Shown: piece after piece, positions 1 to 64,000 of the stretch | Numbering within the stretch: the first letter of the stretch is position 1 | Layout: every line of letters starts with the position of its first letter | Source: Verrucomicrobiia bacterium | GTDB taxonomy: Bacteria > Verrucomicrobiota > Verrucomicrobiia > Limisphaerales > UBA11358 | Reading direction: 5' to 3' | Assembly: GCA_035546095.1 (NCBI GenBank) | Contig: DASZXB010000017.1 | Location: 24-64,023 of the forward strand | Length of the DNA: 64,000 nucleotides | Translations under genes and position numbers: made by a program | Notes under the pieces: generated by a model | The model's database searches: none | Told to the model about the DNA's origin: nothing | The model's input: only the letters and a program-made list of their open reading frames with translations

Positions 1-138
1 TTGCAAAGCTGCCGAGGTAGCCCGCAGTGATTAAGGTAAAATGTTGCGCGGGTCAAACATAATTGTCGAAAAAAGTAAAAAATTTTTCCGTTTCAGTAAA
101 ATGTTGCGTCGCTCTTCCGGCTCTGGCTTTCTATTGGC

Positions 139-447
139 GTGCCGACTCAATCGCCGCCCGCGCCGAAAGCAGAACGCCGCCGCCTGAAAATTTTTTATTC
201 GGGGCGCGTTCAAGGCGTCGGCTTCCGTTACACCGCCAAAACCGTGGCGACTGGTTTTGAAGTCAGCGGCATCGTTCGCAATCTGCCCGATGGCCGGGTT
301 GAATTGATTGCCGAAGGCGCATGGGGAGAATTGGAGGCTTTTCGCGACGCCATTCGCGGCGCAGGACTTGCTGGCTTTATCCGCGACGAAACTGAAATCT
401 GGAGTGAAACACTCAATGAATTTCGCGGATTTGAAATTGTTCGTTAA
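139..447 (+). CDS. acyP: acylphosphatase
   Basis: 102-aa ORF with a GTG start. It carries the acylphosphatase signature GRVQGVGFR near the N-terminus and has a typical ~90-aa core. Confidence 0.8.
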   Translation: MPTQSPPAPKAERRRLKIFYSGRVQGVGFRYTAKTVATGFEVSGIVRNLPDGRVELIAEGAWGELEAFRDAIRGAGLAGFIRDETEIWSETLNEFRGFEIVR

Positions 448-450
448 GTG

Positions 451-1173
451 ATGAAATACGCGATTATCGCCGACATTCACGGAAATTGGGAAGCCTTTCA
501 AACCGTTCTGGCTGACATCAAAAGCCAAAACGCGACGCAAATCGTCTGCCTCGGCGACGTCGTCGGTTACAATGCAAACCCCAAGGAATGTTTGCAAGTC
601 GTCCGCGAAATGAACATTCCCTGCGTCAAAGGTAATCACGACGAATACTGCTCCACCGATGATGTGCTGGAAGGATTCAATCCCAACGCCGCCGACGCCG
701 TGCATTGGACGCGCCAGCAACTTTCCGCCGAGGAACGTCAATGGTTGCGTGACCTCAAATATACCCGCATGATCGGCAATTTCTCCATCGTTCACGCCAC
801 GCTCGACGCGCCGCAACGCTGGGGTTATGTTTTCGACAAACTCGCCGCCGCCGCCAGTTTCCCGTATCAAACCACGCCGATTTGTTTTTTTGGCCACACG
901 CATGTGCCCGTCGCGTTCATGCGCGACACCGCCGTGCGCGGCGGCACTTATTCCAAATTCAAAATTGACCCGGCCAAAAAATACTTCATCAACGTCGGCG
1001 CCGTTGGCCAGCCGCGCGACAACAATCCCAAGGCCGCCTATGTCATTTATGACATGGACGCAGGCACGATTGAGCTTCGCCGGTTGGATTATGATATTGC
1101 CACGGCGCAGAAAAAAATTCGGGCCGCCGGTTTGCCGGAACGTTTGGCTGAGCGGCTCGCTTACGGCCGTTGA
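451..1173 (+). CDS. metallophosphoesterase (calcineurin-like phosphoesterase family)
   Basis: Motifs DIHGN, GDVVGY and GNHD occur in order. I chose the ATG at 451, immediately after the GTG at 448. Confidence 0.8.
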   Translation: MKYAIIADIHGNWEAFQTVLADIKSQNATQIVCLGDVVGYNANPKECLQVVREMNIPCVKGNHDEYCSTDDVLEGFNPNAADAVHWTRQQLSAEERQWLRDLKYTRMIGNFSIVHATLDAPQRWGYVFDKLAAAASFPYQTTPICFFGHTHVPVAFMRDTAVRGGTYSKFKIDPAKKYFINVGAVGQPRDNNPKAAYVIYDMDAGTIELRRLDYDIATAQKKIRAAGLPERLAERLAYGR

Positions 1174-2210
1174 AAATCCTTATTCTGAAACCCAGTTCGC
1201 TCGGTGACGTAATTCAGGCATTGCCTGTGTTGCGTTTATTGCGGCTTCATTTTTCGGCAGCGGAAATTTTCTGGTGGATTGACTCCGCGCTCGCGCCGCT
1301 CCTTGAAGGCGATCCTGATTTGACCGGCATCATTCACTTTGAGCGCCAACGCTGGGCCGCGCCGGTTCACTGGCCGGAAATGTTCCGCAGCATTCGCTGG
1401 ATGCGCGCGCAACATTTCGACCTCGTGATTGATCTGCAATGCCTCGCCCGCAGCGGCGCATTTGCGTGGCTCGCCAACGGAAAACTTCTTGTCGGTCTCG
1501 ACGAAGTTCGCGAAGGTGCGCGCGGGTTTTATGATATTGCCGTCCCGCGCCAATCATTTCACACCCACGCCGTGGATTGGTATCTGTCCGTGCTGCCGCC
1601 GCTCGGCGTGCCCGTTCATAAAAATTTCCAGTGGCTGCCGGAACGTCCGTTAAGCACCACCGTCAAATCAAGATGGAAAATTGGCGACGCCAATTGGATT
1701 GCCATCCAGCCCGGCGCGCGCTGGCCGAACAAACGCTGGTCGGCCAAAAACTTCGCGGAACTCATCCGGCTGCTCGCAAAAAAATTTCCTGCCGCGCACT
1801 TCGTCGTTCTCGGCAGCAACGAAGACATCCTGCTCGGCGAAGCCGTTTCACAAGCCGAGCCGCAACGCACCTTGAATCTATGCGGCAAAACTTCCCTGCC
1901 GGAAATGATCGAGTGGCTGTCGCTTTGCCGGTTGATGATCACCAACGACACCGGCCCGATGCACGCCGCCGCCGCACTCGGTAAACCGCTCATCGCGCTC
2001 TTTGGCCCCACCGAACCGCGCCGCACCGGACCTTACGGACAATTGGAAAATGTTTTGCGGATCGAACTGCCCTGCTCGCCCTGCCTGAAATCTTATTGCA
2101 CCTACAAAAACCCAAATGAATGCCTGCACGCGTTGACCGTCGAAACCGTTTTCGCCCGCGCGGAAAAAATGCTCACACCGGATTTGATTTCACAAAAGCA
2201 AACGAAGTGA
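1170..2210 (+). CDS. glycosyltransferase family 9 (LPS heptosyltransferase-like)
   Basis: N-terminus MKILILKPSSLGDV is typical of GT9/ADP-heptose transferases, and a C-terminal TNDTGPMHAAAALG motif is present. The TTG start overlaps the upstream stop. Confidence 0.8.
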   Translation: MKILILKPSSLGDVIQALPVLRLLRLHFSAAEIFWWIDSALAPLLEGDPDLTGIIHFERQRWAAPVHWPEMFRSIRWMRAQHFDLVIDLQCLARSGAFAWLANGKLLVGLDEVREGARGFYDIAVPRQSFHTHAVDWYLSVLPPLGVPVHKNFQWLPERPLSTTVKSRWKIGDANWIAIQPGARWPNKRWSAKNFAELIRLLAKKFPAAHFVVLGSNEDILLGEAVSQAEPQRTLNLCGKTSLPEMIEWLSLCRLMITNDTGPMHAAAALGKPLIALFGPTEPRRTGPYGQLENVLRIELPCSPCLKSYCTYKNPNECLHALTVETVFARAEKMLTPDLISQKQTK

Positions 2211-2227
2211 ACGAAAATTGATTCTTT

Positions 2228-2249
2228 GTTTCCTTCGTTGCCTTCTGTT
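2228..2249 (-). repeat. 22-nt intergenic repeat (aacagaaggNaacgaaggaaac family), copy 1
   Basis: The reverse complement of 2228-2249 matches 20742-20763 at 21 of 22 positions by manual comparison. Confidence 0.7.
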
Positions 2250-2294
2250 CAAAAACTCTTTGTGCCTTCGCGCCTTCGTGGTTAATTTCCCGCT

Positions 2295-2951
2295 ATGAAA
2301 TCCGCTGTCTTAATTTTGTTCAGTTGGATCCTTGTGTTTTCAATTCACGCGCAGGAAACCATTTCGCCGACCAATCGTATCGAATTATTCAACGGCAAAG
2401 ATTTTTCCGGCTGGACGTTTTGCATGAAAAACGATGCCGACCCGCTCAAAACGTGGAGCGTGACGAACGGCCTTGTTCGTTGCGCAGGCAAACCGACTGG
2501 CTACATTCGCACGACGCAGGCTTACAGCAATTACGTCGTCACCGTCGTCTGGCGATTTGCGAAGGTCGCGCCCAGCGCGGACAATTCCGGCGTGCTCGTC
2601 CACATCCAATCGCCGGACAAAGTTTGGCCGCAGTGCATCCAAAATCAGGGCAAGTCCGGTCGGCAAGGCGATTTGTTTGTGATGGCCGGCGCGGAATGTA
2701 AGGAACATCTCGCGCTCGGCAAAGACGCAAACACGCCCGTTGCCTTTTCCGGCGGGGCGAATGAAAATGCGATTGGCGAATGGAACACGAACACGACCGT
2801 TTGCACAGGCAACACGGTGGAAGCGATTATCAACGGCAAATCGTTGAACAAAATTTCCGAATGTACCATTTCATCAGGTTTTGTCGGAATCCAAAGCGAA
2901 GGCGCGGAAATTGAAATCCGACAAATTTTCGTCGAGCCGTTGAAGAATTGA
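2295..2951 (+). CDS. DUF1080 (3-keto-disaccharide hydrolase family) secreted protein
   Basis: Signal peptide, then the LFNGKDFSGW...W.V.NG pattern and a C-terminal IEIRQIFVEPL strand, all typical of DUF1080. Confidence 0.7.
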   Translation: MKSAVLILFSWILVFSIHAQETISPTNRIELFNGKDFSGWTFCMKNDADPLKTWSVTNGLVRCAGKPTGYIRTTQAYSNYVVTVVWRFAKVAPSADNSGVLVHIQSPDKVWPQCIQNQGKSGRQGDLFVMAGAECKEHLALGKDANTPVAFSGGANENAIGEWNTNTTVCTGNTVEAIINGKSLNKISECTISSGFVGIQSEGAEIEIRQIFVEPLKN

Positions 2952-3085
2952 AAATTTGTGAACGACAAATTTGTTGTCGTGGAGCAACGTTCGGAACATA
3001 AATTTGTCAGCCGACATTCTTTTAGCAAAATTTTGTGGACAAATTTTTTCGTCAGGAACAAAGTCGAATTTGTGAAAGGCAAAAT

Positions 3086-3343
3086 ATGCAAATTCCAACG
3101 TCACCAAGATTATTGAAAATTGCTCTATTTAGTCTAGTGCCAGCAGAGTATTTGAGCATGTTGTTTTCGCGATTGAGTCCAAATATTTACGGTGATGTTC
3201 CTCTTACTTGTGCCATTTTGATTCCGACAGCCGCGTTGGTCAGTTTGCTTTCATGGCCTACTCATCGGGTGGTTGCTATGCTTGGTTTATTGCCATCCTT
3301 TTTGTTGTTCTTTGCTTATACACTACCGACCTTACGAAGTTAA
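3086..3343 (+). CDS. hypothetical small membrane protein
   Basis: ORF in an AT-richer gap with two or three hydrophobic segments and no recognisable motif. The start is uncertain (GTG 3035 or ATG 3086). Confidence 0.3.
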   Translation: MQIPTSPRLLKIALFSLVPAEYLSMLFSRLSPNIYGDVPLTCAILIPTAALVSLLSWPTHRVVAMLGLLPSFLLFFAYTLPTLRS

Positions 3344-4780
3344 TTTCCCTTTCACCCACGCTTTCGCTTCGCGTTTGGTTTTTAATTCGTCGGCGAGTTG
3401 CAGTTCGCGGATTTCGCGGAGCAGTTCGCCGAGCGTTTTGCCGGGTTTTATTCCGAGCGCAATCAAATCGTCGCCCGTCAGCAGCGGCGGGCGAATCGCG
3501 GGCTGATGTTTCAACGCTCCCGCCTGCACGACCAAAAATTCGTAGTGCTCCAGCGAATTGTGCGAGCCGAGGCAGTCCAATTTGTGCAATTCCAGTTCCA
3601 GCGGAAACGTCTCGCGCAGGAGCAGCCGCCGCAACGTTGCCTTCCGCATCTGCTTCACGTCCTTGAATTGCATATGATGTTTCACGCAGGCGACAATTTC
3701 TTCGGTCGGCTTTTTGGGAAAGCGTAGTCGCCGCAAAATTTGTCCCGCCATTTCCGCGCCAATTTTTTCGTGACCGTAAAAATGGATTGAGCCGGTCGCC
3801 AAATCCTTTTCCGCCGTCACCGGCTTGGCGATGTCGTGCAACAAAACCGCCCACGGCAACAGCGGATTGGCGCCCGGCGACAAATGCGCGAGCATCAATT
3901 TGATGTGATTGAACACGCTGCCTTCGGGATGAAAAACCGGCGATTGCTCGCAATCAATCGTCGCGGCGAGTTCGGGCAAAATCTGTTCCAGTAATTTGCT
4001 GTCGCGGAGCAAAACGAGACCGCGCGCGGCGGAAGAATTTTTCTTCCTCGCCCCGCCCAAGCGGGGAGAGGGTTGGGGTGAGGGGTTTTGAGTTTTGGAA
4101 ACATCGGCCTCCTCACCCCAGCCCTCTCCTCCAGCGGAGGAGAGGGAGAAGCCCGCGCTCGGAGGCGCGAATAATTTCAGCAACTCATCGCGAACCCGTT
4201 CCGCACTGATGAGTTTGATTTTCGGCGCGAGATTTTGAATTGCCGCAAATGTTTTCGGCTCGATTTCAAAATTCAACTGCGCGGCGAAACGGATTGCCCG
4301 CAGCATCCGCAAATGGTCTTCGCCAAAACGTTCTTCCGGTTCGCCAATCGTGCGAATGATTTTGGCGCGCAAATCGCGTTCGCCGCCGACCCAATCGTGG
4401 ATTTGCTTTGAAGTCGGGTCATAGAAAAGTCCGTTGACGGTGAAATCGCGGCGGAGTGTGTCGGCTTGCGCGCTGGCAAAATGAACGGTCGCAGGTCGGC
4501 GACCATCGCGGTAATCCGCTTCTGCGCGAAAGGTGGCGATTTGAAATTGCAGTTTGTTGACGATGACAACGACGACGCCAAATTTTTTGCCGACGGCAAT
4601 CGTTTTGGGAAACAATTTTTCGACCTGCTCCGGTTTGGCGTCCGTAGCGATGTCAAAATCGCCCGGCTCACGTCCGAGCAAAAAATCGCGCACGCAACCG
4701 CCGACCCAAAATGCGGAAAATCCTGCGGCTTGCAACCGTCGCACAATTTTTACCGCAATTTTTTTCATTTCTCGCCCCAA
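3332..4780 (-). CDS. cca: CCA-adding tRNA nucleotidyltransferase / poly(A) polymerase family with HD domain
   Basis: GGCVRDFLLG...DFDIAT nucleotidyltransferase motif and an LLHDIAKP HD motif. It contains an in-frame palindromic insert (see the repeat at 4051-4146). Confidence 0.85.
   Translation of the reverse strand: MGREMKKIAVKIVRRLQAAGFSAFWVGGCVRDFLLGREPGDFDIATDAKPEQVEKLFPKTIAVGKKFGVVVVIVNKLQFQIATFRAEADYRDGRRPATVHFASAQADTLRRDFTVNGLFYDPTSKQIHDWVGGERDLRAKIIRTIGEPEERFGEDHLRMLRAIRFAAQLNFEIEPKTFAAIQNLAPKIKLISAERVRDELLKLFAPPSAGFSLSSAGGEGWGEEADVSKTQNPSPQPSPRLGGARKKNSSAARGLVLLRDSKLLEQILPELAATIDCEQSPVFHPEGSVFNHIKLMLAHLSPGANPLLPWAVLLHDIAKPVTAEKDLATGSIHFYGHEKIGAEMAGQILRRLRFPKKPTEEIVACVKHHMQFKDVKQMRKATLRRLLLRETFPLELELHKLDCLGSHNSLEHYEFLVVQAGALKHQPAIRPPLLTGDDLIALGIKPGKTLGELLREIRELQLADELKTKREAKAWVKGKLTS
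4051..4146. repeat. palindromic mini-element inside cca (GEGWGEE...[11 protein letters not shown] family)
   Basis: The arms gcggggagagggttggggtgagggg (4061-4085) and cctcaccccagccctctcc (4111 onward) are inverted complements. There is also a perfect local hairpin ccctctcctcc-agc-ggaggagaggg (4122-4146). The same family occurs in ligA at 16504-16615. Confidence 0.85.
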
Positions 4781-5679
4781 ATGTTTTTCAGATGCGCGAT
4801 TCCGGTTTTGACGGCTTCGACGGGCAACACGGGACTCAATTCAAAAACCTTGATGTGCTCCGGCTTGACGAACGGTTTGAGCGCGGCGAAATCAATCATA
4901 CCGGCGCCGGGCGGGCAATGGTCTTGCGCGGGGAATTGCACGTCGTGAATGTGAAATCCGGCCAGACGCGGCGCGAGCGGCGCGAGAAATTCGCGATAGC
5001 GGATGAAGCCGAGATTGTCCTTGATTTGCGCGTGGCCGCAATCGTGCCAGTAGCCGACGTTCGGCGAGGAAAATTCGCACAGGAAATTTTCAAAATCGCC
5101 GTCGAGCGGAATTTCCTCGACGGCTTCGCGATTTTCGCAGCCGAGTTTGAGTCCGCGTTTTTCGGCTTCGGGCAAAATCCGGCGCAGCGTTTCTTTGGTG
5201 CGCGCGAAAAATTTTTCCTTTTTGGCCTCGCGCGATTTCTGCGCTTCAACGAGCAATTTTTCGTATTTCGGCGAATGACGTTCGCCGCGTTCGAGCAGGT
5301 CCTTCAATTTGCCGGTGTAATCCTTCAATTCGATGCTGCCGAGATGCAGCACGATGAGTTGGGCTTTGACGCGCGCGGCAAATTCAATCGTTTTGAGCGT
5401 GTGCTTGAGCGCGAGTTCGCGTTCCAGCGCGTCTTCGGCGGAAAATTCGTAAAGATTGGGCGACGGTTTTTCGACGCCCATCGGCAGCGGACAAAAATTG
5501 TGGACGGTGGAGATTTTGATTTCACCGGCGTCCACGGCGTCGAGGATGCCCGGCACGAGCGCGAGCCGGATGCCGTGGCTCAACTCGGCGTATTCAAAAC
5601 CGAGCGCGCGGATTTCGCGCAACATCGCGCGTCCGTCGGTGTGGCGCTGGGAATTCCAGCAGGTGGAAAATGAATACAT
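4765..5679 (-). CDS. sugar phosphate isomerase/epimerase (xylose isomerase-like TIM barrel) family protein
   Basis: 304-aa ORF whose N-terminus (YSFSTCWNS...GFEYAELSHG) and overall pattern are typical of AP-endonuclease-2/xylose-isomerase-like TIM barrels. Confidence 0.65.
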   Translation of the reverse strand: MYSFSTCWNSQRHTDGRAMLREIRALGFEYAELSHGIRLALVPGILDAVDAGEIKISTVHNFCPLPMGVEKPSPNLYEFSAEDALERELALKHTLKTIEFAARVKAQLIVLHLGSIELKDYTGKLKDLLERGERHSPKYEKLLVEAQKSREAKKEKFFARTKETLRRILPEAEKRGLKLGCENREAVEEIPLDGDFENFLCEFSSPNVGYWHDCGHAQIKDNLGFIRYREFLAPLAPRLAGFHIHDVQFPAQDHCPPGAGMIDFAALKPFVKPEHIKVFELSPVLPVEAVKTGIAHLKNIWGEK

Positions 5680-5685
5680 GGATTT

Positions 5686-5774
5686 CGTTGAAGCGTTAAA
5701 TCGTCACATCGTGAATCGTTGAATCGCAAAAACGAAGAATCGTTAAACCGCCGCACTGATGCAACGATTTAACG
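5686..5774. repeat. intergenic hairpin element (cgttgaagcg / cgttaaatcg family)
   Basis: 10-bp perfect inverted repeat cgttaaatcg (5694-5703) / cgatttaacg (5765-5774). The 10-mer cgttgaagcg at 5686 recurs at 30535 and as its complement at 30583. Confidence 0.7.
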
Positions 5775-5799
5775 ATTTCATCCTGCGATGAATTTCAAA

Positions 5800-5997
5800 T
5801 CACAAATCGGCGTAACGCGCCGCGAGCATCGCGGAGAAGCGCGCGACTTTTTGTTTGCGACGGCGGCGTTCGCTCGGCTTTTCAAAATGCCGGTGACTGC
5901 GCACGGTTTTGAGCGTGCCTTCGCGGTCCACTTTTTTCTTCAAGCGCCGCAACGCACGATCCACCGGCTCGCCTTTTTTCAGTTTAATTTCTGTCAA
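5800..5997 (-). CDS. rpsU: 30S ribosomal protein S21
   Basis: 65-aa basic protein with ...RALRRLKKKVDREG...RRRRKQK, typical of S21. TTG start with an aggaag RBS upstream. Confidence 0.9.
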   Translation of the reverse strand: MTEIKLKKGEPVDRALRRLKKKVDREGTLKTVRSHRHFEKPSERRRRKQKVARFSAMLAARYADL

Positions 5998-6195
5998 CGC
6001 AACTCACTTCCTTTCCCGTGCGGGACGAAGCCCGCAAAATAAATGAGCGCGGAGCATAGATTTTTGGCGGCGGAAGTCAATTTCAAATCTCAATTTTAAT
6101 TGACAGAATAATCTGCCGGGCAGAAAGTCAAAAACTATGAGACTGGATAGGTCACAAAACGTGCCGTCTAACCACTGTTAGGCGACTTTGCCATT

Positions 6196-6534
6196 ATGCG
6201 TATTTTTTCATACTTGCTCTTCCTGGTTAGCGTTTTAATGTTCGCGAGCGCAGGTTATGATGAACATCGCGGCGTTACTCATATTCGAGTTGGGAGAAGC
6301 CTTCCCGAAGTTATTACAAAGACAAGTAACCCCGAAGATTTTCACAACGCGATGGTATATCATTGGTTTTACGCATTCATGGTTTTGGTTGCCGGAATCG
6401 TTGCTTACATGATTGATAGGGGGCTAGAAAAGACTGACCCATTTTCGCCTGATTTCGCCGGGAACAAAGCTTTAGATGATTGGGGTGACACAATGAAGAA
6501 GGAAGAAGAACAGCGCAAGCACCCAAAACCATGA
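6196..6534 (+). CDS. hypothetical membrane protein
   Basis: 112-aa ORF in an AT-richer segment with two hydrophobic helices and no recognisable family. Confidence 0.4.
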   Translation: MRIFSYLLFLVSVLMFASAGYDEHRGVTHIRVGRSLPEVITKTSNPEDFHNAMVYHWFYAFMVLVAGIVAYMIDRGLEKTDPFSPDFAGNKALDDWGDTMKKEEEQRKHPKP

Positions 6535-6642
6535 TTTTAGAATTTTAATCGAGTCACCTAACACCTAGACAGGCTGCAAAATTTTCTTCACGCTCTTCGT
6601 CCGGTTCTTGCTTTCGTTGAATCTCAAATTTATCCTGTCGCA

Positions 6643-7677
6643 ATGATTAAAAGGAGCGCAAAGAAATCCGCCGACCCGGAATTGACCAAACAAATTCAGG
6701 AACTCATCCAATCGCGCGGCGGCGGCTACAACGAAACCGAAGTCGCCGACATCATCGAGAACGCGCTGAAATTGCTGACTGACGTGAAGGATACCGGCGA
6801 CGTGCGCGTGATTCAAACGGCGGTGCGCGAATTGCGTTATTCGTTCCGGCTCTTCGCGCCGTATGCGGGCAAACGCAAGGTGACGATTTTCGGTTCGGCG
6901 CGGACAAAACCCGAATTGCCGGAATATCAGCAGGCGGTTGAATTCGGGCGAAAAATCGTCAAAGCCGGATTCATGGTCATTACCGGCGCGGGGCCGGGCA
7001 TCATGCAGGCCGGTCACGAAGGTGCGGGACCGGAAAACAGTTTCGGCGTCAACATCCGCCTGCCGTGGGAGCAAAGCGCCAATCCCGTCATCGCCGAAGA
7101 CAAAAAATTAATCACGTTCAAATACTTTTTCACGCGTAAATTGATTTTCATCCGGCATTCGGATGCGATTGTTTTATTCCCCGGCGGCTTCGGCACGCTG
7201 GACGAAGGTTACGAAGCCATTACGCTAATGCAAACCGGCAAGAGCCAGCTCATGCCGCTGCTGCTCATCGAGCGTCCCGGCGGTGATTACTGGCACACGT
7301 GGAATAAAAATGTGCGCGAACAATTGCTGCGCAACCAACTCATTTCGCCCGACGACCTGAATCTGTATCACATCACCGACAGCACGGATGAAGCCGTGAA
7401 AATCATCACGCGCTTTTACCGGAATTTTCATTCCACGCGTTTCGTGAAAGATTTGCTCGTCATCCGGCTGAAAAACACGCCGACCGAATCCGCACTGGCC
7501 GCGATGAACGAAGATTTTGCCGACATCATCACCGCCGGAAAAATTCAAACCATCAAACCGACGCCCGATGAAATCGAGGACAACGACAATTTGAACTTGT
7601 CGCGCATCGCCTTCAATTTCAACCGCCGTGATTACGGGCGTTTGCGGCAGTTGATTGACGTGTTGAACGGCTTGTGA
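6643..7677 (+). CDS. LOG-family (TIGR00730) nucleotide 5'-monophosphate nucleosidase-like protein, long PpnN-like form
   Basis: VTIFGSAR...ITGAGPGIMQA and PGGFGTLDE motifs of the LOG/lysine-decarboxylase-like family, plus a C-terminal extension. Confidence 0.8.
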   Translation: MIKRSAKKSADPELTKQIQELIQSRGGGYNETEVADIIENALKLLTDVKDTGDVRVIQTAVRELRYSFRLFAPYAGKRKVTIFGSARTKPELPEYQQAVEFGRKIVKAGFMVITGAGPGIMQAGHEGAGPENSFGVNIRLPWEQSANPVIAEDKKLITFKYFFTRKLIFIRHSDAIVLFPGGFGTLDEGYEAITLMQTGKSQLMPLLLIERPGGDYWHTWNKNVREQLLRNQLISPDDLNLYHITDSTDEAVKIITRFYRNFHSTRFVKDLLVIRLKNTPTESALAAMNEDFADIITAGKIQTIKPTPDEIEDNDNLNLSRIAFNFNRRDYGRLRQLIDVLNGL

Positions 7678-7789
7678 TTTGGAAATTTCGATTCAAATTT
7701 GCGATGGACGAAAACTGAAATGCGAAATACAGTAAAAAATCATAAAACGAGATAGACCTTAAACTACGGCCAAATATCTGTTAGGTGTC

Positions 7790-8104
7790 ATGCTAATTAT
7801 GACGCACTCCGATTTGTCAAAACTAAATGTCAAAGAGCGCATTATATATTCTTGCGTCATTATCCTGTGGGGCGTTGCCTGCTTTGGCAGCACTTTGGCA
7901 GGCGGCTTAATCGTATCATTCTTGTTGGGTTTAGTGATTGGGTTGCATCTATTGCCAGATGGTAATTGGGTCATTCTCACTTCCACGATTGTCAGTTGTA
8001 TCATCATGGCTGCATGGTGCATTGCAGACCATCGCCGAGACTTTATGCGACGCAGTGCGTTATCAGTTGTGGGCAGATTGAAGAAAGAACAAAATGACAC
8101 CTGA
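7790..8104 (+). CDS. hypothetical membrane protein
   Basis: 104-aa ORF with three hydrophobic helices in an AT-rich gap. No family recognised. Confidence 0.35.
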   Translation: MLIMTHSDLSKLNVKERIIYSCVIILWGVACFGSTLAGGLIVSFLLGLVIGLHLLPDGNWVILTSTIVSCIIMAAWCIADHRRDFMRRSALSVVGRLKKEQNDT

Positions 8105-8179
8105 TACCGCGCTGGAACCATAAACCACAAATTCCCTGCGTGCTCGACACCTTCCTTTCCCATTGCTAGTGTTTTTCAC

Positions 8180-9631
8180 ATGAATCACTTTGCTTTGCTC
8201 AAATGGTCGGGGAAATTTTCTTTTTCAATCCTGCTTTTTACCTTCGCTTTATCATTCGCGCAACTCGTGACAGCGCAGACACAGCCGGTTACGGTTTCTA
8301 TTTCAGACGAAAACAATGGCAAAGAATTGTCGCCACAATTCCTCGGTTTGAGTTTTGAATCGTCCGCGCTGATTCCCAAAGACGGTCACTATTATTTCGC
8401 GCCGCAAGACACGGTGATGGTCAACGCCTTCAAAACGCTCGGCATCAAAAGTCTGCGCGTCGGCGCGAACGCCGTGGACGACCCGCGCATTCCAGTGCCC
8501 GACACCAATGACATTGACCATTTGTTTGATTTCGCGCGCGCGGCGGGCGTAAAAGTCATTTATTCCTTCCGTCTGAAAAATGGCGACCCGATGAATTCCG
8601 CGCGGTTGGCCAGTTACATCGCCGCACACGACACCGACGCGCTCGATTGTTTTTCCATCGGCAACGAACCAAACTTTTATCTCAAAACATTCGACGCTTA
8701 TTTCGCGGAATGGAAGCCGCACTTCGACGCCATTTTGAAAGTTGTGCCGGACGCGCAATTTGACGGCGCGAGCGCCACCGGCCCTTACGCGCTCGGTTTG
8801 GCCAAAGCCGTTTTTGCCACCGGCCATCTGGCGATGGCGAGCGACCATTATTATTTTCTCGGTTCTGGTCGCGCGGGTGAAAAAGACCCTGCCGCCAATC
8901 GCGTCCGTTTTCTTTCCGACCGGCTTCACGGCGTTTATCAACGCGCTTACAACGAGACCGGCGCGAAACTCGCGGCGGAAGGCGTGCCTTATCGCATTGA
9001 CGAATTGAACAGTTGCTACAACGGTGGCGCGCACGGTTCGAGCGACACTTACGTTTCCGCGTTGTGGGCGCTGGACTGCATTCATTGGTGGGCGGCGCAT
9101 CACATTTTGGGCATGAACTTTCACACCGGCGAATCCGTTGGACGCGACGGTGGTTTCGGCGCGGCGAATTACGCGGCATTCGTGCATCTTCCAGCAAACC
9201 AAGGACTCGAAATGCGTCCGCAATCTTACGGCTATCTCGCTTTCAGCCAAAGTGCGCACGGCCAATCACTGCCGGTGAAAATCAATGCGAACCCGAAATT
9301 TGATTTCGACGCCTACGCCTATCGCGACCACGACAATTCCATTTACGTGACGTTCATCAACAAAAGTTTCGGCACGAACGCGCAACCGGCAAAAGTTTCA
9401 TTGCAACTGCCCGCGAACGTCAGCGCGCAAAGTTATCAGCGCATGGATTTGGCGCAAAAAGACAATGACATGGCCGCTCGAACCGGACTCACGCTCGGCG
9501 GCGCGCCGATTGACACGCAAGGAAATTGGAACGGCCAATGGCAACCAATTGCCGGAACAGACTCGGCGGACATAACCGTTGAAGTCGCGCCGCTTTCCGC
9601 CGCCATTTTGCATTTTGCGGCAATGAAATGA
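8180..9631 (+). CDS. secreted glycoside-hydrolase-like protein (clan GH-A TIM-barrel type)
   Basis: Signal peptide, then an LGLSFE...LRVGANAVD N-terminal barrel pattern and an IGNEPNFY motif (the NEP acid/base motif of clan GH-A). The exact GH family cannot be assigned by eye. Confidence 0.6.
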   Translation: MNHFALLKWSGKFSFSILLFTFALSFAQLVTAQTQPVTVSISDENNGKELSPQFLGLSFESSALIPKDGHYYFAPQDTVMVNAFKTLGIKSLRVGANAVDDPRIPVPDTNDIDHLFDFARAAGVKVIYSFRLKNGDPMNSARLASYIAAHDTDALDCFSIGNEPNFYLKTFDAYFAEWKPHFDAILKVVPDAQFDGASATGPYALGLAKAVFATGHLAMASDHYYFLGSGRAGEKDPAANRVRFLSDRLHGVYQRAYNETGAKLAAEGVPYRIDELNSCYNGGAHGSSDTYVSALWALDCIHWWAAHHILGMNFHTGESVGRDGGFGAANYAAFVHLPANQGLEMRPQSYGYLAFSQSAHGQSLPVKINANPKFDFDAYAYRDHDNSIYVTFINKSFGTNAQPAKVSLQLPANVSAQSYQRMDLAQKDNDMAARTGLTLGGAPIDTQGNWNGQWQPIAGTDSADITVEVAPLSAAILHFAAMK

Positions 9632-9652
9632 TTCAATGTAAGCTGCATCATC

Positions 9653-9886
9653 ATGCCCATAATTTTTCAAAAGAACGGATTTAAGTTTTTCTTTTATAGC
9701 AACGAACATCGCCCGATTCACGTTCATGTTCGCTATGGCGGCGGTGAAGCTGTGTTTGATATTGAAGGTGGAATTGCTTTGCGCGAATCAAAGGGACTTA
9801 AACTCAACGATTTGAGCAAGGCTGAAAAACTTGCGGAACAAAATAAAAAGCTGATAATTGAGAAGTGGCATGAACACCTTGACTGA
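9653..9886 (+). CDS. DUF4160 domain protein
   Basis: MPIIFQKNGFKFFFYSNEHRPIHVHVRYGGGEAVF matches the DUF4160 N-terminal pattern (MP...F.F..NEH.P.H.H). Confidence 0.75.
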   Translation: MPIIFQKNGFKFFFYSNEHRPIHVHVRYGGGEAVFDIEGGIALRESKGLKLNDLSKAEKLAEQNKKLIIEKWHEHLD

Positions 9887-10124
9887 CACTGCGGTTGCCG
9901 CCGTTCACGAAAGCGGATTCATCATCGTGCGCATGGAAAGCGGCGAGGAAATCCGTTTTCCCGTCACGCAAAATCCGCGCCTCGCGCGCGGCACACACCG
10001 GCAGCTAAATCACATCGAAATTTCTCCGTTCGGCCTGCACTGGCCGGAACTCGATGAAGATTTGTCTTTTCGCGGCTTGCTTGAAGGTGACTATGGACAA
10101 TTCCAGAAACCATCAAAAAGTTGA
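9858..10124 (+). CDS. DUF2442 domain protein
   Basis: 88 aa with the C-terminal pattern IEISPFGLHWPELDEDLSFRGLL typical of DUF2442. It overlaps the DUF4160 gene by 29 nt. Confidence 0.7.
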   Translation: MRSGMNTLTDTAVAAVHESGFIIVRMESGEEIRFPVTQNPRLARGTHRQLNHIEISPFGLHWPELDEDLSFRGLLEGDYGQFQKPSKS

Positions 10125-10329
10125 ACGCATAAAAAATGTTCTTGCGATTGGTTTTGGAATTTTGCTGATTCTTTCCATCTTGGCTTGGGTTGTTGGCGTG
10201 CTAACGATGGTTGTCGTTCCGTTGTTCGGCGGAATTCGGGCAGATAAAATCGGAGCAATCGGAATAACTGTTGCGGGATTCGGTGAACTTTCCGCTTACT
10301 TTTTTGGCTGGTTCTTGCGAAAAAAGTAG
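10093..10329 (+). CDS. hypothetical two-TM small protein
   Basis: The ORF continues from the DUF2442 gene region and has two strongly hydrophobic helices. The start at ATG 10093 is a guess. Confidence 0.3.
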   Translation: MDNSRNHQKVERIKNVLAIGFGILLILSILAWVVGVLTMVVVPLFGGIRADKIGAIGITVAGFGELSAYFFGWFLRKK

Positions 10330-10384
10330 TTTTCAAATTCCTTGTGCGCTCGACAGCTTTCATTTCCGTTGCTAGCGTTTTGAA

Positions 10385-11338
10385 ATGAATTTCTTGGTCA
10401 CCGGCGGCGCGGGTTTTATCGGCTCGCACGTTTGCGAACGGCTTCTGCGTGACGGCCACGGTGTTTGGACGTTTGACGATTTGAATGATTTTTACGACCC
10501 GCAGCTCAAACGCAAAAATATCCGTGACATCCAATCACTGGCCAAACCGTTTGAATTTATTCAAGGCGATTTGTGTGATGCGAACGCGCTGAACGAAATT
10601 TTTTCTTCCGTAAAATTCGATCAAGTTATCCATCTCGCGGCGCGCGCGGGCGTACGGCCAAGCTTGGAACAACCGGCGCTTTACCAGCGTGTGAACGTGG
10701 AAGGTACGGTCAATTTGCTCGAAGCCGCGCGCAAATCCGGCGTGAAAAAAATCATTCTTGCGTCGTCGTCGTCGGTTTACGGTGTGAACGCCAAAGTGCC
10801 GTTTTCGGAAAGTGACCCGATTTTTTCCGCCATTTCGCCTTACGCGGCGAGCAAACTGGCATGCGAGGCGCTCGGTCACGTTTATCATCACGTTCACAAA
10901 ATGGACGTGACGATGCTGCGGTTGTTCACAGTTTATGGCCCGCGCCAGCGACCGGATTTGGCTATTCGCAAATTCGCCGCGCTCATCACCAGCGGCAAAC
11001 CAATTCCGGTTTTCGGCGACGGCGGCACGGCACGCGATTACACTTACGTTTCCGACACGGTGGACGGAATTGTCGCCGCGACGAAAAAAGAATTCGGCTA
11101 CGACATCTTCAATCTCGGCGAATCGCAGACGGTGAAATTGAGCCGTTTGATTGAATTGCTCGAAACCGCGCTGGGCAAAAAAGCTGTGATTGACCGAAAA
11201 CCGGAACAGCCCGGCGACGTGCCCATCACGTTCGCGGACGTTTCCAAAGCGCGCGAAAAACTCGGTTACGACCCGAAAATCAAAATCGAGCAGGGAATAA
11301 AATCATTTGCAGATTGGTTTCAAAAAAGCCAAAGTTAG
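10385..11338 (+). CDS. NAD-dependent sugar-nucleotide epimerase (UDP-glucuronate 4-epimerase-like SDR)
   Basis: TGGAGFIGSH Rossmann motif, YAASK catalytic YxxxK, and FTVYGPRQRPDLA typical of the UDP-GlcA epimerase subgroup. Confidence 0.85.
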   Translation: MNFLVTGGAGFIGSHVCERLLRDGHGVWTFDDLNDFYDPQLKRKNIRDIQSLAKPFEFIQGDLCDANALNEIFSSVKFDQVIHLAARAGVRPSLEQPALYQRVNVEGTVNLLEAARKSGVKKIILASSSSVYGVNAKVPFSESDPIFSAISPYAASKLACEALGHVYHHVHKMDVTMLRLFTVYGPRQRPDLAIRKFAALITSGKPIPVFGDGGTARDYTYVSDTVDGIVAATKKEFGYDIFNLGESQTVKLSRLIELLETALGKKAVIDRKPEQPGDVPITFADVSKAREKLGYDPKIKIEQGIKSFADWFQKSQS

Positions 11339-11345
11339 CCCCCGC

Positions 11346-11930
11346 ATGAGTTCATCGCCGCCCGTGACCCGACCCGCGCTTCGCGAAGCGCTCGACGCCT
11401 GGAAAAAAATTCTCGCCGAACGCGGTTTCGCGACCGACGCGATCTGGATTTTCGAGGAGAATCTTTGCTTTGAAAAATCGCGCGCCGAACGCGGCGGATT
11501 CCACGTCGGTTTCCAGACGAAATTCACGCCGCCGGATTCCGACGCGCTGGACATCGCGTTCGACCATTTCGGCGAAACGGACGCGCGCATCGTGTTTTAC
11601 CGGCTCGGCGAAATTCCCGGCAAATCTATTTGCATTTTGCTTTGCGATTCGTGGTTTGAGAAGAAAAGCGAAGCGGACGGTTTTGTGCGGCGCGACGACT
11701 GGAAAATTTCTTTTCATCTCGGCCAGAAAGAGGAAATCGAGGAAATCACCGATTTGAAACGCTGGCTGAACCGCATCAAGCGCGGGCGCGCGTTTCACGA
11801 TTTGGATTTCTGCATGACGCTGGCGACGATTGACGAAATCAAAATCCACGGTCGTCCGCTCGCGCATTACGAACGCTTCGCCGAAACGATGCTCAATCGT
11901 TTGCGCCGTTTTCTGGGTCAGCCGGCCTGA
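11346..11930 (+). CDS. hypothetical protein
   Basis: 194-aa ORF with coding-like composition directly downstream of the epimerase gene. No recognisable motif. Confidence 0.5.
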   Translation: MSSSPPVTRPALREALDAWKKILAERGFATDAIWIFEENLCFEKSRAERGGFHVGFQTKFTPPDSDALDIAFDHFGETDARIVFYRLGEIPGKSICILLCDSWFEKKSEADGFVRRDDWKISFHLGQKEEIEEITDLKRWLNRIKRGRAFHDLDFCMTLATIDEIKIHGRPLAHYERFAETMLNRLRRFLGQPA

Positions 11931-13225
11931 CGCTGCCGTGGCGGGCGCAAATCCGGCGGCGGCGCGTTCGTGTTCGACGGCGTATTTTCTTGTTTGAACG
12001 CCGAGCGCAATAACCAATGCCGTTTCAATCCCTGGATGAAATCGTCCGTGTCCACGACGATTTTCGAGATGCTGCTCAACATATTGGTGTTGGTTTGCAC
12101 CTGCACATTGAGATTGCTCGTGAGGTCGGCCAAATGAACCAGAATGGCGGTCAGGTTCGTGTCCGTATTGGCGAGCATCGAATTTGCGTTGGTCAAAATG
12201 CCTTGCAATTGTTCGTTGCCGTTCGTGCCAATCGCCCAATTGACCATGCCGCCCGGCTCGCGCAATTGCGCGCTGATGGCGGTGAAATTCGTCAGCATCG
12301 GCTGCGCGGAAACAATGGTCTGATTCAAATTGGAAGTGGCGAGCGCGGCGTTGGCGAGCGTGGCGTTGGCGTTGTCCAGCACACCGGCGATTTTGTTCGT
12401 GAGCGCCAGAATTCCCGGCAAGGCTTTTTGGACTTGCGTAATCATCGCCTGCGCCTGGTCGGTGACGGACGGCGATTCCGCGACGACCAATTGATAGGCG
12501 TTGGTTTCGCCGTTGTCGCGAGGATTGTAGTGTTCGTAACGCTGCAATTGTTTGTTCCACATCGCCGTGATGTGAGAACGGTTTTGTTTCAAGTTGATGG
12601 CCGGAATGGAATCCAGTTTCATTTCCGCCATTTGTTCCACGTTGGACGGCCACAAGGCCGTGGTATAGACGCGAAAAACGAGATTAGAATTGTCGTCGTA
12701 AAGATTTTCCGCCAGCCGCCAGTCTTGCGGATCGGAAAGTTCTTTGGCTTCGTCCAGCGAAAGAGTTTCCAACGGGTGCGTGAGATAGGCGTTGCAGCCG
12801 TTCGTGCCGCGCGTGATTTCCAGCGAACGATTGCCGAGCAAATCCGAATTCACCTTGACCAACGAGCCTTCGCTCCAGATGTATCCGTAATACGGGTCTT
12901 TTTGCGGCGTGACCTGATTGACGAAAAATTCAATCCGCACATTATACTTGGAGCGCGGCGGCATGGCGGTGATGCCGCTGATTTGGCCGACTTGAAATCC
13001 CATCAACATCACCGGCGCGCCGACGGTCAAACCCGCCGCGTTGTTGACGTAAGTGTAAAATCTCGCTTTCACCAGAAACCAGCCGCTGGTTCGCGCCTTG
13101 TTGTAAAGGTAATAGCCAAAGCCGAACAGCAGCAACGCCGTGGCGAAAAACACAAACCAGCCGACGAGGCGTTCCATGCGGTTCAAGCGCGTGCGCAGTT
13201 GCGGAGTCAAATCTTGCAGTGGCAT
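11918..13225 (-). CDS. MlaD/MCE-domain protein with long C-terminal helical extension
   Basis: N-terminal TM helix followed by an MCE core (GLTVGAPVMLMGFQVGQISGI), then an N/T/L-rich helical repeat region. Confidence 0.75.
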   Translation of the reverse strand: MPLQDLTPQLRTRLNRMERLVGWFVFFATALLLFGFGYYLYNKARTSGWFLVKARFYTYVNNAAGLTVGAPVMLMGFQVGQISGITAMPPRSKYNVRIEFFVNQVTPQKDPYYGYIWSEGSLVKVNSDLLGNRSLEITRGTNGCNAYLTHPLETLSLDEAKELSDPQDWRLAENLYDDNSNLVFRVYTTALWPSNVEQMAEMKLDSIPAINLKQNRSHITAMWNKQLQRYEHYNPRDNGETNAYQLVVAESPSVTDQAQAMITQVQKALPGILALTNKIAGVLDNANATLANAALATSNLNQTIVSAQPMLTNFTAISAQLREPGGMVNWAIGTNGNEQLQGILTNANSMLANTDTNLTAILVHLADLTSNLNVQVQTNTNMLSSISKIVVDTDDFIQGLKRHWLLRSAFKQENTPSNTNAPPPDLRPPRQRQAG

Positions 13226-13252
13226 AAAGTTAATGATTAAAGCGTTGAGACG

Positions 13253-14053
13253 TTAAAGTGATTTGGTTGCGACAATTATTTCTTCCGGCTCGGCCAGCAA
13301 TTCTTTCACCATTGGATTTTCAGTTGCGGCGATTTCCGTCCAGAGACCGAGCGGGACAAATTTTTTTTCGTGCAACAACGCGAATTTGCGCCGCGCATTT
13401 TGCCACGGGCGCAAATCTTCGGTCGAAACAATCAGCGTCATCGGACGGTTATCTAGCCATTCGTGGCCGCGCCAAAGTTGATCCAGAAAATGCAACAGCC
13501 ATTGGCGATGCCGCACGCCCAAACCGTGCAATGGATTATCGAGCAACAGTAATTCCGGTTTGAGAATCAATGCGCGCGCCAGCGCGGCGCGCAAACGCCA
13601 GCTCGCCGCGACGTTTGGCGGCGTCAGGTCGGCAATCGGCGACAATTCCAAAATGTCCAGCAGCGTTTTTACAGATTCCGTCGCCTGCTCCGATGTCCAA
13701 TTTTTTTGATAGCGCAACGGCAGCGCGACATTTTCCGCAATCGTTAGCCGGTTGAACAACTGGCCGCCTTGAAAAACAAAACCGACGCGCAAGCGTTCAG
13801 CCAATTGTGCTTCGCCGAACGACGCCGTTTCGCAACCAAACACGCGGCAACTGCCGCCAGCGGGATTCATCAAACCCGCCGCGAGCATCATCAAATCGCT
13901 TTTGCCGGAATACTGCTGGCCGGCGACCACCCAGAATTCCGCCGGTAAAATCGTCCACTCCACTTCCTCGACCACCATGAGCGAAGGTTCGCGCAACGCC
14001 GCGACTGACGCGTCGCGGATTTCCAAAATAGCCGGTTGGGAAATCTCGCTCAT
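13253..14053 (-). CDS. ABC-transporter ATPase-like protein (MlaF-like) with degenerate catalytic motifs
   Basis: Walker A GQQYSGKS is present. The signature region reads VAASW (not LSGGQ), Walker B reads LLLLDNP (not hhhhDEP) and the H-loop reads STED (not THD). Its ATGA start overlaps the permease stop. Confidence 0.75.
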   Translation of the reverse strand: MSEISQPAILEIRDASVAALREPSLMVVEEVEWTILPAEFWVVAGQQYSGKSDLMMLAAGLMNPAGGSCRVFGCETASFGEAQLAERLRVGFVFQGGQLFNRLTIAENVALPLRYQKNWTSEQATESVKTLLDILELSPIADLTPPNVAASWRLRAALARALILKPELLLLDNPLHGLGVRHRQWLLHFLDQLWRGHEWLDNRPMTLIVSTEDLRPWQNARRKFALLHEKKFVPLGLWTEIAATENPMVKELLAEPEEIIVATKSL

Positions 14054-14910
14054 GAAAATAGATAAATCACGATGAACAGCGCGTCCACGAACACACAGAC
14101 GATGACGCCTTGCGAAATCGCGCGCACGGCCACGCGCGAAACGTCTTCGAGCCGCAACGGCTGCGCGAGACCGTGATAACACGTCACGATGGCGATGAAA
14201 AATCCGAACGCAATGGTTTTCAGCGCGAGCAATACGAAATCCAGCCAGCCGAGCGCGCTGGTGATTTGCTTGAAATAATTGTCGGGTGTCAGCGCCGCGT
14301 TTTGCAAAAAGGCAAACAGATAACCGCTCACCAGCGTGCCGATAATCAAATAAACCGTCAGCGAAAAAATGCCGAGCGCCATGCCGATGACGCGCGGGAC
14401 GATGAGATAATGCACCGGGTCAATGCCGAGCGCTTCGAGTGCTTCCACTTCGCCCAGCGCGCGTGCCGTTCCCAGTTCAATCACATTCGCCGTGCCGACG
14501 CGCGCCAGCACCAGCATCGCCGCCAACAGCGGTCCCAATTCGCGCACGACCACGATGACCATCGTGGAACCGAGATAATTGATGGCGCCGACTTTTTCCA
14601 GCGCGGCGACGGTTTGTCCCACGACCAAAAAGCCGAGCGCCAGTGCGATGAAAATAAACATCGGCAGCAAGGCGACGCCGGCGCGCGCGATTTCCTGCCG
14701 GATGCGCGGGCGGATGACATTTTTCGCCATGCCGGATTTTCGCAAAATGACGCCCAGCGTGATGAGCGCAAACGCGCCCAGCCCTTGCACCGTGAGCAGA
14801 AATAAAAGCAACTTCCGGCCGAGATAATCCGTGTAAGTGCGCGGCAACGGCACGTGTCCCAGCCATTGTTTTTCGGGCAGGTGAAACAGGTTGCTCAATT
14901 TTCCTTGCAC
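14050..14910 (-). CDS. MlaE-like ABC transporter permease
   Basis: Polytopic protein with the MlaE-type core (VVRELGPLLAAMLVLARVGTA...ALEALGIDP). There is no in-frame ATG upstream of the first TM segment, so I propose GTG 14910. The start is uncertain. Confidence 0.7.
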   Translation of the reverse strand: MQGKLSNLFHLPEKQWLGHVPLPRTYTDYLGRKLLLFLLTVQGLGAFALITLGVILRKSGMAKNVIRPRIRQEIARAGVALLPMFIFIALALGFLVVGQTVAALEKVGAINYLGSTMVIVVVRELGPLLAAMLVLARVGTANVIELGTARALGEVEALEALGIDPVHYLIVPRVIGMALGIFSLTVYLIIGTLVSGYLFAFLQNAALTPDNYFKQITSALGWLDFVLLALKTIAFGFFIAIVTCYHGLAQPLRLEDVSRVAVRAISQGVIVCVFVDALFIVIYLFS

Positions 14911-14976
14911 CTCGCCAGCGTAAAACTCATTCGCGGTGCGGTCAAAATAGTTTTTCTTTCGATTGGCCGTCGCTAG

Positions 14977-17574
<2,598 letters not shown>

Positions 17575-17621
17575 AATATCTGGACAAAGGTTTGTGACGG
17601 ACGTATTCAACAAAGCGGGCA

Positions 17622-17768
17622 ATGAACCGAATCTACTACGGCGATAATCTCCAAGTCTTCCGCGAGCACATCGCGAACGAATCCGTTGACTTCATTTGTC
17701 TCAATTACAGACCAGACTTGCATTTCAAAAAGCCAAAACTGAAGTGCAAAGAGAGCAGAAGGAATTAG
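17622..17768 (+). pseudogene. N-terminal remnant of a DNA methyltransferase (N6/N4 type)
   Basis: 48-codon ORF MNRIYYGDNLQVFREHIANESVDFICLNYRPDL... matches the conserved N-terminus of DNA methylases up to where motif DPP(F/Y) should be. It reads LNYRP there and then terminates. Confidence 0.5.
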
Positions 17769-17780
17769 GAATTTAATACA

Positions 17781-19889
17781 ATGGAAAACGCTACTATCTC
17801 CGCAAAGAGCCGTGTGCGCAGCGGAGCTTATCCGGACTGGAGCAGTTCCAGTGATTTCGACGAAAATTTCAAAGCTTCCAATGGAGCGCAAATCACATAT
17901 TTGTTGATCGACAATCAGGTTCACGCGGAACGACATGAGTTGTTTGTTCGTCAGGTTATCCGGCTGGAAACAATGGAGGCAGTCCAACATTGGTCGCAAT
18001 GGAAACTACAATTTGAACCCAAACAACAGTTAATCACGCTTCATTCTCTGAAAATCAGGCGCGGCCAGAATGAAATTGAGCAATCCAATTTGGAGAAGGC
18101 GCATTTTTTACAGCGCGAGGAAGGATTGGAGCGTTTCGTCATCCATGGATGGTTCACGTTATTGATGATTTTGGAAGATGTGCGCCCTGGTGATGTTTTG
18201 GATTTTGCCTATACGATTGAGAGCTCATCCGAATTATTTCCAAATCAAGGCGGGAGTTTCTTTATTCTGCCGCAAGGCATGTCGGTTGGCAAATACCGCT
18301 TTGCCGTTCAATTTGCGGATGCACGGCAAAGAAAGTGGAGATCTTCTGCCAACTTGTTACCCACTGAAAGACATGAAAACGGCATGACTTTTTGGGAATG
18401 GTCCGGTGAAAAATTTGTCGCGCCGAAACTCGAAGCGAATACTCCGTCATGGCATATCAGTTATCCTTGGATTCAAGTCTCGGATTTTGCCGACTGGCAG
18501 ACGATTGCGGCAGGAATTTCCAAAATATGGATCGCAGAAACCGATGACTCGACGATTGCAGAACTTGTAAAAGAGATAGAAAACCTAGGACCCGGTTTGC
18601 CACGCCGCATTGAGCGCGCCATCCAATTGGTTCAAGATGAATGTCGTTACTTAAGCGTCAATTTGGAACTCGGCGGCCAAATTCCGACTTCGCCGGGCAC
18701 AGTTGCCCGCCGACGCTATGGCGATTGCAAAGACCTTTCCTTCCTGCTGGTAACCCTGTTGAAAAAGCTGGGCATCCGCGCTCGACCTGTGCTCGTGAAT
18801 ACATTTCTACGCAAATCAGTTCGTAATTTCATGCCCATGCCGTCACTGTTCAACCACGTCGTCGTGGAATTTGAAGTGGATGGTAAACAGCGTTGGATTG
18901 ATACTACTTTCAAACAACAGGGCGGCGGCGCTTTCAATCGTTTTATTCCCGATTATGGTTGCGGTCTGCCTGTGGATGCATCGGCAACTGGCTTGGTTGA
19001 ATCACCAAAACTGGAAATTTCCAACCTGTATGATTTGCATAAGCATGTTTTGCTCGACACAAAAAATGGTTCTTCTTTGATGGCTGTCACCTTGCACGTC
19101 GAAGGCAATCAAGCCGACCTGCACCGCATTCAATTCAAAAAATTTGGATTGGAAGAGTGGAGCAAACAACGGTTGGAATCCATGATAAACCGTTATCGTA
19201 GTGCCAAGCGCGTCGGGGAACTCAAATGCCAAGATGACCGTGACACAAATGTTTTTGTCCTCACCGAAGTTTTTGAGATTGAATTCAAACTAGGCAAACA
19301 CGCCAATCCCAAGCTGCGCGCTTTTCATCTGCCCGGTAGTTGGCTTAACACCATCCTGCCGATGCCGCCTAAAGGTGAACGCCACAATCCGTTTCTACTA
19401 CCGTATCCTTGTGCCATCAATTACGTCGTGGATGTGGACAATCGCGGCATCAACCGTTTGCGATTAAGCCAGCCTCGCACTGACATCAGCACCGATTTTG
19501 CCATTGTCAGCCGCACCGATAGAGTTGGCTTTGGCCATTTTACTATGCGCCTCGCCCTGCAAACGAAGGCCGCCGCCGTGACTCCAGAATTGATTGAAGA
19601 ACACATGGACTTTGTAGAAAAAATGGCAAATACTTGCAACCGTGTTTTAAATCTTGCGCCCGGTTATTCACGTCCAATTTCGCCATCAGGTTTTGGTGAA
19701 TTGCCCACAATTATCAAACCTAAACCACCATTTACCCCGGAAAGCAAAAAGCCCGCCGAAGCCATTTCTCCCGTCATTCGCAAATATAGTTTCATAGACA
19801 AAATCCGTCGGCATTGGAGAATCTTCTGGATTGTTCTCGTTGTGCTTTTTTGGGTAATCGGTTCGATGCTAAAAGGTTGTTCACATTGA
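17781..19889 (+). CDS. DUF3857 + transglutaminase-like cysteine protease domain protein with C-terminal TM anchor
   Basis: RRRYGDCKDLSFLLVTLLKKLGIRARPVLV is the transglutaminase-like catalytic Cys motif. The N-terminal region resembles DUF3857, and the C-terminus has a hydrophobic helix (WRIFWIVLVVLFWVIGSML). Confidence 0.7.
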   Translation: MENATISAKSRVRSGAYPDWSSSSDFDENFKASNGAQITYLLIDNQVHAERHELFVRQVIRLETMEAVQHWSQWKLQFEPKQQLITLHSLKIRRGQNEIEQSNLEKAHFLQREEGLERFVIHGWFTLLMILEDVRPGDVLDFAYTIESSSELFPNQGGSFFILPQGMSVGKYRFAVQFADARQRKWRSSANLLPTERHENGMTFWEWSGEKFVAPKLEANTPSWHISYPWIQVSDFADWQTIAAGISKIWIAETDDSTIAELVKEIENLGPGLPRRIERAIQLVQDECRYLSVNLELGGQIPTSPGTVARRRYGDCKDLSFLLVTLLKKLGIRARPVLVNTFLRKSVRNFMPMPSLFNHVVVEFEVDGKQRWIDTTFKQQGGGAFNRFIPDYGCGLPVDASATGLVESPKLEISNLYDLHKHVLLDTKNGSSLMAVTLHVEGNQADLHRIQFKKFGLEEWSKQRLESMINRYRSAKRVGELKCQDDRDTNVFVLTEVFEIEFKLGKHANPKLRAFHLPGSWLNTILPMPPKGERHNPFLLPYPCAINYVVDVDNRGINRLRLSQPRTDISTDFAIVSRTDRVGFGHFTMRLALQTKAAAVTPELIEEHMDFVEKMANTCNRVLNLAPGYSRPISPSGFGELPTIIKPKPPFTPESKKPAEAISPVIRKYSFIDKIRRHWRIFWIVLVVLFWVIGSMLKGCSH

Positions 19890-20091
19890 CCGGAATTGAT
19901 CTAATTTTGAACTCTGAAATTATCCTTAAAATAAATGACCACAGTTTTCAGATAAAGGAGTTATAGATTTTCAGAGGTCCTTGATGGATTTTAACGCGTT
20001 CGTATCAGAATTTTATACTTCGCATGGGCCATCAGAATTTGCAAAGGCTTTGAGGTTTTGGGTTCGTATTTATGCCATGCTCAAAGCCGAG

Positions 20092-20730
20092 TCAGAGCAG
20101 CACCTTCCGAAATTCGGCGCAGGTTTTGGCGATGTCAGGCGAATTGAGAATGGCGGAGACGACGCAGATGCGTTTTGCGCCGGCGGACAAAATATCGCCC
20201 AGAGTTTGCAGATTGATGCCGCCGATGGCGAACCATGGGATTTGCACGTTTTCATTCGCCCAGCGAACGTATTCGAGCGTCACGGGTTTGGCGGTCGGTT
20301 TTGTGCCGGTGGCGAAAATTGGGCCTATGGCGACGTAATCGGCGTTCGCAGTGAGGGCGCGTTGGGCTTGCGTGGGTGCGTGAGTTGAAAGGCCGATTTT
20401 CAGTTGAGAGTTTTTAGTTGAGAGTTGAGAGACACTCGTAAATCCGGCGTCGAAAAAATCTTCCTGCCCCAAGTGGCAAAATTCCGCGCCGAGTTCGCGA
20501 GCGATTTCCAAATAGTCGTTGATGACGAGGCCGACGTTGGCACGGCGGGTGATGGGTAGAATTTTTTCTGCCATACGCCGGATTTCGTCGGGCGAAGAAT
20601 TTTTGGCGCGGAGTTGAATCAAATCGCTGCCACCGTCGCAGAGTTGTTGGGCGACAAGTTCGGGCGCACGGCCATGCAAATAAGCCGTGTCCACAAAGGT
20701 ATAAAGTTTGCAGTCCGTGAGCGGTTTCAC
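20092..20730 (-). CDS. thiE: thiamine-phosphate synthase
   Basis: 212 aa with the patterns LYTFVD...IQLRAK, HLGQED, IGLSTH and ADYVAIGPIFAT typical of ThiE. Confidence 0.9.
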   Translation of the reverse strand: MKPLTDCKLYTFVDTAYLHGRAPELVAQQLCDGGSDLIQLRAKNSSPDEIRRMAEKILPITRRANVGLVINDYLEIARELGAEFCHLGQEDFFDAGFTSVSQLSTKNSQLKIGLSTHAPTQAQRALTANADYVAIGPIFATGTKPTAKPVTLEYVRWANENVQIPWFAIGGINLQTLGDILSAGAKRICVVSAILNSPDIAKTCAEFRKVLL

Positions 20731-20741
20731 CGCGAAAATTT

Positions 20742-20763
20742 AACAGAAGGAAACGAAGGAAAC
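20742..20763 (+). repeat. 22-nt intergenic repeat (aacagaaggaaacgaaggaaac family), copy 2
   Basis: Matches the reverse complement of 2228-2249 at 21 of 22 positions. It is part of an imperfect hairpin filling the thiE-pfk gap. Confidence 0.7.
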
Positions 20764-20808
20764 GGAGAAATAAATTTTTCTTTGTTCTCTCCGTTCGCTC
20801 CTGTGAAA

Positions 20809-22095
20809 TTATTTCACCCCGGCGAGATAGCCGAAGCGCGCCTTGAATTGTTCCGGCGTCACGTTGATGACGGCGGCGAGTTTGCCGAGTTGCTTTTCGT
20901 TCTCGAAATCTTCGCGCTCCAATCGAATCATGTAGGCGAGCGCGCATTCGTAGGCTTCGCCGTCCACGTTGACTTTGCGGTTTTGCATCCGGCCGGTTTT
21001 CGGGTCGAGCATTTTTTCGAAGGGCAACGGATTCATTTTGCCGTCCACGAAGCTGATAATCGCGCCGTATTTTTCGGCTTCGGGCGAAAGGAGAAATTTC
21101 ACCGCCGCGTAGCCGAGGTCGCGCGTGTATTCGGCGTCGAACGGAATCGGGTCGGCGCAGCGCAATTCGTAGCCGAGGTCTTTGTCAATGAACGTCATTT
21201 TGATGCCGAGTTTTTCGAGGCGTTGCGTCAAAAGCTCTTTCATCAAGCGGCCAAATTCGATTTCGCCCAAACGCAAATGGCCGTGGTCGTCGCGGATGAC
21301 TTTGCCGAACCGCTCGATTTGGCCTTCGGGCAACGCGGCGACAATTCCCTTTTCGCCGAGCGATTCAATCAAGCCTTCGGCGAGCACGACCAATCCGTAA
21401 TTCGAGCCTTCGGCCTTGCGTTTGATGATGGAGCCGATGATGGTGTCGCAAACTTCGTCCACGGTGACGGGGCGACCACGAAATTCTTCCGAAATGATTG
21501 AAAGTGTCGCCGCGCTCGCCTTCGCGATGCCCAGCGCGAGATGTCCCGCCGCGCGTCCCATGCTGATGATGAGATACCAACGCGACGTGGTGCGCGCGTC
21601 TTCCATCAGATTGCGGACGAGTTGCACGCCGTAATGCCGCGCGGTCTCGTAACCGAACGTCGGCGTCGAGCCGGGCAACGGCAAATCGTTGTCAATCGTT
21701 TTGGGGACGTGCGCGACTTTGATTTTTCCATTGCTGCGCTTGGCGACCACGCTCGCGGAAAACGCCGTGTCATCGCCGCCGATGGTCACGAGCGAAGTGA
21801 TGCCGAGTTTTTCAAAAACGCCGAAAACATTTTTCATCTGCTCCTCGGATTTCGTCGGATTCGTGCGCGCTGTGCCGAGAATCGAGCCGCCCTTGATGTG
21901 AATATCCTTCACGTCGCGGATGGCCAGCGGTTTGATTTGCGTCGTGTCGCCCGCCGCGAGATATTTGAAACCGTCGCGGAAACCGATGACATCAAATCCC
22001 TGATTGATGCCTTCAATCGTCGCCGCCGCGATGACGCCGTTCAAGCCGGGCGCGGGACCGCCGCCCACCAAAATTCCAAGTCTGCCTTTGCTCAT
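20809..22095 (-). CDS. pfp: 6-phosphofructokinase, probably pyrophosphate-dependent
   Basis: GGGPAPGLNGVI, TIGGDDT and PKTIDNDL motifs. GGDDT and the Lys in PKTIDND are the variants associated with PPi-dependent enzymes. Confidence 0.85.
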   Translation of the reverse strand: MSKGRLGILVGGGPAPGLNGVIAAATIEGINQGFDVIGFRDGFKYLAAGDTTQIKPLAIRDVKDIHIKGGSILGTARTNPTKSEEQMKNVFGVFEKLGITSLVTIGGDDTAFSASVVAKRSNGKIKVAHVPKTIDNDLPLPGSTPTFGYETARHYGVQLVRNLMEDARTTSRWYLIISMGRAAGHLALGIAKASAATLSIISEEFRGRPVTVDEVCDTIIGSIIKRKAEGSNYGLVVLAEGLIESLGEKGIVAALPEGQIERFGKVIRDDHGHLRLGEIEFGRLMKELLTQRLEKLGIKMTFIDKDLGYELRCADPIPFDAEYTRDLGYAAVKFLLSPEAEKYGAIISFVDGKMNPLPFEKMLDPKTGRMQNRKVNVDGEAYECALAYMIRLEREDFENEKQLGKLAAVINVTPEQFKARFGYLAGVK

Positions 22096-22203
22096 GTGAT
22101 GAATTGATGAATTTTGCGTTTCGCCATTTTGACGGAACGTTTCATCAGCCTACGCACAATCCGGGAAAAATTTCAATTCCATTCTTGCCGCGACAAATTC
22201 ACA

Positions 22204-22773
22204 ATGCGCGAAATGAACCGGGCTGTTTTCCTTGACCGCGACGGGACGATGATTGTCGAAAAAAATTATCTGCACCGTCCCGAAGATGTGGACATTTTTC
22301 CGGCAACGCGCGTTGGTTTGAAAAAACTCTGCGCCGCCGGATTCAAATTGTTCATCGTCTCCAATCAATCCGGCGTTGGGCGCGGTTATTTCACGCTTGA
22401 GGATGTGGACAAAGTGAATCAGCATTTGTGTGCCGAACTCGCGCGCGCCGGCGTGCGTTTTGAAAATATTTACATCGCACCCGAAGCGCCCGACCAGCCG
22501 AGTCGCGGACGCAAACCGTCGCCGCAATTTTTATTCGACGCGCGCGACGAATTTGATTTGGACTTGTCGCAAAGTTTTTTCATCGGCGACAAATTGAGCG
22601 ACTTGGAATGTGGCTGGAACGCGGGCGTCAAAAAAAGCATTCTTGTCCGCACCGGCTACGGCGCGGAATTGGAACGCGAATTGAAAAACAAATTCGCCGC
22701 CAATTTTGGTGAGGCTATTGTCATGGACAATTTGAATGAAGCGGGAAATTGGATTTTGAATTATGGGAGATGA
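22204..22773 (+). CDS. gmhB: D-glycero-D-manno-heptose 1,7-bisphosphate phosphatase (HAD-IIIA)
   Basis: FLDRDGT, SNQSGVGRGYF and FIGDKLSDLECG motifs. I chose the ATG at 22204. Confidence 0.8.
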   Translation: MREMNRAVFLDRDGTMIVEKNYLHRPEDVDIFPATRVGLKKLCAAGFKLFIVSNQSGVGRGYFTLEDVDKVNQHLCAELARAGVRFENIYIAPEAPDQPSRGRKPSPQFLFDARDEFDLDLSQSFFIGDKLSDLECGWNAGVKKSILVRTGYGAELERELKNKFAANFGEAIVMDNLNEAGNWILNYGR

Positions 22774-23080
22774 ATATATTGCAAATTTAGATGATGATAA
22801 AAAGTTGCCGTTAGACAAAATTGCAAACGCACTTTGTTTCACAAATCGTTACGTTCTGGTGGAGTGTTCAATGGGGGCAATAGCTCTCCGTTCTTCTCAG
22901 AGAGAATGGCAACCCGGTGATCCTGATTGTTGGCCTGAAGATTTTCGACTTTGTTATGATGATGGCAAATTACTTTTGACGATTCATGGCTCAACGCGGC
23001 AGGAACGAACGGAAATTATTCATGACATTCAATCGGTTTTTAACAATCAAAATATATTACTTACTTTTGAAGAGATTTGA
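22763..23080 (+). CDS. hypothetical protein
   Basis: 105-aa ORF, AT-richer than its neighbours, overlapping the gmhB stop by 11 nt. No recognisable family. Confidence 0.4.
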   Translation: MGDEYIANLDDDKKLPLDKIANALCFTNRYVLVECSMGAIALRSSQREWQPGDPDCWPEDFRLCYDDGKLLLTIHGSTRQERTEIIHDIQSVFNNQNILLTFEEI

Positions 23081-23094
23081 AAAATAGATAGCTT

Positions 23095-24936
23095 ATGTGC
23101 GGCATCATCGGATACGTCGGCAAAAAATCGGCATCGCCAATCCTGCTCGAAGGATTGCGGCGGCTGGAATATCGCGGCTACGACAGCGCGGGCATCGCCA
23201 TTTTGCAGGAAGCGGATTTGCTCATCCGCAAAAAAAAGGGAAAAATTGACAGCGGCCTCGCCACCGTTTTGCAAACCAATCCCATCGCCGGAAATCTCGG
23301 CATCGGCCACACGCGCTGGGCTACGCACGGAATTCCTTCGGACAAAAATTGCCATCCGCATTTTGACCAATCCGAAAAAATCGCCGTCGTTCACAACGGC
23401 GTCATCGAAAATTACGACGCGCTCAAGGAAAAATTGCTGCGCGCCGGCCACAAATTCAAATCCGACACCGACACGGAAGTTTTGGCACATTTGATTGGCG
23501 ACTTTTATCAAAACCAGCGCATGAAAAATTTGACACAAGCCGTTTCCGACGCACTGCGTGAAGTAATCGGCACTTACGGACTGGCCGTCATTTGCGCGGA
23601 CGAGCCGGATAAAATTGTCGGCGCGCGCCGTGGCTCGCCGCTGATTATCGGCATCGGCAAAGGTGAAAATTTTTTGGCCAGCGACGCCAACGCCATTGTC
23701 GCACACACGAAACGCGTCGTTTATTTGAACGATTACGACGTGGCCACAATTACAGCGGAACGTTTTGACGTTTTGAATCTCGGAACGGAAACCGCAAAAA
23801 TCCAAATCAGCGAACTGGAATTTTCGCAGGAAGACGCCGTGCGCGGCGAACACGCGCATTTCATGCTCAAGGAAATTTTCGAGCAGCCACGCACGATTGA
23901 AAACGCGCTGCGCGGTCGCGTGGATTTGAAAAATGCGACGGCGAAATTCGGCGGCCTGAATTTGAGCGAAAAGGAATTGCGCGAAATTGACCGAATCATC
24001 ATCGCCGCCAGCGGCACGAGCTGGCACGCGGCGCTCGTCGGCGAGTATTTGATTGAAGAATTCGCGCAGATTCCGGTGGAAGTCGAATTCGCGCACGAAT
24101 TTTGTTATCGCAACGCGCCGCTCGAAAAAAACACCGTGCTGCTCGTGCTCTCGCAATCCGGCGAAACGGCGGACACGCTCGCCGCGTTGCGCGAGGCCAA
24201 ACGGCGCGGCCACAAAGCGCTGGCGATTGTCAACGTCGTCGGCAGCACGATTGCGCGCGAAGCCGACGGCGGCATTTACATGCACGCCGGCCCGGAAATT
24301 GGCGTCGCCTCGACCAAGGCATTTGTTTCGACGCTGACCGTTTTGACGCTGCTGGCAATTCATCTTGGCCGGATGCGAAATCTTTCCGCGAACCGCGCGA
24401 CGGAAATTTTGCGCGCACTGGAAAAATTGCCCGAACAAATCGAAAAAATTCTCACGCAAAATGATTCGCTGAAAAAAATCGCGAATAAATACGCGCGCGC
24501 CGACGATTTCTTTTTTCTCGGCCGCGGCTACACCTTTCCGATTGCGCTCGAAGGCGCGCTCAAGTTGAAGGAAATTTCCTACATTCACGCCGAAGGTTAT
24601 TCGGCGGCGGAAATGAAACACGGGCCGATTGCGTTGATTGACAAAAAAACGCCGACGGTTTTTCTCGTGCCGGAAGATGCGATGCGCGAAAAAACGCTGG
24701 CAAATCTGGCGATGATTCGCGCGCGCAAAGGTCCCATCATCGCGCTGGCGACAGAAGGCGACGCGCCAATCAAAAGAGTCGCGGACGACGTGATTTATTT
24801 GCCGAAAACCATCGAGCCTTTGAATCCGATTCTGGCGAGCGTGCCGTTGCAATTGTTCGCCTATCACATCGCCGTCGCGCGCGGCTGCGACGTGGACAAG
24901 CCGCGTAATTTAGCGAAGAGTGTGACGGTGGAATAA
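23095..24936 (+). CDS. glmS: glutamine--fructose-6-phosphate aminotransferase
   Basis: MCGIIGYVG N-terminal nucleophile, two SIS domains and a C-terminal KSVTVE. Confidence 0.95.
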   Translation: MCGIIGYVGKKSASPILLEGLRRLEYRGYDSAGIAILQEADLLIRKKKGKIDSGLATVLQTNPIAGNLGIGHTRWATHGIPSDKNCHPHFDQSEKIAVVHNGVIENYDALKEKLLRAGHKFKSDTDTEVLAHLIGDFYQNQRMKNLTQAVSDALREVIGTYGLAVICADEPDKIVGARRGSPLIIGIGKGENFLASDANAIVAHTKRVVYLNDYDVATITAERFDVLNLGTETAKIQISELEFSQEDAVRGEHAHFMLKEIFEQPRTIENALRGRVDLKNATAKFGGLNLSEKELREIDRIIIAASGTSWHAALVGEYLIEEFAQIPVEVEFAHEFCYRNAPLEKNTVLLVLSQSGETADTLAALREAKRRGHKALAIVNVVGSTIAREADGGIYMHAGPEIGVASTKAFVSTLTVLTLLAIHLGRMRNLSANRATEILRALEKLPEQIEKILTQNDSLKKIANKYARADDFFFLGRGYTFPIALEGALKLKEISYIHAEGYSAAEMKHGPIALIDKKTPTVFLVPEDAMREKTLANLAMIRARKGPIIALATEGDAPIKRVADDVIYLPKTIEPLNPILASVPLQLFAYHIAVARGCDVDKPRNLAKSVTVE

Positions 24937-24976
24937 TTATTTCTTCCGCACGTAATCTATGGCTTAATTAAGCCCC

Positions 24977-25717
24977 GTGAAAGTCATTGGAATTATTCCC
25001 GCGCGATTTGCCTCAACGCGATTTCCCGGCAAACCGCTCGCGCTCATCGCGGGCAAGCCGCTCATCCAGCGCGTCGTCGAGCAATGCCAAAAAGCCAAGT
25101 CGCTTTCGGAAATTATCGTGGCGACAGATGACGAACGGATTTTCAACGCGGCGAAAAAATTTTGCCGAACGGAAATGACGGCGGCAAATCATCCAAGTGG
25201 TTCAGATCGGATTGCCGAAGTTGCCGAAAAAAATATGTGCGATGCTGTTGTGAACATTCAAGGCGACGAGTCACTGATTGAGCCAAGCGTGATTGATTCC
25301 GTCGCAAATGCGTTGGCCGATTGCGAAATATCCACTGCCGTGACGCGAATCAAAAATATTTCCGAACTGGACAATCCAAACATCGTGAAAGTGGTTGTCA
25401 ATGCCGCCGGTCGCGCGTTATATTTTTCGCGGCGTACGATTCCGTATCTGCGCGAGGCCGCCAGTCGTTCGATGAATGAACAGTTGGCGGCGTTTCCTTT
25501 TTTGAAACACCTCGGCATTTACGGTTACCGGCGCGAAACGCTGTTGCGGCTGGTGAAGTTTCCTGTGTCGCCGCTCGAAAACGCGGAAAAGCTGGAGCAA
25601 TTGCGCGCGCTGGAAAACGGCATTCAAATCGCCGTCGTCAAAACAGATTACGACAGCGTGGGTGTGGATGCGCCGGAAGATGTGGCGCGAGTTGAGAAGA
25701 TTTTGAACCACGGATAA
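24977..25717 (+). CDS. kdsB: 3-deoxy-manno-octulosonate cytidylyltransferase
   Basis: IIPARFASTRFPGKPL, NIQGDE and GIYGYR motifs. GTG start. Confidence 0.9.
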   Translation: MKVIGIIPARFASTRFPGKPLALIAGKPLIQRVVEQCQKAKSLSEIIVATDDERIFNAAKKFCRTEMTAANHPSGSDRIAEVAEKNMCDAVVNIQGDESLIEPSVIDSVANALADCEISTAVTRIKNISELDNPNIVKVVVNAAGRALYFSRRTIPYLREAASRSMNEQLAAFPFLKHLGIYGYRRETLLRLVKFPVSPLENAEKLEQLRALENGIQIAVVKTDYDSVGVDAPEDVARVEKILNHG

Positions 25718-25862
25718 ACACAGATGGACACGGATTAACACGGATAAAAATCAAAAACCTTTTGACGCGAATTCCGCCAATTAACGCAAATGAAAATCAA
25801 TTAGCGAAAATTTGCGAAATTCGCGTCAAACAAAATCCGTGTTCATCTGTGTTTATCCGTGG
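25708..25862. repeat. nested palindromic element between kdsB and pyrG
   Basis: The outer 29-nt arms (25708-25736 and 25834-25862) are complementary at 28 of 29 positions. The inner 13-bp arms tttgacgcgaatt (25761-25773) / aattcgcgtcaaa (25818-25830) are perfect. Confidence 0.85.
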
Positions 25863-25884
25863 TTGAAAACAATTTTAATTTGAA

Positions 25885-27494
<1,610 letters not shown>

Positions 27495-27498
<4 letters not shown>

Positions 27499-28031
27499 AT
27501 TTTCTCGCCGACATCCACCATGAAGCCGCGCAACGAAAACTGCGGTATCTGGTGATTGGCGGACTGGCGGTGAATTATTACGGTTATTCGCGCGACACCG
27601 CCGACTTGGATTTTTTCATCAGTCAAAGTGAACGCGCTGAATGGATGAAAATGCTCGCGGATTTTGGGTATGCAGGTTATCACGACGGCGGCAATTTTAT
27701 CCAATATGCCGCGCTGGATCAAAATGCGTGGCCGGTGGATTTGATGCTGGTTCAGGAAAAAACATTTGCGCCGATTTTTGACGCGAGTTGCGCCGCAGAA
27801 TTTTTTGGAATTGAAACCAAAGTTCCGTCGCTGGAACACCTGATTGCCCTGAAATTGCACGCCTTAAAAAACACGCGGATGAACCGCTTCCTGAAAGATT
27901 TTTTGGACGTGGAAAATTTGATTTTTATCAACCAACTTGATATAAAATCGCCAAAAATGCGCGATTTGTTCGACAAATACGGCACGCAAGATTTGTATGA
28001 AAAAATATCCCGTTCACTCACCGACGGTTGA
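27495..28031 (+). CDS. putative nucleotidyltransferase-fold protein
   Basis: [20 protein letters not shown] resembles the Pol-beta-type NTase motif (G[GS]-x9-13-DxD), followed by a helical C-terminal region. The GTG start overlaps the pyrG stop (GTGA). Confidence 0.5.
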
Positions 28032-28212
28032 CCAACTGCGCGATGCGCCGCTGGAATTTCCTGTTGCGCCGGATTTTGTTTCGCGTCCGCCACGAGTCGA
28101 GTTGCAAGCCATGCTCAAACGGATTGAACAAAATATGCCGTGGCGAAATCGTCGTCCCGGTGAAGCGGAGCGCCGGCTGGCGGAAAAAATTCCGGTCGAA
28201 TTTGTGCTTTAA
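27997..28212 (+). CDS. hypothetical small protein
   Basis: 71-aa ORF overlapping the NTase-like gene by 35 nt and ending 4 nt before the proposed folC start. No motif, so coding status is uncertain. Confidence 0.25.
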   Translation: MKKYPVHSPTVDQLRDAPLEFPVAPDFVSRPPRVELQAMLKRIEQNMPWRNRRPGEAERRLAEKIPVEFVL

Positions 28213-28216
28213 TTCG

Positions 28217-29587
28217 GTGACTTACTCCGAAGCCATTCAATTTCTTTACAGCTTGCGTTTATTTGGCGCGAAGTTTGGATTGGAAAACACGTTCAGACTC
28301 GTCGCGCTCGCGGGCAATCCGCAGGAAAAATTGCGCTTCATCCACGTCGCTGGCACGAACGGCAAAGGTTCGACGTGCGCGATGCTCGAAAGTATTTATC
28401 GCGCCGCCGGATTGCGCATCGGACTTTTCACCTCGCCGCATTTGGTTTCTTTTCGTGAACGAATTCAAGTCAATCGCCAGTTGATTTCGGAAAAGGATGT
28501 CATGCGGCTGGTTGAAAAATTGCGCGGCCTTCAAAGTAGAGCAGGCTTCCAGCCTGCTCCCGACAGGCAAGATGCCTGTCCTACTTTCTTTGAATTCGTC
28601 ACCGTCATGGCCTTGAAATTTTTCGCCGAACAAAAATGCGATTTGGTGATTTGGGAAACCGGCCTTGGTGGAAGATTGGACGCGACCAACATCGTCACGC
28701 CGCTTGCCAGCGTCATCACGAACATTTCCTTTGACCATCAGCAATGGCTCGGCGAGGCGTTGGAAAAAATCGCGTTTGAAAAGGCGGGCATCATCAAGCC
28801 GCAAATTCCCGTTGTCACCGCCGTTGATGGACCAGAAGCATCTGCGGTCATTGAAAAAGTTGCGCGTGAAAAAAATGCGCCGCTGACTAAAGTAGGACAG
28901 GTTTCCAGCCCGTCTCCATTTGAAAAATCAAAAACAGGCAAGATGCCTGTCCTACGACTATTGGGCGAACACCAAAAGCAAAACGCGGCACTGGCTTTGG
29001 AGGTTGTTGACGTTTTACAAAAGCAAATTCCGGTTTCACAAAAACAAATCGAAGCCGGCTTGAAAAATGTGAATTGGCAGGGGCGGTTGCAGTTGATTGA
29101 AAAAAACGGACAAAAAATTTTGCTCGACGGTGCGCACAATGTCGCGGGTGCAAAAGTGTTGCGCGAGGCGATTGAAAACCGGGAGGGATGGCGAGCCGCC
29201 GTCCCTGACAAATTTAGATCGCCGACACGGCGACCCTCCCAAATTACATTGATTCTGGGAATTCTTCAGGACAAAGATTGGCGGCGCATTTGTGAAATTC
29301 TCGCGCCGCTGGCGGAACAAATTTTTTGCGCCCCCGTTGCAAGCGAACGCGCGGCGAATCCAGACGAATTGGCGGAAGCCTGCCGCCAGATCAATCCACG
29401 CGCAGAAATTTTTGCGTGCAGTTCGTTGGCGGAAGCAATGCAAAAAATCTCTGCCGAAAATTTTATCATCGTCACCGGCTCGCTTTATCTCGTCGGCGAG
29501 GCGTTGGAAATACTTGGCCTTTCGCCGGCGGGTGAAAGCGAGCGCGCATTGAATGAGTGGGGAACGAAACCGGAAATTTTGAAATAA
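28217..29587 (+). CDS. folC: bifunctional folylpolyglutamate synthase / dihydrofolate synthase
   Basis: HVAGTNGKGST P-loop and Mur-ligase-type middle and C-terminal domains. I propose GTG 28217 as the start. It contains three in-frame hairpin elements. Confidence 0.85.
   Translation: MTYSEAIQFLYSLRLFGAKFGLENTFRLVALAGNPQEKLRFIHVAGTNGKGSTCAMLESIYRAAGLRIGLFTSPHLVSFRERIQVNRQLISEKDVMRLVEKLRGLQSRAGFQPAPDRQDACPTFFEFVTVMALKFFAEQKCDLVIWETGLGGRLDATNIVTPLASVITNISFDHQQWLGEALEKIAFEKAGIIKPQIPVVTAVDGPEASAVIEKVAREKNAPLTKVGQVSSPSPFEKSKTGKMPVLRLLGEHQKQNAALALEVVDVLQKQIPVSQKQIEAGLKNVNWQGRLQLIEKNGQKILLDGAHNVAGAKVLREAIENREGWRAAVPDKFRSPTRRPSQITLILGILQDKDWRRICEILAPLAEQIFCAPVASERAANPDELAEACRQINPRAEIFACSSLAEAMQKISAENFIIVTGSLYLVGEALEILGLSPAGESERALNEWGTKPEILK
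28533..28587. repeat. double-hairpin mini-element inside folC, copy 1
   Basis: gagcaggc/gcctgctc (28539-28559) and gacaggca/tgcctgtc (28562-28580) hairpins are enclosed by aagtag/ctactt. Translated in frame as SRAGFQPAPDRQDACPTF. Confidence 0.8.
28889..28955. repeat. double-hairpin mini-element inside folC, copy 2
   Basis: gtaggacagg (28892-28901) pairs perfectly with cctgtcctac (28946-28955). It contains the same acaggcaagatgcctgt hairpin as copy 1. Confidence 0.8.
29181..29240. repeat. inverted-repeat mini-element inside folC (gggaggg...ccctccc)
   Basis: gggagggatggcgagccgcc and gccgacacggcgaccctccc are imperfect inverted complements. Translated in frame as REGWRAAVPDKFRSPTRRPSQ. Confidence 0.65.
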
Positions 29588-29667
29588 GCTGCGGGCACTT
29601 TCGCGCAAAGCCGCGCTTATACTTGATTAAGTTTATTGACGCTGGCCAGAGGTCATTACTAGATTTA

Positions 29668-30501
29668 ATGAGTATGGCCTACGCAGACACGCTTCCCAAA
29701 CAACGTCCGTTCGGCGTCACGTCGCGTCCCGACAACTGGTGGCTGCAGCCGCTCGCGGTTTTTCTCGGCTTCTCCGCGTTCATCGTTTATTCGACGTGGG
29801 CGGCGTTTCATCCGCTTTATCACGGCAACTGCGCCTACTGGTTCGGCGGCAACGGCGCGAATTATCTCTCGCCGTTTTTCTCGCCGGAAATCTTCGGCTA
29901 CTCGCCGCACGCACTGCTGGGCGGCAAACCGAGTTGGTGGCCGTCGTTCCTGATTTTTTCGCCCGCGTTTTTGGTGCTGTGGGCGCCGGGCGGATTTCGT
30001 TTCACCTGCTACTATTATCGCGGCGCGTATTACAAGGCGTTCTGGGCCGACCCGTTGAACTGCGCCGTGGGCGAGCCGCGCAAAATTTATTGGGGCGAAC
30101 GGTATTTGCCGCTGATCCTGCAGAACATTCATCGTTACTTTTTTTATCTCGCCGCGCTGTTCATCGTGCTGCTCGCGCATGACGCGTGGAAGGCGATGTG
30201 GTTTACGGACATGACCGGCGTGAAACATTTCGGCGTCGGCGTGGGCACGATTGTGCTGACGTTGAACGCGATTTTTCTCGCGCTTTACACGTTCGGCTGT
30301 CACTCGCTGCGGCATCTCATCGGCGGCTTTTTGGATTCCAAATCGAAAGCGCCGTCGTGCGCGAAGGCTTACAACTGCGTCAGTTGCCTGAACAAAAAGC
30401 ACATGAATTGGGCGTGGGTGAGTTTGTTCTGGGTCGGGTTCACGGACGTTTATGTGCGGCTGTGCGCGATGGGGATTTGGCACGATTGGAGAATTTTTTG
30501 A
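29668..30501 (+). CDS. sdhC: succinate dehydrogenase / fumarate reductase membrane anchor (single cytochrome-b-type subunit)
   Basis: ~277-aa polytopic protein with several conserved-looking His residues, immediately upstream of sdhA and sdhB on the same strand. The assignment rests mainly on context. Confidence 0.6.
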   Translation: MSMAYADTLPKQRPFGVTSRPDNWWLQPLAVFLGFSAFIVYSTWAAFHPLYHGNCAYWFGGNGANYLSPFFSPEIFGYSPHALLGGKPSWWPSFLIFSPAFLVLWAPGGFRFTCYYYRGAYYKAFWADPLNCAVGEPRKIYWGERYLPLILQNIHRYFFYLAALFIVLLAHDAWKAMWFTDMTGVKHFGVGVGTIVLTLNAIFLALYTFGCHSLRHLIGGFLDSKSKAPSCAKAYNCVSCLNKKHMNWAWVSLFWVGFTDVYVRLCAMGIWHDWRIF

Positions 30502-30518
30502 CAAAACAAAACGTAATG

Positions 30519-30592
30519 CGTTGAAGAGATAAAGCGTTGAAGCGGAAGAAATTTGTGCGAGTAAAACACTTTAACCCTTTATCGCTTCAACG
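30519..30592. repeat. intergenic hairpin element (cgttgaagcg family)
   Basis: cgttgaagagataaag (30519-30534) versus ctttatcgcttcaacg (30577-30592) are complementary at 14 of 16 positions. It shares the cgttgaagcg core with the element at 5686. Confidence 0.7.
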
Positions 30593-30600
30593 AAAATTAA

Positions 30601-32433
30601 ATGGCTAACAATTACGAAATTCACGAATACGACGTGCTCGTCATCGGCGCGGGCGGCGCGGGGTTACGCGCGGCGATTGAAGCGTCGGCGGCGGGCGTCA
30701 AAGTCGGGCTGATTTGCAAATCGCTGCTCGGCAAAGCGCACACCGTCATGGCCGAAGGCGGCATGGCGGCGGCGATGGGCAACGTGGACGACCGCGACAA
30801 CTGGAAGGTCCATTTCGCCGACACGATGCGTGGCGGGCAATACGTCAACAACTGGCGCATGGCCGAATTGCACGCGAAGGAAGCGCCCGCGCGCGTTCAC
30901 GAACTCGAAGCGTGGGGCGCGGTGTTCGACCGCACGAAGGACGGCAAAATTTTGCAGCGCAATTTCGGCGGACATCGTTATCCGCGTTTGGCACACGTCG
31001 GCGACCGCACGGGACTCGAATTGATTCGCACGTTGCAAGACCACGGCATTCATCAAGGCATTGCCGTTCATATGGAGCAGACGATTGTCACGCTGCTCAA
31101 AGACGGCAATCGCGTCATCGGCGCATTCGGTTACGACCGCGAGCGCGGACGGTTTCGGATTTTCAAGGCGAAAGCCGTTGTGCTGGCGACGGGCGGGCTT
31201 GGCCGCGCTTACAAAATCACGAGTAATTCGTGGGAATGCACCGGCGACGGCATGGCGCTGGCGTATGACGCGGGCGCGGAATTGATGGATTTGGAATTCA
31301 TTCAATTTCATCCGACGGGCATGGTCTGGCCGCCGAGCGTCATGGGGATTCTCGTGACCGAAGGCGTGCGCGGCGAAGGCGGTGTGTTGAAAAACAAAGA
31401 AGGCCGCCGCTTCATGTTCGACGACATTCCCGACAATTACAAACCGCAGACTTCGACCGACCCCGAAGAAGGCTGGCGTTACACGCAGGGCGACAAAAAC
31501 GCGAAGCGCCCGCCGGAATTGCTCACGCGCGACCACGTGGCGCGCTGCATCAATCGCGAAGTCAAGGCCGGTCGCGGCAGTCCGCACGGCGGCGTGTTTC
31601 TCGACATCGCGTGGATCAAGGAAAAAATTCCGAACGCGGCGGAACACATCAAAAAGAAATTGCCGAGTATGTATCATCAATTCATGCAACTGGCGAATTT
31701 GGACATCACGAAAGAACCGATGGAAGTCGGTCCCACGACGCATTACGTCATGGGCGGCATCCGCGTGAACGGCGACACGCAGGCAACGAATGTTCCTGGA
31801 CTTTTTGCCGTGGGCGAGTGTGCCGCCGGTTTGCATGGTGCGAATCGTCTCGGCGGCAATTCGCTGTCCGACCTCATCGTTTTCGGCAAACGCGCGGGTG
31901 AATTTGCCGCGAAATTTGCGAAGGAAAATCCCGCCGGACAAATCAACGAAGCGCAAGTCGAAGCCGCCGCACACGAAACGCTCGAACCGTTTGAACGTGG
32001 TGAAAAGTCTGACGGCAGCGCGGAAGGGCCGTATCAAGTGCAACATGATTTGCAAGTGATGATGCAGGATTTGGTCGGCATCGTGCGCCGCGAAGAAGAA
32101 ATGAAACGCGCGCTCGACGGCCTTGAAAAATTAAAACAACGCGCGGCGAAAGTCGCCGTTTATGGCCACCGCGAATACAATCCCGGCTGGCACACGACGA
32201 TTGATTTGAAAAATTTGCTGACGGTGAGCGAGGCCATCGCGCGCTCGGCGATTGACCGCAAGGAAAGTCGCGGCGGCCATTTCCGCGAAGATTTTCCGAA
32301 CAAAGATCCCGAAGCGCAAAAATACAACACCGTGTTGAGCAAGAACGCGGACGGCTCGATGAATTTGCGGCGCGAACCGATTCCGCCAATGCCGGAAGAA
32401 TTGAAAAAAATCATCGCGGAAATGACGAACTAA
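30601..32433 (+). CDS. sdhA: succinate dehydrogenase / fumarate reductase flavoprotein subunit
   Basis: DVLVIGAGGAGLRAA FAD-binding motif, FHPTG, and GANRLGGNSL motifs. Confidence 0.9.
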   Translation: MANNYEIHEYDVLVIGAGGAGLRAAIEASAAGVKVGLICKSLLGKAHTVMAEGGMAAAMGNVDDRDNWKVHFADTMRGGQYVNNWRMAELHAKEAPARVHELEAWGAVFDRTKDGKILQRNFGGHRYPRLAHVGDRTGLELIRTLQDHGIHQGIAVHMEQTIVTLLKDGNRVIGAFGYDRERGRFRIFKAKAVVLATGGLGRAYKITSNSWECTGDGMALAYDAGAELMDLEFIQFHPTGMVWPPSVMGILVTEGVRGEGGVLKNKEGRRFMFDDIPDNYKPQTSTDPEEGWRYTQGDKNAKRPPELLTRDHVARCINREVKAGRGSPHGGVFLDIAWIKEKIPNAAEHIKKKLPSMYHQFMQLANLDITKEPMEVGPTTHYVMGGIRVNGDTQATNVPGLFAVGECAAGLHGANRLGGNSLSDLIVFGKRAGEFAAKFAKENPAGQINEAQVEAAAHETLEPFERGEKSDGSAEGPYQVQHDLQVMMQDLVGIVRREEEMKRALDGLEKLKQRAAKVAVYGHREYNPGWHTTIDLKNLLTVSEAIARSAIDRKESRGGHFREDFPNKDPEAQKYNTVLSKNADGSMNLRREPIPPMPEELKKIIAEMTN

Positions 32434-32446
32434 ACCCATTCACACG

Positions 32447-33196
32447 ATGAACCAGCAAGTCACTTTCAGAATTTGGCGCGGCGACGCGAACGGCGGCAAG
32501 CTCGTGGATTACACCACGGAAATTTCCGAAGGCATGGTCGTGCTCGACGTCGTCCACAAAATTCAGGCGACGCAGGCGAACGACCTCGCGTGCCGCTGGA
32601 ATTGCAAAGCCGGCAAATGCGGCTCCTGCTCGGCGGAAATCAATGGCATCCCGAAACTCATGTGCATGACGCGCATGGACACGATTGACACCAGCAAGCC
32701 CATCACGATTGAGCCGATGCGCGCGTTTCCGAGCATCCGCGATTTGGCGACGGACGTTTCCTGGAACTTTCGCGTTAAGCAAAAAATCAAAAAATTCAAG
32801 CCGCGCGCGCCGGACGCGCCGGACGGCACGTGGCGGATGCAGCAGGAAGACGTTGACCGCGTGCAGGAATTCCGCAAGTGCATCGAATGTTTTCTCTGTC
32901 AGGATGTTTGCCACATTTTGCGCGACCACCACAAACACGACGAATTCATCGGCCCGCGATTTCTCGTCTATACCGCCGCGCTGGAAATGCACCCGCTCGA
33001 CACGGAAGACCGTTTGCCGGAATTGAAGCAGGCGCACAGCATCGGTTTCTGCAACATCACCAAATGCTGCACGAAAGTTTGCCCCGAACACATCACTATT
33101 ACCGACAACGCTATTATTCCGCTCAAAGAACGCGTCGTGGACGAATACTACGACCCGTTTGGCTGGCTCTGGAAAAAAATCCGTCCGCAAGGCTAG
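32447..33196 (+). CDS. sdhB: succinate dehydrogenase / fumarate reductase iron-sulfur subunit
   Basis: CRWNCKAGKCGSCSAEING [2Fe-2S] cluster motif, plus CIECFLCQDVC and CTKVCP cluster motifs. Confidence 0.9.
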   Translation: MNQQVTFRIWRGDANGGKLVDYTTEISEGMVVLDVVHKIQATQANDLACRWNCKAGKCGSCSAEINGIPKLMCMTRMDTIDTSKPITIEPMRAFPSIRDLATDVSWNFRVKQKIKKFKPRAPDAPDGTWRMQQEDVDRVQEFRKCIECFLCQDVCHILRDHHKHDEFIGPRFLVYTAALEMHPLDTEDRLPELKQAHSIGFCNITKCCTKVCPEHITITDNAIIPLKERVVDEYYDPFGWLWKKIRPQG

Positions 33197-33287
33197 GATT
33201 TCTGCTGAAATCACTTTAGCCCCTTGATTAAATTGTCCGCGTTCGATTTGGAAAAATCGTAAACTTTACGGCATACTTTCTCCAACA

Positions 33288-34646
33288 TTGAAAGCCGCGT
33301 CATCAAACGATTTGAAAAAAAATTCCTGGCGCTGGCGGGACGGCGAAGCCGCGCCCCGAACATTTGCCGCGTTGTTCGGTGCGTTGCTTGGGCTGGCGCT
33401 GCTGAAATTCGGCAATCCCATCATTCTGGAAAAATTCGTCACGCCGCCGACCAATTTTTACGACTGGATGATTAGTCCATGGTCGCTGGCCATCGGTTAT
33501 TGGTTGCTCGTGCCGGTCGCAATCATCGGATTTTTCATTGCGCGCTGGAAAATCAACGCGCCGAAATGGTTGCTGGCCTTGCCCGCAATTTGGCTTGGCT
33601 GGCAATTTGTTTCGGCGACGGCAACCGTTGACGCTTCGTTGACGAGGACGGTGCTCGTGCATTTCACGACGTGCGTCGTTTGTTTTTATCTGGGATATTT
33701 TTCATTGAACCGACTCAAAGAACATCGTCCCTTTTGGCTTGGCGTTTTGGGCGCGTTCATTGTCGTGCTGGCCGTTGGACTGCGACAACATTTCGGCGGA
33801 CTGGCCGAATCGCGCGAGTATTTTTTGACCTATATTTATCCGCAATTGAAAAATGTCGCGCCGGACTTTCAAAAAAAAATGGCCAGCGACCGGATATTTT
33901 CGACGTTGTTTTATCCCAACAACTTGGCTGGAATTTTATTACTTCTGCTGCCGACGACGCTGGTTATTTTTTGGAAAAATGAAGATTGGCCAACTGCCGT
34001 TCGCCGAACAATCGTTGGAATCACTGGCGTGGCGGCTTTGGGCTGCCTGTTTTGGTCCGGTTCAAAAGGCGGCTGGCTGCTGATGTTGGTTCTGGGATTG
34101 ATTGCCTTGCTGCAATTGCCGTTTCAAAAGAAAATCAAGTTCGCTTTGCTCGCTGCGATGTTGATTCTCGGCCTTGCCGGATTTGTGTTGAAGTATTCGG
34201 CTTATTTTGAAAAGGGTGCGACCAGCGTTGGCGCGCGATTTGATTATTGGCGCGCCGCCGTCGAAACTGTTGAGGCCAATCCCGTGCTTGGTAGCGGGCC
34301 GGGAACTTTTGGGATCGTCTATGCAAAAATAAAACGACCGGAATCCGAAATGTCCCGCATGACCCACAACGATTACCTCGAACAGGCTTCGGATTCGGGA
34401 TTGCCCGGTTTTGTCGTTTATTTTTCGTTTTTTGGCTGGGCCTTGATTTGGAGCTGGCGAAAACTCGCGGCAAATCCAAACCCGCGATTGTTTGCCGTTT
34501 GGCTGGGATTGCTCGGCTGGAGTTTGCAAGAGTTGTTTGAATTCGGACTTTACATTCCCGCAACGGCTTGGATTGCTTTTGCGCTATTGGGCTGGCTGTT
34601 AAATCGGGTGGGAAATGAGTTCGACAAAAAAATCCCGGCGCGTTAA
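33288..34646 (+). CDS. O-antigen ligase (WaaL/Wzy_C) family membrane protein
   Basis: Polytopic protein with WSGSKGGW and PVLGSGPGTF...THNDYLEQ motifs typical of O-antigen ligase-like proteins. The TTG start is uncertain. Confidence 0.75.
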   Translation: MKAASSNDLKKNSWRWRDGEAAPRTFAALFGALLGLALLKFGNPIILEKFVTPPTNFYDWMISPWSLAIGYWLLVPVAIIGFFIARWKINAPKWLLALPAIWLGWQFVSATATVDASLTRTVLVHFTTCVVCFYLGYFSLNRLKEHRPFWLGVLGAFIVVLAVGLRQHFGGLAESREYFLTYIYPQLKNVAPDFQKKMASDRIFSTLFYPNNLAGILLLLLPTTLVIFWKNEDWPTAVRRTIVGITGVAALGCLFWSGSKGGWLLMLVLGLIALLQLPFQKKIKFALLAAMLILGLAGFVLKYSAYFEKGATSVGARFDYWRAAVETVEANPVLGSGPGTFGIVYAKIKRPESEMSRMTHNDYLEQASDSGLPGFVVYFSFFGWALIWSWRKLAANPNPRLFAVWLGLLGWSLQELFEFGLYIPATAWIAFALLGWLLNRVGNEFDKKIPAR

Positions 34647-34662
34647 TTTGGCGCAATCAAAA

Positions 34663-35094
34663 ATGAAAATCCTTTTTCTCAATGGGCCGAATTTGAATTT
34701 GCTTGGCCAGCGCGAGCCGGAGATTTACGGAACGAGCACTTTGGCGGACATCGAAAAGCAAGTGCGCGAGCGCGCCGCCAAATTGGACGCGGAAATTGAT
34801 TTCCGCCAGTCCAATTCTGAAAGTCAGTTGGTGGAATGGATTCAGCAGGCCAAAAACAAATTTGACGCCATCGTCATCAACGCGGCGGCTTACACGCACA
34901 CCAGCGTCGCGCTGCGGGACGCCATCGCGTTTGCGAGCGTGCCGACGATTGAGATTCATCTCTCGAACATTTACGCGCGGGAAGAGTTTCGCCATAAGTC
35001 ACTGATTGCGCCAGTTTGTCGTGGTCAAATTTCCGGTTTCGGTAAAAAATCTTATATTTTGGCTCTGGAAGCCTGCATTGACGTTAACGTTTGA
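34663..35094 (+). CDS. aroQ: type II 3-dehydroquinate dehydratase
   Basis: MKILFLNGPNLNLLGQREPEIYG and HLSNIYAREEFRH motifs. Confidence 0.9.
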   Translation: MKILFLNGPNLNLLGQREPEIYGTSTLADIEKQVRERAAKLDAEIDFRQSNSESQLVEWIQQAKNKFDAIVINAAAYTHTSVALRDAIAFASVPTIEIHLSNIYAREEFRHKSLIAPVCRGQISGFGKKSYILALEACIDVNV

Positions 35095-35233
35095 GATTTT
35101 TGGCTGATTTTTAGCAACCAATTGGTGCTTGACGCCATTTCCGTTTACGAATAGGATTTCAGCCAGTTCATAATTTGAATGAAGCTTTTTGGGTAACTGC
35201 GGTCACTTTAACGACTAAACGGACTAAAAAATC

Positions 35234-35695
35234 GTGGAAATCAAAGATATTAAGGCAATAATTGATTTAATGAAGAAAAACTCCATTACGGAGTTTGAAT
35301 TGGAGCGGCAGGATTCCAAAATCAGATTGAAACGTGGATTGAATGGAGGCGGCGCTGCCATTTCGCAAGAAGAAAACAGCCCTGTGGTTTCTTTGCCTCT
35401 CCAACCGGCAATTTCAGTTCCTGTGGCGACGGCTCCATTGCTCGCAACGACGGGTGAGATTGAGATTAAATCGCCGATGATTGGAACTTTTTATCGCGCA
35501 CCGTCGCCTGAAGCCGCGAGCTACGTTGAAGTTGGCGCGGAAATAAATGCTGAAACGGTGGTCTGCATCGTCGAAGCGATGAAGGTGATGAACGAAATCA
35601 AGGCTGAGGTGAAAGGAGTCATCACGCAAGTCTTGGTTGAAAATGCCAAGCCGGTGGAATTCGGCCAGCCTTTGTTCAGAGTGCGTCCGGCTTGA
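35234..35695 (+). CDS. accB: acetyl-CoA carboxylase biotin carboxyl carrier protein
   Basis: EAMKVMNEI biotinylation motif, a Pro/Ala linker and a GTG start. Confidence 0.9.
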
Positions 35696-35738
35696 TTTGC
35701 GCGGATTGCAGGCGTTTTTTTGTTTTCATAAAAAATCC

Positions 35739-37121
35739 ATGTTTGAAAAAATTTTGGTGGCCAATCGCGGTGAAATTGCCGTTCGGATCATCCGCGCTTG
35801 CAAGGAATTGAATGTCCGCACGGTGGCGGTTTATTCCGAAGCAGATGTCAATTCCATGCATGTTCAATTAGCGGATGAAGCCATCTGTATTGGCAAAGCG
35901 CCAGCTTCGGAAAGCTATTTGCGTATTGATCGAATCATTAGCGCGGCGGAAGTGGCGGACGTGGACGCGATTCATCCGGGTTACGGTTTTCTTTCCGAAA
36001 ACGCTCATTTTGCTGAAGTCTGTGAAAGTTGCAATATCCGGTTTATCGGTCCAAGTCCGAGAGCGATGAATTCGCTTGAAGACAAGGCCGTCAGCCGCGC
36101 GCTGGCGAAAAAGGCCGGCGTGCCAGTTCCGCCGGGTTCGGAAGGCGTGGTTGAAAAAGAACAGGATGCTTTGGCCATCGCCAAGCGCATCGGTTATCCG
36201 GTGATGATTAAAGCTGTGGCAGGTGGTGGCGGACGCGGGATGCGCGTGGCGCACAATGACCCTTCGCTGATCAAAGGTTATCACACGGCGCGTTCGGAAG
36301 CGGAAAAGGCTTTTGGTAATTCTGGCGTCTATATCGAAAAATTCATAGAGAACCCGCATCACATTGAAATTCAGATTCTCGGCGACCACAAAGGCCGTGT
36401 GATTCATTTGGGCGAACGCGATTGCTCGGTTCAACGGCGTAATCAGAAATTGATTGAAGAATCGCCGTCGCCGCTGCTCGAACATAAATTTCGCAAGTTG
36501 CGCGATAAAATCGGCAAGGCGGCGGTAAAAATCGCCGAGAGCGCGCATTACACCAACGCGGGCACGGTTGAATTCATTGTGGATAATCACGGCAATTTTT
36601 ATTTCCTTGAAGTCAACAAACGCATTCAAGTCGAGCATCCCGTGACCGAGGAAGTCACCGGCATTGACCTTGTGCGCTATCAAATCCTGCTGGCGATGGG
36701 TGAACCGCTGCAACATTCGCAAAGCGATATTCAAATCAAAGGCCATGCGATTGAGTGTCGCATCAACGCCGAAGACCCGTTTGATGAATTTCGTCCCAGT
36801 CCCGGACGGGTGGAAATGTATTATCAACCCGGCGGACGCGGTGTGCGCGTGGACACGCACGCTTACGCGGGTTACACGATTCCGCCGACATACGATTCAA
36901 TGATCGGCAAACTCATTGCCACCGGCAAAGACCGGCGCGAAGCGATTGACCGCATGAGCTGCGCGTTGGGCGAATACATGATTACCGGCATTAAAACAAC
37001 CATTTCCTTTCAACAGGCCATCATGCAGGACCCGAATTTCCGGCGCGGCGTTTATTCCACCGGCTTTGTTGAGCAATTGCTGGGTGGCGCGCGGCGCGAA
37101 TTGATTGAAGAAAGAACGTGA
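35739..37121 (+). CDS. accC: acetyl-CoA carboxylase biotin carboxylase subunit
   Basis: [22 protein letters not shown]-terminus with ATP-grasp motifs ([22 protein letters not shown]). Confidence 0.95.
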
Positions 37122-37212
37122 TTCGGGGGCATTTGGTTTCAACTCCTGTAAAATTTTTATTTTAGTTTGACACATTCCAAAGACCGTTTATCTTTTTTGA
37201 AGTCTAAAAGTT

Positions 37213-37614
37213 ATGGCTGATATTCCTCCGATTACTCCCGGTATGCCTGCGGGCGCTGTGCCGCCCAAAAAGGAAACCGGCAAGGTTCAACCTAAAAAAG
37301 AAACCGTTCGCATCAATTTGCCGCCGAAACCGTCGGCGGCGCCAACCATCAAATTGCCGACACTGCCGCCCGGTGGCCCAACTGGCGCGCCGAGTGCGAT
37401 GCCGGCTCCTGCTGCCGCTGCTCCCGCCGCGCCACGCGCTGCTGCCCCGGTGGCGCAATCGCGTCCCGCATCGGTTGTTCAGCGCGCCGCGCCGGTGAGC
37501 GCGCCGACCATTAGCCCTTTGGATAAAATGCTCGTTTTTGCCGCCGCGATTGCAGGGCTGTTCGCCGTCGGCAGCGTATTGTATCTTTGGCTGGGAATTT
37601 CCATTGGAGAGTAA
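37213..37614 (+). CDS. hypothetical Pro/Ala-rich tail-anchored protein
   Basis: 133 aa of low-complexity P/A-rich sequence followed by one C-terminal TM helix (MLVFAAAIAGLFAVGSVLYLWLGI). Confidence 0.5.
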   Translation: MADIPPITPGMPAGAVPPKKETGKVQPKKETVRINLPPKPSAAPTIKLPTLPPGGPTGAPSAMPAPAAAAPAAPRAAAPVAQSRPASVVQRAAPVSAPTISPLDKMLVFAAAIAGLFAVGSVLYLWLGISIGE

Positions 37615-37654
37615 CAAAGTTTTAATTTTCACGTTGAAACATCCTTAAAGTCGT

Positions 37655-37987
37655 ATGGCCTCACCACTGATTGTCACACTCACGCAAGAAAATTTTGCGC
37701 AACAAGTTTTGCAATCGCCCGTTCCCGTGCTGGTGGATTTCTGGGCGGAATGGTGCGGCCCCTGCAAAATGATCGCGCCATTGCTGGATGAATTGGCCGA
37801 CGAATACGATGGCCGGGTGAAAATCGGCAAAGTCAACAGTGACGAAAATCAGGCATTGGCCGCCGAATACGGCATCCGTGCCATCCCCACGCTGTTGCTG
37901 TTCAACAAAGGCCAGATTACTGATCAAATCGTCGGCGCGCGCAGCAAGCGCGACCTTAAAACTAGCCTCGACCGCGTTGCGGTCTGA
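37655..37987 (+). CDS. trxA: thioredoxin
   Basis: 110 aa with the [10 protein letters not shown] active site. Confidence 0.9.
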
Positions 37988-37998
37988 CGCGCGGCGTT

Positions 37999-39012
37999 AT
38001 GCCGTTCATCGTTTCGCCCCGGCAATTCACCCAACGCGCGGAATTTTACCGGCAACTGGCGCAACTCACCACTGCCGGCATCGGCGTCACGCCCGCGCTG
38101 GAACAATTGAAAAATCATCCGCCAGCGCATTCCTATCGCGCGCCCATCCAAAGAATTCTGGAAAAACTGACGCAAGGCCAAACTCTTTCTGAAAGTTTGC
38201 AACACGACCGTTGGCTGCCGGATTTTGATGTAATCCTGATTGAAGCCGGTGAGCGCAGCGGACGTTTGGATTCCTGTTTTCGGATGCTTGCGGATTATTA
38301 CAACCAGCGCGCCAGCCTTACCAAACAAATCATTTCCCGGCTTATTTATCCCGCGTTCCTGATTCACTTCGCCGCATTTGTTTTTCTCATCGTTTTGCCG
38401 TTCGCCGGTTCTCAATTTCAAGCCAGCCTGCCGCTGCTGTTTCTCAAAGCGGTGTTGATGCTCCTGCCGATTTACCTGTTCGTCGGATTGATTATTTTCG
38501 TGAGCCAAAGCAAACACGGCGAAAAATGGCGCGCCGTCATGGAAACCGTTTTATATCCCGTGCCCATGCTCGGTTCCGGTCGTCGTGCTCTGGCGTTGGC
38601 GCGCCTGTCTGCCGTTTTGGAAGCGCTCATCAGTGCAGGCGTGAACATCATCGAAGCCTGGAATTTCGCCGCGATTGCCAGCAATTCACCCGCGTTGCAC
38701 CGCACCATTTCAGGATGGAAATCAAGCCTTGCCGCCGGACGGACGCCCGCTGAACTCGTCCGTTCGTCATCTATTTTTCCTACGACGTTTGCCAATCTCT
38801 ATCACAGCGGCGAAGTCAGCGGTAAACTGGACGAAAGCCTGCACCGACTTCACATTTACTATGCGGAAGAGGGCAGCTACAAAATCCAGACCATGGCGCA
38901 ATGGACGACTTATACGATTTATCTGCTCGCCGTATTGATCATCGCCTACAAAATCATCCAATTTTACACAGGCTATTTCAATCAGGTCTCAAATGTCATG
39001 AACGGATTCTGA
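37999..39012 (+). CDS. type II secretion system F (GspF/PilC) family protein
   Basis: Two T2SF-type repeats (FYRQLAQLTTAGIGV...; ...AGERSGRLDSCFRMLADYY; ...HSGEVSGKLDESLHRL) with three TM segments. Confidence 0.75.
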   Translation: MPFIVSPRQFTQRAEFYRQLAQLTTAGIGVTPALEQLKNHPPAHSYRAPIQRILEKLTQGQTLSESLQHDRWLPDFDVILIEAGERSGRLDSCFRMLADYYNQRASLTKQIISRLIYPAFLIHFAAFVFLIVLPFAGSQFQASLPLLFLKAVLMLLPIYLFVGLIIFVSQSKHGEKWRAVMETVLYPVPMLGSGRRALALARLSAVLEALISAGVNIIEAWNFAAIASNSPALHRTISGWKSSLAAGRTPAELVRSSSIFPTTFANLYHSGEVSGKLDESLHRLHIYYAEEGSYKIQTMAQWTTYTIYLLAVLIIAYKIIQFYTGYFNQVSNVMNGF

Positions 39013-39053
39013 TTCCGCTTTGCCGTTTTTCGTTTCGCGGCTAATTTCTTCGC

Positions 39054-40202
39054 GTGACTCTGAACGAAATTTTATCGAACGAAGAACTGCGCCAACGCGA
39101 ATTTCCTGTTGCTCGCGAAAAAATTTTTCTCGCACACGCTGGTGTTTGCCCGCTGCCGCGCCGCGTGGCTGCCGCAATTTCCGAATGTGCGGCACAATCC
39201 ACGCTCGGCGACCAGGAAGCATTCATGCTCCATCGTCTGAGCGACGCGCGAAAACTGGGCGCGCGACTTTTGAATTGCCAGCCGGAAGAAATCGCGCTCG
39301 TCGGACCGACCTCGCTCGCGTTGTGTTACGTCGCCGCCGGATTGAATTTTCGCCGCGGCGACAACATCCTCATTTATCATGACGATTATCCGTCCAACGT
39401 TTATCCGTGGATGGCGCTCGCCGAAAAGGGCGTTGAAGTCCGATTGCTCAACACGCGCAATCTCGGCGTGATTCGTCCAAAGGACGTGATGGGGCAAATT
39501 GACGAAAACACAAAACTCGTCGCGCTCGCGTCCTGCCATTTCATCAGCGGATTTCGGATTGAAATTGACGCCATTGGAAAATTTCTGCGCGAGCGCGGGA
39601 TTCTTTTTTGCCTCGACGCGATTCAAACGCTCGGCGCATTTCCCACGACCGTCGAACACGTTGATTTTCTGGCCGCCGATGCGCACAAATGGCTGCTCGG
39701 CCCGTGCGCGTCGGGAATTTTTTACGTCCGGCGCGAACTTCAGGAAAAACTGAATCCACCGATTTACGGCTGGCACAACGTGCGGAATCCGAACTTCGTC
39801 GCGCAGGAACAAATTGTTTTTCAAAAAGACGCGCGGAAATTTGAAGTGGGCACACAAAATCTGCTCGGCCTCGTCGGTTTGATTGCGGCAATGGAGTTGA
39901 CGCTGGAAATCGGCTTGGAAAACATTGCCGCCGAATTGCTTCGCAAACGCGCGTGGCTCGCGCCCGCGTTGCAGGCAAAAGGATTCAAGATTTTGAATTC
40001 CGACGCGAAACCCGAAAACACCAGTGGCATCGTTTCCTTTTATCAGGATGGAAAAGATTTGTCCGAATCGCACCAGAAACTTTCGGCGGCAAATGTAGTG
40101 TCGTCATTGCGGACGAATCGCCCCGGCCAAAATTTCATCCGCCTTTCGCCGCATTTTTACAATACAGACGCGGAATTGCAGCGGGTATTGGAATTGTTGT
40201 AA
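39054..40202 (+). CDS. class V aminotransferase (cysteine desulfurase / selenocysteine lyase-like)
   Basis: DAHKWLLGP PLP-lysine motif and the overall class V pattern. Confidence 0.8.
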   Translation: MTLNEILSNEELRQREFPVAREKIFLAHAGVCPLPRRVAAAISECAAQSTLGDQEAFMLHRLSDARKLGARLLNCQPEEIALVGPTSLALCYVAAGLNFRRGDNILIYHDDYPSNVYPWMALAEKGVEVRLLNTRNLGVIRPKDVMGQIDENTKLVALASCHFISGFRIEIDAIGKFLRERGILFCLDAIQTLGAFPTTVEHVDFLAADAHKWLLGPCASGIFYVRRELQEKLNPPIYGWHNVRNPNFVAQEQIVFQKDARKFEVGTQNLLGLVGLIAAMELTLEIGLENIAAELLRKRAWLAPALQAKGFKILNSDAKPENTSGIVSFYQDGKDLSESHQKLSAANVVSSLRTNRPGQNFIRLSPHFYNTDAELQRVLELL

Positions 40203-40244
40203 AATCAGATTCGATATTCACCAATTGAAACCTGAAATTGAATC

Positions 40245-41288
40245 ATGGCCTTTTTTCTCACGAACTTTGTCGTATTGGTCTTTGCCATTTCCGGTTTCTG
40301 GTGGTTGAGCGGCTACGATTCGCGGTTGACGGGCGAGTATGAAAAAGCCGACCGCACGCGCCGGATGATTCGTTGCGGCATCACGCTCTTGCTGATTGAA
40401 CCGGCCTTTTGGTGCTTGTGGCAATACGCGCAACACGATGACCGGGCGGCAGGAATGGCGTATATCATGTTCACTTTGCCGCTGGCGTTCATCTGGGTCG
40501 GCTGCCTTTCCGAAATGTTCGCGCACGGATTCCATTGGCTGATTGACCCGGAAGACAAACGGGAATTTGACGCCCACAAACAGATTCGCGATTTGGACAC
40601 GCTCGCCGCTTTGGTCAGAAATGGCCGCAAGGAAGAAGCCATAAAATTGTGCCGCGCGCTCAAGGAATCCGGCGACGCCAGCGCGACGGCGATGGACGTG
40701 ATGCTGGAACGTCTGGGCGTTTCGCAAAATCAAATTCAGAAACCCAAGCCGTTGATGGAAGCGTCGCGTTTGCGCGAGCAAGGACGTTTCGCGGAAGCCG
40801 AATTGATTTTGAATTCGCTGTTGCAGGAAAATCCGGGCAACGTGGACGCGGCGTTGATGTTGATGCGGTTTTACGCGCAGGATTTGAAGCGCGGCGACAA
40901 AGCCCATGAAGTTTTGAAATCGTTGAAGCAGCAGCCTTACGTTTCCGCGTCGCATATCGAATTCGCCTCGCGCTCAATCCACGAATGGCGGAATCCGCGC
41001 CCGCAAGAGACGGTTGCCGAAACGTTGCCGGAATCGGTTGAAGAATTGCTCGCGCAAGGTTATTTCGGCACGGCCATCGAAGTTCTGGAACAGAAAATCG
41101 AATCGCAGCCGGAGGATTTTGATTTGCGCGTGAAGTTGATTGAGATTTACGCCGTTCATTTCAACGATTTTCCAAGCGTGGAAAAAATTCTCCGGCAAAT
41201 GGAGGCATTTTTCACTCCGGCGCAAATCGAATCAGCCAGAGCCAAATTAAGGGAATTGCGGAACGCCGGTTTGCAACAAAATTATTGA
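40245..41288 (+). CDS. membrane-anchored TPR-like repeat protein
   Basis: Three N-terminal TM helices followed by helical repeat segments with a TPR-like periodicity. Confidence 0.55.
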   Translation: MAFFLTNFVVLVFAISGFWWLSGYDSRLTGEYEKADRTRRMIRCGITLLLIEPAFWCLWQYAQHDDRAAGMAYIMFTLPLAFIWVGCLSEMFAHGFHWLIDPEDKREFDAHKQIRDLDTLAALVRNGRKEEAIKLCRALKESGDASATAMDVMLERLGVSQNQIQKPKPLMEASRLREQGRFAEAELILNSLLQENPGNVDAALMLMRFYAQDLKRGDKAHEVLKSLKQQPYVSASHIEFASRSIHEWRNPRPQETVAETLPESVEELLAQGYFGTAIEVLEQKIESQPEDFDLRVKLIEIYAVHFNDFPSVEKILRQMEAFFTPAQIESARAKLRELRNAGLQQNY

Positions 41289-41472
41289 TATGTTTTCTAT
41301 CGTATTAGCTCTTTATGGTCGTGGTGCAAAATTTCTGGATTCATCCATTTCAGATAAAATCATAACTCTAGTAGTTGTATTGGTTATCGTTTTGATTTAT
41401 TGGCTATGTAAACGCGGAAAATCCGGTTAGATTTCCAGAGTAAAACTGAATCGTTGATTCACAATTCAATTA

Positions 41473-43620
41473 TCAATCGCGGCGGCTGTATTCCTGAATC
41501 ACCGTGCGCCACCACGGGGCGAGCGATTCGGTCGGGCGCAACCATGATTGCCGGTGCAGCCAGACCATCACGCTTTGGTCGGCCATGACGGAAAGTCTTT
41601 CGTCGGCGGTCAATTGGTCCGGCCCCTCGGCCAGCAATTTTTCACCGAGCATCTGAACTTCCCGGCTGCCCGCGCCGAGCCGGGAAAATTGCTCGGCATA
41701 AACCGGATTCAATTGTTTTTCGCGCAGGAGCGAAACGTGAATGGCGTTGACATAGGGGTCGAGCGCGGCTTCAGCCAGACCGGCGTGTTTTTGGCGCGGC
41801 GAGTTGTCACCGGCGTTTTCGTGAGTTTTCATCCGTTCGCGCAGCGAAATGATTTCCACCGGCGGCTGCGTTTCTTCGGGCGTAAGGAATAGACCAAATT
41901 TTCGCGTTTGCCCGCCCAAGCTTTTGCGGCTGGTGAATACGCTCAAGGGAATGGACAAAATCATTCCGGCTAAAACAGGCGTGAACCACCAGAATAAGGC
42001 CGGTTCGAGTCGCCACATGAAAGTTCCCCAAACCAAGCCGACCAGCGTGTGTCCCCAATGTCGTCGGACGGCAAATGTCCAGGCGGTTCCGTCGGCGGCG
42101 CGTTTTTGTGTCGTCCAGCCGACGCTGATGCCAAACAGATTGGTGATGACAAATCGCGTGTGCCAGAGCATCAGCAACGGCGCGTGCAGCGTGGAAAAAA
42201 TGGTTTCGCCCGCGACGCTGACGGTTGCCCGCGCCAATCCGCCAAAGGCGCGACGGCGTTTTTCATCGAGCGCAAGGTCAATGAGCGCCAGAAATTTCGG
42301 CAGCATCAAAACTACCATGCAAATCATGAAAATCAGAAAGGCGTGCGCCGTGCCGCTCAAATTGATGACGTGCGCGCGCACAGTGATTTCGGAAAGGCCG
42401 GTGTAGGCGTGATACCAATAAATCCAGTTGAACACGAGCAGGAACGCGAGCCAAAGCGGGCTGGCCAGATAACCGCAAATGCCGAGAAACAAATGCAGAC
42501 GGCTCACGCCGCGCAATCCTTTGCCAAACAAAACGAGAGCGTGCTGTAGGTTGCCCTGGCACCAGCGGCGTTCGCGCTGCGCGTTTTCAATCATGTTCTG
42601 CGGAATTTCCTCGTAACTGCCTTCGAGGTCGTAGGCGAACCAGACTTCCCAGTTTTCGCGCAACATTAGCGCAGCCTCGACGAAATCGTGACTCAAAATC
42701 TGCCCGCCAAACGGTTTGCGGCCGGGCAATTGCGGCAGATCGCAAAATTGCATGAACGGCTCGGTACGAATCAGCGCGTTGTGTCCCCAATAATTTCCTA
42801 AATCGAGCGTCCAATAATTTAATCCCGCGATGAAGACCGGCGCGTAAAGGCGATTGGAAAATTGCTGGATGCGACCGAAAAGAGATTCCGAATTGACGAT
42901 GGCGGGAACGGTTTGAATCAATCCGGTGGTCGGCTGCGCTTCCATCAATTTGACCAAATCCACAAGCGTTTCGCCGCGCATGATGCTGTCGGCGTCGCAA
43001 ACCATGAAATATCGGTAGCGGCGTCCCCACGCATTGAGAAAATCACGGACGTTGCCGCTCTTGCGCGCTTCGTTGAAAAGCCGGCGGCGATAATAAATTT
43101 TGCCCAGCGCATTGAGTTCACGAATCAAATCGAACCAGCGGTGTTCTTCTTCAACCCATTTGTCCGGGTCGGTTGAATCGCTCAAAATAAAAAAATCGAA
43201 GTGTTGCAATTGGCCGGTTTTGGCAAGCGATTCGTAGGTCGCGCGCAGACCTTCATAAACGCGCGCGATATTTTCGTTGTAAATCGGAAAAACAATCGCC
43301 GCGCTGGTGTCGTCAATCTTTTGATTTTTGAAATCGGCCAGATGCGTGATGCGCTGGCGCGTGCCGAGAATCCGCACGGCGAAACCATACAGGCCGTGCA
43401 TACAGCCGATGGCGGCGAACGCGAAAAGGATGATGAAAAGAATCAGCAAGACGGTGCGCGAGTTCGACCAGCCGGTGCGCCACAACAAATCGGCGAACAA
43501 CAAGGAAACCAATCCCGTGAGTACAATGGCGGTGGAATAAAATACGAACAATCTCCAGCCGCGATGAATTCTAGGCGTCGAAACAAATTGGATTTGCGGC
43601 GATGAACAGGAAGCCGGCAT
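41473..43620 (-). CDS. opgH: osmoregulated periplasmic glucan glucosyltransferase
   Basis: 715-aa polytopic GT2 with FPIYNE...FDFFILSDSTDP, CDADS and QRERRWCQGNLQH motifs typical of OpgH/MdoH. Confidence 0.9.
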   Translation of the reverse strand: MPASCSSPQIQFVSTPRIHRGWRLFVFYSTAIVLTGLVSLLFADLLWRTGWSNSRTVLLILFIILFAFAAIGCMHGLYGFAVRILGTRQRITHLADFKNQKIDDTSAAIVFPIYNENIARVYEGLRATYESLAKTGQLQHFDFFILSDSTDPDKWVEEEHRWFDLIRELNALGKIYYRRRLFNEARKSGNVRDFLNAWGRRYRYFMVCDADSIMRGETLVDLVKLMEAQPTTGLIQTVPAIVNSESLFGRIQQFSNRLYAPVFIAGLNYWTLDLGNYWGHNALIRTEPFMQFCDLPQLPGRKPFGGQILSHDFVEAALMLRENWEVWFAYDLEGSYEEIPQNMIENAQRERRWCQGNLQHALVLFGKGLRGVSRLHLFLGICGYLASPLWLAFLLVFNWIYWYHAYTGLSEITVRAHVINLSGTAHAFLIFMICMVVLMLPKFLALIDLALDEKRRRAFGGLARATVSVAGETIFSTLHAPLLMLWHTRFVITNLFGISVGWTTQKRAADGTAWTFAVRRHWGHTLVGLVWGTFMWRLEPALFWWFTPVLAGMILSIPLSVFTSRKSLGGQTRKFGLFLTPEETQPPVEIISLRERMKTHENAGDNSPRQKHAGLAEAALDPYVNAIHVSLLREKQLNPVYAEQFSRLGAGSREVQMLGEKLLAEGPDQLTADERLSVMADQSVMVWLHRQSWLRPTESLAPWWRTVIQEYSRRD

Positions 43621-43623
43621 GGT

Positions 43624-44217
43624 TCAATGATGCGTGATAATGAAGATTGCCACGAACAACACGATGAACAACGTCCAGACAAAAATCATCTTGAAATAAG
43701 GCAGGCGGCCAAGATTCGTCAGCGTGGTGATGGGGCCGAGGTCGAGCGCGCGCGGTGTCATTTGCGAAACCTGAAAATCCGGGCCGGCGCGCAAAAAGGT
43801 TTCGCGCATCGCGCCGACAAATTCTTCAGGCCACGGGCCGGGTCGCAAGAATTGTTCCTGCCATTTGCCGGGCATATCCGCCAGCAACAAAGCAAGGCGT
43901 CCGCGCGTCGAGACATTCGGGGTGGTTCTTTCCGGCGGTGTCTGCAAAACTTCGCTGAACCATTCGTTGACGTAGCGTTCCATTTCTTCGGCGGCGATTT
44001 GCGTGGCGGAATAATTTGGTTCAGCCGGCGCGCGTTGCATCGCGCGTTCAATCACGCGGAGCACAAGCTGGCCAAGTAGGGCTTTGTTGCGGATGCGTAG
44101 CGCGTGAAAATAACTTTCAACTTTCGCGTAGGCAGCGTTCCATTCTTCCACAGGCCGACCGGCAAGTTTCTCGGAAGAAGTGGCTAAAACATCCGCGACG
44201 TTCACGGGGGACTCCAT
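43624..44217 (-). CDS. hypothetical tail-anchored protein encoded between opgG and opgH
   Basis: 197-aa ORF from ATG 44217. It overlaps the opgG stop by 16 nt and ends 3 nt before the opgH ATG. There is one C-terminal TM helix and no recognisable family. Confidence 0.5.
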   Translation of the reverse strand: MESPVNVADVLATSSEKLAGRPVEEWNAAYAKVESYFHALRIRNKALLGQLVLRVIERAMQRAPAEPNYSATQIAAEEMERYVNEWFSEVLQTPPERTTPNVSTRGRLALLLADMPGKWQEQFLRPGPWPEEFVGAMRETFLRAGPDFQVSQMTPRALDLGPITTLTNLGRLPYFKMIFVWTLFIVLFVAIFIITHH

Positions 44218-45770
44218 TGATAAACCCAGGTTTCGCTCACGACATTGGTGCCGCTTTGGAGCGTGCAACGCAAATCCACCGGATTCACGTTGCCGGGATT
44301 GGGTTGCATTTTCAGAATCACGCGCCACGTCCCCAAATCTGTGCAGCGGATGACTTGATTGTCCAAAATGGCCGCGTTGGTGCTGCAATTGGAAATGGCT
44401 ACAGGCGGATTATTTTCAGGAATGGCGTCAAGTTTGGGGCCGTCGAAATCAACGATGATTTGCCGGCAATCTTTGCAACTTGGATCAAGCCCCAAACGCG
44501 TGGACACAACGCGATTCTCTGAAAGTTTCCGGTCGGCTTCGCCCGATTGCCAGTAAAGCGTGTAGCTGAACCGAAACGGTTGCAGCGGCGCGGGTTTATT
44601 TTTCGGATCCCAAAACGCGACGATATTATCCAATCCCTCGTAGTGCGTGCTTAATTCAACCAAATGCAAATCGCCGTCGCCCCAATTACCGTTCGGCTCG
44701 ACCCAAACACTGGGTTTCAGTTGCGGAGCATCAAAATTATCCTGATATGCGGCAAATGAACGCTCACGTTGTAACAGTCCAAAACCACGGATGTCCGGCG
44801 CGGAAAAAATCTGGTGACGCATCACTACTGGATTGTTGAGCGGACGCCAAAAAATTTCGCCGTTGTTCATGTGGACAAGCAATCCGTCAGTGTCATGAAC
44901 TTCCGGGCGATAATCATCGAATTTGCGCTCGGTGTTTTTGCCGAACCAGAACATGCTGGTCAACGGCGCGAATCCCAAAGTTTTGATCGCCGCCGCGTTG
45001 GTATTAACGATTTGAATGTCCCACGACCGGCGAAGATACAAAATGGCGGTCACATCGGCGACAGTCGCCTCGCCCGGCCGGATGAGAAATTCATACGCGC
45101 CGGTGCAACTCACGCTGTCGAGAATTGCAAACAGCCGGATTTCGTCATCGTCACGATGCGGTTTGCCCAACCACCAATCGGTGAAGATTGGAAATTCCTC
45201 CGGCCGGTCCGATTCACCGCAATTGATTGCCAGTCCGCGCGCGGATTGCCCGTAACGCTGGTTTTTGGCGACCAACCGGAAATAGCTCGCGCCGAGAAAC
45301 GCGCCCAATTCGTCCAGTTGATTGGTCCTGTTCAACGCATACAAAATGCGAAAGCCGGCATAACCCGTGTTTGCCGGAATCTGATTCTGAATGTGCAAAT
45401 TACCGTAATCAAAAAAATCCTGCACAAAACGGATTGGCTGCGTGTGCGCCAGCATGAACTCATTCATGCGCACCGGTTCCTGATACAAATAACCCGGATG
45501 AAAAAATTCGATGCGAAAGGGAAGATTATCCTCCGTCCACAGCGCCTTGTCGCGGCGAAATCTTATTTGCCGGTATTTGTCGTAATCCAGATTGTCCTGC
45601 TGCAACACCTTCGGCAAATCCGCGCGCGGCGAATGGAACGGCGCGCTCGCCCGCGCCAACGCCAACTGCGACACATAATCCAGATTGATTTCCGTGGATT
45701 CCGTTCCGCCATAAACGGTTCCCGTCAGCGCCGTTACAATAATTAGAACTAAACAACTTCGTCGCCACAT
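44202..45770 (-). CDS. opgG: periplasmic glucan biosynthesis protein
   Basis: Signal peptide plus the MdoG-type pattern (FRIEFFHPGYLY, GASYFR, WWLGKP). I chose the ATG at 45770 rather than the TTG at 45806. Confidence 0.9.
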   Translation of the reverse strand: MWRRSCLVLIIVTALTGTVYGGTESTEINLDYVSQLALARASAPFHSPRADLPKVLQQDNLDYDKYRQIRFRRDKALWTEDNLPFRIEFFHPGYLYQEPVRMNEFMLAHTQPIRFVQDFFDYGNLHIQNQIPANTGYAGFRILYALNRTNQLDELGAFLGASYFRLVAKNQRYGQSARGLAINCGESDRPEEFPIFTDWWLGKPHRDDDEIRLFAILDSVSCTGAYEFLIRPGEATVADVTAILYLRRSWDIQIVNTNAAAIKTLGFAPLTSMFWFGKNTERKFDDYRPEVHDTDGLLVHMNNGEIFWRPLNNPVVMRHQIFSAPDIRGFGLLQRERSFAAYQDNFDAPQLKPSVWVEPNGNWGDGDLHLVELSTHYEGLDNIVAFWDPKNKPAPLQPFRFSYTLYWQSGEADRKLSENRVVSTRLGLDPSCKDCRQIIVDFDGPKLDAIPENNPPVAISNCSTNAAILDNQVIRCTDLGTWRVILKMQPNPGNVNPVDLRCTLQSGTNVVSETWVYQWSPP

Positions 45771-45886
45771 TTGGTAAATGAGAACTAAATTACGCAAAAC
45801 ATGCAAGTGTCGCGCACTTTTATTTGCAATAATTAAATCTCCTTAATTGATTGTTGCGCAATCGTTTCCGCCAAATCCAGAAATGA

Positions 45887-46882
45887 TTATTTTCCGAGCA
45901 AATCCGCGACCATTGCCTTTTCTTCTTTCAATTCATTTTCCGTCGCGGCGATTTTGGTTTTGCTGAATTCGTTGAGCGGAACATTTTGAACGATTTCCCA
46001 TTGCGCGCCGTTGCTGCGAATTGGATAACTGAAAATCAATCCTTTTTCGATGCCGTAATCGCCGGGCGAACAAACGGCGACGCTGAACCAATCGCCGGAT
46101 TTCGTCGGCGTTGTCAAATTGCGAACCGTGTCCACAACGGCATTCGCCGCGCTCGCCGCGCTGGAAAGTCCGCGCGCTTTGATGATCGCAGCGCCGCGTT
46201 GTTGAATCGTCGTGATAAATTCGCCTTTGAGCCATGCTTCGTCCTTGATGACATTGGGAACGGGCTGGCCGGAAATTTTTGCGTTGAAAAAATCAGGATA
46301 CATCGTCGCGCTATGATTTCCCCAAATGGCGAGATTGGAAATTGTCGTGTTGTCCACGTTCGCTTTTTTTGCAAGTTGTGTCACGGCGCGATTTTGATCG
46401 AGCATCGTCATCGCAAAAAAGCGGTCACTCGGAATTCCTTTGGCATTGTTCATCGCAATCAGCGCGTTCGTGTTGCATGGATTGCCGATGACGAGGACGC
46501 GCACGTCGCTCGCGGCATTTTTGGCAATGGCATTGCCCTGGCCGGTGAAAATTTTGCCGTTGATGCCAAGTAAATCTTTGCGTTCCATGCCGGTTTTGCG
46601 CGGAACTGCGCCGACGAGCAACGCCCAGTTCACGCCGCGAAAACCTTCATCCAGATTTCCGGTGGGAACAATTCCTTTGAGCAGCGGAAACGCGCAGTCG
46701 TCCAATTCCATACAAACCCCACCGAGCGCGGCCTGTGCTTTTTCATCGGGAATTTCGATGAGATGCAAAGTGACGGGCTGTTCCGGCCCGAACATCGCGC
46801 CACTGGCGATGCGAAAGAGAAGGGAATATCCGATTTGACCGGCCGCGCCGGTGACGGCCACGCGAATGGGTGCTTTGCTCAT
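45887..46882 (-). CDS. mdh: malate dehydrogenase
   Basis: [17 protein letters not shown]-terminus and IWGNHS motif of the LDH-like/cytosolic-type MDH family. Confidence 0.95.
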
Positions 46883-47020
46883 AAATTCAGACGGCCAGTA
46901 TAATTTACACGCGCCATTTCACAAGCATGGAACATTTTTCAAAATTTGTCTTGGCAAAAAAAAAATTCAGCGTAAAACAGAACCGTTCTTTGAAACGGCA
47001 AAAGAAATTTTGCCACTGAT

Positions 47021-47154
47021 GCAATCAAATGTCAGGGAATCCGGTGAAAATCCGGAGCGGTTGCGCCACTGTAACGGCTACAAATTCCAAAGCCACCGGC
47101 AACGGGAAGGCGGAATGAGGTTGGAAGCCGAAGTCAGGATACCGGTTTGATTGT
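47021..47154 (+). promoter_or_regulatory. cobalamin (B12) riboswitch aptamer
   Basis: Contains AGGGAAUCCGGUGAAAAUCCGGAGCGGUUGCGCCACUGUAACGG, GCCACCGG...GGGAAGGC and AGUCAGGAUACCGG, matching the conserved cobalamin-riboswitch core including the B12 box. A 7-bp P1 helix aatcaaa (47023-47029) / tttgatt (47146-47152) closes it. Confidence 0.9.
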
Positions 47155-47240
47155 GCTCGTCGCTGCGAAAGCAGCAACTTCTCCGCAAAGAGAAGGATGA
47201 GGCCAGCCGGTCAAACTGTTTTTGGCCGGATTCCTGATTT

Positions 47241-47285
47241 GCCTTCATTTCTTGATTTGTGGAAGTGAAGGCGTTTTTGTTTTTT
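47241..47285 (+). terminator. intrinsic terminator (probable riboswitch expression platform)
   Basis: Stem gccttcatttct / ggaagtgaaggc (12 bp with two G-U pairs), an 8-nt loop, followed by gTTTTTgTTTTTT. Confidence 0.6.
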
Positions 47286-47360
47286 GACACGAATTGCACG
47301 AATTTTCACGAATGTTGAAAAATCACGCGACCATTCGTGTTAATTCGTGAAATTCGTGTC
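47286..47360. repeat. 29-nt-arm palindromic element (triple CACGAAT motif) in the operon leader
   Basis: gacacgaattgcacgaattttcacgaatg (47286-47314) and cattcgtgttaattcgtgaaattcgtgtc (47332-47360) are near-perfect inverted complements. Confidence 0.85.
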
Positions 47361-47440
47361 TTCATTTCCCTCTGGTCTCTCAACCAAAAAACCGTTCGCG
47401 TAAAAAAATTTTGCGCGGATAAAAATTGAAAGACTGGAAA

Positions 47441-49618
47441 ATGAAAAAAGTTCGTTTCGCGCTGGCAATTGCCGGCCTGTTTCTTGTTTGCAAATCGGCG
47501 TCGGCCATTTCACTGGATGACATTCAACTCTGGACTGGCTCCGGCACCAATCGCGCCGCACTCGTCATTGAATGGAGCGTGCCGGAATCTTTGACCAATT
47601 CTTCCGTGCCAGTTCCGATCGCGGACAAAACGCTTGTTTGGGGCTATCGGTTCAATGGCGCAGCCACGGGAACGCAAATGTTGCAAGCAATTTTGGCGGC
47701 AGACCCAAAACTTTATGTCGCTGAAGAATTCGGCGATTTCATCGTCGCCGCCGGTTACAATCTCAACGGCAACGGCAACATTGGCATCACCGACGGCACA
47801 ACCACCAATTTTTTTGCTGGTGGCCTTTTGTCTGACCCAACGGTAAATGTGGATTCCGTGCAGGCGATTAACTCCGGCGATTTATTTTGGAGCGGATTGT
47901 ATGGCCCGAATTGGGAGACGTGGCGTGAGACAAATGAACTCGGTGGCTTTTACACATCACCGAATCGCGGCACGAATGCATATTGGACGACGACAGACAC
48001 GGAATACTTCGGCACCGGTTTTCACGGTCAATGGCAATATTCAGGAGGCATAGACGATGCGCCACTTGCCGATGGTTCATGGATTGGTTTAAGCGTCGCC
48101 GCCGGTGAATTTGAACCAGACGCCAACGCGCCTTACAATGCGTACAAGCACGCGCCGGTTTCGCCTGATGGCACTTATGTCGCCTACGTTGCCAACACCA
48201 ACGATTTCGCCGTTCAAGTCCTCAGCTACACCAATCTTTACTACTTGAATGCTCTCGGCCAAACATTCTACTCCAACGCGCTCGCAGTGCTGGGCCAGCC
48301 GACGTTGAAATTCAAAAATGGCGCCAGTTTCTTTGGCGATGGAACAATCCACCGCGTCAAAATTGTCGAGCCGGCATTTTGGACCGACCCCACAGGAACG
48401 AATGACGTCATCACCAGAATAAACGTCGGCGGCCAAATTACCGTCAACATGGGACGCAAAATTTACCATAATCCAAACAATCCTTATGGCATTGATTTCA
48501 ATGTCTTTGGCAATTCATTTTATCAGGCAACGGGAGGGGCAGATCCGAAAACCGGCTTGATCAGTGATTCGACGGATGAAGGTAATGTTACGATCAATGG
48601 AAGTGCCGGGACTTACGGTCATACCACTATTGTTTCCGTCAGTCAGGACGGCACGAATTGGCTCACCTATCCTTACGTACCAGTTATTGTCCCGGACAAC
48701 GCCTACCGCTGGGACGACACCAATCATTGCTGGACGGATGAGCAAATGAATGAAACCAAACCGCTCAACCCATCGCTCAATTTTCCGGCTGGCACGACGG
48801 TTGCCAACGCGTTGGATCAATTTGTCGGCGCATATGGCGGCACAGGTTATAGCTTGCAAACATTCAACCTTCCGTGGATTCAATACATCCGCATCTGGGC
48901 GGGAGCGACCACTAACGATGCGAATTCTTCCGACTACACAGTCATTGATTCGATTGGCGCGGTCAATCCGGTCACCGTTGGCGACGCACTTTCCATCACG
49001 CCGGGCAATTTGGTTTCAGGCATCACTAACCTGAATTTTCAAAACCCGGCTGATTTGTGCCAGACTTTGATTTCGCTTAATTTTGATTCCGTCAGCACGA
49101 ATGCAAAAATCAGCACCGTCAGCCTGCATGAATTTTCTTCGTTCGCGCCGGTCATCGGCAACGTCTCCAGCGCGTATCAACTTCAAACTCGTTCGCTTGC
49201 GGATACAAATGCCGTGACACTTCAAGCCGACGTTGGCCTGCGCGTCGGTGACAATTATTCCGGCAACGGAAATGATTTGCGCGTTTTTCAATGGTGTGGC
49301 ACGAATTGGATTTCACAGCCGTTCACGTTTAATTCAATGAACAATGAAGTTGTCGTCGCGGGCGTGACGAATTTTTCCGCGTTTGTCGTGTCGCAAATCG
49401 TTCCGCCAAGTTTGGGCATTCAAACTTTGACAAATGGTTTCGCGTTTCAATTCGCGCCCGTTGCAAACGCTCAAAACATTTTGGAACGCTCGACCGACCT
49501 CGTGAATTGGACGCCAATTGCCACAAACACGCCGGCTGATTCGCAATCCATCACGTTGCAGGACACGAATGTGCCGTCAGACAAGGCATTTTATCGCGTG
49601 CTTTTGAACGTTCCGTGA
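47441..49618 (+). CDS. large secreted hypothetical protein, first gene of the B12-riboswitch operon
   Basis: 725 aa from ATG 47441 with a signal peptide ([22 protein letters not shown]). It has a C-terminal ...[11 protein letters not shown]...FYRVLLNVP module. No enzymatic motif recognised. Confidence 0.7.
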
Positions 49619-49680
49619 AATGCCGCGCAAAAAATTCGCAATGGAAATTCGCCGGCGCGTTCGCACGATGCGGACGCGCC

Positions 49681-50412
49681 GTGCGAAATTCCGCGTTCAC
49701 GTTGATTGAATTGCTCGTCGTCATTGCCATCATCGCGATTTTGGCGGCGATGCTTTTGCCCGCATTGGCTCAGGCCAAAGCAAGGGCGAAGAGCCTTCAA
49801 TGTTTGAGTAATTTGCGACAAATGGTCATCGCCGCGCACGTTTATGTGGATGACAACGCCGATTTCTATCCCATTGCCTACTGGGGTGACGAGGACTCGG
49901 CCAATTCTTACTGCTGGGATTTGAGCGTGATTTATGACGACAACGGCAACGCCACCGTCCAGCCAGGCATTTTATGGGAAAGTCAGGGCAACGCCCAAAT
50001 CCAGCAATGCCCATCATTTGACGGCAGCGCCAACTGGGCCGACAATCCTTACACCGGCTATAATTATAACACCAGCTATATCGGCCATGGCCTGGATGAA
50101 GCGATTCAACTACCTGCGAAAACTGCGGACGTTCATCATCCGGCCAAAACGGTGATTTTTGGCGACGGCCAATATGCGGGGGGCGCGAATAAATTTATGC
50201 GCGCTCCCTTTCCGAATCCCGGCGACGTGTATTTCGACGGGCGCAATGCCGGCACGCAAGGATTTCGCCATCGAAATCGCAGCAACGCTGCTTTTTGCGA
50301 TGGTCACGCCGAATCGTTGCGCGATTGCTACACGAATAATTCTGAAAATTCCCTCGTCGCACCCGGCACTGGATTTCTTTCGGTTAGTAATTCCATGTAT
50401 GACCTTGAATAA
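49681..50412 (+). CDS. prepilin-type N-terminal domain / H-X9-DG (DUF1559) pseudopilin-like protein
   Basis: (M)[28 protein letters not shown] methylation-type leader from GTG 49681, with an alternative GTG at 49615 overlapping the upstream stop. The C-terminal [12 protein letters not shown] is an exact H-X9-DG motif. Confidence 0.8.
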
Positions 50413-50418
50413 GACATT

Positions 50419-50943
50419 ATGAACATACCAAGATTTTTATTTTTGACCGGAATAATTTTTGTCGCAGCTTTGTCGCGATTGATTCCGCATCCGCCGAATT
50501 TCAGTCCCATCGCCGCGCTCGCCTTGTTCGGCGGCGCGCAATTTTCCTGCAAATGGATGGCTTTTATCGTGCCGTTGGCCGCCATGTTTTTGAGCGATTT
50601 GATTTTGGGATTGCACGCGTTGATTCCAGTCATTTATGGCTGCTTTGCGTTGATCGTCTGCCTCGGTTTTTGGCTGCGCCGAAATCAAAATATCTGCCGC
50701 ATCGGCGGCGCGGCAATAATTGGCGCGATTTTGTTTTTCGTCGTGACCAATTTCGGGGTTTGGGCAATCGGCTCATACTATCCGAAGACCGGAAACGGAC
50801 TACTCACTTGTTACATCGAAGCTATTCCATTTTTCTGGAACACGTTGACCAGCGATTTATTTTATTCCGCAATCCTTTTCGGCGCATTGCGCGCGGCGGA
50901 ATGGCGCTGGCCGATTATGCGACCGGCTTTGGCCGCAAACTGA
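50419..50943 (+). CDS. small polytopic membrane protein (resembles DUF6580 putative transporter family)
   Basis: 174 aa with about 5-6 TM helices. The N-terminal SRLIPHPPNFSPIAALALFGGA motif is, as I recall, characteristic of DUF6580-type putative vitamin transporters. This is unverified. Confidence 0.65.
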   Translation: MNIPRFLFLTGIIFVAALSRLIPHPPNFSPIAALALFGGAQFSCKWMAFIVPLAAMFLSDLILGLHALIPVIYGCFALIVCLGFWLRRNQNICRIGGAAIIGAILFFVVTNFGVWAIGSYYPKTGNGLLTCYIEAIPFFWNTLTSDLFYSAILFGALRAAEWRWPIMRPALAAN

Positions 50944-50944
50944 A

Positions 50945-51328
50945 ATGGAGTCCTCATCGGCAGAGCAGATTGATGCCGGACGATGCCCGCTCTGTGGCAA
51001 TCCGAACCATTGCCAGCTTTGCACCGTCGCCGCCTACAAAGGTTCGTGCTGGTGCGCAAAAGTGGAAATTCCCGATGCGCTGCTCGCGCAAGTGCCGCCC
51101 GATTTGCAGAGCAAATCCTGCATCTGCCGCGATTGCGTCACGGAATTTCATCGCGCAAAAAATTCCAGCGCACCGCCAAAAATTTTGCCGGGCGATTTTT
51201 ATTTCGACAACGGCTTGATGGTTTTCACGGCGGAATATCACTTGCGACGCGGTTATTGTTGCGGCAGTAGCTGTCGCCATTGTCCGTTTGAAGAAAAATC
51301 CGTCGCGCTGGTATCGGCGACCCAATGA
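50945..51328 (+). CDS. cysteine-rich CWC-type / DUF5522-like fusion protein
   Basis: N-terminal CPLCGNPNHCQLC...CWC...CICRDC, and C-terminal FTAEYHLRRGYCCGSSCRHCPF. Confidence 0.65.
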   Translation: MESSSAEQIDAGRCPLCGNPNHCQLCTVAAYKGSCWCAKVEIPDALLAQVPPDLQSKSCICRDCVTEFHRAKNSSAPPKILPGDFYFDNGLMVFTAEYHLRRGYCCGSSCRHCPFEEKSVALVSATQ

Positions 51329-52089
51329 GCGCGATTCCGCAACGCATCGTTTGTCTCTCTGCCGAAGTCGCCGATTGGTTTTGGCGGCTCGGCGCGTGGG
51401 AAAATGTCGCGGGTGTCACGGTATTTTTTGAACAAGCGCCCGATGCGCCGCCCAAACCGCGCGTCAGCGGATTCAGTTCCGCCAATTTCGAGCAAATCGA
51501 GAAATTAAATCCCGATTTGGTCGTCACGTTTTCCGACGTGCAAACACAATTGGCAACCAAATTGGTTCAACGCGGTTTTTCGGTTTTTTCCACCAATCAA
51601 CGCACGTTGGAAGAAATTGAAAACACGCTCGGATTGCTCGCGCGCATGGTAAATCGCGGACACGATGGCGAAAGATTGCTGGATGAATTTCGCACGCGAC
51701 TGGCACCGGTGAAAAACGTTTCGCGCCGTCCGCGCATTTATTTTGAGGAATGGAATGAGCCGCTGATTTCCGGCATTGGCTGGGTGAGCGAATTGATTGA
51801 ACGCGCCGGCGGCGAAGACATTTTCCCCGAATTGAAATCAAAACGTGCGGCGTTGGAGCGTGTTGTTTCGCCCGGACAAGTTTGCACGGCCAATCCTGAA
51901 ATCATTTTTGCCTCGTGGTGCGGCAAACCGGTGAACATTTCTGAAATCGTCTCGCGCCTCGGTTGGGAAAAATTATTCGCCGTTCGCCATCAACGCATCT
52001 ATGAAATTTCCGGCGACGACATTTTGCAGCCCGGCTTTCGATTGATTTATGGTTTTGAATTGATGAAAAAAGTGATTGGACATTGTTGA
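51325..52089 (+). CDS. cobalamin-binding protein (BtuF-like, periplasmic-binding-protein type 2 fold) without signal peptide
   Basis: RIVCLSAEVADW...LNPDLVVTFSD...YFEEWNEPLISGIGWVSELIERAGG pattern typical of BtuF-like B12-binding proteins. The protein begins MSAIPQRIVCL with no hydrophobic leader. Confidence 0.7.
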   Translation: MSAIPQRIVCLSAEVADWFWRLGAWENVAGVTVFFEQAPDAPPKPRVSGFSSANFEQIEKLNPDLVVTFSDVQTQLATKLVQRGFSVFSTNQRTLEEIENTLGLLARMVNRGHDGERLLDEFRTRLAPVKNVSRRPRIYFEEWNEPLISGIGWVSELIERAGGEDIFPELKSKRAALERVVSPGQVCTANPEIIFASWCGKPVNISEIVSRLGWEKLFAVRHQRIYEISGDDILQPGFRLIYGFELMKKVIGHC

Positions 52090-52104
52090 TTAAAAGTTCC
52101 GAAA

Positions 52105-52632
52105 ATGTCGCAAATTATGTTGTCGCGAACGGTCATCATTGGCAACAGCGGTTCGGGCAAAAGTTATTTGGCGCAATCGCTGTCGGCAATTCATTCAATT
52201 CCCGTTGTCCATCTCGACGGAATTTTTTGGATGCCCGGCGGATTCAACGAGAAGAGGCCAGCAAACGAAGTGAGAATTGAAATAGAACGGAAACGAAAAG
52301 ACGATTCGTGGATTGTCGAAGGTGTTTTTGGTGAACTGGCTGAATTGTTTTTGCCGCGAGCGGATTGTCTTATATTTTTAGATTTGGATTGGACTGCCTG
52401 CTGGTCGGCACTTGTGGCGCGCGGTTCTGAAAGTTCAAAGCAATTGCCAGCGGCCAATGCAGAGGGAAATTTTAAGAAATTGCTCCTTTGGGCGGAACAA
52501 TATTGGACTAGGACAAATTCATGCTCTCAATCAAACCACCTTCGGCTGTTTTCCAATTTTACCGGCGTCAAATTCAGATTTATCCGCCGCTCTGAAATTG
52601 ACGAATTTCTCAGGCAACAAGAAAGAAGTTAA
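52105..52632 (+). CDS. P-loop NTPase / adenylate-kinase-like small kinase
   Basis: IIGNSGSGKSYLAQSL Walker A in a 175-aa protein. Its size and pattern are typical of AAA-type small-molecule or nucleotide kinases. Confidence 0.65.
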   Translation: MSQIMLSRTVIIGNSGSGKSYLAQSLSAIHSIPVVHLDGIFWMPGGFNEKRPANEVRIEIERKRKDDSWIVEGVFGELAELFLPRADCLIFLDLDWTACWSALVARGSESSKQLPAANAEGNFKKLLLWAEQYWTRTNSCSQSNHLRLFSNFTGVKFRFIRRSEIDEFLRQQERS

Positions 52633-54011
52633 ACGCCAATCTGTTTTTGAATCGCGCCGCAGATTTTTTGCGACCAGTTTTTCAAAATCTTTTCGTCACG
52701 ACCTTCAACGAGCAGGCGCGCTTTTGATTCTGTGCCGGAATAACGCAACAGCAAACGACCGCCTTGCGCGGACAATTCTTTTTCCGCGTCAGCGACCAAT
52801 TTGGGCATGCCGTCCAATTTATCAAACGGCTTTTTTTCGCGGACTTTCACGTTTGTCACGAGTTGCGGGAAACGCGTCCAGCATTTTGCCAATTTTGAGA
52901 GCGGCTGCTCCTTTGATTTCAAAATCCGCAAAATTTGCAACGCAGCGACCAAGCCGTCGCCGGTTGTCGCAAAATCACGGAAAATGAGATGACCGCTTTG
53001 TTCGCCGCCGAAGTTGAAGCCGTTCTTCAACATTTCATCAATCACGTTTTTGTCGCCGACGGGCGTGCGAATCATTTTGCCACCTGCTTTTTGAATCGCC
53101 GCTTCAAGGCCAGCGTTGCTCATCACGGTGGAGACCAACGTCTTTTTCGCAAGCGATTTTTCGGTAATCATGTCGAGCGCGGTGATGGCCATGACGTCGT
53201 CACCGTCAATGAGATTACCTTTTTCGTCGCAGAGCAAAACGCGGTCGGCGTCGCCATCATGTGCAATACCGAGATGCGCGCCGTGTTCGACAACTTTTTT
53301 GCACATCGTTTCCGGGTGCATCGAGCCGCAATTTTCATTGATGTTTTTGCCGGTCGGATGGTCGCCGTAAACGATGACTTCCGCGCCGAGTTCGCGCAGC
53401 ACGCACGGCGACGCTTTGTAAGCCGCGCCGTGTCCGCAATCCAAAATGATTTTCAATCCTTCGAGTGTCTGGCCTTTGGGAAAACTGGATTTGGCAAATT
53501 CAATGTAACGGCCGAGCGCGTCGTCAATGCGGACAGCTTTGCCGATTTCATCGGCGGTTGGCCGGACTTTCTCGATTTCACCGCTGAAAACGAGTTGCTC
53601 GATTTCGTCCTCGATTTTGTCGTCCAATTTGTAGCCGTCGGCGCGGAAAAATTTGATGCCGTTGTCGGCGTAAGGATTGTGCGAAGCAGTAATCACGATG
53701 CCCGCGTCGGCGCGCAGGCTGCGCGTGATGTAAGCGACGCCGGGCGTGGGCAGCGGGCCAATGAACAAAACATCCACGCCCATCGAAAGAATTCCCGATG
53801 AAATGGCGTTTTCGAGCATGTAACCGGAAAGGCGCGTGTCTTTGCCGATGACGATTTTATGTTTGCCATGTCCGCGCGCCTGTTTGTTCAAATTTTTGAA
53901 AACGTGCGCGGCGGCGCGTCCGAGTTTCAAAGCGGTTTCGGCGGTGACGGGTTCGACGTTCGCCGTGCCGCGAACGCCGTCGGTGCCGAAGATTTTTTTG
54001 GGCGGGTTCAT
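52629..54011 (-). CDS. glmM: phosphoglucosamine mutase
   Basis: IFGTDGVRG and TASHNPYADNGIKFF (active-site Ser) motifs. The ATG at 54011 lies next to the upstream stop. Confidence 0.95.
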   Translation of the reverse strand: MNPPKKIFGTDGVRGTANVEPVTAETALKLGRAAAHVFKNLNKQARGHGKHKIVIGKDTRLSGYMLENAISSGILSMGVDVLFIGPLPTPGVAYITRSLRADAGIVITASHNPYADNGIKFFRADGYKLDDKIEDEIEQLVFSGEIEKVRPTADEIGKAVRIDDALGRYIEFAKSSFPKGQTLEGLKIILDCGHGAAYKASPCVLRELGAEVIVYGDHPTGKNINENCGSMHPETMCKKVVEHGAHLGIAHDGDADRVLLCDEKGNLIDGDDVMAITALDMITEKSLAKKTLVSTVMSNAGLEAAIQKAGGKMIRTPVGDKNVIDEMLKNGFNFGGEQSGHLIFRDFATTGDGLVAALQILRILKSKEQPLSKLAKCWTRFPQLVTNVKVREKKPFDKLDGMPKLVADAEKELSAQGGRLLLRYSGTESKARLLVEGRDEKILKNWSQKICGAIQKQIGV

Positions 54012-54012
54012 T

Positions 54013-54420
54013 TCAATGTTTGGACTGGGTAATGACGGAGACTTCCGGCGGATTAACGTCCACAAGCGTCACGTAAGGCGGCGTGGAAACGTCCACGGGG
54101 CAATGTAGTTTCTTGTCGGTTTCGACATCTGTCAAATTCACGACGGCGTGGATTTGATTCATTTGCAATTTGGCAATGATTTCGGACGGCCCACTGACTT
54201 TCACGGCGATGACGGCGGGCGCGAGGTGAAAATCCTGAACATTAGTCGTTCCCGAAACCAACAGCACCGGCAAATTGTCGAAGGTCAACGCGCTGTCGGT
54301 CATGGTTGCGGATGTCGGCGTATCGTCGTGAGTATTGTGGACGGTCAACCACACGGCCACGGCGAGAGCGACGGAAAATAATTTCCATTTCCAGTCATTG
54401 GTAATCCAGTCGCGAGCCAT
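54013..54420 (-). CDS. cdaR: YbbR-like domain protein (CdaR-like regulator of diadenylate cyclase)
   Basis: N-terminal TM helix plus one YbbR-like beta-rich domain. It sits between cdaA and glmM as in the conserved cdaA-cdaR-glmM arrangement. Confidence 0.55.
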   Translation of the reverse strand: MARDWITNDWKWKLFSVALAVAVWLTVHNTHDDTPTSATMTDSALTFDNLPVLLVSGTTNVQDFHLAPAVIAVKVSGPSEIIAKLQMNQIHAVVNLTDVETDKKLHCPVDVSTPPYVTLVDVNPPEVSVITQSKH

Positions 54421-54426
54421 GGCGGT

Positions 54427-55293
54427 TCAATAAATGATTTGTTTCACGGTCGGTCGTGGTTCGCTTTTGGTGACGACCACCGGAGCGGGTTTATGGCGTT
54501 CGCCGGAGCGTTTGCGAAGCCATTCAATCAAATTGCGCGATTTGGCCGATTGAACGAGCACGGAAGTCAGAAACGCACGCAATTCTTCCAACGTCACGCC
54601 GCGCACCAACTGGCCTTTGTAAGCGTGCGAAATCGTGCCGTTTTCCTCGGAGACGACAACCACAACAGCGTCGGTTTCCTCACTCAAACCGATGGCCGCG
54701 CGATGCCGCGTGCCGAGCGATTTGTTCAAATCCTGCCGTTGCGTCAGCGGAAAAATGCAAGCCGCGTAAGCGATTCGGTCGCCCTTGATGATGACGCCGC
54801 CGTCGTGAATCGCGTTGTTGGGAAAGAAAATCGTTTCGAGCATTTCCGGCGTCGCTTCGCAATCCACATGCACTCCGGACTCAACGGCGTCGTGCAGTTG
54901 AATCGTCTGTTCAATGGCGATGAGCGCGCCGATTTTCACGTCCGCCAACCGTTCGCAGGTCTGGATGATGACTTCAATGTTTTCACGCTGCTCGTGCACG
55001 GTGGCAAAAAATGGCAGATTACCCAATTCGGCGAGCAACCGGCGCAATTCCGGTTGAAAAATCACCAACGCCGTAAAAGCTATGCCCGCTGCGCCGTAAC
55101 CGAGCAACGAGCGCAACACTTCCAAATGCAACAGCCGCGTCAACAACGCCAACGCCACCCACAACACGACGAAACCGACGACGACCGACCAGCCGCGCGT
55201 ACCGCGCAGGAAGCGCGAGGTGTAATAAATCACCACCGCGAGGATCAAGATTTCCAACGCGGGACGCCAACCGTCTTGCAGGTAAGTCCACAT
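54427..55293 (-). CDS. cdaA: diadenylate cyclase (c-di-AMP synthase), membrane-anchored
   Basis: Three N-terminal TM helices, then DAC domain motifs HDGGVII and LGTRHRAAIGLSEETDAVVVVVSEE. The ATG at 55293 overlaps the folP stop by 1 nt (TAATG). Confidence 0.9.
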   Translation of the reverse strand: MWTYLQDGWRPALEILILAVVIYYTSRFLRGTRGWSVVVGFVVLWVALALLTRLLHLEVLRSLLGYGAAGIAFTALVIFQPELRRLLAELGNLPFFATVHEQRENIEVIIQTCERLADVKIGALIAIEQTIQLHDAVESGVHVDCEATPEMLETIFFPNNAIHDGGVIIKGDRIAYAACIFPLTQRQDLNKSLGTRHRAAIGLSEETDAVVVVVSEENGTISHAYKGQLVRGVTLEELRAFLTSVLVQSAKSRNLIEWLRKRSGERHKPAPVVVTKSEPRPTVKQIIY

Positions 55294-56135
55294 TATTTTT
55301 TTCGTCGTTGCAGCAACGCTTCGGCCATGCGAATTGCCTGAACTGTTTCGCTCACATCGTGCGTCCGGACAACTTGAACGCCGGATTCTATTGCCAGACA
55401 GGCACATGCGAGCGAAGCTGGCAACCGTTCCTTCACCTCCGCGCCCAAAAGTTTTCCGATGAACGACTTGCGCGAAACTCCAATCAGCACCGGACGTGCC
55501 AATGTTGTAAGATGCCGCAGGTTTCCAAGCAACTGCAAATTGTGTTCCGCCGTTTTGCCGAAACCGATGCCGACATCGAAAATGATTTGCTCCGGTTCAA
55601 CGCCGTTCCTTTTCAATTTCTTCAAACGCTCTTGAAAAAATTCGCCGACTTCGCGAACGACGTTTTTATAGCGCGGATTTTTCTGCATCGTTCGCGGACT
55701 GCCCTGCGCGTGCATACAAATGTAACCCGCGCGAAATGCGGAAACAATCTTCCACATTTTGTCGTCGTTGCGATTGGCGGCGACATCGTTGACGATGCTC
55801 GCGTCGGATTCAAGTGCGGCGCGCGCGACGGCAGGCTTCATCGTGTCAATCGAAATTGGAATTTTGATTGTGCCCGCGAGTTTTTCAATCACCGGAATCA
55901 CGCGGCGCAATTCTTCTTTTTCTGAAACGGGTTTTGCGCCCGGTCGCGTGGATTCGCCGCCGACGTCCAAAATTTCCACACCTTCGTCAATCAATTGGAG
56001 CGCGTGAGCGACGGCTTTGTGCACGTCGAGAAATTTTCCACCGTCGGAAAACGAATCCGGCGTGACGTTGACGACGCCCATCACAATTGCCGGACGCGGG
56101 AAAACAAATTTGAATTGTCGGGCGCGAAAAATCAT
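55293..56135 (-). CDS. folP: dihydropteroate synthase
   Basis: VMGVVNVTPDSFSDGG and DVGGESTRPG motifs. Confidence 0.9.
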   Translation of the reverse strand: MIFRARQFKFVFPRPAIVMGVVNVTPDSFSDGGKFLDVHKAVAHALQLIDEGVEILDVGGESTRPGAKPVSEKEELRRVIPVIEKLAGTIKIPISIDTMKPAVARAALESDASIVNDVAANRNDDKMWKIVSAFRAGYICMHAQGSPRTMQKNPRYKNVVREVGEFFQERLKKLKRNGVEPEQIIFDVGIGFGKTAEHNLQLLGNLRHLTTLARPVLIGVSRKSFIGKLLGAEVKERLPASLACACLAIESGVQVVRTHDVSETVQAIRMAEALLQRRKK

Positions 56136-56181
56136 TCACGCTTACGATTTACGATTTGTCCACAAACTGCAAATGGCAATT

Positions 56182-57123
56182 TCAAACTTTGGCGCGGAAA
56201 TACGCAATCGTATCCTTCAAACCGTCGGCGAGCTTCACTTTCGGTTCCCACTTCAGAATCTTTTTCGCTTTGGTGATGTTCGGTTTGCGCTGTTTCGGGT
56301 CGTCTTGCGGCAACGGCTTGTGGACAATTTTGCTTTTCGATTTGGTGGCGCGGATGATTTCTTCGGCGAATTGTAACATCGTCAGTTCGGTCGGATTGCC
56401 AATGTTCACCGGTAAATCGTAATTGCTCATCATCAAACGATAAATACCTTCAATCAAATCCGAGACGTAGCAAAAACTGCGCGTTTGGTTACCCTCACCG
56501 AAAACAGTGACGGGTTTGTTTTTCAACGCCTGCGAAATGAACGCGGGCACGACGCGTCCGTCGTTGACGCGCATTCGCGGGCCGTAGGTGTTGAAAATTC
56601 TCACGATGCGCGTTTCGACTTTGTGTTCGCGATGATACGCCATCGTCATCGCTTCAGCAAAACGTTTGGCTTCGTCGTAACAACCACGCGGGCCAATGGT
56701 GTTGACGTTGCCCCAGTATTCTTCGACTTGCGGATGGATGAGCGGGTCGCCGTAAATTTCGGAAGTGGAGGCGACGAGAAAACGCGCGCCTTTATTTTTC
56801 GCCAGACCGAGCGCTTTGTGCGTGCCGAGCGAACCGACTTTCATCGTCTGGATCGGAATTTGCAGATAATCAATCGGGCTGGCGGGCGACGCAAAATGCC
56901 AGACGTAATTCACCGGCACGTCGAGAAAAATAAATTCGGTGACGTCCTGCTGGATGAATTTGAAATTAGGATTGCCGCCGAGATGCGAAATGTTGTCCAC
57001 GCTGCCGGTGACAAAGTTGTCAATGCCGATGACTTTATGGCCGCGCGCGAGCAGCAAATCGGTGAGATGCGAACCTAAAAATCCTGCAGCGCCTGTGACG
57101 ACCGAAGTCGGTTTATTTTTCAT
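56182..57123 (-). CDS. UDP-glucuronate decarboxylase (UDP-xylose synthase-like SDR)
   Basis: [18 protein letters not shown] (YxxxK), and [10 protein letters not shown] typical of UXS-type enzymes. Confidence 0.85.
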
Positions 57124-57375
57124 TTGTTAAATGTTTCGGCGCAGGAGCATAACAAATCTTGTACGCCACTTCAACGCTTTCAAATAAAAAGCCGGAACCA
57201 TTGCTCCGGCTGCTGACAAACTTGTCACTTTCAAATTGACATTTTGTGACGCTTGAACATTTCACAAGGGTTCGATTGATGGAGATAGAATTCTACATGT
57301 ATTTTTGATGGATATTCCTTGATGGATTATTTGTTATTGCATAACAATGATTCTAATTTAAGCAGGAGCGAATTT

Positions 57376-60300
57376 ATGAAAAACACAATCGCTTTCATGG
57401 TGAAATTGGTTGTTTCAATGATTCTGTGGAGCTTCACTGCATTTTCTCAAACAGCATCCTATGGTGTGGTTTCTACATCCTCGCTTCCTCCGCAATTTGT
57501 GTATGCCGTGGCCGAGCGCGGTCCAAATTATTGTATTTGGTCCACAACCAATCATGAAACAGATGCCAAGGGCCAAGGTGTGCCTGTCGTGCATAAATAT
57601 ACTGAACTAGCCACAGGCTTAAATCATTTAGTCAATGGCCAATGGATTCCCAGCAGTGAGGAGATTGATATTTTGCCCGACGGAACAGCGGCGGCGACCA
57701 ATGGACAACATCAGGTGTATTTTCCAGCAGATATTTACGATGGAGAAATCCGAATGGTGACGCCTGACGGTAAAACATTACAAAGCCAGCCGTTGGGATT
57801 AAGTTATGACGATGGCAGCAACACAGTGTTGATTGCCATATTGACCAATTCGATTGGTGAATTGATTTCTTCCAATCAGGTGATTTATCCCAATGCGTTT
57901 GCGGGTATGGACGCGGATTTACGTTACACCTACACGAAGGCGGGATTCGAGCAGGACATCATCTTGCGGGAACAGCCGCCGACGCCGCAATCGTTTGGTC
58001 TGAACCCTGACGCGACACGATTGGAAGTGTTGACGGAGTTCTTCAATCCACCCCGGCCAACAGTCAAGGCAACTGCTGTTTCGACCGCCGCAGGCAATCT
58101 TGAGGATGACAATTTGAGTTTTGGGACGATGCGGATGCGGCGGGGGAAGGCGTTTCTGTTGGGAACGAACACCCCTTCTGCCAGTGTCAACAAACAATGG
58201 CTTACGTTGGACAACAGACAGTTCCTAGTGGAAGAAGTGCCGGTCGTTTCCATCGTCAATGAACTGTCACAATTGCCGCAGAGCGCATCCACTCAATCCA
58301 ATCCTCCATTGAATGTGATTTCGAGCACGAGATTATTGCCGCAACAACGTCTGGCCAAAACCAAAGGCAAAAAGACATTCATTGCAAAGGCTTCGCTGCC
58401 GGACAATGGATTGGTGTTGGATTACAACACGATTAATAGCAGTTTAACGAATTACACATTTCGGGGCGACACAACATATTATATTAGTGGAAATATTTAT
58501 CTATATGGAACCAATATCTTTGAGGGCGGGACGGTGATAAAATACAACGGCACCTCGATTACTCTTGACTATCCATCCTCTATCCAAACACAGACTTCTG
58601 CTTATCGCCCTGTGATATTTACGAGCGGCTCGGATTCCAGCGTGGGTGAAATCACGCCGGGCGGATATAGCGGCGGACACCCGGCGCTGGCGTATTATGG
58701 AACAGTAACATATGCTGAAAGCGGTTCGCTAAAGTTAAACAATTTCCGGATTTACCGCGCCGATGAAGCGATTTATGTCAGCGGCAATCTCAATGCCACT
58801 CTCGAGAATGGTCAGTTTTGTGATTGTGTAATCGGGTTTGAAGCGGATGGATTCAACGTATACGCACAAATTGAAAATTGCCTGTTTCAAGAGCCCGGCT
58901 CGATGGCCCTGTGCCTGAATCAGGCAAACGTAACGATGGAAAATGTCACGGTGGATGGCAATGGCGATACCTCTTTATCACAGGCCGTGCCCTATAGCGA
59001 TGCTCCATATACTATTATGATGACCAATTGTTTAATCGGCAACGTTTGGACACTTTCATGGGGATCGTCTGACGCCATAATCGGAGGCGATTACAATGGA
59101 TTTTATGACACCGACGTTTCGCCTTTTGGCGTTCATTACATAGATTTTCCCGATAATGGCCCGTATCAAACCGCAGGCGCCGGCAATTATTATTTGGGGG
59201 ACAATTCATTCCGCTATTTTGTTGGCACGACAGCTATTGACCCAGCATTGCTGGCCTCCCTACGGACGAAGACCGTTTATCCCCCCGACACAAACTCGTA
59301 TATCAACACAATCATTTCGACGCCAACTACCATTACTCCTTCGCCTCAAGTTCTTTTTGATGAACCTAATGCTATCGCCCTTGGCTATCATTATGACCGC
59401 ATTGATTACCTTGTTGATAATCTGACTGTTTCCAACACGGTTTTAAGTTTGGCGAATGGCGTTGTGTTGGCCAGTTGTAATGACATCGGTATCCAGGTTC
59501 AAGGAAGTGGAACCATTGTTTCAACCGGAACGCCGGCACTGCCAAATTGGCTTGTCCGGTATCAATCTGTGCAGGAGGAACCCATACTTTTGGGAGGCGC
59601 CGACCCTTCACTGGGCGCAACAATTTGCGCGACAAACACCGGGGCGTCCGGCTCATTTCAATTCACGCATTTTTCAGTTCCCGCCGGCGGCGGCTATGAT
59701 TTTTACGACACCGGCAATTCAGTATTCAGCAACCTTGTGCTGCAAGAATGCGAGCTTTACGGCGGAGCAAATGATTTCAGCGGAGGAAGCTCCGCCAGCA
59801 GCGTAATTCTACAGAACAACCTCTTTGATTGTTCGTCCATCTACGCCTCCAACACTTCCGCCTCGGCAAGTCTTGCCATCTCCAACAACCTTTTTTGGGG
59901 GACAACCGCAACCATTCACCAGCCGGCCGATGGGGTTTGGTATGCTTACAACAATGACTTTGATTCAACTGCCATTACAAATTCAACTTTGAACAATGGT
60001 TACAATGCCTATCTGAATTGCAGCGGTTATTTGTCTTCCACGAATGCCACCGACATTTTTTCTGATGACTCATTGGCCTATGTCGCCGGGCCTTTGGGCG
60101 ATTTTTACCAGCCGGACGACAGCCCGCTCATCAATGCCGGCAGCACAACGGCGAACCATGTGGGTTTATGCGCTTATACTGTTCTGACTGATACGGTTAA
60201 CGGAATGGAGATTGAGGAAACGAATTCCATTGTGGATATTGGTTACCACCATGTCGCCGCCACTCCTGATGACAATTTAGTGGTCAGCACCAACATCACG

Positions 60301-60969
60301 CCGTTGCAAATGGCGCAGATGTTGATGGGAACAGGTGTTACAATTGCTAATGCGACTTACACGGGAACAAATGCGGCTCGCGGCATATTTGCAGGAGGCT
60401 TTGCTTGCAACCTCCCAATAGATAGCGGCGTAATCTTCGATTCAGGCAACATTGCTGATGTCATAGGCCCGCCAAGTATCACAAACCCGGATGGCGAATT
60501 TGGAAATCTAGGTGGTGACACAGATTTAGATAATCTGATTGGTATTGATAGTTCGGATGGATGGGATCCTGCGGTGTTGGAATTCGACATTATTTCATCC
60601 ACGAATTCAATTTCATTTCAATACTTCTTCACGTCTGAAGAATACACCCAATATGTTGGTTCCGTATACAATGATGTCTGTGGAATTTTTATTGATGGAA
60701 CAAATATAGCCGTTGTTCCGGGCACCTCGCAGTGTGTGTGTCTAAATAATGTTAGTCCTGATACTAATGCCAAATACTATGTGAATAATCCTTTCGGAGC
60801 AAACATTGTCAATATGCAATATACCGGTTTAACAACCTTGTTCACGGCGCAGGTGACTATTTCTACGAACGTGGTTCATCATATCAAAATTGCTATCGAA
60901 GATGTTGGCGACGATGCCAACGATTCAGCTATCTTTCTGAAAGCAGCGTCATCGTGTAACTGCAATTAA
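57376..60969 (+). CDS. large secreted protein with beta-helix-like repeats and C-terminal choice-of-anchor-L-type domain, no C-terminal sorting signal
   Basis: Signal peptide from ATG 57376 and NNLF-type beta-helix repeats. The C-terminus FQYFFTSEEYTQYVGSVYNDVCGIFIDGTNIAVVPG...YTGLTTLFTAQV...HHIKIAIEDVGDDANDSAIFLKA matches the choice-of-anchor-L pattern as I remember it. The protein ends 8 residues later (ASSCNCN). Confidence 0.75.
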   Translation: MKNTIAFMVKLVVSMILWSFTAFSQTASYGVVSTSSLPPQFVYAVAERGPNYCIWSTTNHETDAKGQGVPVVHKYTELATGLNHLVNGQWIPSSEEIDILPDGTAAATNGQHQVYFPADIYDGEIRMVTPDGKTLQSQPLGLSYDDGSNTVLIAILTNSIGELISSNQVIYPNAFAGMDADLRYTYTKAGFEQDIILREQPPTPQSFGLNPDATRLEVLTEFFNPPRPTVKATAVSTAAGNLEDDNLSFGTMRMRRGKAFLLGTNTPSASVNKQWLTLDNRQFLVEEVPVVSIVNELSQLPQSASTQSNPPLNVISSTRLLPQQRLAKTKGKKTFIAKASLPDNGLVLDYNTINSSLTNYTFRGDTTYYISGNIYLYGTNIFEGGTVIKYNGTSITLDYPSSIQTQTSAYRPVIFTSGSDSSVGEITPGGYSGGHPALAYYGTVTYAESGSLKLNNFRIYRADEAIYVSGNLNATLENGQFCDCVIGFEADGFNVYAQIENCLFQEPGSMALCLNQANVTMENVTVDGNGDTSLSQAVPYSDAPYTIMMTNCLIGNVWTLSWGSSDAIIGGDYNGFYDTDVSPFGVHYIDFPDNGPYQTAGAGNYYLGDNSFRYFVGTTAIDPALLASLRTKTVYPPDTNSYINTIISTPTTITPSPQVLFDEPNAIALGYHYDRIDYLVDNLTVSNTVLSLANGVVLASCNDIGIQVQGSGTIVSTGTPALPNWLVRYQSVQEEPILLGGADPSLGATICATNTGASGSFQFTHFSVPAGGGYDFYDTGNSVFSNLVLQECELYGGANDFSGGSSASSVILQNNLFDCSSIYASNTSASASLAISNNLFWGTTATIHQPADGVWYAYNNDFDSTAITNSTLNNGYNAYLNCSGYLSSTNATDIFSDDSLAYVAGPLGDFYQPDDSPLINAGSTTANHVGLCAYTVLTDTVNGMEIEETNSIVDIGYHHVAATPDDNLVVSTNITPLQMAQMLMGTGVTIANATYTGTNAARGIFAGGFACNLPIDSGVIFDSGNIADVIGPPSITNPDGEFGNLGGDTDLDNLIGIDSSDGWDPAVLEFDIISSTNSISFQYFFTSEEYTQYVGSVYNDVCGIFIDGTNIAVVPGTSQCVCLNNVSPDTNAKYYVNNPFGANIVNMQYTGLTTLFTAQVTISTNVVHHIKIAIEDVGDDANDSAIFLKAASSCNCN

Positions 60970-60988
60970 AATTTAACATGGAAATCAT

Positions 60989-61663
60989 ATGAAAAAGATA
61001 AACCTTGTTCTTCTACTGGCAGGATTACTGTGCCCTATATTTATGCAAGCGCAAGGCACGCTGTATTTGTCAAATTCCGGTGTAACTCCAATGGGCAGTG
61101 CGGAAATCGGAAGCGATTCATGGATTGGTCAGTCGTTTTATACCGGGACCAATCCAGATGGTTATACGTTAGATTCCATTCAATTACTCATGAATTCGGC
61201 TATTGGGAATCCCGACAACGTTACGGTTTCCATTTATTCGTGGACGTCCGGGACCGGAGCGCCGGGAACCGAAATCGCTTCTTTGACCGGATTCAATCCT
61301 TCAACCGGAGGCCTTTATACTTATACAGCTTCAGGAATCACACTGTTACCTTCAACTGATGGGGCCGAACAGTCTTATTTTGTCGTGGTTACCGCCTCCA
61401 CACCCGTTGCAGTAGGCGCTTATGACTGGAGCGCAGCTAACACTGAACAACAGCAACTCTCGGAATTTATTCAGAACGATGGATGGCTCTTCCATGATGA
61501 ATATTTTAGCTCAACTGATGGTTCAACATGGACCAAGACGATCAGGCAAGATATTTTTCAAATGGCGATTTATGCCACGCCAATTCCTGAACCTCAAATA
61601 TATGCCGTGTTAGGGTTGAGTTTAGCTTATATTGGCTTCCGGCGTTTCCGGCGAAGCAAATGA
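60989..61663 (+). CDS. PEP-CTERM sorting-domain protein, paralog 1
   Basis: Signal peptide, then a C-terminal PIPEPQIYAVLGLSLAYIGFRRFRRSK (PEP motif, TM helix and Arg cluster). Confidence 0.85.
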   Translation: MKKINLVLLLAGLLCPIFMQAQGTLYLSNSGVTPMGSAEIGSDSWIGQSFYTGTNPDGYTLDSIQLLMNSAIGNPDNVTVSIYSWTSGTGAPGTEIASLTGFNPSTGGLYTYTASGITLLPSTDGAEQSYFVVVTASTPVAVGAYDWSAANTEQQQLSEFIQNDGWLFHDEYFSSTDGSTWTKTIRQDIFQMAIYATPIPEPQIYAVLGLSLAYIGFRRFRRSK

Positions 61664-61740
61664 ATTATCGTATGCAATACAATGGCATGACTGTGTTACT
61701 CACCGCTCAGGCATTCATTTCCGCCAACGTCACCAATCAT
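61574..61740 (+). repeat. 167-nt direct repeat R1 (PEP-CTERM anchor coding end plus start of relic)
   Basis: By manual alignment it differs from R3 at 8 positions, and from R2 at 2 positions plus one 9-nt indel. Confidence 0.85.
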
Positions 61741-61824
61741 GTAAAAATCGCCATCGCTGATTATAGCGATAATGAATTAGATTCGGCAGTCCTCATTAAA
61801 GCCCAATCATCCTCATGCCCTTAA
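61660..61824 (+). pseudogene. relic of the last ~52 codons of a choice-of-anchor-L gene (intact 54-codon ORF)
   Basis: MNYRMQYNGMTVLLTAQAFISANVTNHVKIAIADYSDNELDSAVLIKAQSSSCP is homologous to the C-terminus of the 57376-60969 product. Its ATG overlaps the paralog-1 stop (ATGA). Confidence 0.6.
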
Positions 61825-61837
61825 AGAAAGGAATATT

Positions 61838-62497
61838 ATGAAAAAAAAATTAGTCATTATGCTGGTTGCATTGCTTGCATTAATAAGCGCGCAAGCGCAA
61901 GGCGTGATTTATTTATCGAATTTAGATGAACCTGCCAATGGCAGCGTAGCCGTTACTGTGAGTCCAGGAATTTTTGCGCCTTTCACCACGGGAGCGAATC
62001 CCGAAGGATACCTTCTTGATTCAGTTCAACTATTGATGGATGATTCTGAAAGTTCTGTTGGATTTAGCATTGGAATATTCGGAATCAGCTCTGATCCGGT
62101 GCCGACCCCTGGGGCGGAATTAGGCGCTCTCAATGGCTCTTCTAATCCATCAACTGCAGGCATTTATATATATACCACTTCCGGCATCACCTTATTGCCT
62201 GACACTGTCTACTTCATTGGTGCCCGCACCAGAGGGACATTTTACTGGAGTCTGGCAAACAGCGCAAGTTACACTTCGAATGACAACTGGGATTATCCCC
62301 TCCTTATAGAGGGGTTCCCATCATATGGTTTTTATTATGATGGTGATGGTGTCACTCCTATTCCATATCCGCTTCAATTTGCCATCAGCGCCACGCCAAT
62401 TCCTGAACCTCAAATATATGCCTTGTTAGGGTTGAGTTTAGCTTATATTGGCTTCCGGCGTTTCCGGCGAAGTATCGTATTCAATACAATGGCATGA
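61838..62497 (+). CDS. PEP-CTERM sorting-domain protein, paralog 2 (C-terminus altered by 9-nt deletion)
   Basis: Signal peptide and C-terminal PIPEPQIYALLGLSLAYIGFRRFRRS. A 9-nt deletion removed the normal stop, so translation continues IVFNTMA into the relic. Confidence 0.8.
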   Translation: MKKKLVIMLVALLALISAQAQGVIYLSNLDEPANGSVAVTVSPGIFAPFTTGANPEGYLLDSVQLLMDDSESSVGFSIGIFGISSDPVPTPGAELGALNGSSNPSTAGIYIYTTSGITLLPDTVYFIGARTRGTFYWSLANSASYTSNDNWDYPLLIEGFPSYGFYYDGDGVTPIPYPLQFAISATPIPEPQIYALLGLSLAYIGFRRFRRSIVFNTMA

Positions 62498-62547
62498 CTG
62501 TGTTACTCACCGCTCAGGCATTCATTTCCGCCAACGTCACCAATCAT
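62390..62547 (+). repeat. 158-nt direct repeat R2
   Basis: Same block as R1 and R3 but lacking 9 nt (caaatgaat). Its start lies 816 nt after the R1 start. Confidence 0.85.
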
Positions 62548-62637
62548 ATTAAAATTGCTATTGCTGATTATAGTGATGACGAATTGGATTCTGCTATTTT
62601 TATTAAAGCGGCTTCATCATGTAATTGCAACCAATAA
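62473..62637 (+). pseudogene. relic of a choice-of-anchor-L C-terminus, copy 2
   Basis: The frame reads YRIQYNGMTVLLTAQAFISANVTNHIKIAIADYSDDELDSAIFIKAASSCNCNQ. That is 35 of 52 residues identical to the C-terminus of the large protein. Its stop overlaps a possible ATG of paralog 3 (TAATG). Confidence 0.6.
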
Positions 62638-62645
62638 TGAATCCT

Positions 62646-63296
62646 ATGAAAAACCTAATAATCATAATAATCGTCCTAATGAGGCCATTATTTCTGCACG
62701 CACAAGGAATCCTCGAGGTGTCAAACCTCGGCAAAAGCCCCACCAACAGCATGGCCATCGGGAATGATTCATGGATTGCGCAAGCATTTTATGTTGAGGG
62801 AGGTGGCGCGGACACGAATATCTATAATCTGAATTCCGTTCAACTGCTTTTGGATGCCGCGTCAGGAAGTCCCAGCAACCTTACAGTTTCAATTTACACC
62901 GAGCCTTTTGGTGGCGGTCCTCCTCAAACAAATCTTGGCGCTCTGACTCTAAATAGTTCCATGGATCCGATAGCTGGCGGCATTGTGACCTACAACGCTT
63001 CCGGTATCACAATTGTGCCGGGCAACGCTTATTTCGTTGTAGCGACAGCCGCGACTTCTATCGCACAGGGCGCGTATCAGTGGAGCTCTTCCACAAAAGA
63101 AACCGACAATGGAACCTGGGTCATTGACGACGTATATTATAATTCATCTGATGGCTCAAGTTGGACAAAAACAATTCGTCAGGATGTTTTTCAAATGGCG
63201 ATTTATGCCACGCCAATTCCTGAACCTCAAATATATGCCTTGTTAGGGTTAAGTTTAGCTTATGTTGGCTTCCGGCGTTTCCGGCGAAGCAAATGA
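62646..63296 (+). CDS. PEP-CTERM sorting-domain protein, paralog 3
   Basis: Signal peptide (MKNLIIIIIVLMRPLFLHAQG) and C-terminal PIPEPQIYALLGLSLAYVGFRRFRRSK. Alternative starts are at 62625 and 62637. Confidence 0.8.
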   Translation: MKNLIIIIIVLMRPLFLHAQGILEVSNLGKSPTNSMAIGNDSWIAQAFYVEGGGADTNIYNLNSVQLLLDAASGSPSNLTVSIYTEPFGGGPPQTNLGALTLNSSMDPIAGGIVTYNASGITIVPGNAYFVVATAATSIAQGAYQWSSSTKETDNGTWVIDDVYYNSSDGSSWTKTIRQDVFQMAIYATPIPEPQIYALLGLSLAYVGFRRFRRSK

Positions 63297-63373
63297 ATTA
63301 TCGTATTCAATACAATGGCATGACTGTGTTACTCACGGCCCAAGCATTTATTTCCGCCAACGTCACCAATCAT
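63207..63373 (+). repeat. 167-nt direct repeat R3
   Basis: Same block as R1. Its start lies 817 nt after the R2 start. Confidence 0.85.
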
Positions 63374-63443
63374 GTCAAAATTGCTATTACCGATTGTGCC
63401 AGTTATGAGATGACGAATTGGGTTCCGCTATTTTTATTAAAGC
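63293..63443 (+). pseudogene. relic of a choice-of-anchor-L C-terminus, copy 3 (frameshifted)
   Basis: MNYRIQYNGMTVLLTAQAFISANVTNHVKIAIT... then loses the frame. It has 8 extra nucleotides relative to copy 2 around 63390-63420. Confidence 0.6.
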
Positions 63444-63461
63444 ACAATTTCCCATTTGCCC

Positions 63462-64000
63462 TTACTTCGCGCCCGTGCCAACAAATACGGCGGGGACGGT
63501 TTTCAGCAAGATTTTCAAATCGAGCCAGAGCGACCAGTGGTCAATGTATTCGAGGTCGAGCCGCACCCAATCTTTGAAATCCTTGATTTGATTGCGTCCG
63601 CTGATTTGCCAGAGGCAGGTGAGGCCGGGTTTGACGCTCAAGCGGCGGCGGTGGGCGAGGTCGTTGAAGCGTTTGACTTCATAAACCGGCAACGGACGCG
63701 GGCCGACGAGGCTCATCTCGCCGCGCAAAACGTTGAACAGTTGCGGTAATTCATCGAGGCTGTATTTGCGGAGAAATTTTCCAACGCGCGTGACGCGCGG
63801 ATCATTCGTCACTTTAAAGACCGGGCCATGCATTTCATTCATGGCTTCGAGTTCATGTTGGGATTGCGCGGCGTTGGTCGTCATGGTGCGGAATTTGTAG
63901 AGCGTGAACGGCGCGCCATTGAGACCGGAGCGTTGTTGTTTGAAAAAAACCGGGCCGGGCGACGTGATTTTGATGGCGAGCGCAATCAACGGAAACAGCC
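63462..64000 (-). CDS. exopolysaccharide polyprenyl-phosphate glycosyl-phosphotransferase (bacterial sugar transferase family), partial
   Basis: [13 protein letters not shown]...YKFRTM and [21 protein letters not shown] motifs. The N-terminus lies beyond the window end. Confidence 0.85.

Follow-up and report, generated by a model that had tools for sequence, protein, structure and literature searches.

A cobalamin riboswitch-led operon in Verrucomicrobia combining a DUF6580 membrane protein of predicted BtuM-like fold with a secreted protein and pseudopilin pair

The window (the whole 64-kb stretch of DNA analysed) contains a cobalamin riboswitch and, 3' of it, six co-directional + strand ORFs (47441-52632), arranged as follows:

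47010..47164, + strand: cobalamin riboswitch aptamer (RF00174) with an 8-bp P1 helix, B12 box and P6 extension, from Rfam and direct reading
47165..47285, + strand: expression platform with three small hairpins, an invariant CTTCTCCGCAAAGAGAAGGATGAGGCCAG segment, and an intrinsic terminator hairpin with T-run
47286..47360, no strand: inverted repeat with 29-nt arms of TTnCACGAAT units, a leader insertion
ORF 1, 47441-49618, + strand: 725-aa Sec-secreted all-beta protein
ORF 2, 49615-50412, + strand: 265-aa H-X9-DG / DUF1559-type pseudopilin-like protein, 4-nt overlap with ORF 1
ORF 3, 50419-50943, + strand: 174-aa DUF6580 membrane protein, 6-nt gap after ORF 2
ORF 4, 50945-51328, + strand: 127-aa CWC and DUF5522 protein, 1-nt gap after ORF 3
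ORF 5, 51325-52089, + strand: 254-aa BtuF-like protein (Peripla_BP_2), 4-nt overlap with ORF 4
ORF 6, 52105-52632, + strand: 175-aa P-loop NTPase (adenylate-kinase / FlaR-like), 15-nt gap after ORF 5

An Rfam scan matched the full RF00174 model at 47010-47164 (+) with 66.3 bits (gathering score 31.5, E=3.7e-14), the sole Rfam hit across the 64 kb window, and confirmed the complete cobalamin-riboswitch core described in the first-pass annotation. The P1 helix, read directly from the sequence, is CAATCAAA / TTTGATTG and spans 8 bp, correcting the 7 bp given there. A terminator scan placed a terminator-like hairpin at 47240-47273 with TTTTTGTTTT directly 3', in agreement with the stem-loop and T-run terminator already noted. 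The hairpin and U-run are kept in 27 of 29 aligned relatives, and RNAalifold on a 12-sequence subset gave 11 pairs, three of them compensatory, with a U-run 3' of each. Orthologous aptamers lie ahead of the same genes in L001, L002, L081, L083-L085, and 64 metagenomic loci. The riboswitch and terminator upstream of the six-gene operon are real.

The ORFs are closely spaced or overlapping, as annotated earlier, with gaps of 1-15 nt and overlaps of 4 nt. Domain searches upheld the reported lack of a TonB-dependent receptor, BtuC/BtuD, and ECF A/T genes in the operon, and found no cobalt-transporter or biosynthesis genes in the operon or window; tblastn found no TonB-dependent receptor, Dph6-like, DUF4465, or DUF5074 genes in the 64-kb window, and Pfam found no B12-related families among 20 large flanking ORFs, five of which have no Pfam match at all. 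The operon shares cobalamin-riboswitch control and a protein of the BtuF fold class (Peripla_BP_2) with E. coli BtuBFCD, but does not include BtuB, BtuC, or BtuD.

As anticipated, the gene set is repeatedly preceded by a B12 riboswitch in relatives, and cassette and riboswitch are conserved in L081, L083, and L085. The six genes are not a fixed unit, as had been supposed: the closest syntenic relative, L081, has five, and many relatives contain only the riboswitch, secreted protein, and pseudopilin. The P-loop gene, whose P-loop / FlaR-like matches are weak and all sub-threshold, is missing from L081 (where glmM directly adjoins the BtuF-like gene), L083, and L085, and occurs in 0 of 79 metagenomic secreted-protein loci; it is accessory and lies outside the conserved cassette. 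The operon combines two modules, one found in many phyla (with DUF6580) and one specific to Verrucomicrobia (secreted protein and pseudopilin).

ORF 3 encodes DUF6580 (PF20221, 198.8 bits). Its AF2 model has six helices (pLDDT 82), and the top Foldseek match is BtuM with cyanocobalamin (8c7p; prob 1.00, TMq 0.58, weak E-value of 0.089), followed by FolT, ThiT, RibU, and PanT; weak, sub-threshold matches to ECF_trnsprt and ECF-ribofla_trS were also found. DUF6580 is thus predicted to have an ECF S-component / BtuM-like fold. BtuM of Thiobacillus denitrificans (PDB 6FFV / 8C7P) transports B12, has the S-component fold, and comes from an organism that lacks an ECF module; like predicted DUF6580, it is a small six-helix inner-membrane protein encoded with BtuB-type receptors and with no ABC ATPase genes nearby (PMC6072759 for BtuM). 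The two differ in that no sequence homology was detected between them, and the cobalt-ligating Cys80 in loop 3 of BtuM has no conserved counterpart in DUF6580: the family shares no conserved cysteine, and C131, present in 58 of 81 sequences, lies elsewhere. Moreover, the BtuM family is small (131 jackhmmer hits, mostly Proteobacteria; PMC6072759), whereas DUF6580 comprises more than 6,500 90%-identity clusters in many phyla.

DUF6580 loci were found with two motif patterns, and the 80 examined had the highest scores among at least 598 matches, so they are not an unbiased sample. A same-strand cobalamin riboswitch lies 150-4200 nt upstream of DUF6580 in 45 of these best 80, spanning many phyla; Rfam confirmed 10 of the 11 weakest riboswitch matches, making 44 of 80 the conservative count. 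A same-strand TonB-dependent receptor is present at 41 of the same 80 best-scoring loci, and some of their operons also hold genes of the BtuG-type DUF5074 or B12-binding DUF4465 families (PMC13398666). Many operons of Ignavibacteria and Bacteroidota consist of riboswitch, receptor, and DUF6580 only, and B12-riboswitch operons with DUF6580 and BtuB-like TonB receptors occur in Ignavibacteria, Bacteroidota, Acidobacteria, Proteobacteria, and others, so that the B12 route is not specific to a PVC-type envelope as first proposed. The broader proposal of an undescribed B12 route stands in part: it agrees with the riboswitch, its recurrent association, the lack of canonical transporters, and a search of the searchable literature that found no paper mentioning DUF6580, but the S-component fold, with BtuM as best structural match, places the 174-aa protein within known transport mechanisms, and a position outside them was rejected. 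The large, as yet unstudied DUF6580 family seems to consist of B12 importers, and on the predicted fold and these associations the ORF 3 product may be an inner-membrane corrinoid transporter.

It is unlikely, though not negligibly so, that DUF6580 is instead an ordinary S-component docking onto a shared EcfAA'T encoded elsewhere (group II, e.g. ECF-CbrT) and does not stand alone. Group II S-component genes typically lie scattered, apart from the ECF module, and both the matches to FolT, ThiT, RibU, and PanT and the sub-threshold ECF_trnsprt matches fit such docking; ECF-CbrT of Lactobacillus delbrueckii and other ECF S-components share the membrane-subunit fold and the predicted substrate with DUF6580. 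However, this operon has no EcfA/A'/T genes, an ABC-ATPase-like ORF occurs within 5 kb of DUF6580 at only three of the best 80 of at least 598 loci, and DUF6580 is common in Gram-negative phyla, usually with a TonB receptor; the same pattern has been reported for BtuM, which occurs in organisms lacking ECF modules (PMC6072759). A cytoplasmic BtuF-like partner is also foreign to ECF systems.

Such a partner is encoded by ORF 5, which matches Peripla_BP_2 (PF01497, 103 bits); its best PDB match is 5ysc, "Vitamin B12-binding protein" (4.6e-16), and E. coli BtuF was matched too. The ORF starts 7 residues ahead of the domain, leaving no room for a signal peptide, a feature absent from the first-pass annotation. 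A BtuF-like protein adjoins DUF6580 in 10 loci of other phyla (among the best 80 of at least 598), a partnership that sets DUF6580 apart from BtuM, and all 10 of these proteins also lack a signal peptide. The label of BtuF-like binding protein therefore holds for family and closest structure but not for location: with no signal peptide the protein cannot be a periplasmic BtuF or, as in E. coli, a periplasmic shuttle, and we infer that it binds corrinoids in the cytoplasm. The ORF 4 product, correctly named earlier as a Cys-rich CWC/DUF5522-like protein, matches Cys_rich_CWC (PF14375, 50 bits) and DUF5522 (PF17653, 69 bits) and has no signal peptide. A CWC protein also lies inside the Sulfurospirillum cobamide biosynthesis cluster (PMC7755780). 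The CWC/DUF5522 gene is present in L081, L083, L085, L004, L012, L023, and L030 and in approximately 33 of the 79 secreted-protein loci, and its product is repeatedly linked to corrinoid genes.

Genes for cobalt transport and for salvage are also known targets of cobalamin riboswitches, and a Dph6-like ATP-pyrophosphatase gene adjoins DUF6580 in 20 of the best 80 of at least 598 loci; together with CWC in a biosynthesis cluster, this hints at corrinoid modification beyond uptake alone. We nevertheless consider it improbable that the operon handles cobinamide or another precursor, a lower ligand, or cobalt in place of complete cobamides, given that the vitamin B12 receptor is the best NCBIfam model for two of three TonB-dependent receptors tested beside DUF6580, BtuG-type and DUF4465 binders occur in DUF6580 operons, the best solved relative of the BtuF-like protein is a B12-binding protein, and cobalt-transporter and biosynthesis genes are missing from operon and window.

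The 725-aa protein has a Sec signal peptide, an N-terminal domain of ~140 aa (residues ~24-165), a middle domain (~270-510), and C-terminal beta-sandwich domains. It has no match in Pfam, NCBIfam, or PDB sequences, and its all-beta AF2 model is poor (pLDDT 63) and gave no informative structural match. None of its 272 homologs is named, and those with a labelled source are mostly from Verrucomicrobia. Among the 79 metagenomic loci, the 64 with at least 350 nt of upstream sequence are informative, and all 64 have a riboswitch upstream of the secreted protein. Its constant partner, 3' of it in nearly all 79 loci, is the pseudopilin, for which the earlier H-X9-DG assignment was sound: it has an N-terminal methylation-motif helix (N_methyl, 30.8 bits) and H219-x9-D229-G230, read directly, although TIGR04294 scores 18.6, below the cutoff of 19, and matches to solved pilins are limited to the N-terminal helix. 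The Verrucomicrobia-specific part of the operon is limited to this pair. Most of the 79 loci have no DUF6580 nearby, so the two modules may also work independently.

Other proteins, sorted by T9SS, carry the N-terminal domain of the 725-aa protein joined to BtuG-type DUF5074 propellers; full-length DUF5074 was found in 7 of 9 proteins when each was scanned by itself and in 10 of 34 in a scan of a whole set. DUF5074 proteins match BtuG1/2/3 structures. Like Bacteroides BtuG, BtuH, and BtuJ (DUF5074 propeller, DUF4465 jelly-roll), the 725-aa protein is secreted and encoded at the front of a B12-riboswitch operon, and in a Pirellulales locus (L014) a pseudopilin gene and a DUF4465 B12-binder gene both lie 3' of the riboswitch, the latter in the equivalent operon position. 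In contrast to the Bacteroides binders, it resembles DUF4465 neither in sequence nor in profile, lacks a DUF5074 domain, carries a Sec signal peptide in place of a conserved lipobox, and is paired with a pseudopilin-like protein and not with a TonB-dependent receptor. The 725-aa protein is a putative corrinoid-capture protein, and with its pilin-like partner it appears to form a lineage-specific front end for B12 capture. Least likely of all is that the pair is unrelated to capture, being a surface structure or a substitute for a B12 process switched on at low B12 like MetE: riboswitch-repressed B12-independent substitutes exist (metE lies behind a second riboswitch in L085), most loci of the pair have no transporter gene nearby, and our searches found no similarity to known B12 binders, but the propeller fusions recur in many proteins, in several lineages the pair shares a transcription unit with the genes for DUF6580, CWC, and BtuF-like proteins, and the L014 arrangement also speaks for capture.

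The locus is thus probably a B12-repressed corrinoid acquisition operon of two modules, serving capture, import through DUF6580, and cytoplasmic trapping; that any of these proteins binds or transports corrinoids, and in what order they would pass them on, is our inference. Cobalamin bound to the RF00174 aptamer would allow the downstream terminator to form and stop transcription, and the operon genes would be transcribed when B12 is scarce. Exported by Sec, the 725-aa protein would work outside the cytoplasm with the membrane-anchored pseudopilin-like protein, the two capturing corrinoids and passing them inward in a role corresponding to that of BtuG, BtuH, and BtuJ. On the outer side of the inner membrane, DUF6580 would bind the corrinoid and then move it across, and binding by the signal-peptide-less BtuF-like protein would trap it in the cytoplasm and give uptake its direction, as proposed for BtuM, an S-component-fold transporter without an ECF module (PMC6072759). 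The Cys-rich CWC/DUF5522 protein may assist a corrinoid handling step, and the P-loop gene would be a passenger. Passage of corrinoids over the outer membrane is unaccounted for by this model, there being no TonB receptor in the operon or the 64-kb window.

The terminator is separated from the first ATG by ~155 nt, and within this distance lies the inverted repeat, also new relative to the first-pass annotation, with arms that are 90% complementary and a 17-nt loop. It is present in the window and L081 and missing at the equivalent place in L085 and L002, and is a lineage-specific insertion, not a core regulatory part.

The operon is preceded by a cobalamin riboswitch (RF00174, 66.3 bits against a gathering threshold of 31.5, E=3.7e-14, model positions 1-189), the sole Rfam family found in the 64-kb window. 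The leader and the first three genes are arranged as follows.

47010-47164, + strand: cobalamin riboswitch
47240-47273: terminator-like hairpin with a T-run
47286-47360: inverted repeat lying after the riboswitch terminator and before the first ATG, with 29-nt arms that are 90% complementary and a 17-nt loop
47441-49618, + strand: 725-aa secreted protein
49615-50412, + strand: H-X9-DG pseudopilin
50419-50943, + strand: DUF6580 membrane protein (174 aa, PF20221)

The first-pass annotation described a complete riboswitch core, and all of the elements it listed were found (GGGAA...GGUGAAAAUCC, the GCCACUG B12 box, GGGAAGGC, and AGUCAGGAUACC, closed by P1), with core columns that are invariant in the seven instances compared. 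P1, reported there as 7 bp, was read directly as 8 bp (CAATCAAA / TTTGATTG). The stem-loop and T-run terminator that it also reported is the hairpin listed here, which a terminator scan returned as the best such site in the region. Of 29 aligned relatives, 27 keep the aptamer, three small hairpins, an invariant CTTCTCCGCAAAGAGAAGGATGAGGCCAG segment, and the terminator. For the terminator stem, 11 pairs are predicted from a 12-sequence subset; three of these show compensatory changes, and a U-run follows the stem in every case. The conserved leader sequence fits a predicted transcriptional OFF switch.

Each arm of the inverted repeat carries three TTnCACGAAT units. The repeat is common to the window and its closest relative (locus L081) and is absent in relatives L085 and L002, which retain the riboswitch and the genes; it is thus taken as an insertion rather than part of the mechanism, resembling a small palindromic insertion element. 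The CACGAAT palindrome was rejected as a second regulatory element because these two relatives do without it. A tandem motif related to the repeat is located at window positions 25729-25745.

Downstream of the riboswitch lie six + strand ORFs separated by 15 nt at most or overlapping by 4 nt, in agreement with the six co-directional, closely spaced genes first annotated. Pfam and NCBIfam runs on the six proteins also agree with the labels given to them: no family for the 725-aa protein, N_methyl and H-X9-DG for the pseudopilin, DUF6580 (198.8 bits), Cys_rich_CWC with DUF5522, Peripla_BP_2 for the BtuF-like protein, and a weak P-loop match for the last. No TonB-dependent receptor (TBDR), BtuC/D, or ECF A/T gene was found within the operon, as had been claimed for the canonical B12-uptake genes. 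A scan of 20 large flanking ORFs likewise showed no BtuC permease or BtuD ATPase, and TBDR, Dph6-like, DUF4465, and DUF5074 genes gave no tblastn match in the 64-kb window.

The relative L081 shares synteny with the window, having mdoG and ldh on the upstream side and glmM on the downstream side, and contains the riboswitch, a 726-aa protein, the pilin, DUF6580, CWC, and BtuF-like genes, and no P-loop gene. Locus L085 has the same five genes in another neighbourhood, and in L083 the BtuF-like gene is missing from the cassette. Since the P-loop gene is missing in relatives, the sixth gene of the window is considered accessory. In PADLOC it has only a weak AriA-like P-loop match, which was treated as generic; the proposal that it is the cobalamin-related kinase of the cassette was rejected, as it is absent from all relatives examined.

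DUF6580 is found in many phyla. The 174-aa protein has homologs in more than 6,500 clusters at 90% identity, named by NCBI as "DUF6580 family putative transport protein", and neither DUF6580 nor PF20221 is mentioned in the searchable literature. A scan of one genome per species gave at least 598 loci, of which the best 80 were analysed; these come from Verrucomicrobia, Planctomycetes, Acidobacteria, Bacteroidota, Ignavibacteria, Rhodothermales, several Proteobacteria, and others. Riboswitches were searched for with a covariance model built from seven riboswitch cores, and a same-strand cobalamin riboswitch was located 150-4200 nt upstream of DUF6580 in 45 of these best 80 loci. Rfam confirmed seven matches in the first batch and 10 of the 11 weakest; the one unconfirmed weak match brings the conservative count to 44. 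For about half of the 29 loci with no riboswitch match, the upstream sequence is shorter than 3.7 kb. Bacterial genomes typically have only a few cobalamin riboswitches, and the association would therefore be far above chance.

The usual gene between riboswitch and DUF6580 is a TBDR, present on the same strand in 41 of the best 80 (of at least 598) loci, and the vitamin B12 receptor was the best NCBIfam model for two of the three TBDRs tested. Many Ignavibacteria and Bacteroidota operons consist of riboswitch, receptor, and DUF6580 and nothing more. Also among the best 80 loci are BtuG-type DUF5074 propeller genes (five loci, four same-strand), a gene for the B12 binder DUF4465 (one locus; PMC13398666), and BtuF-like genes (10 loci). 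Just three of these 80 loci have an ABC-ATPase-like ORF inside 5 kb, a figure used as a proxy for host genomes lacking an ECF module. By analogy with BtuM, an importer acting downstream of BtuB without an ATPase of its own (PMC6072759), this context is the pattern expected of an inner-membrane corrinoid importer. DUF6580 resembles BtuM in this linkage to BtuB-type receptors and the B12 regulon. In five alphaproteobacterial loci (L033, riboswitch at 7788-7938 on the - strand; L025; L041; L074; L080) the riboswitch abuts DUF6580 on the opposite strand and faces a divergent TBDR gene, so that DUF6580 lies beside it and not behind it.

A Dph6-like ATP pyrophosphatase gene (Diphthami_syn_2, PF01902) adjoins DUF6580 on the same strand in 20 of the best 80 loci, mostly within the B12-riboswitch operon, and is absent from the window. 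Examples are listed below.

L012, 7283-7981: Dph6-like gene
L014, 6693-7457: Dph6-like gene
L034, 7267-7956: Dph6-like gene
L073, 6094-7083: Dph6-like gene
16 further loci: Dph6-like gene in each

Dph6 enzymes carry out carboxylate amidation, which by analogy suggests a so far unrecognised step of corrinoid modification or repair. Upstream of the Pirellulales B12 operon in L014, an Acido-Lenti-1 small RNA was found at 168-213 (RF01687, 44.2 bits).

An AlphaFold (AF2) model of DUF6580 from 23 sequences (pLDDT 82) has six helices, and its top Foldseek match in the PDB is BtuM with cyanocobalamin (8c7p, prob 1.00, TMq 0.58), followed by the ECF S-components FolT, ThiT, RibU, and PanT. The modelled protein shares with BtuM the six-helix ECF S-component fold. 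Pfam matches to S-component profiles were sub-threshold only, for ECF_trnsprt in three of 23 members (best E=0.04) and for ECF-ribofla_trS in one (E=0.024). No sequence homology to BtuM was detected by phmmer and profile hmmsearch against all PDB sequences, BtuM included, at E up to 10, and DUF6580 is therefore regarded as a separate family with the same fold. BtuM has a cobalt-ligating Cys80 in loop 3, whereas DUF6580 has no conserved Cys near loop 3. One Cys alone recurs often, namely C131 where helix 6 begins; 58 of 81 sequences have it and the others show S or A, leaving a conserved BtuM-type cysteine ligand unsupported. Residues H24, N27, D60, Y121, G127, and P137 are nearly invariant and are placed on the outer side by helix counting. 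H24, which is invariant and lies in loop 1, is a possible ligand, with the caveat that conservation of H24 and N27 is biased because both are in the locus search pattern.

The BtuF-like protein (254 aa) matches Peripla_BP_2 (PF01497) with 103 bits, and its closest solved relatives are B12-binding proteins (5ysc, 4.6e-16; E. coli BtuF, about 6e-08); it resembles the BtuF of BtuCDF in this fold and scores 35 bits against the NCBIfam BtuF equivalog, whose cutoff is 234. BtuF is exported and works with BtuC and BtuD, whereas the operon's protein has no signal peptide, and neither partner was found in the operon or the 20 flanking ORFs scanned. Its ORF begins seven residues ahead of the domain, with no possibility of an in-frame start farther upstream, and ten DUF6580-adjacent BtuF-like homologs from other phyla start in the same way (e.g. 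M..RIVSLLPSATE) and also have no signal peptide. With no room for a signal peptide, the protein is considered cytoplasmic and not a functional BtuF. By analogy, it may bind imported corrinoid and so give transport a direction, a trapping idea that was raised for BtuM (PMC6072759). The CWC/DUF5522 protein also has no signal peptide. Its gene recurs in the cassettes of L081, L083, and L085 and in about 33 of 79 secreted-protein loci, and it adjoins DUF6580 in proteobacterial and acidobacterial loci as well. A "cysteine-rich CWC protein" is found within the Sulfurospirillum cobamide biosynthesis cluster (PMC7755780).

In the best-supported mechanism, corrinoid would be captured outside the cytoplasm under B12 repression, imported via DUF6580 as a BtuM-like S-component-fold protein, and trapped in the cytoplasm by the BtuF-fold protein, with all functions assigned from fold, fusion, and context. 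According to the BtuM study, the membrane importers of B12 have yet to be identified in most prokaryotes, and only about half of the B12 auxotrophs are predicted to have BtuCDF (PMC6072759). With thousands of members in many phyla linked to riboswitches and BtuB-like receptors, DUF6580 is a strong candidate for part of this importer gap, and its role is testable by existing complementation and binding assays. A BtuF-fold partner lacking a signal peptide would exemplify the trapping proposed for S-component-fold transporters that have no ECF module. The first-pass annotation had suggested that the gene set may be an undescribed B12 acquisition or handling route in a PVC-type cell envelope; this interpretation is partly supported, and a restriction of the route to PVC bacteria does not hold since the DUF6580 module occurs in many phyla. 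The operon is best described as a lineage-specific, strictly riboswitch-linked secreted protein/pseudopilin pair joined to a multi-phylum module built around DUF6580.

The 725-aa protein has a Sec signal peptide, and a lipobox cysteine is not conserved in its family. Searches detect 272 homologs, none of them named; where a source is named, it is mostly Verrucomicrobia. No Pfam match was obtained even at E of 10. A metagenome scan for this protein recovered 79 loci, and the riboswitch lies about 230-400 nt upstream of its gene in 64 of them; in each of the remaining 15, the upstream sequence is under 350 nt, so that all 64 informative loci have a riboswitch. Together with the 45 of 80 DUF6580 loci, this bears out a repeated association with riboswitches in relatives. 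The H-X9-DG pseudopilin follows the secreted protein in nearly all 79 loci, many of which are two-gene operons; DUF6580 is downstream in about 12, CWC in the share already given, the BtuF-like gene in five, and the P-loop gene in none.

The first ~140 residues (residues ~24-165) form a domain, here the N-domain, found singly, as a tandem repeat, or as the N-terminal part of large proteins. The N-terminal ~165-aa domain occurs twice in long variants of about 940-960 aa (L001 343-3165 and homologs P0121, P0122, P0126, P0130, and P0141). Short variants of about 320-395 aa, as delimited by a crude ORF caller (L140-L159), mainly retain the N-domain; downstream of them come CWC and a pilin that is more distant (about 31-35% identity). 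A search with residues 24-275 against 1.84 billion representatives gave 480 matches. Among 34 distant N-domain matches, 15 have a T9SS sorting tail and 10 have DUF5074, and a full-length DUF5074 is present in seven of nine matches scanned individually. The DUF5074 proteins match the solved BtuG1, BtuG2, and BtuG3 structures (PDB codes per PMC10404256). This fusion links the N-domain to surface B12 capture but is no demonstration of B12 binding by the domain itself. BtuG and BtuJ carry a DUF5074 propeller and a DUF4465 jelly-roll, respectively, whereas the 725-aa protein has neither and is linked to DUF5074 through fusion alone.

PDB sequence and profile searches with the 725-aa protein, the N-domain profile, and the DUF6580 profile yielded nothing useful, and the N-domain has no solved relative by sequence. 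The model of the 725-aa protein is all-beta and, with a pLDDT of 63, too weak for interpretation, and Foldseek gave generic beta-sandwich matches only. Two alternatives for this protein were rejected: an outer-membrane barrel replacing BtuB disagrees with the modular variants and the missing C-terminal aromatic residue, and a divergent DUF4465 (BtuJ-type) binder gave an hhalign probability of 0.3% against a DUF4465 protein. In the Pedosphaera locus L003, the first gene after the riboswitch (5552-7285) encodes a 577-aa protein that shares only the middle domain (~270-510) with the 725-aa protein (hhalign 97.7%) and has no N-domain; the middle domain is thus regarded as a second riboswitch-linked module. 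Locus L104 has tandem riboswitches at 2997-3125 and 5608-5736, one leading to a 725-aa homolog and the second to a 256-aa ORF, a pilin gene, and an 825-aa ORF, and L135 has the identical arrangement.

The pseudopilin N-terminus matches PF07963 (30.8 bits) and TIGR02532 (28 bits), with a prepilin methylation motif and hydrophobic helix, and the protein resembles solved pilins in this helix only. H219-x9-D229-G230 is invariant in six orthologs (TIGR04294, 18.6 vs cutoff 19). Gly is usual at prepilin position -1, and here position -1 (residue 27, before Phe(+1)) is Ala in four of the five orthologs covering it, the window included. This substitution makes poor prepilin peptidase processing possible, and the pseudopilin may stay anchored in the membrane as a periplasmic protein. 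Genes for pseudopilins are found together with DUF6580 also in Pirellulales L014 (with the DUF4465 gene), Sedimentisphaerales L011, and Chthoniobacterales L031.

H-X9-DG/DUF1559 proteins are abundant in Planctomycetes and Verrucomicrobia and, to our knowledge, have no known role; none was described in the searchable literature, and searches for DUF5522, DUF1559 functions, and novel or putative B12 transporters gave no description of these families. The riboswitch-controlled secreted protein/pseudopilin pair offers a first functional handle on them and points to a new domain fused to BtuG-type propellers. A broader proposal, which we hold only tentatively and regard as rather doubtful as a whole, is that DUF6580 is a very large, unstudied BtuM-like importer family of many phyla that fills the gap where BtuCD is missing, with a cytoplasmic BtuF-fold protein pulling B12 in, and that in Verrucomicrobia BtuB/BtuG capture is supplemented or replaced by a secreted protein with a new corrinoid-binding domain, held or handed over by the H-X9-DG pseudopilin. 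If true, this would give a first function to H-X9-DG pseudopilins, a hugely expanded PVC protein class. For soil and peat communities, where such bacteria are common, the result would also make B12 dependence and cross-feeding more predictable.

The 20 large flanking ORFs scanned are housekeeping genes (including ldh, mdoG/H, glmM, cdaA, folP, ligA, pyrG, and sdhA) or have no Pfam match. For three long + strand ORFs at 57319-60969, 8180-9631, and 12017-13240 (1216, 483, and 407 aa, respectively), Pfam scans with E limits of 1e-3 or 1e-5 gave no match. Named closest homologs are annotated as Verrucomicrobiae, Limisphaerales, or Pedosphaera. Two contigs (L001 and L002) are titled "uncultured Bifidobacteriaceae bacterium" and hold the verrucomicrobial cassette, including the H-X9-DG pseudopilin, with 60-79% protein identity to the window; the source records were probably binned or labelled wrongly. 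Locus L085 has two riboswitches 3.6 kb apart (842-1016 and 4668-4792), the first leading to metE (B12-independent methionine synthase, flanked by nrdA and nrdB) and the second to the secreted protein/pilin/DUF6580 cassette.

Follow-up and report, generated by a model that had tools for sequence, protein, structure and literature searches.

In Planctomycetota and Verrucomicrobiota, a single genome can encode more than a hundred pilin-like proteins of the DUF1559/H-X9-DG family, to which no function has been assigned. The locus analyzed here raises the question of what one such protein does when it is encoded, next to a large secreted protein, behind a cobalamin riboswitch. Both genes lie in a 64,000-nucleotide stretch of DNA from a Verrucomicrobiia bacterium, termed the window below. 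An initial annotation of this DNA, made from the letters alone, had proposed that the pair could form a surface or pilus-associated corrinoid capture device. From the regulatory leader, the modules of the encoded proteins, and the recurrence of the arrangement in other genomes, we consider it probable, with moderate confidence, that the window carries a B12-repressed corrinoid-acquisition operon, headed by two genes that make up one conserved functional unit. The pair most likely encodes a B12-repressed surface corrinoid binder and a pilin-like partner, where binding and the role of the pilin-like protein are what we infer.

Regulatory leader and the two leading genes

A cobalamin riboswitch aptamer (RF00174) is located at positions 47010–47164 of the forward strand. 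Its score of 66.3 bits exceeds the gathering score of 31.5, and the covariance-model match spans the full aptamer (model positions 1–189). Near-identical aptamers stand ahead of homologous genes at all eight loci scanned. Further downstream on the same strand, an intrinsic terminator-like element at 47240–47283, composed of a hairpin (47240–47273; 13-bp stem with 5 GC pairs) and the T-run TTTTTGTTTT, ends ~160 nt before the ATG of the large-protein gene. Hairpin and T-run are likely the expression platform, acting by transcription attenuation. Additional riboswitches at these loci govern the B12-independent reductases NrdDG and NrdAB, evidence that the carriers use and sense B12.

The first open reading frame after the leader (47441–49618, forward strand) encodes a protein of 725 amino acids counted from its ATG. 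Residues 1–21 (47441–47503, forward strand) read in translation as a Sec-type signal peptide with an AxA site and predicted cleavage at ASA|IS, so that the mature protein would begin with ISLDD. Among 34 homologues, A22 is invariant and the signal-peptide cysteine is variable; as this cysteine is not conserved, the large protein has no lipobox, and a family search gave no recognized sorting tail either, so that its exposure at the cell surface is a proposal. The second gene (49615–50412, forward strand) encodes the prepilin-type H-X9-DG/DUF1559 protein, assigned by family matches, and starts with a GTG that overlaps the stop codon of the first gene (GTGA). The same overlap is found at four further loci (L001, L002, L006, and L010), and the two genes are read as translationally coupled. 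The initial description of a B12 riboswitch preceding a signal-peptide protein and a prepilin-type protein is thus borne out.

Conservation of the arrangement

The pairing of a large-protein gene with an H-X9-DG gene behind a riboswitch was found in ~60 genomes. Within Verrucomicrobiota, a riboswitch lies no more than 700 nt upstream at 45 of 45 assessable loci, comprising 28/28 loci with the full-length form of the large protein, 14/14 with a short form, and 3/3 others with upstream DNA. An H-X9-DG gene is adjacent at 42 of the 46 loci in this phylum, and one of the misses (L007) is a gene cut off by the locus end. For Planctomycetota, the riboswitch falls within the same distance at 13 of 14 assessable loci, the remaining one having its riboswitch further upstream, and the H-X9-DG gene is adjacent at every locus (15/15). 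The same arrangement recurs at a Kiritimatiellae locus (L057) and at L084, a locus with Acido-Lenti-1 RNA. In many genomes the two genes alone make up the whole regulated unit (e.g., L079 and L081). The association of riboswitch, large protein, and pilin-like protein is far from chance, and the initial proposal that the pair is a conserved riboswitch-controlled unit holds in both phyla.

Modules of the large protein

Searched as a whole, the large protein gave 0 sequence matches in Pfam, NCBIfam, and the PDB. It consists of three modules, A, B, and C. Domain A (aa 22–240; 47504–48160, forward strand) is a predicted extracellular domain with the motif NGSW.G.S, modeled with pLDDT values of 85–97 over ten-residue blocks. 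Its profile gathers 1,820 clusters at 50% identity, among them free-standing proteins with PEP-CTERM or T9SS tails. No Pfam relative of the domain was detected, matches of its profile to the PDB were at chance level, and profile and family searches did not connect the domain with a known binder of any ligand. For a single domain-A protein, a precomputed listing gives a faint match to PF28005 (‘SCO2322’). Two possible relationships were considered and rejected: kinship with DUF4465 (BtuJ, PF14717), for which there was no Pfam match and hhalign against a DUF4465 protein returned a probability of 0.15%, and kinship with domain B, for which the comparison aligned PEP-CTERM tails only.

Domain B (aa 255–510; 48203–48970, forward strand) carries the motifs NDPNNPYG.DF.VFGN.F, VSVSQDG..W, TKP.NP, and Y.G..GGTG.DL, and most blocks of its model have pLDDT values of 85–98, with two at ~80. 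A profile of this domain, A6, matched the structure of BtuH2 with cyanocobalamin (7biz_A) at E 4.5e-8. Since this profile contained true BtuH rows (L075–L078), which were suspected of driving the match, it was rebuilt as profile A7 without Bacteroidota and Bacillota rows. 7BIZ was still the sole PDB match, weakened to E 0.032. Aligned by hhalign with the true BtuH homologue L077, which itself matches 7BIZ at E 2.7e-45, profile A7 reached a probability of 98.5% and E 2e-15. The alignment is restricted to the N-terminal half of the domain. Profile comparison thus makes domain B, over this N-terminal half only, a distant homologue of the domain with which BtuH binds B12.

We compared the residues of BtuH2 that contact the corrin or the nucleotide loop (Gln333, Asn399, Phe401, His476, Tyr510, Trp511, and Trp577; numbering is chain index + 100) with domain B. 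Asn399 and Phe401 align with the near-invariant FGN.F motif; Glu406 aligns with an EPG.V.VS.DG motif, the residue itself being His in the Verrucomicrobiota clade; and the position of Phe334 holds an aromatic residue. The His476 position is not conserved, the corrin contacts Tyr510, Trp511, and Asp522 sit in an insertion absent from domain B, and Trp577 falls outside the aligned region. A Foldseek search queried with both domains in one model (pLDDT 90.4) did not have 7BIZ among the 50 matches listed; those listed were weak discoidin/CBM32-type jelly rolls (E ~3e-3), which may match either of the two domains. BtuG and BtuK are seven-bladed beta-propellers; no propeller family matched the large protein, whose model shows two domains of the beta-sandwich type.

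These results bear on the initial reading of the large protein, which loosely likened its N-terminal ~150 aa to a transcobalamin-like, B12-binding DUF4430 domain and took the protein to be unrelated to BtuG and BtuH. The N-terminal strings quoted for it are all present in the translation, and there is a motif-level likeness by eye between W..W and DGSWDGWSF of domain A and the DUF4430 pattern, W.y.vNG...dGD.v.w.y, to which the faint PF28005 match may be added. PF14478 (DUF4430), however, matched neither the window protein and 10 distant homologues at E up to 0.1 nor 22 domain-A homologues at E up to 10. The domain-A profile had no significant PDB match, although the PDB contains structures of transcobalamin, intrinsic factor, and haptocorrin, and none of these three is among the 50 Foldseek matches listed. 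The kinship of domain B with BtuH contradicts the supposed unrelatedness. We therefore regard a DUF4430 domain in a protein foreign to BtuH as scarcely credible; of the initial proposal, corrinoid capture is retained as the reading that best fits the context, and unrelatedness to BtuH is given up.

Domain C (aa 520–725; 48998–49615, forward strand) is predicted to consist of Ig-like beta-sandwich domains, the last of them closing with a conserved FYR tail. An AF2 model of the full-length protein with 34 close homologues is poor (pLDDT 60.6) and was kept solely for this domain, whose secondary structure in it is all-beta at pLDDT ~60–90. The last ~70 aa of domain C are retained in the short form of the protein, which comprises domain A and this tail. 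No further copy of domain C was found within the 64-kb window.

Relatives of domains A and B in other contexts

Free-standing A and B proteins with surface-sorting tails occur behind B12 riboswitches in six phyla, and their genes neighbor genes for BtuB, BtuJ/DUF4465, and propellers. The tails of these homologues are of the PEP-CTERM, VPDSG-CTERM, T9SS, dockerin, and MYXO-CTERM types, which indicates that the homologues are displayed at the surface. The gene orders differ among groups: Empedobacter has a riboswitch, a TonB-dependent receptor, DUF5074, PKD_3, and a protein in which domain A is joined to DUF5074 and a T9SS tail; Bacteroidales has a riboswitch, DUF6580, a T9SS-tailed BtuH homologue, and a DUF4465 (BtuJ family) protein; and Phycisphaerae has a riboswitch followed by a protein with A+B or with B, a beta-propeller (PQQ_2), and an H-X9-DG gene. 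Separate propeller genes are confined to some Phycisphaerae and Empedobacter loci. At a Chthonomonas locus the riboswitch is absent.

Homologues in Desulfobacterota are regulated differently. At two loci (L047 and L048), A and B genes stand under c-di-GMP riboswitches alone, and at three others, tandem cobalamin and c-di-GMP riboswitches precede A and B homologues. As c-di-GMP is a typical signal of a sessile lifestyle, this regulation would suit a B12-responsive surface or adhesion module that binds no ligand and, at low B12, mediates attachment to B12 producers, particles, or biofilm matrix. The giant surface proteins that contain several copies of domain A, and the weak fold matches to jelly rolls of a carbohydrate-binding kind, would fit such a module as well. 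Against it, the BtuH domain to which domain B is related has been crystallized with bound B12, genes for BtuB, BtuJ/DUF4465, DUF6580, and BtuF-like proteins are encoded alongside the family, and a tandem gate of ‘low B12 AND high c-di-GMP’ would be just as fitting for scavenging in a biofilm. We consider a purely adhesive module improbable, and extracellular corrinoid capture remains the best reading of the genomic context.

The pilin-like protein

The second gene of the pair encodes a protein with a typical prepilin N-terminus. The N_methyl family PF07963 matches at E 1.8e-7, TIGR02532 reaches 28 bits against a cutoff of 16.3, and F28 in the N-terminal helix aligns with the first residue of mature PDB pilins. 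An alternative GTG at 49681 would yield the short leader MRNSA|F. Position –1 is Ala in the window protein and, among 51 neighboring orthologues, Ala in 27 and Gly in 24. The H-X9-DG motif, which had been reported as exact, is indeed present in the translation and was confirmed by eye as H, nine residues, and DG. The match to DUF1559 (PF07596) covers the N-terminal part alone (profile positions 3–52) and, at 22 bits, stays below the cutoff of 23.3, as does the match to TIGR04294, the H-X9-DG family, at 18.6 bits against 19. By motif and architecture, we rate the protein a DUF1559/H-X9-DG member just below both curated cutoffs. The pattern FRH....N..F.DGH is conserved across the 51 orthologues. 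A sequence search found no PDB relative of the globular part, the features of the protein are those of DUF1559 in general, with none specific to B12, and there is no second H-X9-DG paralogue within the 64-kb window.

Alternatively, the protein could be a pseudopilin, specific to one cargo, in a machine of the type II secretion kind; it would then only export a corrinoid-binding large protein or dock it at the cell surface, without itself handling B12. The prepilin leader and helix are typical of T2SS/T4P subunits, the gene adjoins and is translationally coupled to that of a Sec-exported protein, and the window protein, with neither a PEP-CTERM nor a T9SS tail, would need some other export route. 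The neighbors in Phycisphaerae and at L084, however, already carry PEP-CTERM tails for exosortase sorting and the pilin-like gene is kept there anyway; at L065, one cobalamin riboswitch precedes the B gene and another the H-X9-DG gene, so that the pilin-like gene has one of its own; and no secretion-machine genes are present in the loci examined. We see a pseudopilin devoted to export as possible but unlikely. Were it true, the many DUF1559 paralogues found in PVC bacteria would serve as adaptors, with cargoes that differ from one to another.

A more far-reaching form of the uptake hypothesis casts H-X9-DG/DUF1559 pilins as working parts of pseudopilus-based nutrient uptake in PVC bacteria, in which a ligand-specific secreted binder, here the BtuH-like protein with domain A, would pass its cargo to a dedicated pilin for transport across the envelope, in place of the TonB-dependent BtuB and the BtuG of Bacteroidota. 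We hold this generalization to be decidedly unlikely as it stands; if correct, the B12 pair would be the first DUF1559 member with an assigned ligand.

Downstream genes and proposed mechanism

Four further genes follow the pair on the forward strand. The first encodes a polytopic membrane protein of the DUF6580 family (50419–50943; PF20221, E 8.7e-59), a candidate inner-membrane corrinoid carrier. A sequence search of the PDB found nothing for it, and at the Bacteroidales locus L077 a DUF6580 gene is also the first after the B12 riboswitch. The next encodes a Cys-rich CWC + DUF5522 protein (50945–51328; PF14375, E 3.9e-13, and PF17653, E 3e-19), and genes of this type recur 3' of the pair at many loci. 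It is followed by a gene for a BtuF-like Peripla_BP_2 protein (51325–52089; PF01497, E 1.9e-29, with a weak match to BtuF) that has no signal peptide and begins with MSAIPQRIVCLS. The last gene on the strand encodes a P-loop NTPase/kinase-like protein (52105–52632; weak AAA_18/AAA_33 and PRK08118-like matches), which may belong to the operon. A family search found no TonB-dependent receptor in the window operon.

From these parts, we propose the following mechanism. At high intracellular cobalamin, the riboswitch would terminate transcription at the hairpin at 47240–47283, and when cobalamin is scarce the operon would be transcribed. The product of the first gene would be exported by the Sec system, and its domains A and B would catch free corrinoids, either extracellularly or within the outer envelope, with the Ig-like C modules acting as a stalk or anchor. 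The pilin-like H-X9-DG/DUF1559 protein would be the dedicated partner of this binder, either fixed in the inner membrane through its pilin helix or assembled into a short pseudopilus, and might tether the binder or take over its ligand. The DUF6580, CWC/DUF5522, and leaderless BtuF-like proteins would then move the corrinoid into and through the cytoplasm.

Comparison with known systems

The B12-linked proteins share with the DUF1559/H-X9-DG family at large (PF07596, TIGR04294; Planctomycetota, Verrucomicrobiota, and Lentisphaerota) the N-terminal methylation motif, C..NLRQ, Y.YN, and the FRH-X-N-X-F-DGH end. They differ in having a defined regulator, the B12 riboswitch, and a defined neighbor, the A or B protein. 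We found no paper in the literature searched that links DUF1559 to cobalamin or B12. With one subgroup now tied to a known signal and a defined partner, the family becomes open to testing.

Tandem AdoCbl/c-di-GMP-I riboswitch gates have been described in Desulfobacca acetoxidans, where the regulated genes were left unexplained (Sherlock et al. 2022, PMC9481103). At the three Desulfobacterota A/B loci, riboswitches of these two classes likewise occur in tandem, which suggests that such gates control A/B-type genes; the window, in contrast, has a cobalamin riboswitch alone.

The closest characterized relatives of the large protein are the surface B12-binding lipoproteins of Bacteroides thetaiotaomicron, namely BtuH1 (BT1488), BtuH2 (BT1956, PDB 7BIZ), and the H-domain of BtuGH (BT1490) (PMC8941943, PMC13616437). 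Common to both are the homologous domain B with conserved equivalents of Asn399 and Phe401 of BtuH2, export together with Ig-like spacer domains, and a place under a B12 riboswitch alongside other B12 uptake genes. Unlike BtuH, the window protein aligns over the N-terminal half of the domain, lacks the Tyr510/Trp511 loop, has His in place of Glu406, is fused to domain A, and has neither a lipoprotein signal nor btuB or btuG nearby. Its family occurs in Verrucomicrobiota, Planctomycetota, and Kiritimatiellae and is paired with a pilin-like H-X9-DG gene, which the Bacteroidota loci lack. No report of BtuH in PVC phyla was found in the literature searched. Earlier descriptions of this type of domain were limited to Bacteroidota of the gut and a few Firmicutes; our results extend it to PVC bacteria of soil and water as well as to Desulfobacterota and others. 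With domain A comes a further extracellular family, large and unnamed, for which gene neighborhoods suggest a part in corrinoid acquisition.

At the level of the whole pathway, the operon can be set beside the extracellular cobamide relay of Bacteroides, composed of BtuJ (DUF4465), BtuH, BtuG, BtuK, and BtuB (PMC13616437, PMC13398666). Both place several secreted binding modules behind a cobalamin riboswitch, beta-propeller partners occur at some of the loci studied here (PQQ_2 in Phycisphaerae, DUF5074 in Empedobacter), and at L077 a DUF4465 protein adjoins the B homologue. The window operon differs from the relay in lacking a TonB-dependent transporter, a propeller, and a DUF4465 protein; its domain A showed no relationship to DUF4465 by hhalign, and its constant partner is the pilin-like protein. 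B12 exchange shapes microbial communities, and an uptake route that does without the gene for the usual outer-membrane transporter would therefore be of interest to ecology. Set against the Bacteroides relay, the recurring pairing of a secreted A/B protein with a pilin-like protein points to an undescribed B12-scavenging device.

The riboswitch-led operon

Scanned against Rfam, the entire window yields a single element, a full-length cobalamin riboswitch on the forward strand (47010-47164; 66.3 bits, threshold 31.5). A 13-bp hairpin and the TTTTTGTTTT that follows it (47240-47283) begin about 75 nt 3' of the riboswitch and are expected to form the transcription-attenuation platform. Between this terminator and the first gene, a long near-palindrome with many CACGAAT/ATTCGTG units occupies positions 47284-47365. 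The divergent neighbours on the opposite strand (44202-46882) encode a malate/lactate dehydrogenase and MdoG (OpgG); the same dehydrogenase lies 5' of the riboswitch unit in three homologous loci from other genomes (L079, L080 and L081), with an ABC exporter pair intervening.

The first ORF (forward strand, ATG at 47441, stop at 49618) encodes a 725-aa protein with a Sec signal peptide predicted to be cleaved before ISLDD and without sequence matches in Pfam, NCBIfam or the PDB. Because the signal-peptide Cys is unconserved across 34 homologues while A22 is invariant, this large protein is not a lipoprotein. The second gene (49615-50412, forward strand) overlaps the upstream TGA with its GTG start as GTGA; an alternative in-frame GTG at 49681 would yield a short classical leader, MRNSA/FTLIELL, with cleavage after the A. 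A prepilin methylation motif (PF07963, E 1.8e-7) and an exact H-X9-DG string mark its pilin-like product, which scores below threshold against both the start of DUF1559 (22 bits; threshold 23.3) and TIGR04294 (18.6 bits; threshold 19). Its helix from F28 aligns with residue 1 of mature PDB pilins. The initial annotation of a riboswitch followed by genes for a signal-peptide protein and an H-X9-DG prepilin was thus right in every detail.

Four further same-strand genes follow the pair. The first (50419-50943) encodes a DUF6580 membrane protein (E 8.7e-59), a family for which we found no PDB relative and, in a literature search naming DUF6580, no paper mentioning it. In a Bacteroidales locus (L077), a DUF6580 gene (315-956) is found again, as the first gene behind a cobalamin riboswitch (100.9 bits), and the protein is a candidate inner-membrane corrinoid carrier. 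Next come a Cys-rich CWC+DUF5522 gene, which recurs 3' of the pair in many loci, and a BtuF-like Peripla_BP_2 gene, the two spanning 50945-52089 with a 4-nt overlap. The BtuF-like protein (MSAIPQRIVCLS) lacks a signal peptide, and no ABC permease or ATPase gene is found near it in the window. A P-loop protein gene is the last of the four.

Conservation of the pair and its riboswitch

Several hundred close homologues of the large protein exist, none of them named. Scanning a single genome for each species yielded 78 loci, in which orthologues of the H-X9-DG gene were placed by tblastn and riboswitches were located with Rfam and, for near-identical verrucomicrobial aptamers, an nhmmer profile. 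Riboswitches were counted within 700 nt upstream among loci with >400 nt of upstream DNA, and adjacency among loci assessable for the H-X9-DG gene. This comparison of pair and riboswitch across genomes, which the initial annotation had proposed, bore out their association: a riboswitch precedes 28/28 full-length, 14/14 short and 3/3 other forms in Verrucomicrobiota, and 13/14 loci in Planctomycetota, the remaining one having it further upstream. The H-X9-DG gene is adjacent in 27/29, 14/14, 1/3 and 15/15 loci, respectively; in one of the two full-length exceptions (L007), it is cut off at the locus end. It stands directly 3' of the large-protein homologue in nearly all Verrucomicrobiota loci and likewise in Phycisphaerae, Pirellulales, Brocadiaceae and Kiritimatiellae; in Chthonomonas it lies directly upstream instead. 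Beyond PVC-type lineages, the pilin-like partner is seen only in Chthonomonas. The riboswitch-led transcription unit of L079 and of L081 comprises nothing but the two genes, and a Brocadiaceae locus (L065) has separate cobalamin riboswitches, in succession, for the pilin-like and B-domain genes (6109-6274 and 7462-7645).

Further cobalamin riboswitches in the same loci control nrdD-nrdG, or nrdA-nrdB with a dCTP deaminase-like gene (L001, 9463-13250; L024, 1931-6811). Such riboswitch control of nrd genes is classic for organisms that use and sense B12, and it implies that these Verrucomicrobiota prefer a B12-dependent reductase when B12 is available.

Modular architecture of the large protein

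When loci are compared, the large protein falls into modules A (aa 22-240), B (aa 255-510) and C (aa 520-725). The 324-aa verrucomicrobial short form consists of module A and the last roughly 70 residues. Module A also occurs free-standing, with a PEP-CTERM or T9SS tail, in Desulfobacterota, Bacteroidota and others, and fused to a DUF5074 propeller in Empedobacter; in Phycisphaerae, PEP-CTERM proteins of 270-350 aa carry module B on its own. An AlphaFold2 model of aa 22-525, computed from a 123-sequence alignment mixing full-length, A-only and B-only proteins, reached a mean pLDDT of 90.4 and a pTM of 0.76, with a low-confidence linker at aa ~242-251. Module C is all-beta, and its predicted fold is consistent with Ig-like domains.

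A 63-sequence profile of module B found one meaningful PDB chain, 7biz_A, over the whole domain (E 4.5e-8). This entry is Bacteroides thetaiotaomicron BtuH2, crystallised with cyanocobalamin (PMC8941943; PMC13616437). Since the profile contained Bacteroidota and Bacillota rows, including a true BtuH homologue from L077 (7BIZ at E 2.7e-45, 8BLW at E 1.4e-43), we rebuilt it without them. 7BIZ was still the sole PDB match, weakened to E 0.032, and hhalign paired the purged profile with the L077 protein at 98.5% probability (E 2e-15) over 100 columns, from the FA..VV.Y motif through VSVSQDG..W. Judged from these purged-profile results, homology between module B and BtuH is sound over the first half of the domain.

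With BtuH2 numbering taken as chain index + 100 (offset fixed by Gln333/Phe334, Asn399/Phe401 and Glu406), Asn399 and Phe401 fall on a near-invariant FGN.F motif (DFNVFGNSF in the window) and Glu406 on the E of EPG.V.VS.DG, which is His in the Verrucomicrobiota clade. The His476 position is not conserved, and Tyr510, Trp511 and Asp522 lie in an insertion missing from module B. A Foldseek search with the two-domain model gave weak discoidin/CBM32-type jelly-roll matches (E about 3e-3) among the 50 listed, and 7BIZ was absent from these 50. Homology and genomic context make it reasonable to infer that module B may bind B12.

Module A defines a large unnamed family: its profile A3 recovers 1,820 clusters (50% identity, E <= 1e-3), often as multiple copies in very large proteins, with as many as ten in proteins of 700-2,150 aa. 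The Pfam copy searched contains no family for it, it lacks a significant PDB sequence match, and no relationship was found to DUF4465/BtuJ or to module B. The initial annotation had loosely likened the N-terminal domain to transcobalamin/DUF4430, an idea that is not supported: some likeness of motifs can be seen by eye, but it failed every test run, with none of 22 domain-A members matching DUF4430 at any E up to 10. Genomic context is the one line of evidence that places module A in B12 biology. The short form with its pilin-like gene is riboswitch-led in all 14 verrucomicrobial loci, a Bacteroidaceae A-domain protein (L073) is encoded 55 nt 3' of a 106.7-bit riboswitch, and in Empedobacter the A-domain gene sits inside a btuB operon.

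Putative surface proteins in other phyla and c-di-GMP control

The Empedobacter unit comprises a riboswitch, a TonB-dependent receptor, DUF5074 and PKD_3 genes and then the A+DUF5074 protein with a T9SS tail. In the Bacteroidales locus L077, riboswitch and DUF6580 are followed by T9SS-tailed BtuH-homologue and DUF4465 proteins, the latter belonging to the BtuJ B12-binding family (PMC13398666). In Phycisphaerae-type loci, the riboswitch is followed by a gene for an A+B or B protein, then by one for a PQQ_2 (BamB-like) beta-propeller whose tail is of EF-hand or dockerin-like type (L045, 9523-11142; L069, 8642-10426; L082, 12123-13718), and finally by the H-X9-DG gene; the propeller, encoded between the B-domain and H-X9-DG genes, may be analogous to those of BtuG or BtuK. 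In L084, an A protein is among the several PEP-CTERM proteins encoded behind the riboswitch, and an N_methyl protein follows them. Secreted, predicted surface-sorted proteins in putatively B12-repressed units are the constant theme across these loci.

Exceptions to cobalamin control would also allow A and B proteins to be general surface or adhesion factors. In Desulfobacterota, the A and B genes encode PEP-CTERM proteins and stand behind a lone c-di-GMP-I riboswitch in L047 (1-59) and L048 (7627-7710) and behind tandem c-di-GMP-I and cobalamin aptamers in L049 (5823-6344), L051 (4102-4532) and L086 (2046-2515), and in Chthonomonas (L055) the genes are present without a riboswitch. However, a "low B12 AND high c-di-GMP" gate is just as much to be expected for scavenging within a biofilm. 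The tandem AdoCbl/c-di-GMP-I class is known from Desulfobacca acetoxidans, where its regulated genes were left unexplained (PMC9481103); these may be the BtuH-like and A-domain surface proteins described here. L086, from Desulfosarcina ovata, also contains about eleven genes in tandem (2816-10776; 175-244 aa), at least one with an A domain, with c-di-GMP-I riboswitches interspersed.

The pilin-like partner

The 51 orthologues beside A or B genes conserve FTLIELLVV, Y.YN, FRH....N..F.DGH and two cysteines (C..NLRQ and CP), with Ala (27) or Gly (24) before the cleavage site. These motifs are general DUF1559 features and therefore give no sequence pointer to corrinoid binding; no PDB relative was found for the globular part. 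The role of the protein is inferred from its obligatory synteny, its translational coupling and the separate riboswitch in L065. Of the two most likely roles, one is that of a cargo-specific pseudopilin needed for export of the putative binder; we prefer the other, in which the pilin-like protein would act as a relay or anchor, taking over ligand from the binder or tethering the binder.

Comparison with known systems

Through module B, the large protein is, on sequence evidence, a remote member of the BtuH superfamily. It differs from typical BtuH in not being a lipoprotein, in having no btuB partner in its operon and in the diverged second half and contact residues of module B. Neither the fusion to module A nor the constant pairing with a pilin-like DUF1559 protein was found described in the literature searched. 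The initial annotation had proposed that the system could be functionally analogous but unrelated to BtuG and BtuH; the match of module B to BtuH overturns the second part as regards BtuH, and the first stands by likeness to the Bacteroides Btu relay, in that the system would work like the Btu accessory surface binders.

Follow-up and report, generated by a model that had tools for sequence, protein, structure and literature searches.

Conserved mini-ORFs and one pseudogene copied from the tail of a choice-of-anchor-L gene in a PEP-CTERM gene array of probable tandem-duplication origin

The window, namely the whole 64,000-nucleotide stretch of DNA that was analysed, contains an array in which the gene for a large secreted protein is followed by three PEP-CTERM genes, each with a copy of the 3′ end of the large gene behind it. 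The features of the array and its boundary are as follows.

57376-60969, + strand: large secreted protein gene, 1197 aa from the ATG (ORF list; NF038133 profile match)
60811-60969, + strand: genuine tail, the last 52 codons and stop of the large gene (tblastn, alignment, AF2 model)
60989-61663, + strand: PEP1, choice-of-anchor-R protein with signal peptide and PEP-CTERM (NF041539, E 3.5e-21, 75.8 bits)
61582-61656, 62398-62472 and 63215-63289, + strand: PEP-CTERM-coding 75 nt just before each junction (alignment; 1-3 differences among units)
61660-61824, + strand: mini-ORF 1 (copy 1), 54 aa (NF038133 positions 169-218, E 8e-13, 48.3 bits)
61838-62497, + strand: PEP2, choice-of-anchor-R/PEP-CTERM paralog (NF041539, E 1.2e-14, 54.6 bits)
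62473-62637, + strand: mini-ORF 2 (copy 2), homology from 62473 (NF038133 positions 171-218, E 2e-13, 50.1 bits)
62637-63296, + strand: PEP3, choice-of-anchor-R/PEP-CTERM paralog (NF041539, E 1.1e-17, 64.4 bits)
63293-63460, + strand: copy 3 (alignment to copies 1 and 2)
63462-64000, - strand: EPS polyprenyl glycosylphosphotransferase gene, convergent, bounding the array and cut by the window end (TIGR03025, E 2e-85)

The product of the large gene has a signal-peptide-like N-terminal start and carries at its extreme C-terminus a choice-of-anchor-L (L) domain (choice_anch_L, NF038133; aa 978-1192, profile positions 2-218 of 219, E 1e-57, 194.7 bits); an anchor signal of its own is absent, and a Pfam-A profile search of the 1197-aa protein gave zero matches. 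AF2 models the L domain as a beta sandwich (pLDDT 76, pTM 0.81), for which Foldseek returned weak matches only, to PA14, MAM and CBM-like domains. The genuine tail, in which the residues ...NMQYTGLTTLFTAQVTISTNVVHHIKIAIEDVGDDANDSAIFLKAASSCNCN precede the stop, forms the last four beta strands of this model and diverges at many positions from the clade consensus FNIQYDGMTVLLTAQ..ISANVTNH[VI]KIAIADY.D..YDSAVF[IL]KAW..C. PEP1 starts 19 nt after the stop of the large gene. All three PEP-CTERM genes encode choice-of-anchor-R (R) proteins scoring above the curated cut-off of 30 bits for NF041539 (choice_anch_R), PEP2 and PEP3 being 44% and 54% identical to PEP1 at the amino acid level; PEP3 starts at the ATG at 62637 or at that at 62646. 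The proteins show the features of the PEP-CTERM class, with an N-terminal signal peptide (MKK, then a hydrophobic stretch) and, at the C-terminus, a PEP motif with a hydrophobic helix and a basic cluster (...ATPIPEPQIYA[VL]LGLSLAY[IV]GFRRFRRS); their TIGR02595 (PEP_CTERM) scores are 17.0 bits for PEP2 and 17.6 bits for PEP3, above the cut-off of 16, and 15.9 bits for PEP1, just under it. The neighbouring EPS glycosylphosphotransferase gene is consistent with a PEP-CTERM/exosortase system.

The first-pass annotation had described a homologous copy of the L tail after each PEP-CTERM gene, and the profile search, tblastn and alignment bear this out. Mini-ORFs 1 and 2 both exceed the curated NF038133 cut-off of 27 bits, and thus their homology to the L domain lies far beyond chance; the complete domain (~219 profile positions, the whole beta sandwich) is absent from them, only positions 169-218, which correspond to the four final strands of the AF2 model, being present. 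The reported closeness of copy 2 to the real C-terminus also holds, since 35 of 51 residues are identical in tblastn (68.6%, as against 56% for copy 1), the copy ends in AASSCNCN like the genuine tail, and its final 15 codons differ from that tail by seven synonymous and one non-synonymous codon differences. The proteins of mini-ORFs 1 and 2 are 86% identical to each other, and both are near the family consensus. The chaining of neighbouring frames by ATGA and TAATG overlaps is likewise real: the ATG of mini-ORF 1 overlaps the PEP1 stop (ATGA, 61660-61663), the first ATG of mini-ORF 2, at 62494 and giving 47 aa, overlaps the PEP2 stop (ATGA, 62494-62497), the TAA of mini-ORF 2 overlaps the PEP3 ATG (TAATG, 62635-62639), and the ATG of copy 3 overlaps the PEP3 stop (ATGA, 63293-63296). 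Between the mini-ORF 1 stop and the PEP2 ATG lie 13 nt that include AAGGAA. As had been noted, copies 1 and 2 are open and copy 3 is frameshifted; over its first 31 codons the frame is unbroken and nearly all differences from the other copies fall at third positions, after which 8 nt inserted near 63396-63408 throw the copy out of frame and the homologous stop is lost. No PEP-CTERM gene lies downstream of it.

The DNA repeat common to the three units covers the final ~85-100 nt of every PEP-CTERM gene together with the tail copy, with 83-97% identity. Outside this repeat, PEP2 has no DNA match to the other paralogs, and PEP1 and PEP3 still align back to ~61501. At the junction of unit 2, 9 nt (CAAATGAAT) are missing, and as a result PEP2 reads through to a TGA (62495-62497) inside the tail copy. 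Because all three units have one junction in common, repeated deletion of large-gene bodies, one of the origins first suggested, is unlikely for the window. Over their first 93 nt the adjacent mini-ORFs contain 6-11 differences, compared with the 1-3 in the preceding 75 nt, and this near-identity beside more divergent mini-ORF starts points, on alignment evidence, to local gene conversion. Gene conversion clearly acts in the array, and makes it less clear what divergence dating from the formation of the junction would mean.

The normal arrangement in this Verrucomicrobiota clade is an anchorless L gene with an R/PEP-CTERM gene 13-41 nt past its stop, and the comparison with syntenic loci envisaged in the first-pass annotation confirmed that L genes do precede R/PEP-CTERM genes in relatives, at ~20 loci. 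Tail ORFs lie between R genes at L001, L006, L034, L037 and L041/42, and at L030 and L035/36 an R gene and then a tail ORF are followed by the contig end. A tail and an R gene occur without any L body at L032, L040 and L044-46, and at the last of these, recovered from three samples, a signal-peptide-like N-terminus precedes the tail; at L038/39 an intact tail ORF stands alone, with no R gene. R-R pairs that have no intervening tail (L012, L028, L029) show that a mini-ORF need not be present. Among relatives, at least four junction types are found. The order of a main gene followed by tandem units of 3′ fragment and partner gene recurs in the window, L001, L006 and L037, and the repeated units are also present at L041, where the contig begins inside a tail and the main gene is not in view. 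Every mini-ORF has a start codon, and the stand-alone tail ORFs end 10-41 nt upstream of an R gene; the spacer from the tail stop to the R start, often T(G/A)A-AGAAAGGAAT-N5-7-ATG, is alike for full L genes and mini-ORFs. Ten distinct intact mini-ORFs sit after an R gene, and wherever their 3′ side is visible an R gene comes next; both copies that sit after an R gene and have none following them (window copy 3 and L023) are broken. One such 54-aa ORF (P0001) is named "choice-of-anchor L domain-containing protein" by the NCBI pipeline.

In a maximum-likelihood codon model, the three window copies have an omega of 0.11 (LRT 28.5, p 9e-8 vs neutrality) and six copies with the same junction (window, L034 and L041; three lineages) one of 0.10 (LRT 104, p 2e-24), the value being 0.14 for all 12 mini-ORFs and 0.13 for intact L-gene tails. 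Pairwise Nei-Gojobori dN/dS among the mini-ORFs is 0.05-0.15, and their differences cluster at codon position 3 of the mini-ORF frame. The orthologous locus in a Limisphaerales MAG (L034) was compared with the window over the PEP1-mini-PEP2 stretch, in which synonymous sites are saturated throughout (pS 0.70-0.81); mini-ORF 1 retains 81% amino acid identity, with a dN of 0.097 at a pS of 0.78, as against a dN of 0.35 for PEP1 and 0.41 for PEP2, so that amino acid changes are 3-4 times fewer than in the flanking genes. Synonymous sites are free to vary across the whole tail, which argues that no nucleotide-level element lies behind the conservation; an Rfam search gave no match. These codon comparisons show that copies 1 and 2 are not decaying and that purifying selection acts on the encoded peptide, as strongly as in intact L genes and more strongly than in the flanking R genes. 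The name "relic", which the first-pass annotation gave to all three copies, fits copy 3 only: this copy, which has no R gene downstream, is alone in being a true pseudogene. In copies 1 and 2, the dN/dS of about 1 expected of neutrally decaying relics is replaced by its opposite (omega 0.10-0.14), and of the stops and frameshifts that accumulate in pseudogenes there is just the frameshift of copy 3.

Scarcely any credence can be given to the idea that the copies are neutral fossils of a tandem duplication, copies 1 and 2 being short, young and open by luck. The frameshift in copy 3, the 9-nt deletion at junction 2 and the shortness of the ORFs would all suit such fossils, but neutrality is rejected both in the window and across lineages, the orthologous mini-ORF is intact at saturated synonymous divergence, and the ten mini-ORFs placed after R genes have remained intact with an R gene next wherever it can be seen.

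A more satisfactory account, which is probably correct, is that a unit of tail and R gene was duplicated in tandem, leaving behind mini-genes that are translated and whose value lies in their connection with the R gene that comes next. The duplicated unit would start ~50 codons before the L stop and include the R gene, and tandem duplication with unequal crossing-over of this unit would have produced the array; since the duplicated segment began inside the L gene, every extra R gene would have come with an L tail in front. Unequal crossing-over had already been proposed for the window, and relatives lend it support, with a simple intermediate of the order L gene-PEP-tail-PEP at L006 and arrays of other sizes elsewhere. 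The mini-ORFs would be mini-genes of 46-62 aa, probably translated by termination-reinitiation along one operon, and their value would depend on the R gene that follows. The conserved module may consist of an L tail, a short spacer with a Shine-Dalgarno site and an R gene, in which the tail could belong to a full L protein, stand alone or follow a signal-peptide-like N-terminus. The likeliest mechanism, though a guess, is that the L protein cooperates with the R protein through its tail peptide, which would serve in binding or in assembly. The tail fragment comprises core strands of the beta sandwich, and modelled alone it gives a low-confidence structure (pLDDT 65, pTM 0.33). For the window mini-ORFs, which have no signal peptide, a direct extracellular partnership with the exported L and R proteins is hard to picture.

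Per-site conservation in the mini-ORFs follows that in intact tails (Spearman 0.69); repeated overwriting from functional tails would also yield such a pattern. As the chief rival account, it is conceivable, but unlikely, that the copies are non-functional and have been repeatedly overwritten, by conversion or homologous recombination, from functional L tails, the donors being other L genes in the genome or strains with an L gene directly upstream of the same R gene. Conversion does act here, as seen in the near-identical 75-nt PEP-CTERM segments and in the identical 5′ halves of the two mini-ORFs of L001; the end of mini-ORF 2 is like that of the genuine tail, the L006 mini-ORF is nearest to the tail of an intact gene in another genome (L004), the mini-ORFs have no signature of their own, and degeneracy in the window/L034/L041 group is greatest in the ~7 codons that adjoin the junction, which lie beyond the reach of conversion. 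However, these junction-proximal codons (FNIQYDG) are intact in L001, L006 and L035, and the mini-ORFs are saturated at synonymous sites relative to the L tail of their own locus (window, L001, L006, L030, L037). Furthermore, tblastn found no second L gene inside the 64-kb window, although donors may lie elsewhere in the genome, and it is the genuine tail of the window that is divergent, the mini-ORFs not having followed it. Overwriting would need several unseen donors in each of many lineages.

Among the explanations first put forward for the window, translated coupling peptides come closest. If the act of translation alone mattered, open mini-ORFs would bridge the gaps between R genes, prevent polarity and hand ribosomes on, and the peptide would have no role. 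The ATGA and TAATG overlaps, the stop-to-start gaps of 10-41 nt with a Shine-Dalgarno site right after the stop, the breakage of the copy with nothing downstream and the lack of promoter-like or terminator-like enrichment inside the array all agree with this, yet such a function selects just against stops and frameshifts, and coupling alone leaves the omega of 0.10-0.14, the third-position excess and the domain-like site pattern, that is, the conserved amino acid sequence, unexplained. A role confined to the act of translation is thus very unlikely.

The proposal of mini-genes tied to R genes can be carried further, albeit tentatively and with the balance against it: L-tail mini-ORFs may represent a new class of bacterial domain-fragment microproteins, in which the last three to four strands of the L sandwich engage PEP-CTERM-anchored R proteins. 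If this were true, each additional R paralog would retain a free L-R contact element of its own, which would be exported in lineages where a signal peptide was gained; the L-then-R pair would make up a surface-display system of two components, belonging to the exosortase world, in which the mini-ORFs would serve as the minimal adaptor.

In its anatomy, the array resembles the orphan cdiA-CT/cdiI and rhs-CT/rhsI modules found downstream of CDI and Rhs genes (Poole et al., 2011; PMC3150448): a large secreted-protein gene and a small partner gene are followed by tandem units of 3′ fragment and partner, the fragments having no 5′ part. By contrast, the fragment is here conserved (81% amino acid identity at saturated dS) and the partner gene variable, the fragment consists of strands of a lectin-like beta sandwich rather than a toxin, and the partners are exported PEP-CTERM proteins instead of cytoplasmic immunity proteins. 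These conserved lectin-like fragments and exported partners do not fit a polymorphic toxin/immunity module, and the mutual similarity of mini-ORFs 1 and 2 and their closeness to the family consensus do not fit silent-cassette antigenic variation of the pilS type. The likeness to orphan modules (PMC3150448) nevertheless raises the question of whether the copies are recombination handles kept by second-order selection, in which case crossing-over between the genuine tail and a copy would bring another R gene into place after the L gene or alter the L C-terminus. The array size varies among relatives and the R genes are the variable part (39-54% amino acid identity), as such handles would have it; on the other hand, a DNA homology handle would conserve third positions, which are saturated here, the copies are only 66-74% identical to the genuine tail in DNA and hence a poor recombination substrate, and each R gene is equipped with a start and a ribosome-binding site of its own. 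Free third positions together with conservation at the amino acid level, a further difference from the orphan modules, indicate that the fragment does not act as a DNA homology handle, and the cassette-type substrates first suggested are unlikely because the copies are conserved and not polymorphic. A handle function is accordingly highly improbable.

The locus fits Haft's choice-of-anchor and PEP-CTERM/exosortase substrates in its full L domain, its three R domains with PEP-CTERM and the EPS glycosylphosphotransferase gene next door. It differs in that the L protein is anchorless and an anchored R protein is always next, and the mini-ORFs depart from the choice-of-anchor L family (NF038133/PF26766) in holding just profile positions 169-218 of 219. 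Literature searches on choice-of-anchor with PEP-CTERM, and on PEP-CTERM with exosortase and Verrucomicrobia, found no account of tail ORFs. As with ordinary tandem-duplication fragments, a segment start inside the upstream gene gives one truncated 3′ copy per unit, and copy 3 behaves accordingly, whereas copies 1 and 2 and their counterparts elsewhere have an omega of ~0.1 and are intact at saturated synonymous divergence. MicroProteins, which are mainly eukaryotic, are small proteins that derive from one domain of a larger protein and act through its contacts. The mini-ORFs are similar in that each encodes a short homologue of part of a larger protein whose gene lies nearby, and in that purifying selection acts on this short protein in its own right; however, the fragment here is part of a domain, not a whole one, and the interaction is a proposed one. 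With coupled upstream ORFs and leader peptides they share the overlaps, a stop abutting the Shine-Dalgarno site of the next gene and the tie to a downstream gene, but they comprise ~45 conserved residues that mirror a folded domain, and they differ from known arrest peptides in that variability is highest in the final 8-10 residues ahead of the stop.

The array opens with a large gene whose product ends in a complete choice-of-anchor-L domain (last ~215 residues; NF038133, profile positions 2-218/219, E 1e-57), hereafter the L gene, and continues with three paralogs whose choice-of-anchor-R domains match NF041539 at E-values of 1e-14 to 4e-21, hereafter the R genes:

57376-60969, + strand: ORF of the large protein (L gene), 1197 aa
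60989-61663: PEP1, signal peptide, choice-of-anchor-R domain and PEP-CTERM end
61838-62497: PEP2, signal peptide, choice-of-anchor-R domain and PEP-CTERM end
62637-63296: PEP3, signal peptide, choice-of-anchor-R domain and PEP-CTERM end

As the first-pass annotation had described, the tail of the L gene (its last ~50 codons) is copied behind each of the three paralogs, the array is linked by ATGA and TAATG overlaps, copy 2 resembles the genuine tail closely, and copy 3 is disrupted in frame. Copy 2 is identical to the genuine tail at 35 of 51 residues, and in copy 3 the disruption is an 8-nt insertion near 63396-63408 with loss of the stop. Copies 1 and 2 (mini-ORFs 1 and 2) match the L profile NF038133 over its curated cut-off, at positions 169-218 (E 8e-13) and 171-218 (E 2e-13), respectively. 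At the DNA level, the repeat unit comprises the final ~85-100 nt of each PEP-CTERM gene and the tail copy, with 83-97% identity. A 9-nt deletion (CAAATGAAT) at junction 2 (62465-62497) has cost PEP2 its stop and the mini-ORF its ATG, and PEP2 is extended by 8 codons to a TGA within the tail copy. With the ATG of the conserved tail Met this TGA forms ATGA once more, an arrangement also found in L001 and L006, two loci of relatives.

Exact-sequence look-ups found no record of PEP1 or mini-ORF 1, and an Rfam scan of 60500-64000 yielded nothing at E <= 1. A promoter/terminator scan gave no more sites than shuffled sequence, with no enrichment of promoter-like or terminator-like sites inside the array and no + strand site within the tail copies or spacers. 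An antisense reading frame over mini-ORF 1 was rejected because the minus strand has no ORF of 30 aa or longer there. Elsewhere in the window, a 702-aa ORF at 17781-19889 has no NCBIfam match and resembles the R paralogs weakly, with a tblastn E-value of 0.003 against PEP3; it may encode a further surface protein of broadly similar type.

Purifying selection acts on the peptide encoded by the tail copies; its strength equals that seen in intact L genes and exceeds that in the flanking genes. Pairs of mini-ORFs give dN/dS values of 0.05-0.15 (pairwise Nei-Gojobori), and a maximum-likelihood one-ratio codon model of our own (F3x4 frequencies, NJ topology, all branch lengths optimised) gives low values of omega (dN/dS) for every set.

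Omega by set of sequences, with the likelihood ratio test (LRT) against omega = 1
Three window copies: omega 0.11, LRT 28.5, p 9e-8
Six same-junction copies (window, L034, L041): omega 0.10, LRT 104, p 2e-24
All twelve mini-ORFs: omega 0.14, LRT 176.3, p 3e-40
Fourteen tails attached to intact L domains: omega 0.13

The differences between mini-ORFs fall mostly on third codon positions in the mini-ORF frame (positions 1/2/3: 6, 2 and 16 between window copies 1 and 2; 8, 2 and 29 between window copy 1 and that of L034, from a Limisphaerales MAG). This pattern contradicts the notion that translation alone matters and not the peptide, as well as the readings of the copies as recombination handles or as a neutral fossil, all of which therefore fail. 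A nucleotide-level element in the tail, such as a ribosome-binding site or a structured RNA within it, was rejected because synonymous codons vary freely at every tail position and the conservation is thus not explained by an embedded signal. Between the window and L034, synonymous sites are saturated throughout the orthologous PEP1-mini-ORF-PEP2 stretch (pS 0.70-0.81); over the same distance, dN is 0.097 for the mini-ORF (81% amino acid identity), 0.35 for PEP1 (56%) and 0.41 for PEP2 (52%). The positions conserved in mini-ORFs coincide with those conserved in intact tails (Spearman 0.69), and the 15 codons shared by copy 2 and the genuine tail (DSAIF.KAASSCNCN) contain seven synonymous differences and one non-synonymous difference. 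The first-pass annotation had called the copies relics and had named a dN/dS of about 1 as the mark of neutral decay; the values of 0.10-0.14 found instead, together with intactness at saturated synonymous divergence, remove that label from copies 1 and 2 and leave it to copy 3, with its insertion and lost stop.

The main rival explanation is that the copies are non-functional and may have been repeatedly overwritten from functional tails. Gene conversion is indeed visibly active in the array: the 75 nt coding for the PEP-CTERM segment (61582-61656, 62398-62472 and 63215-63289) show 1-3 differences among the three paralogs, and the adjoining first 93 nt of the mini-ORFs 6-11 among units, while the N-terminal domains of the paralogs share 39-54% protein identity. 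This near-identity of the sorting signal looks like concerted evolution within a genome, and L001 presents the same picture. However, in five genomes synonymous sites are saturated between the mini-ORFs and the L tail at the same locus, and the 64-kb window contains no other L gene, both of which argue against overwriting, although donor tails may lie elsewhere in the genome.

Relatives were sought by a protein search with copy 1, a peptide-profile scan of genomes and metagenomes, and look-up of single matches, which together yielded 46 loci. Nearly all taxon-labelled loci belong to Verrucomicrobiota, Verrucomicrobiia, Verrucomicrobiales or Limisphaerales, the sole exception being L007 (Candidatus Limnocylindrales). 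The order of an L gene followed by an R/PEP-CTERM gene is a conserved synteny, found in ~20 loci with a stop-to-start gap of 13-41 nt. Tail copies recur between R genes.

Arrays with tail copies in relatives
L006: L gene-PEP-tail-PEP
L001: L gene-PEP-tail-truncated PEP-PEP-tail-PEP
L037: L gene-PEP-tail-PEP
L034: PEP-tail-PEP; K-stop/MNY ATGA junction identical to that of the window
L041/42: tail-PEP-tail-PEP; MNC junction, similar to that of the window
L035/36 and L030: tail-PEP-tail, contig end next

Several junction forms occur across lineages, namely an ATGA overlap at an added MNY, a PEP stop inside the GGC-ATG-ACN of the tail, an in-frame stop followed by VPPMAAPAFNIQ, and spacers of ~45 nt or ~80 nt. 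Either the formation of such arrays has therefore happened more than once, or the junction was reworked. The frame relation between R gene and tail also varies (-1 in the window, L001, L006 and L030; in frame in L035; +1 in L037), and a programmed frameshift or readthrough fusing the two was rejected on this ground. R-R pairs with no intervening tail are present in L012, L028 and L029, and the tree of R proteins is star-like and does not separate old from lineage-specific duplications. Among individual loci, the L gene of L001 has a stop codon six codons ahead of the usual end (1170-1190; KAW-stop-PSQCP-stop), unlike both mini-ORFs of that locus, which retain the full ending. The L gene of L027 is apparently interrupted directly upstream of its tail (400-760) by an ORF that, by eye, we take to resemble the start of an IS-type transposase. 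In L002 (8695-10222), frameshifts that may be assembly errors split the L gene and both PEP-CTERM genes.

All intact mini-ORFs with a visible 3′ side, except that of L038/39, are followed by an R gene that overlaps or lies within 41 nt. The spacer between tail and R gene is alike behind mini-ORFs and full L genes, and often reads T(G/A)A-AGAAAGGAAT-N5-7-ATG, so that the stop abuts the Shine-Dalgarno site. The duplication unit consists of the L tail, the spacer and the R gene. A tail ORF also stands straight before an R gene, with no L body nearby, in L032 (beside a sigma-factor gene), L040 (a 110-aa ORF) and L044-46 (an 84-aa ORF, three samples). In the L044-46 region (L044 547-1448), the 84-aa ORF joins a signal-peptide-like N-terminus (MNKIVGRLTIGCVLAYCSTSNIHA) to the L tail 14 nt before a choice-of-anchor-R/PEP-CTERM gene, and may encode a form of the mini-protein that is exported; a long ORF (411+ aa) lies 3′ of that R gene. 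The exception, present in two independent samples (L038 849-1163; L039 149-463), is a 104-aa ORF beside aroQ with neither L body nor PEP-CTERM gene, whose last 65 codons form an intact L tail of the window type (84% DNA and 90% amino acid identity; 19 synonymous and 9 amino-acid-changing codon differences), the homology stopping exactly at the stop codon. The copies that follow an R gene and have no R gene next, window copy 3 and that of L023, are both broken. In L023 (2507-2569), a shorter remnant (ISANVTNHIKIAIA only) follows the PEP-CTERM gene, and its junction falls where the PEP-CTERM helix, read in another frame (ELLEAQ), looks like the LLTAQ of the tail; a secondary, microhomology-driven deletion is suggested.

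The genuine tail of the window (60811-60969) deviates from the clade consensus, to which the mini-ORFs are close. Its many departures at otherwise conserved positions include NVVHH for NVTNH and EDV for ADY, and the divergence is old because the relative L038 has the same type. In an AF2 model (pLDDT 76, pTM 0.81), the L domain is predicted as a beta sandwich whose last four strands come from the tail. The Foldseek matches, to PA14, MAM and CBM-like domains, are all weak (TM-scores < 0.3), so that the domain is read as no more than a "lectin-like beta sandwich," and a PDB sequence search gave nothing significant. Mini-ORF 1 alone is modelled as four strands with low confidence (pLDDT 65, pTM 0.33), as would be expected for a fragment that requires a partner; this is neutral as to function. 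A Cys within the last 2-6 residues is kept in 12/12 mini-ORFs examined (window 61813-61818 and 62620-62628; also L001, L006, L030, L034, L035, L037, L041 and L044), with variable neighbouring residues. Intact L domains have a further conserved Cys near the domain start (GNGCGLP), which may be its disulfide partner.

The likely reading is that the tail copies are translated, probably through termination-reinitiation along one operon, and that the value of a mini-ORF is tied to the R gene that follows. It is a guess that the L protein would cooperate with the R protein through this tail peptide. Such a partnership is weakened by the lack of a signal peptide in the window mini-ORFs, since the two putative partners are exported proteins; the L044-46 form has a signal-peptide-like start.

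To our knowledge, what is known of PEP-CTERM/exosortase sorting and the choice-of-anchor families comes almost wholly from genome statistics. The L-then-R pair, together with a fragment of ~50 residues kept before extra R genes, suggests a functional link between a specific part of the L domain and the R protein, and the fragment offers a small, testable handle on the joint role of the two proteins. For annotation, this is a clear case of apparent duplication debris in which purifying selection matches that on the parent gene in strength. ORFs of this kind are dropped or named as full domain proteins; NCBI's pipeline names one 54-aa tail ORF (P0001) "choice-of-anchor L domain-containing protein." The case also bears on the origin of small proteins from pieces of larger ones. 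No description of tail ORFs was found in text searches on choice-of-anchor with PEP-CTERM, or on PEP-CTERM with exosortase and Verrucomicrobia. The layout of the window array is similar to that of the orphan cdiA-CT/cdiI and rhs-CT arrays (PMC3150448). By contrast with those arrays, the fragment here is the conserved part and is not a toxin, and the partner genes encode exported PEP-CTERM proteins. We rate the tail copies as gene fragments carried along in tandem arrays that have here become conserved mini-genes.
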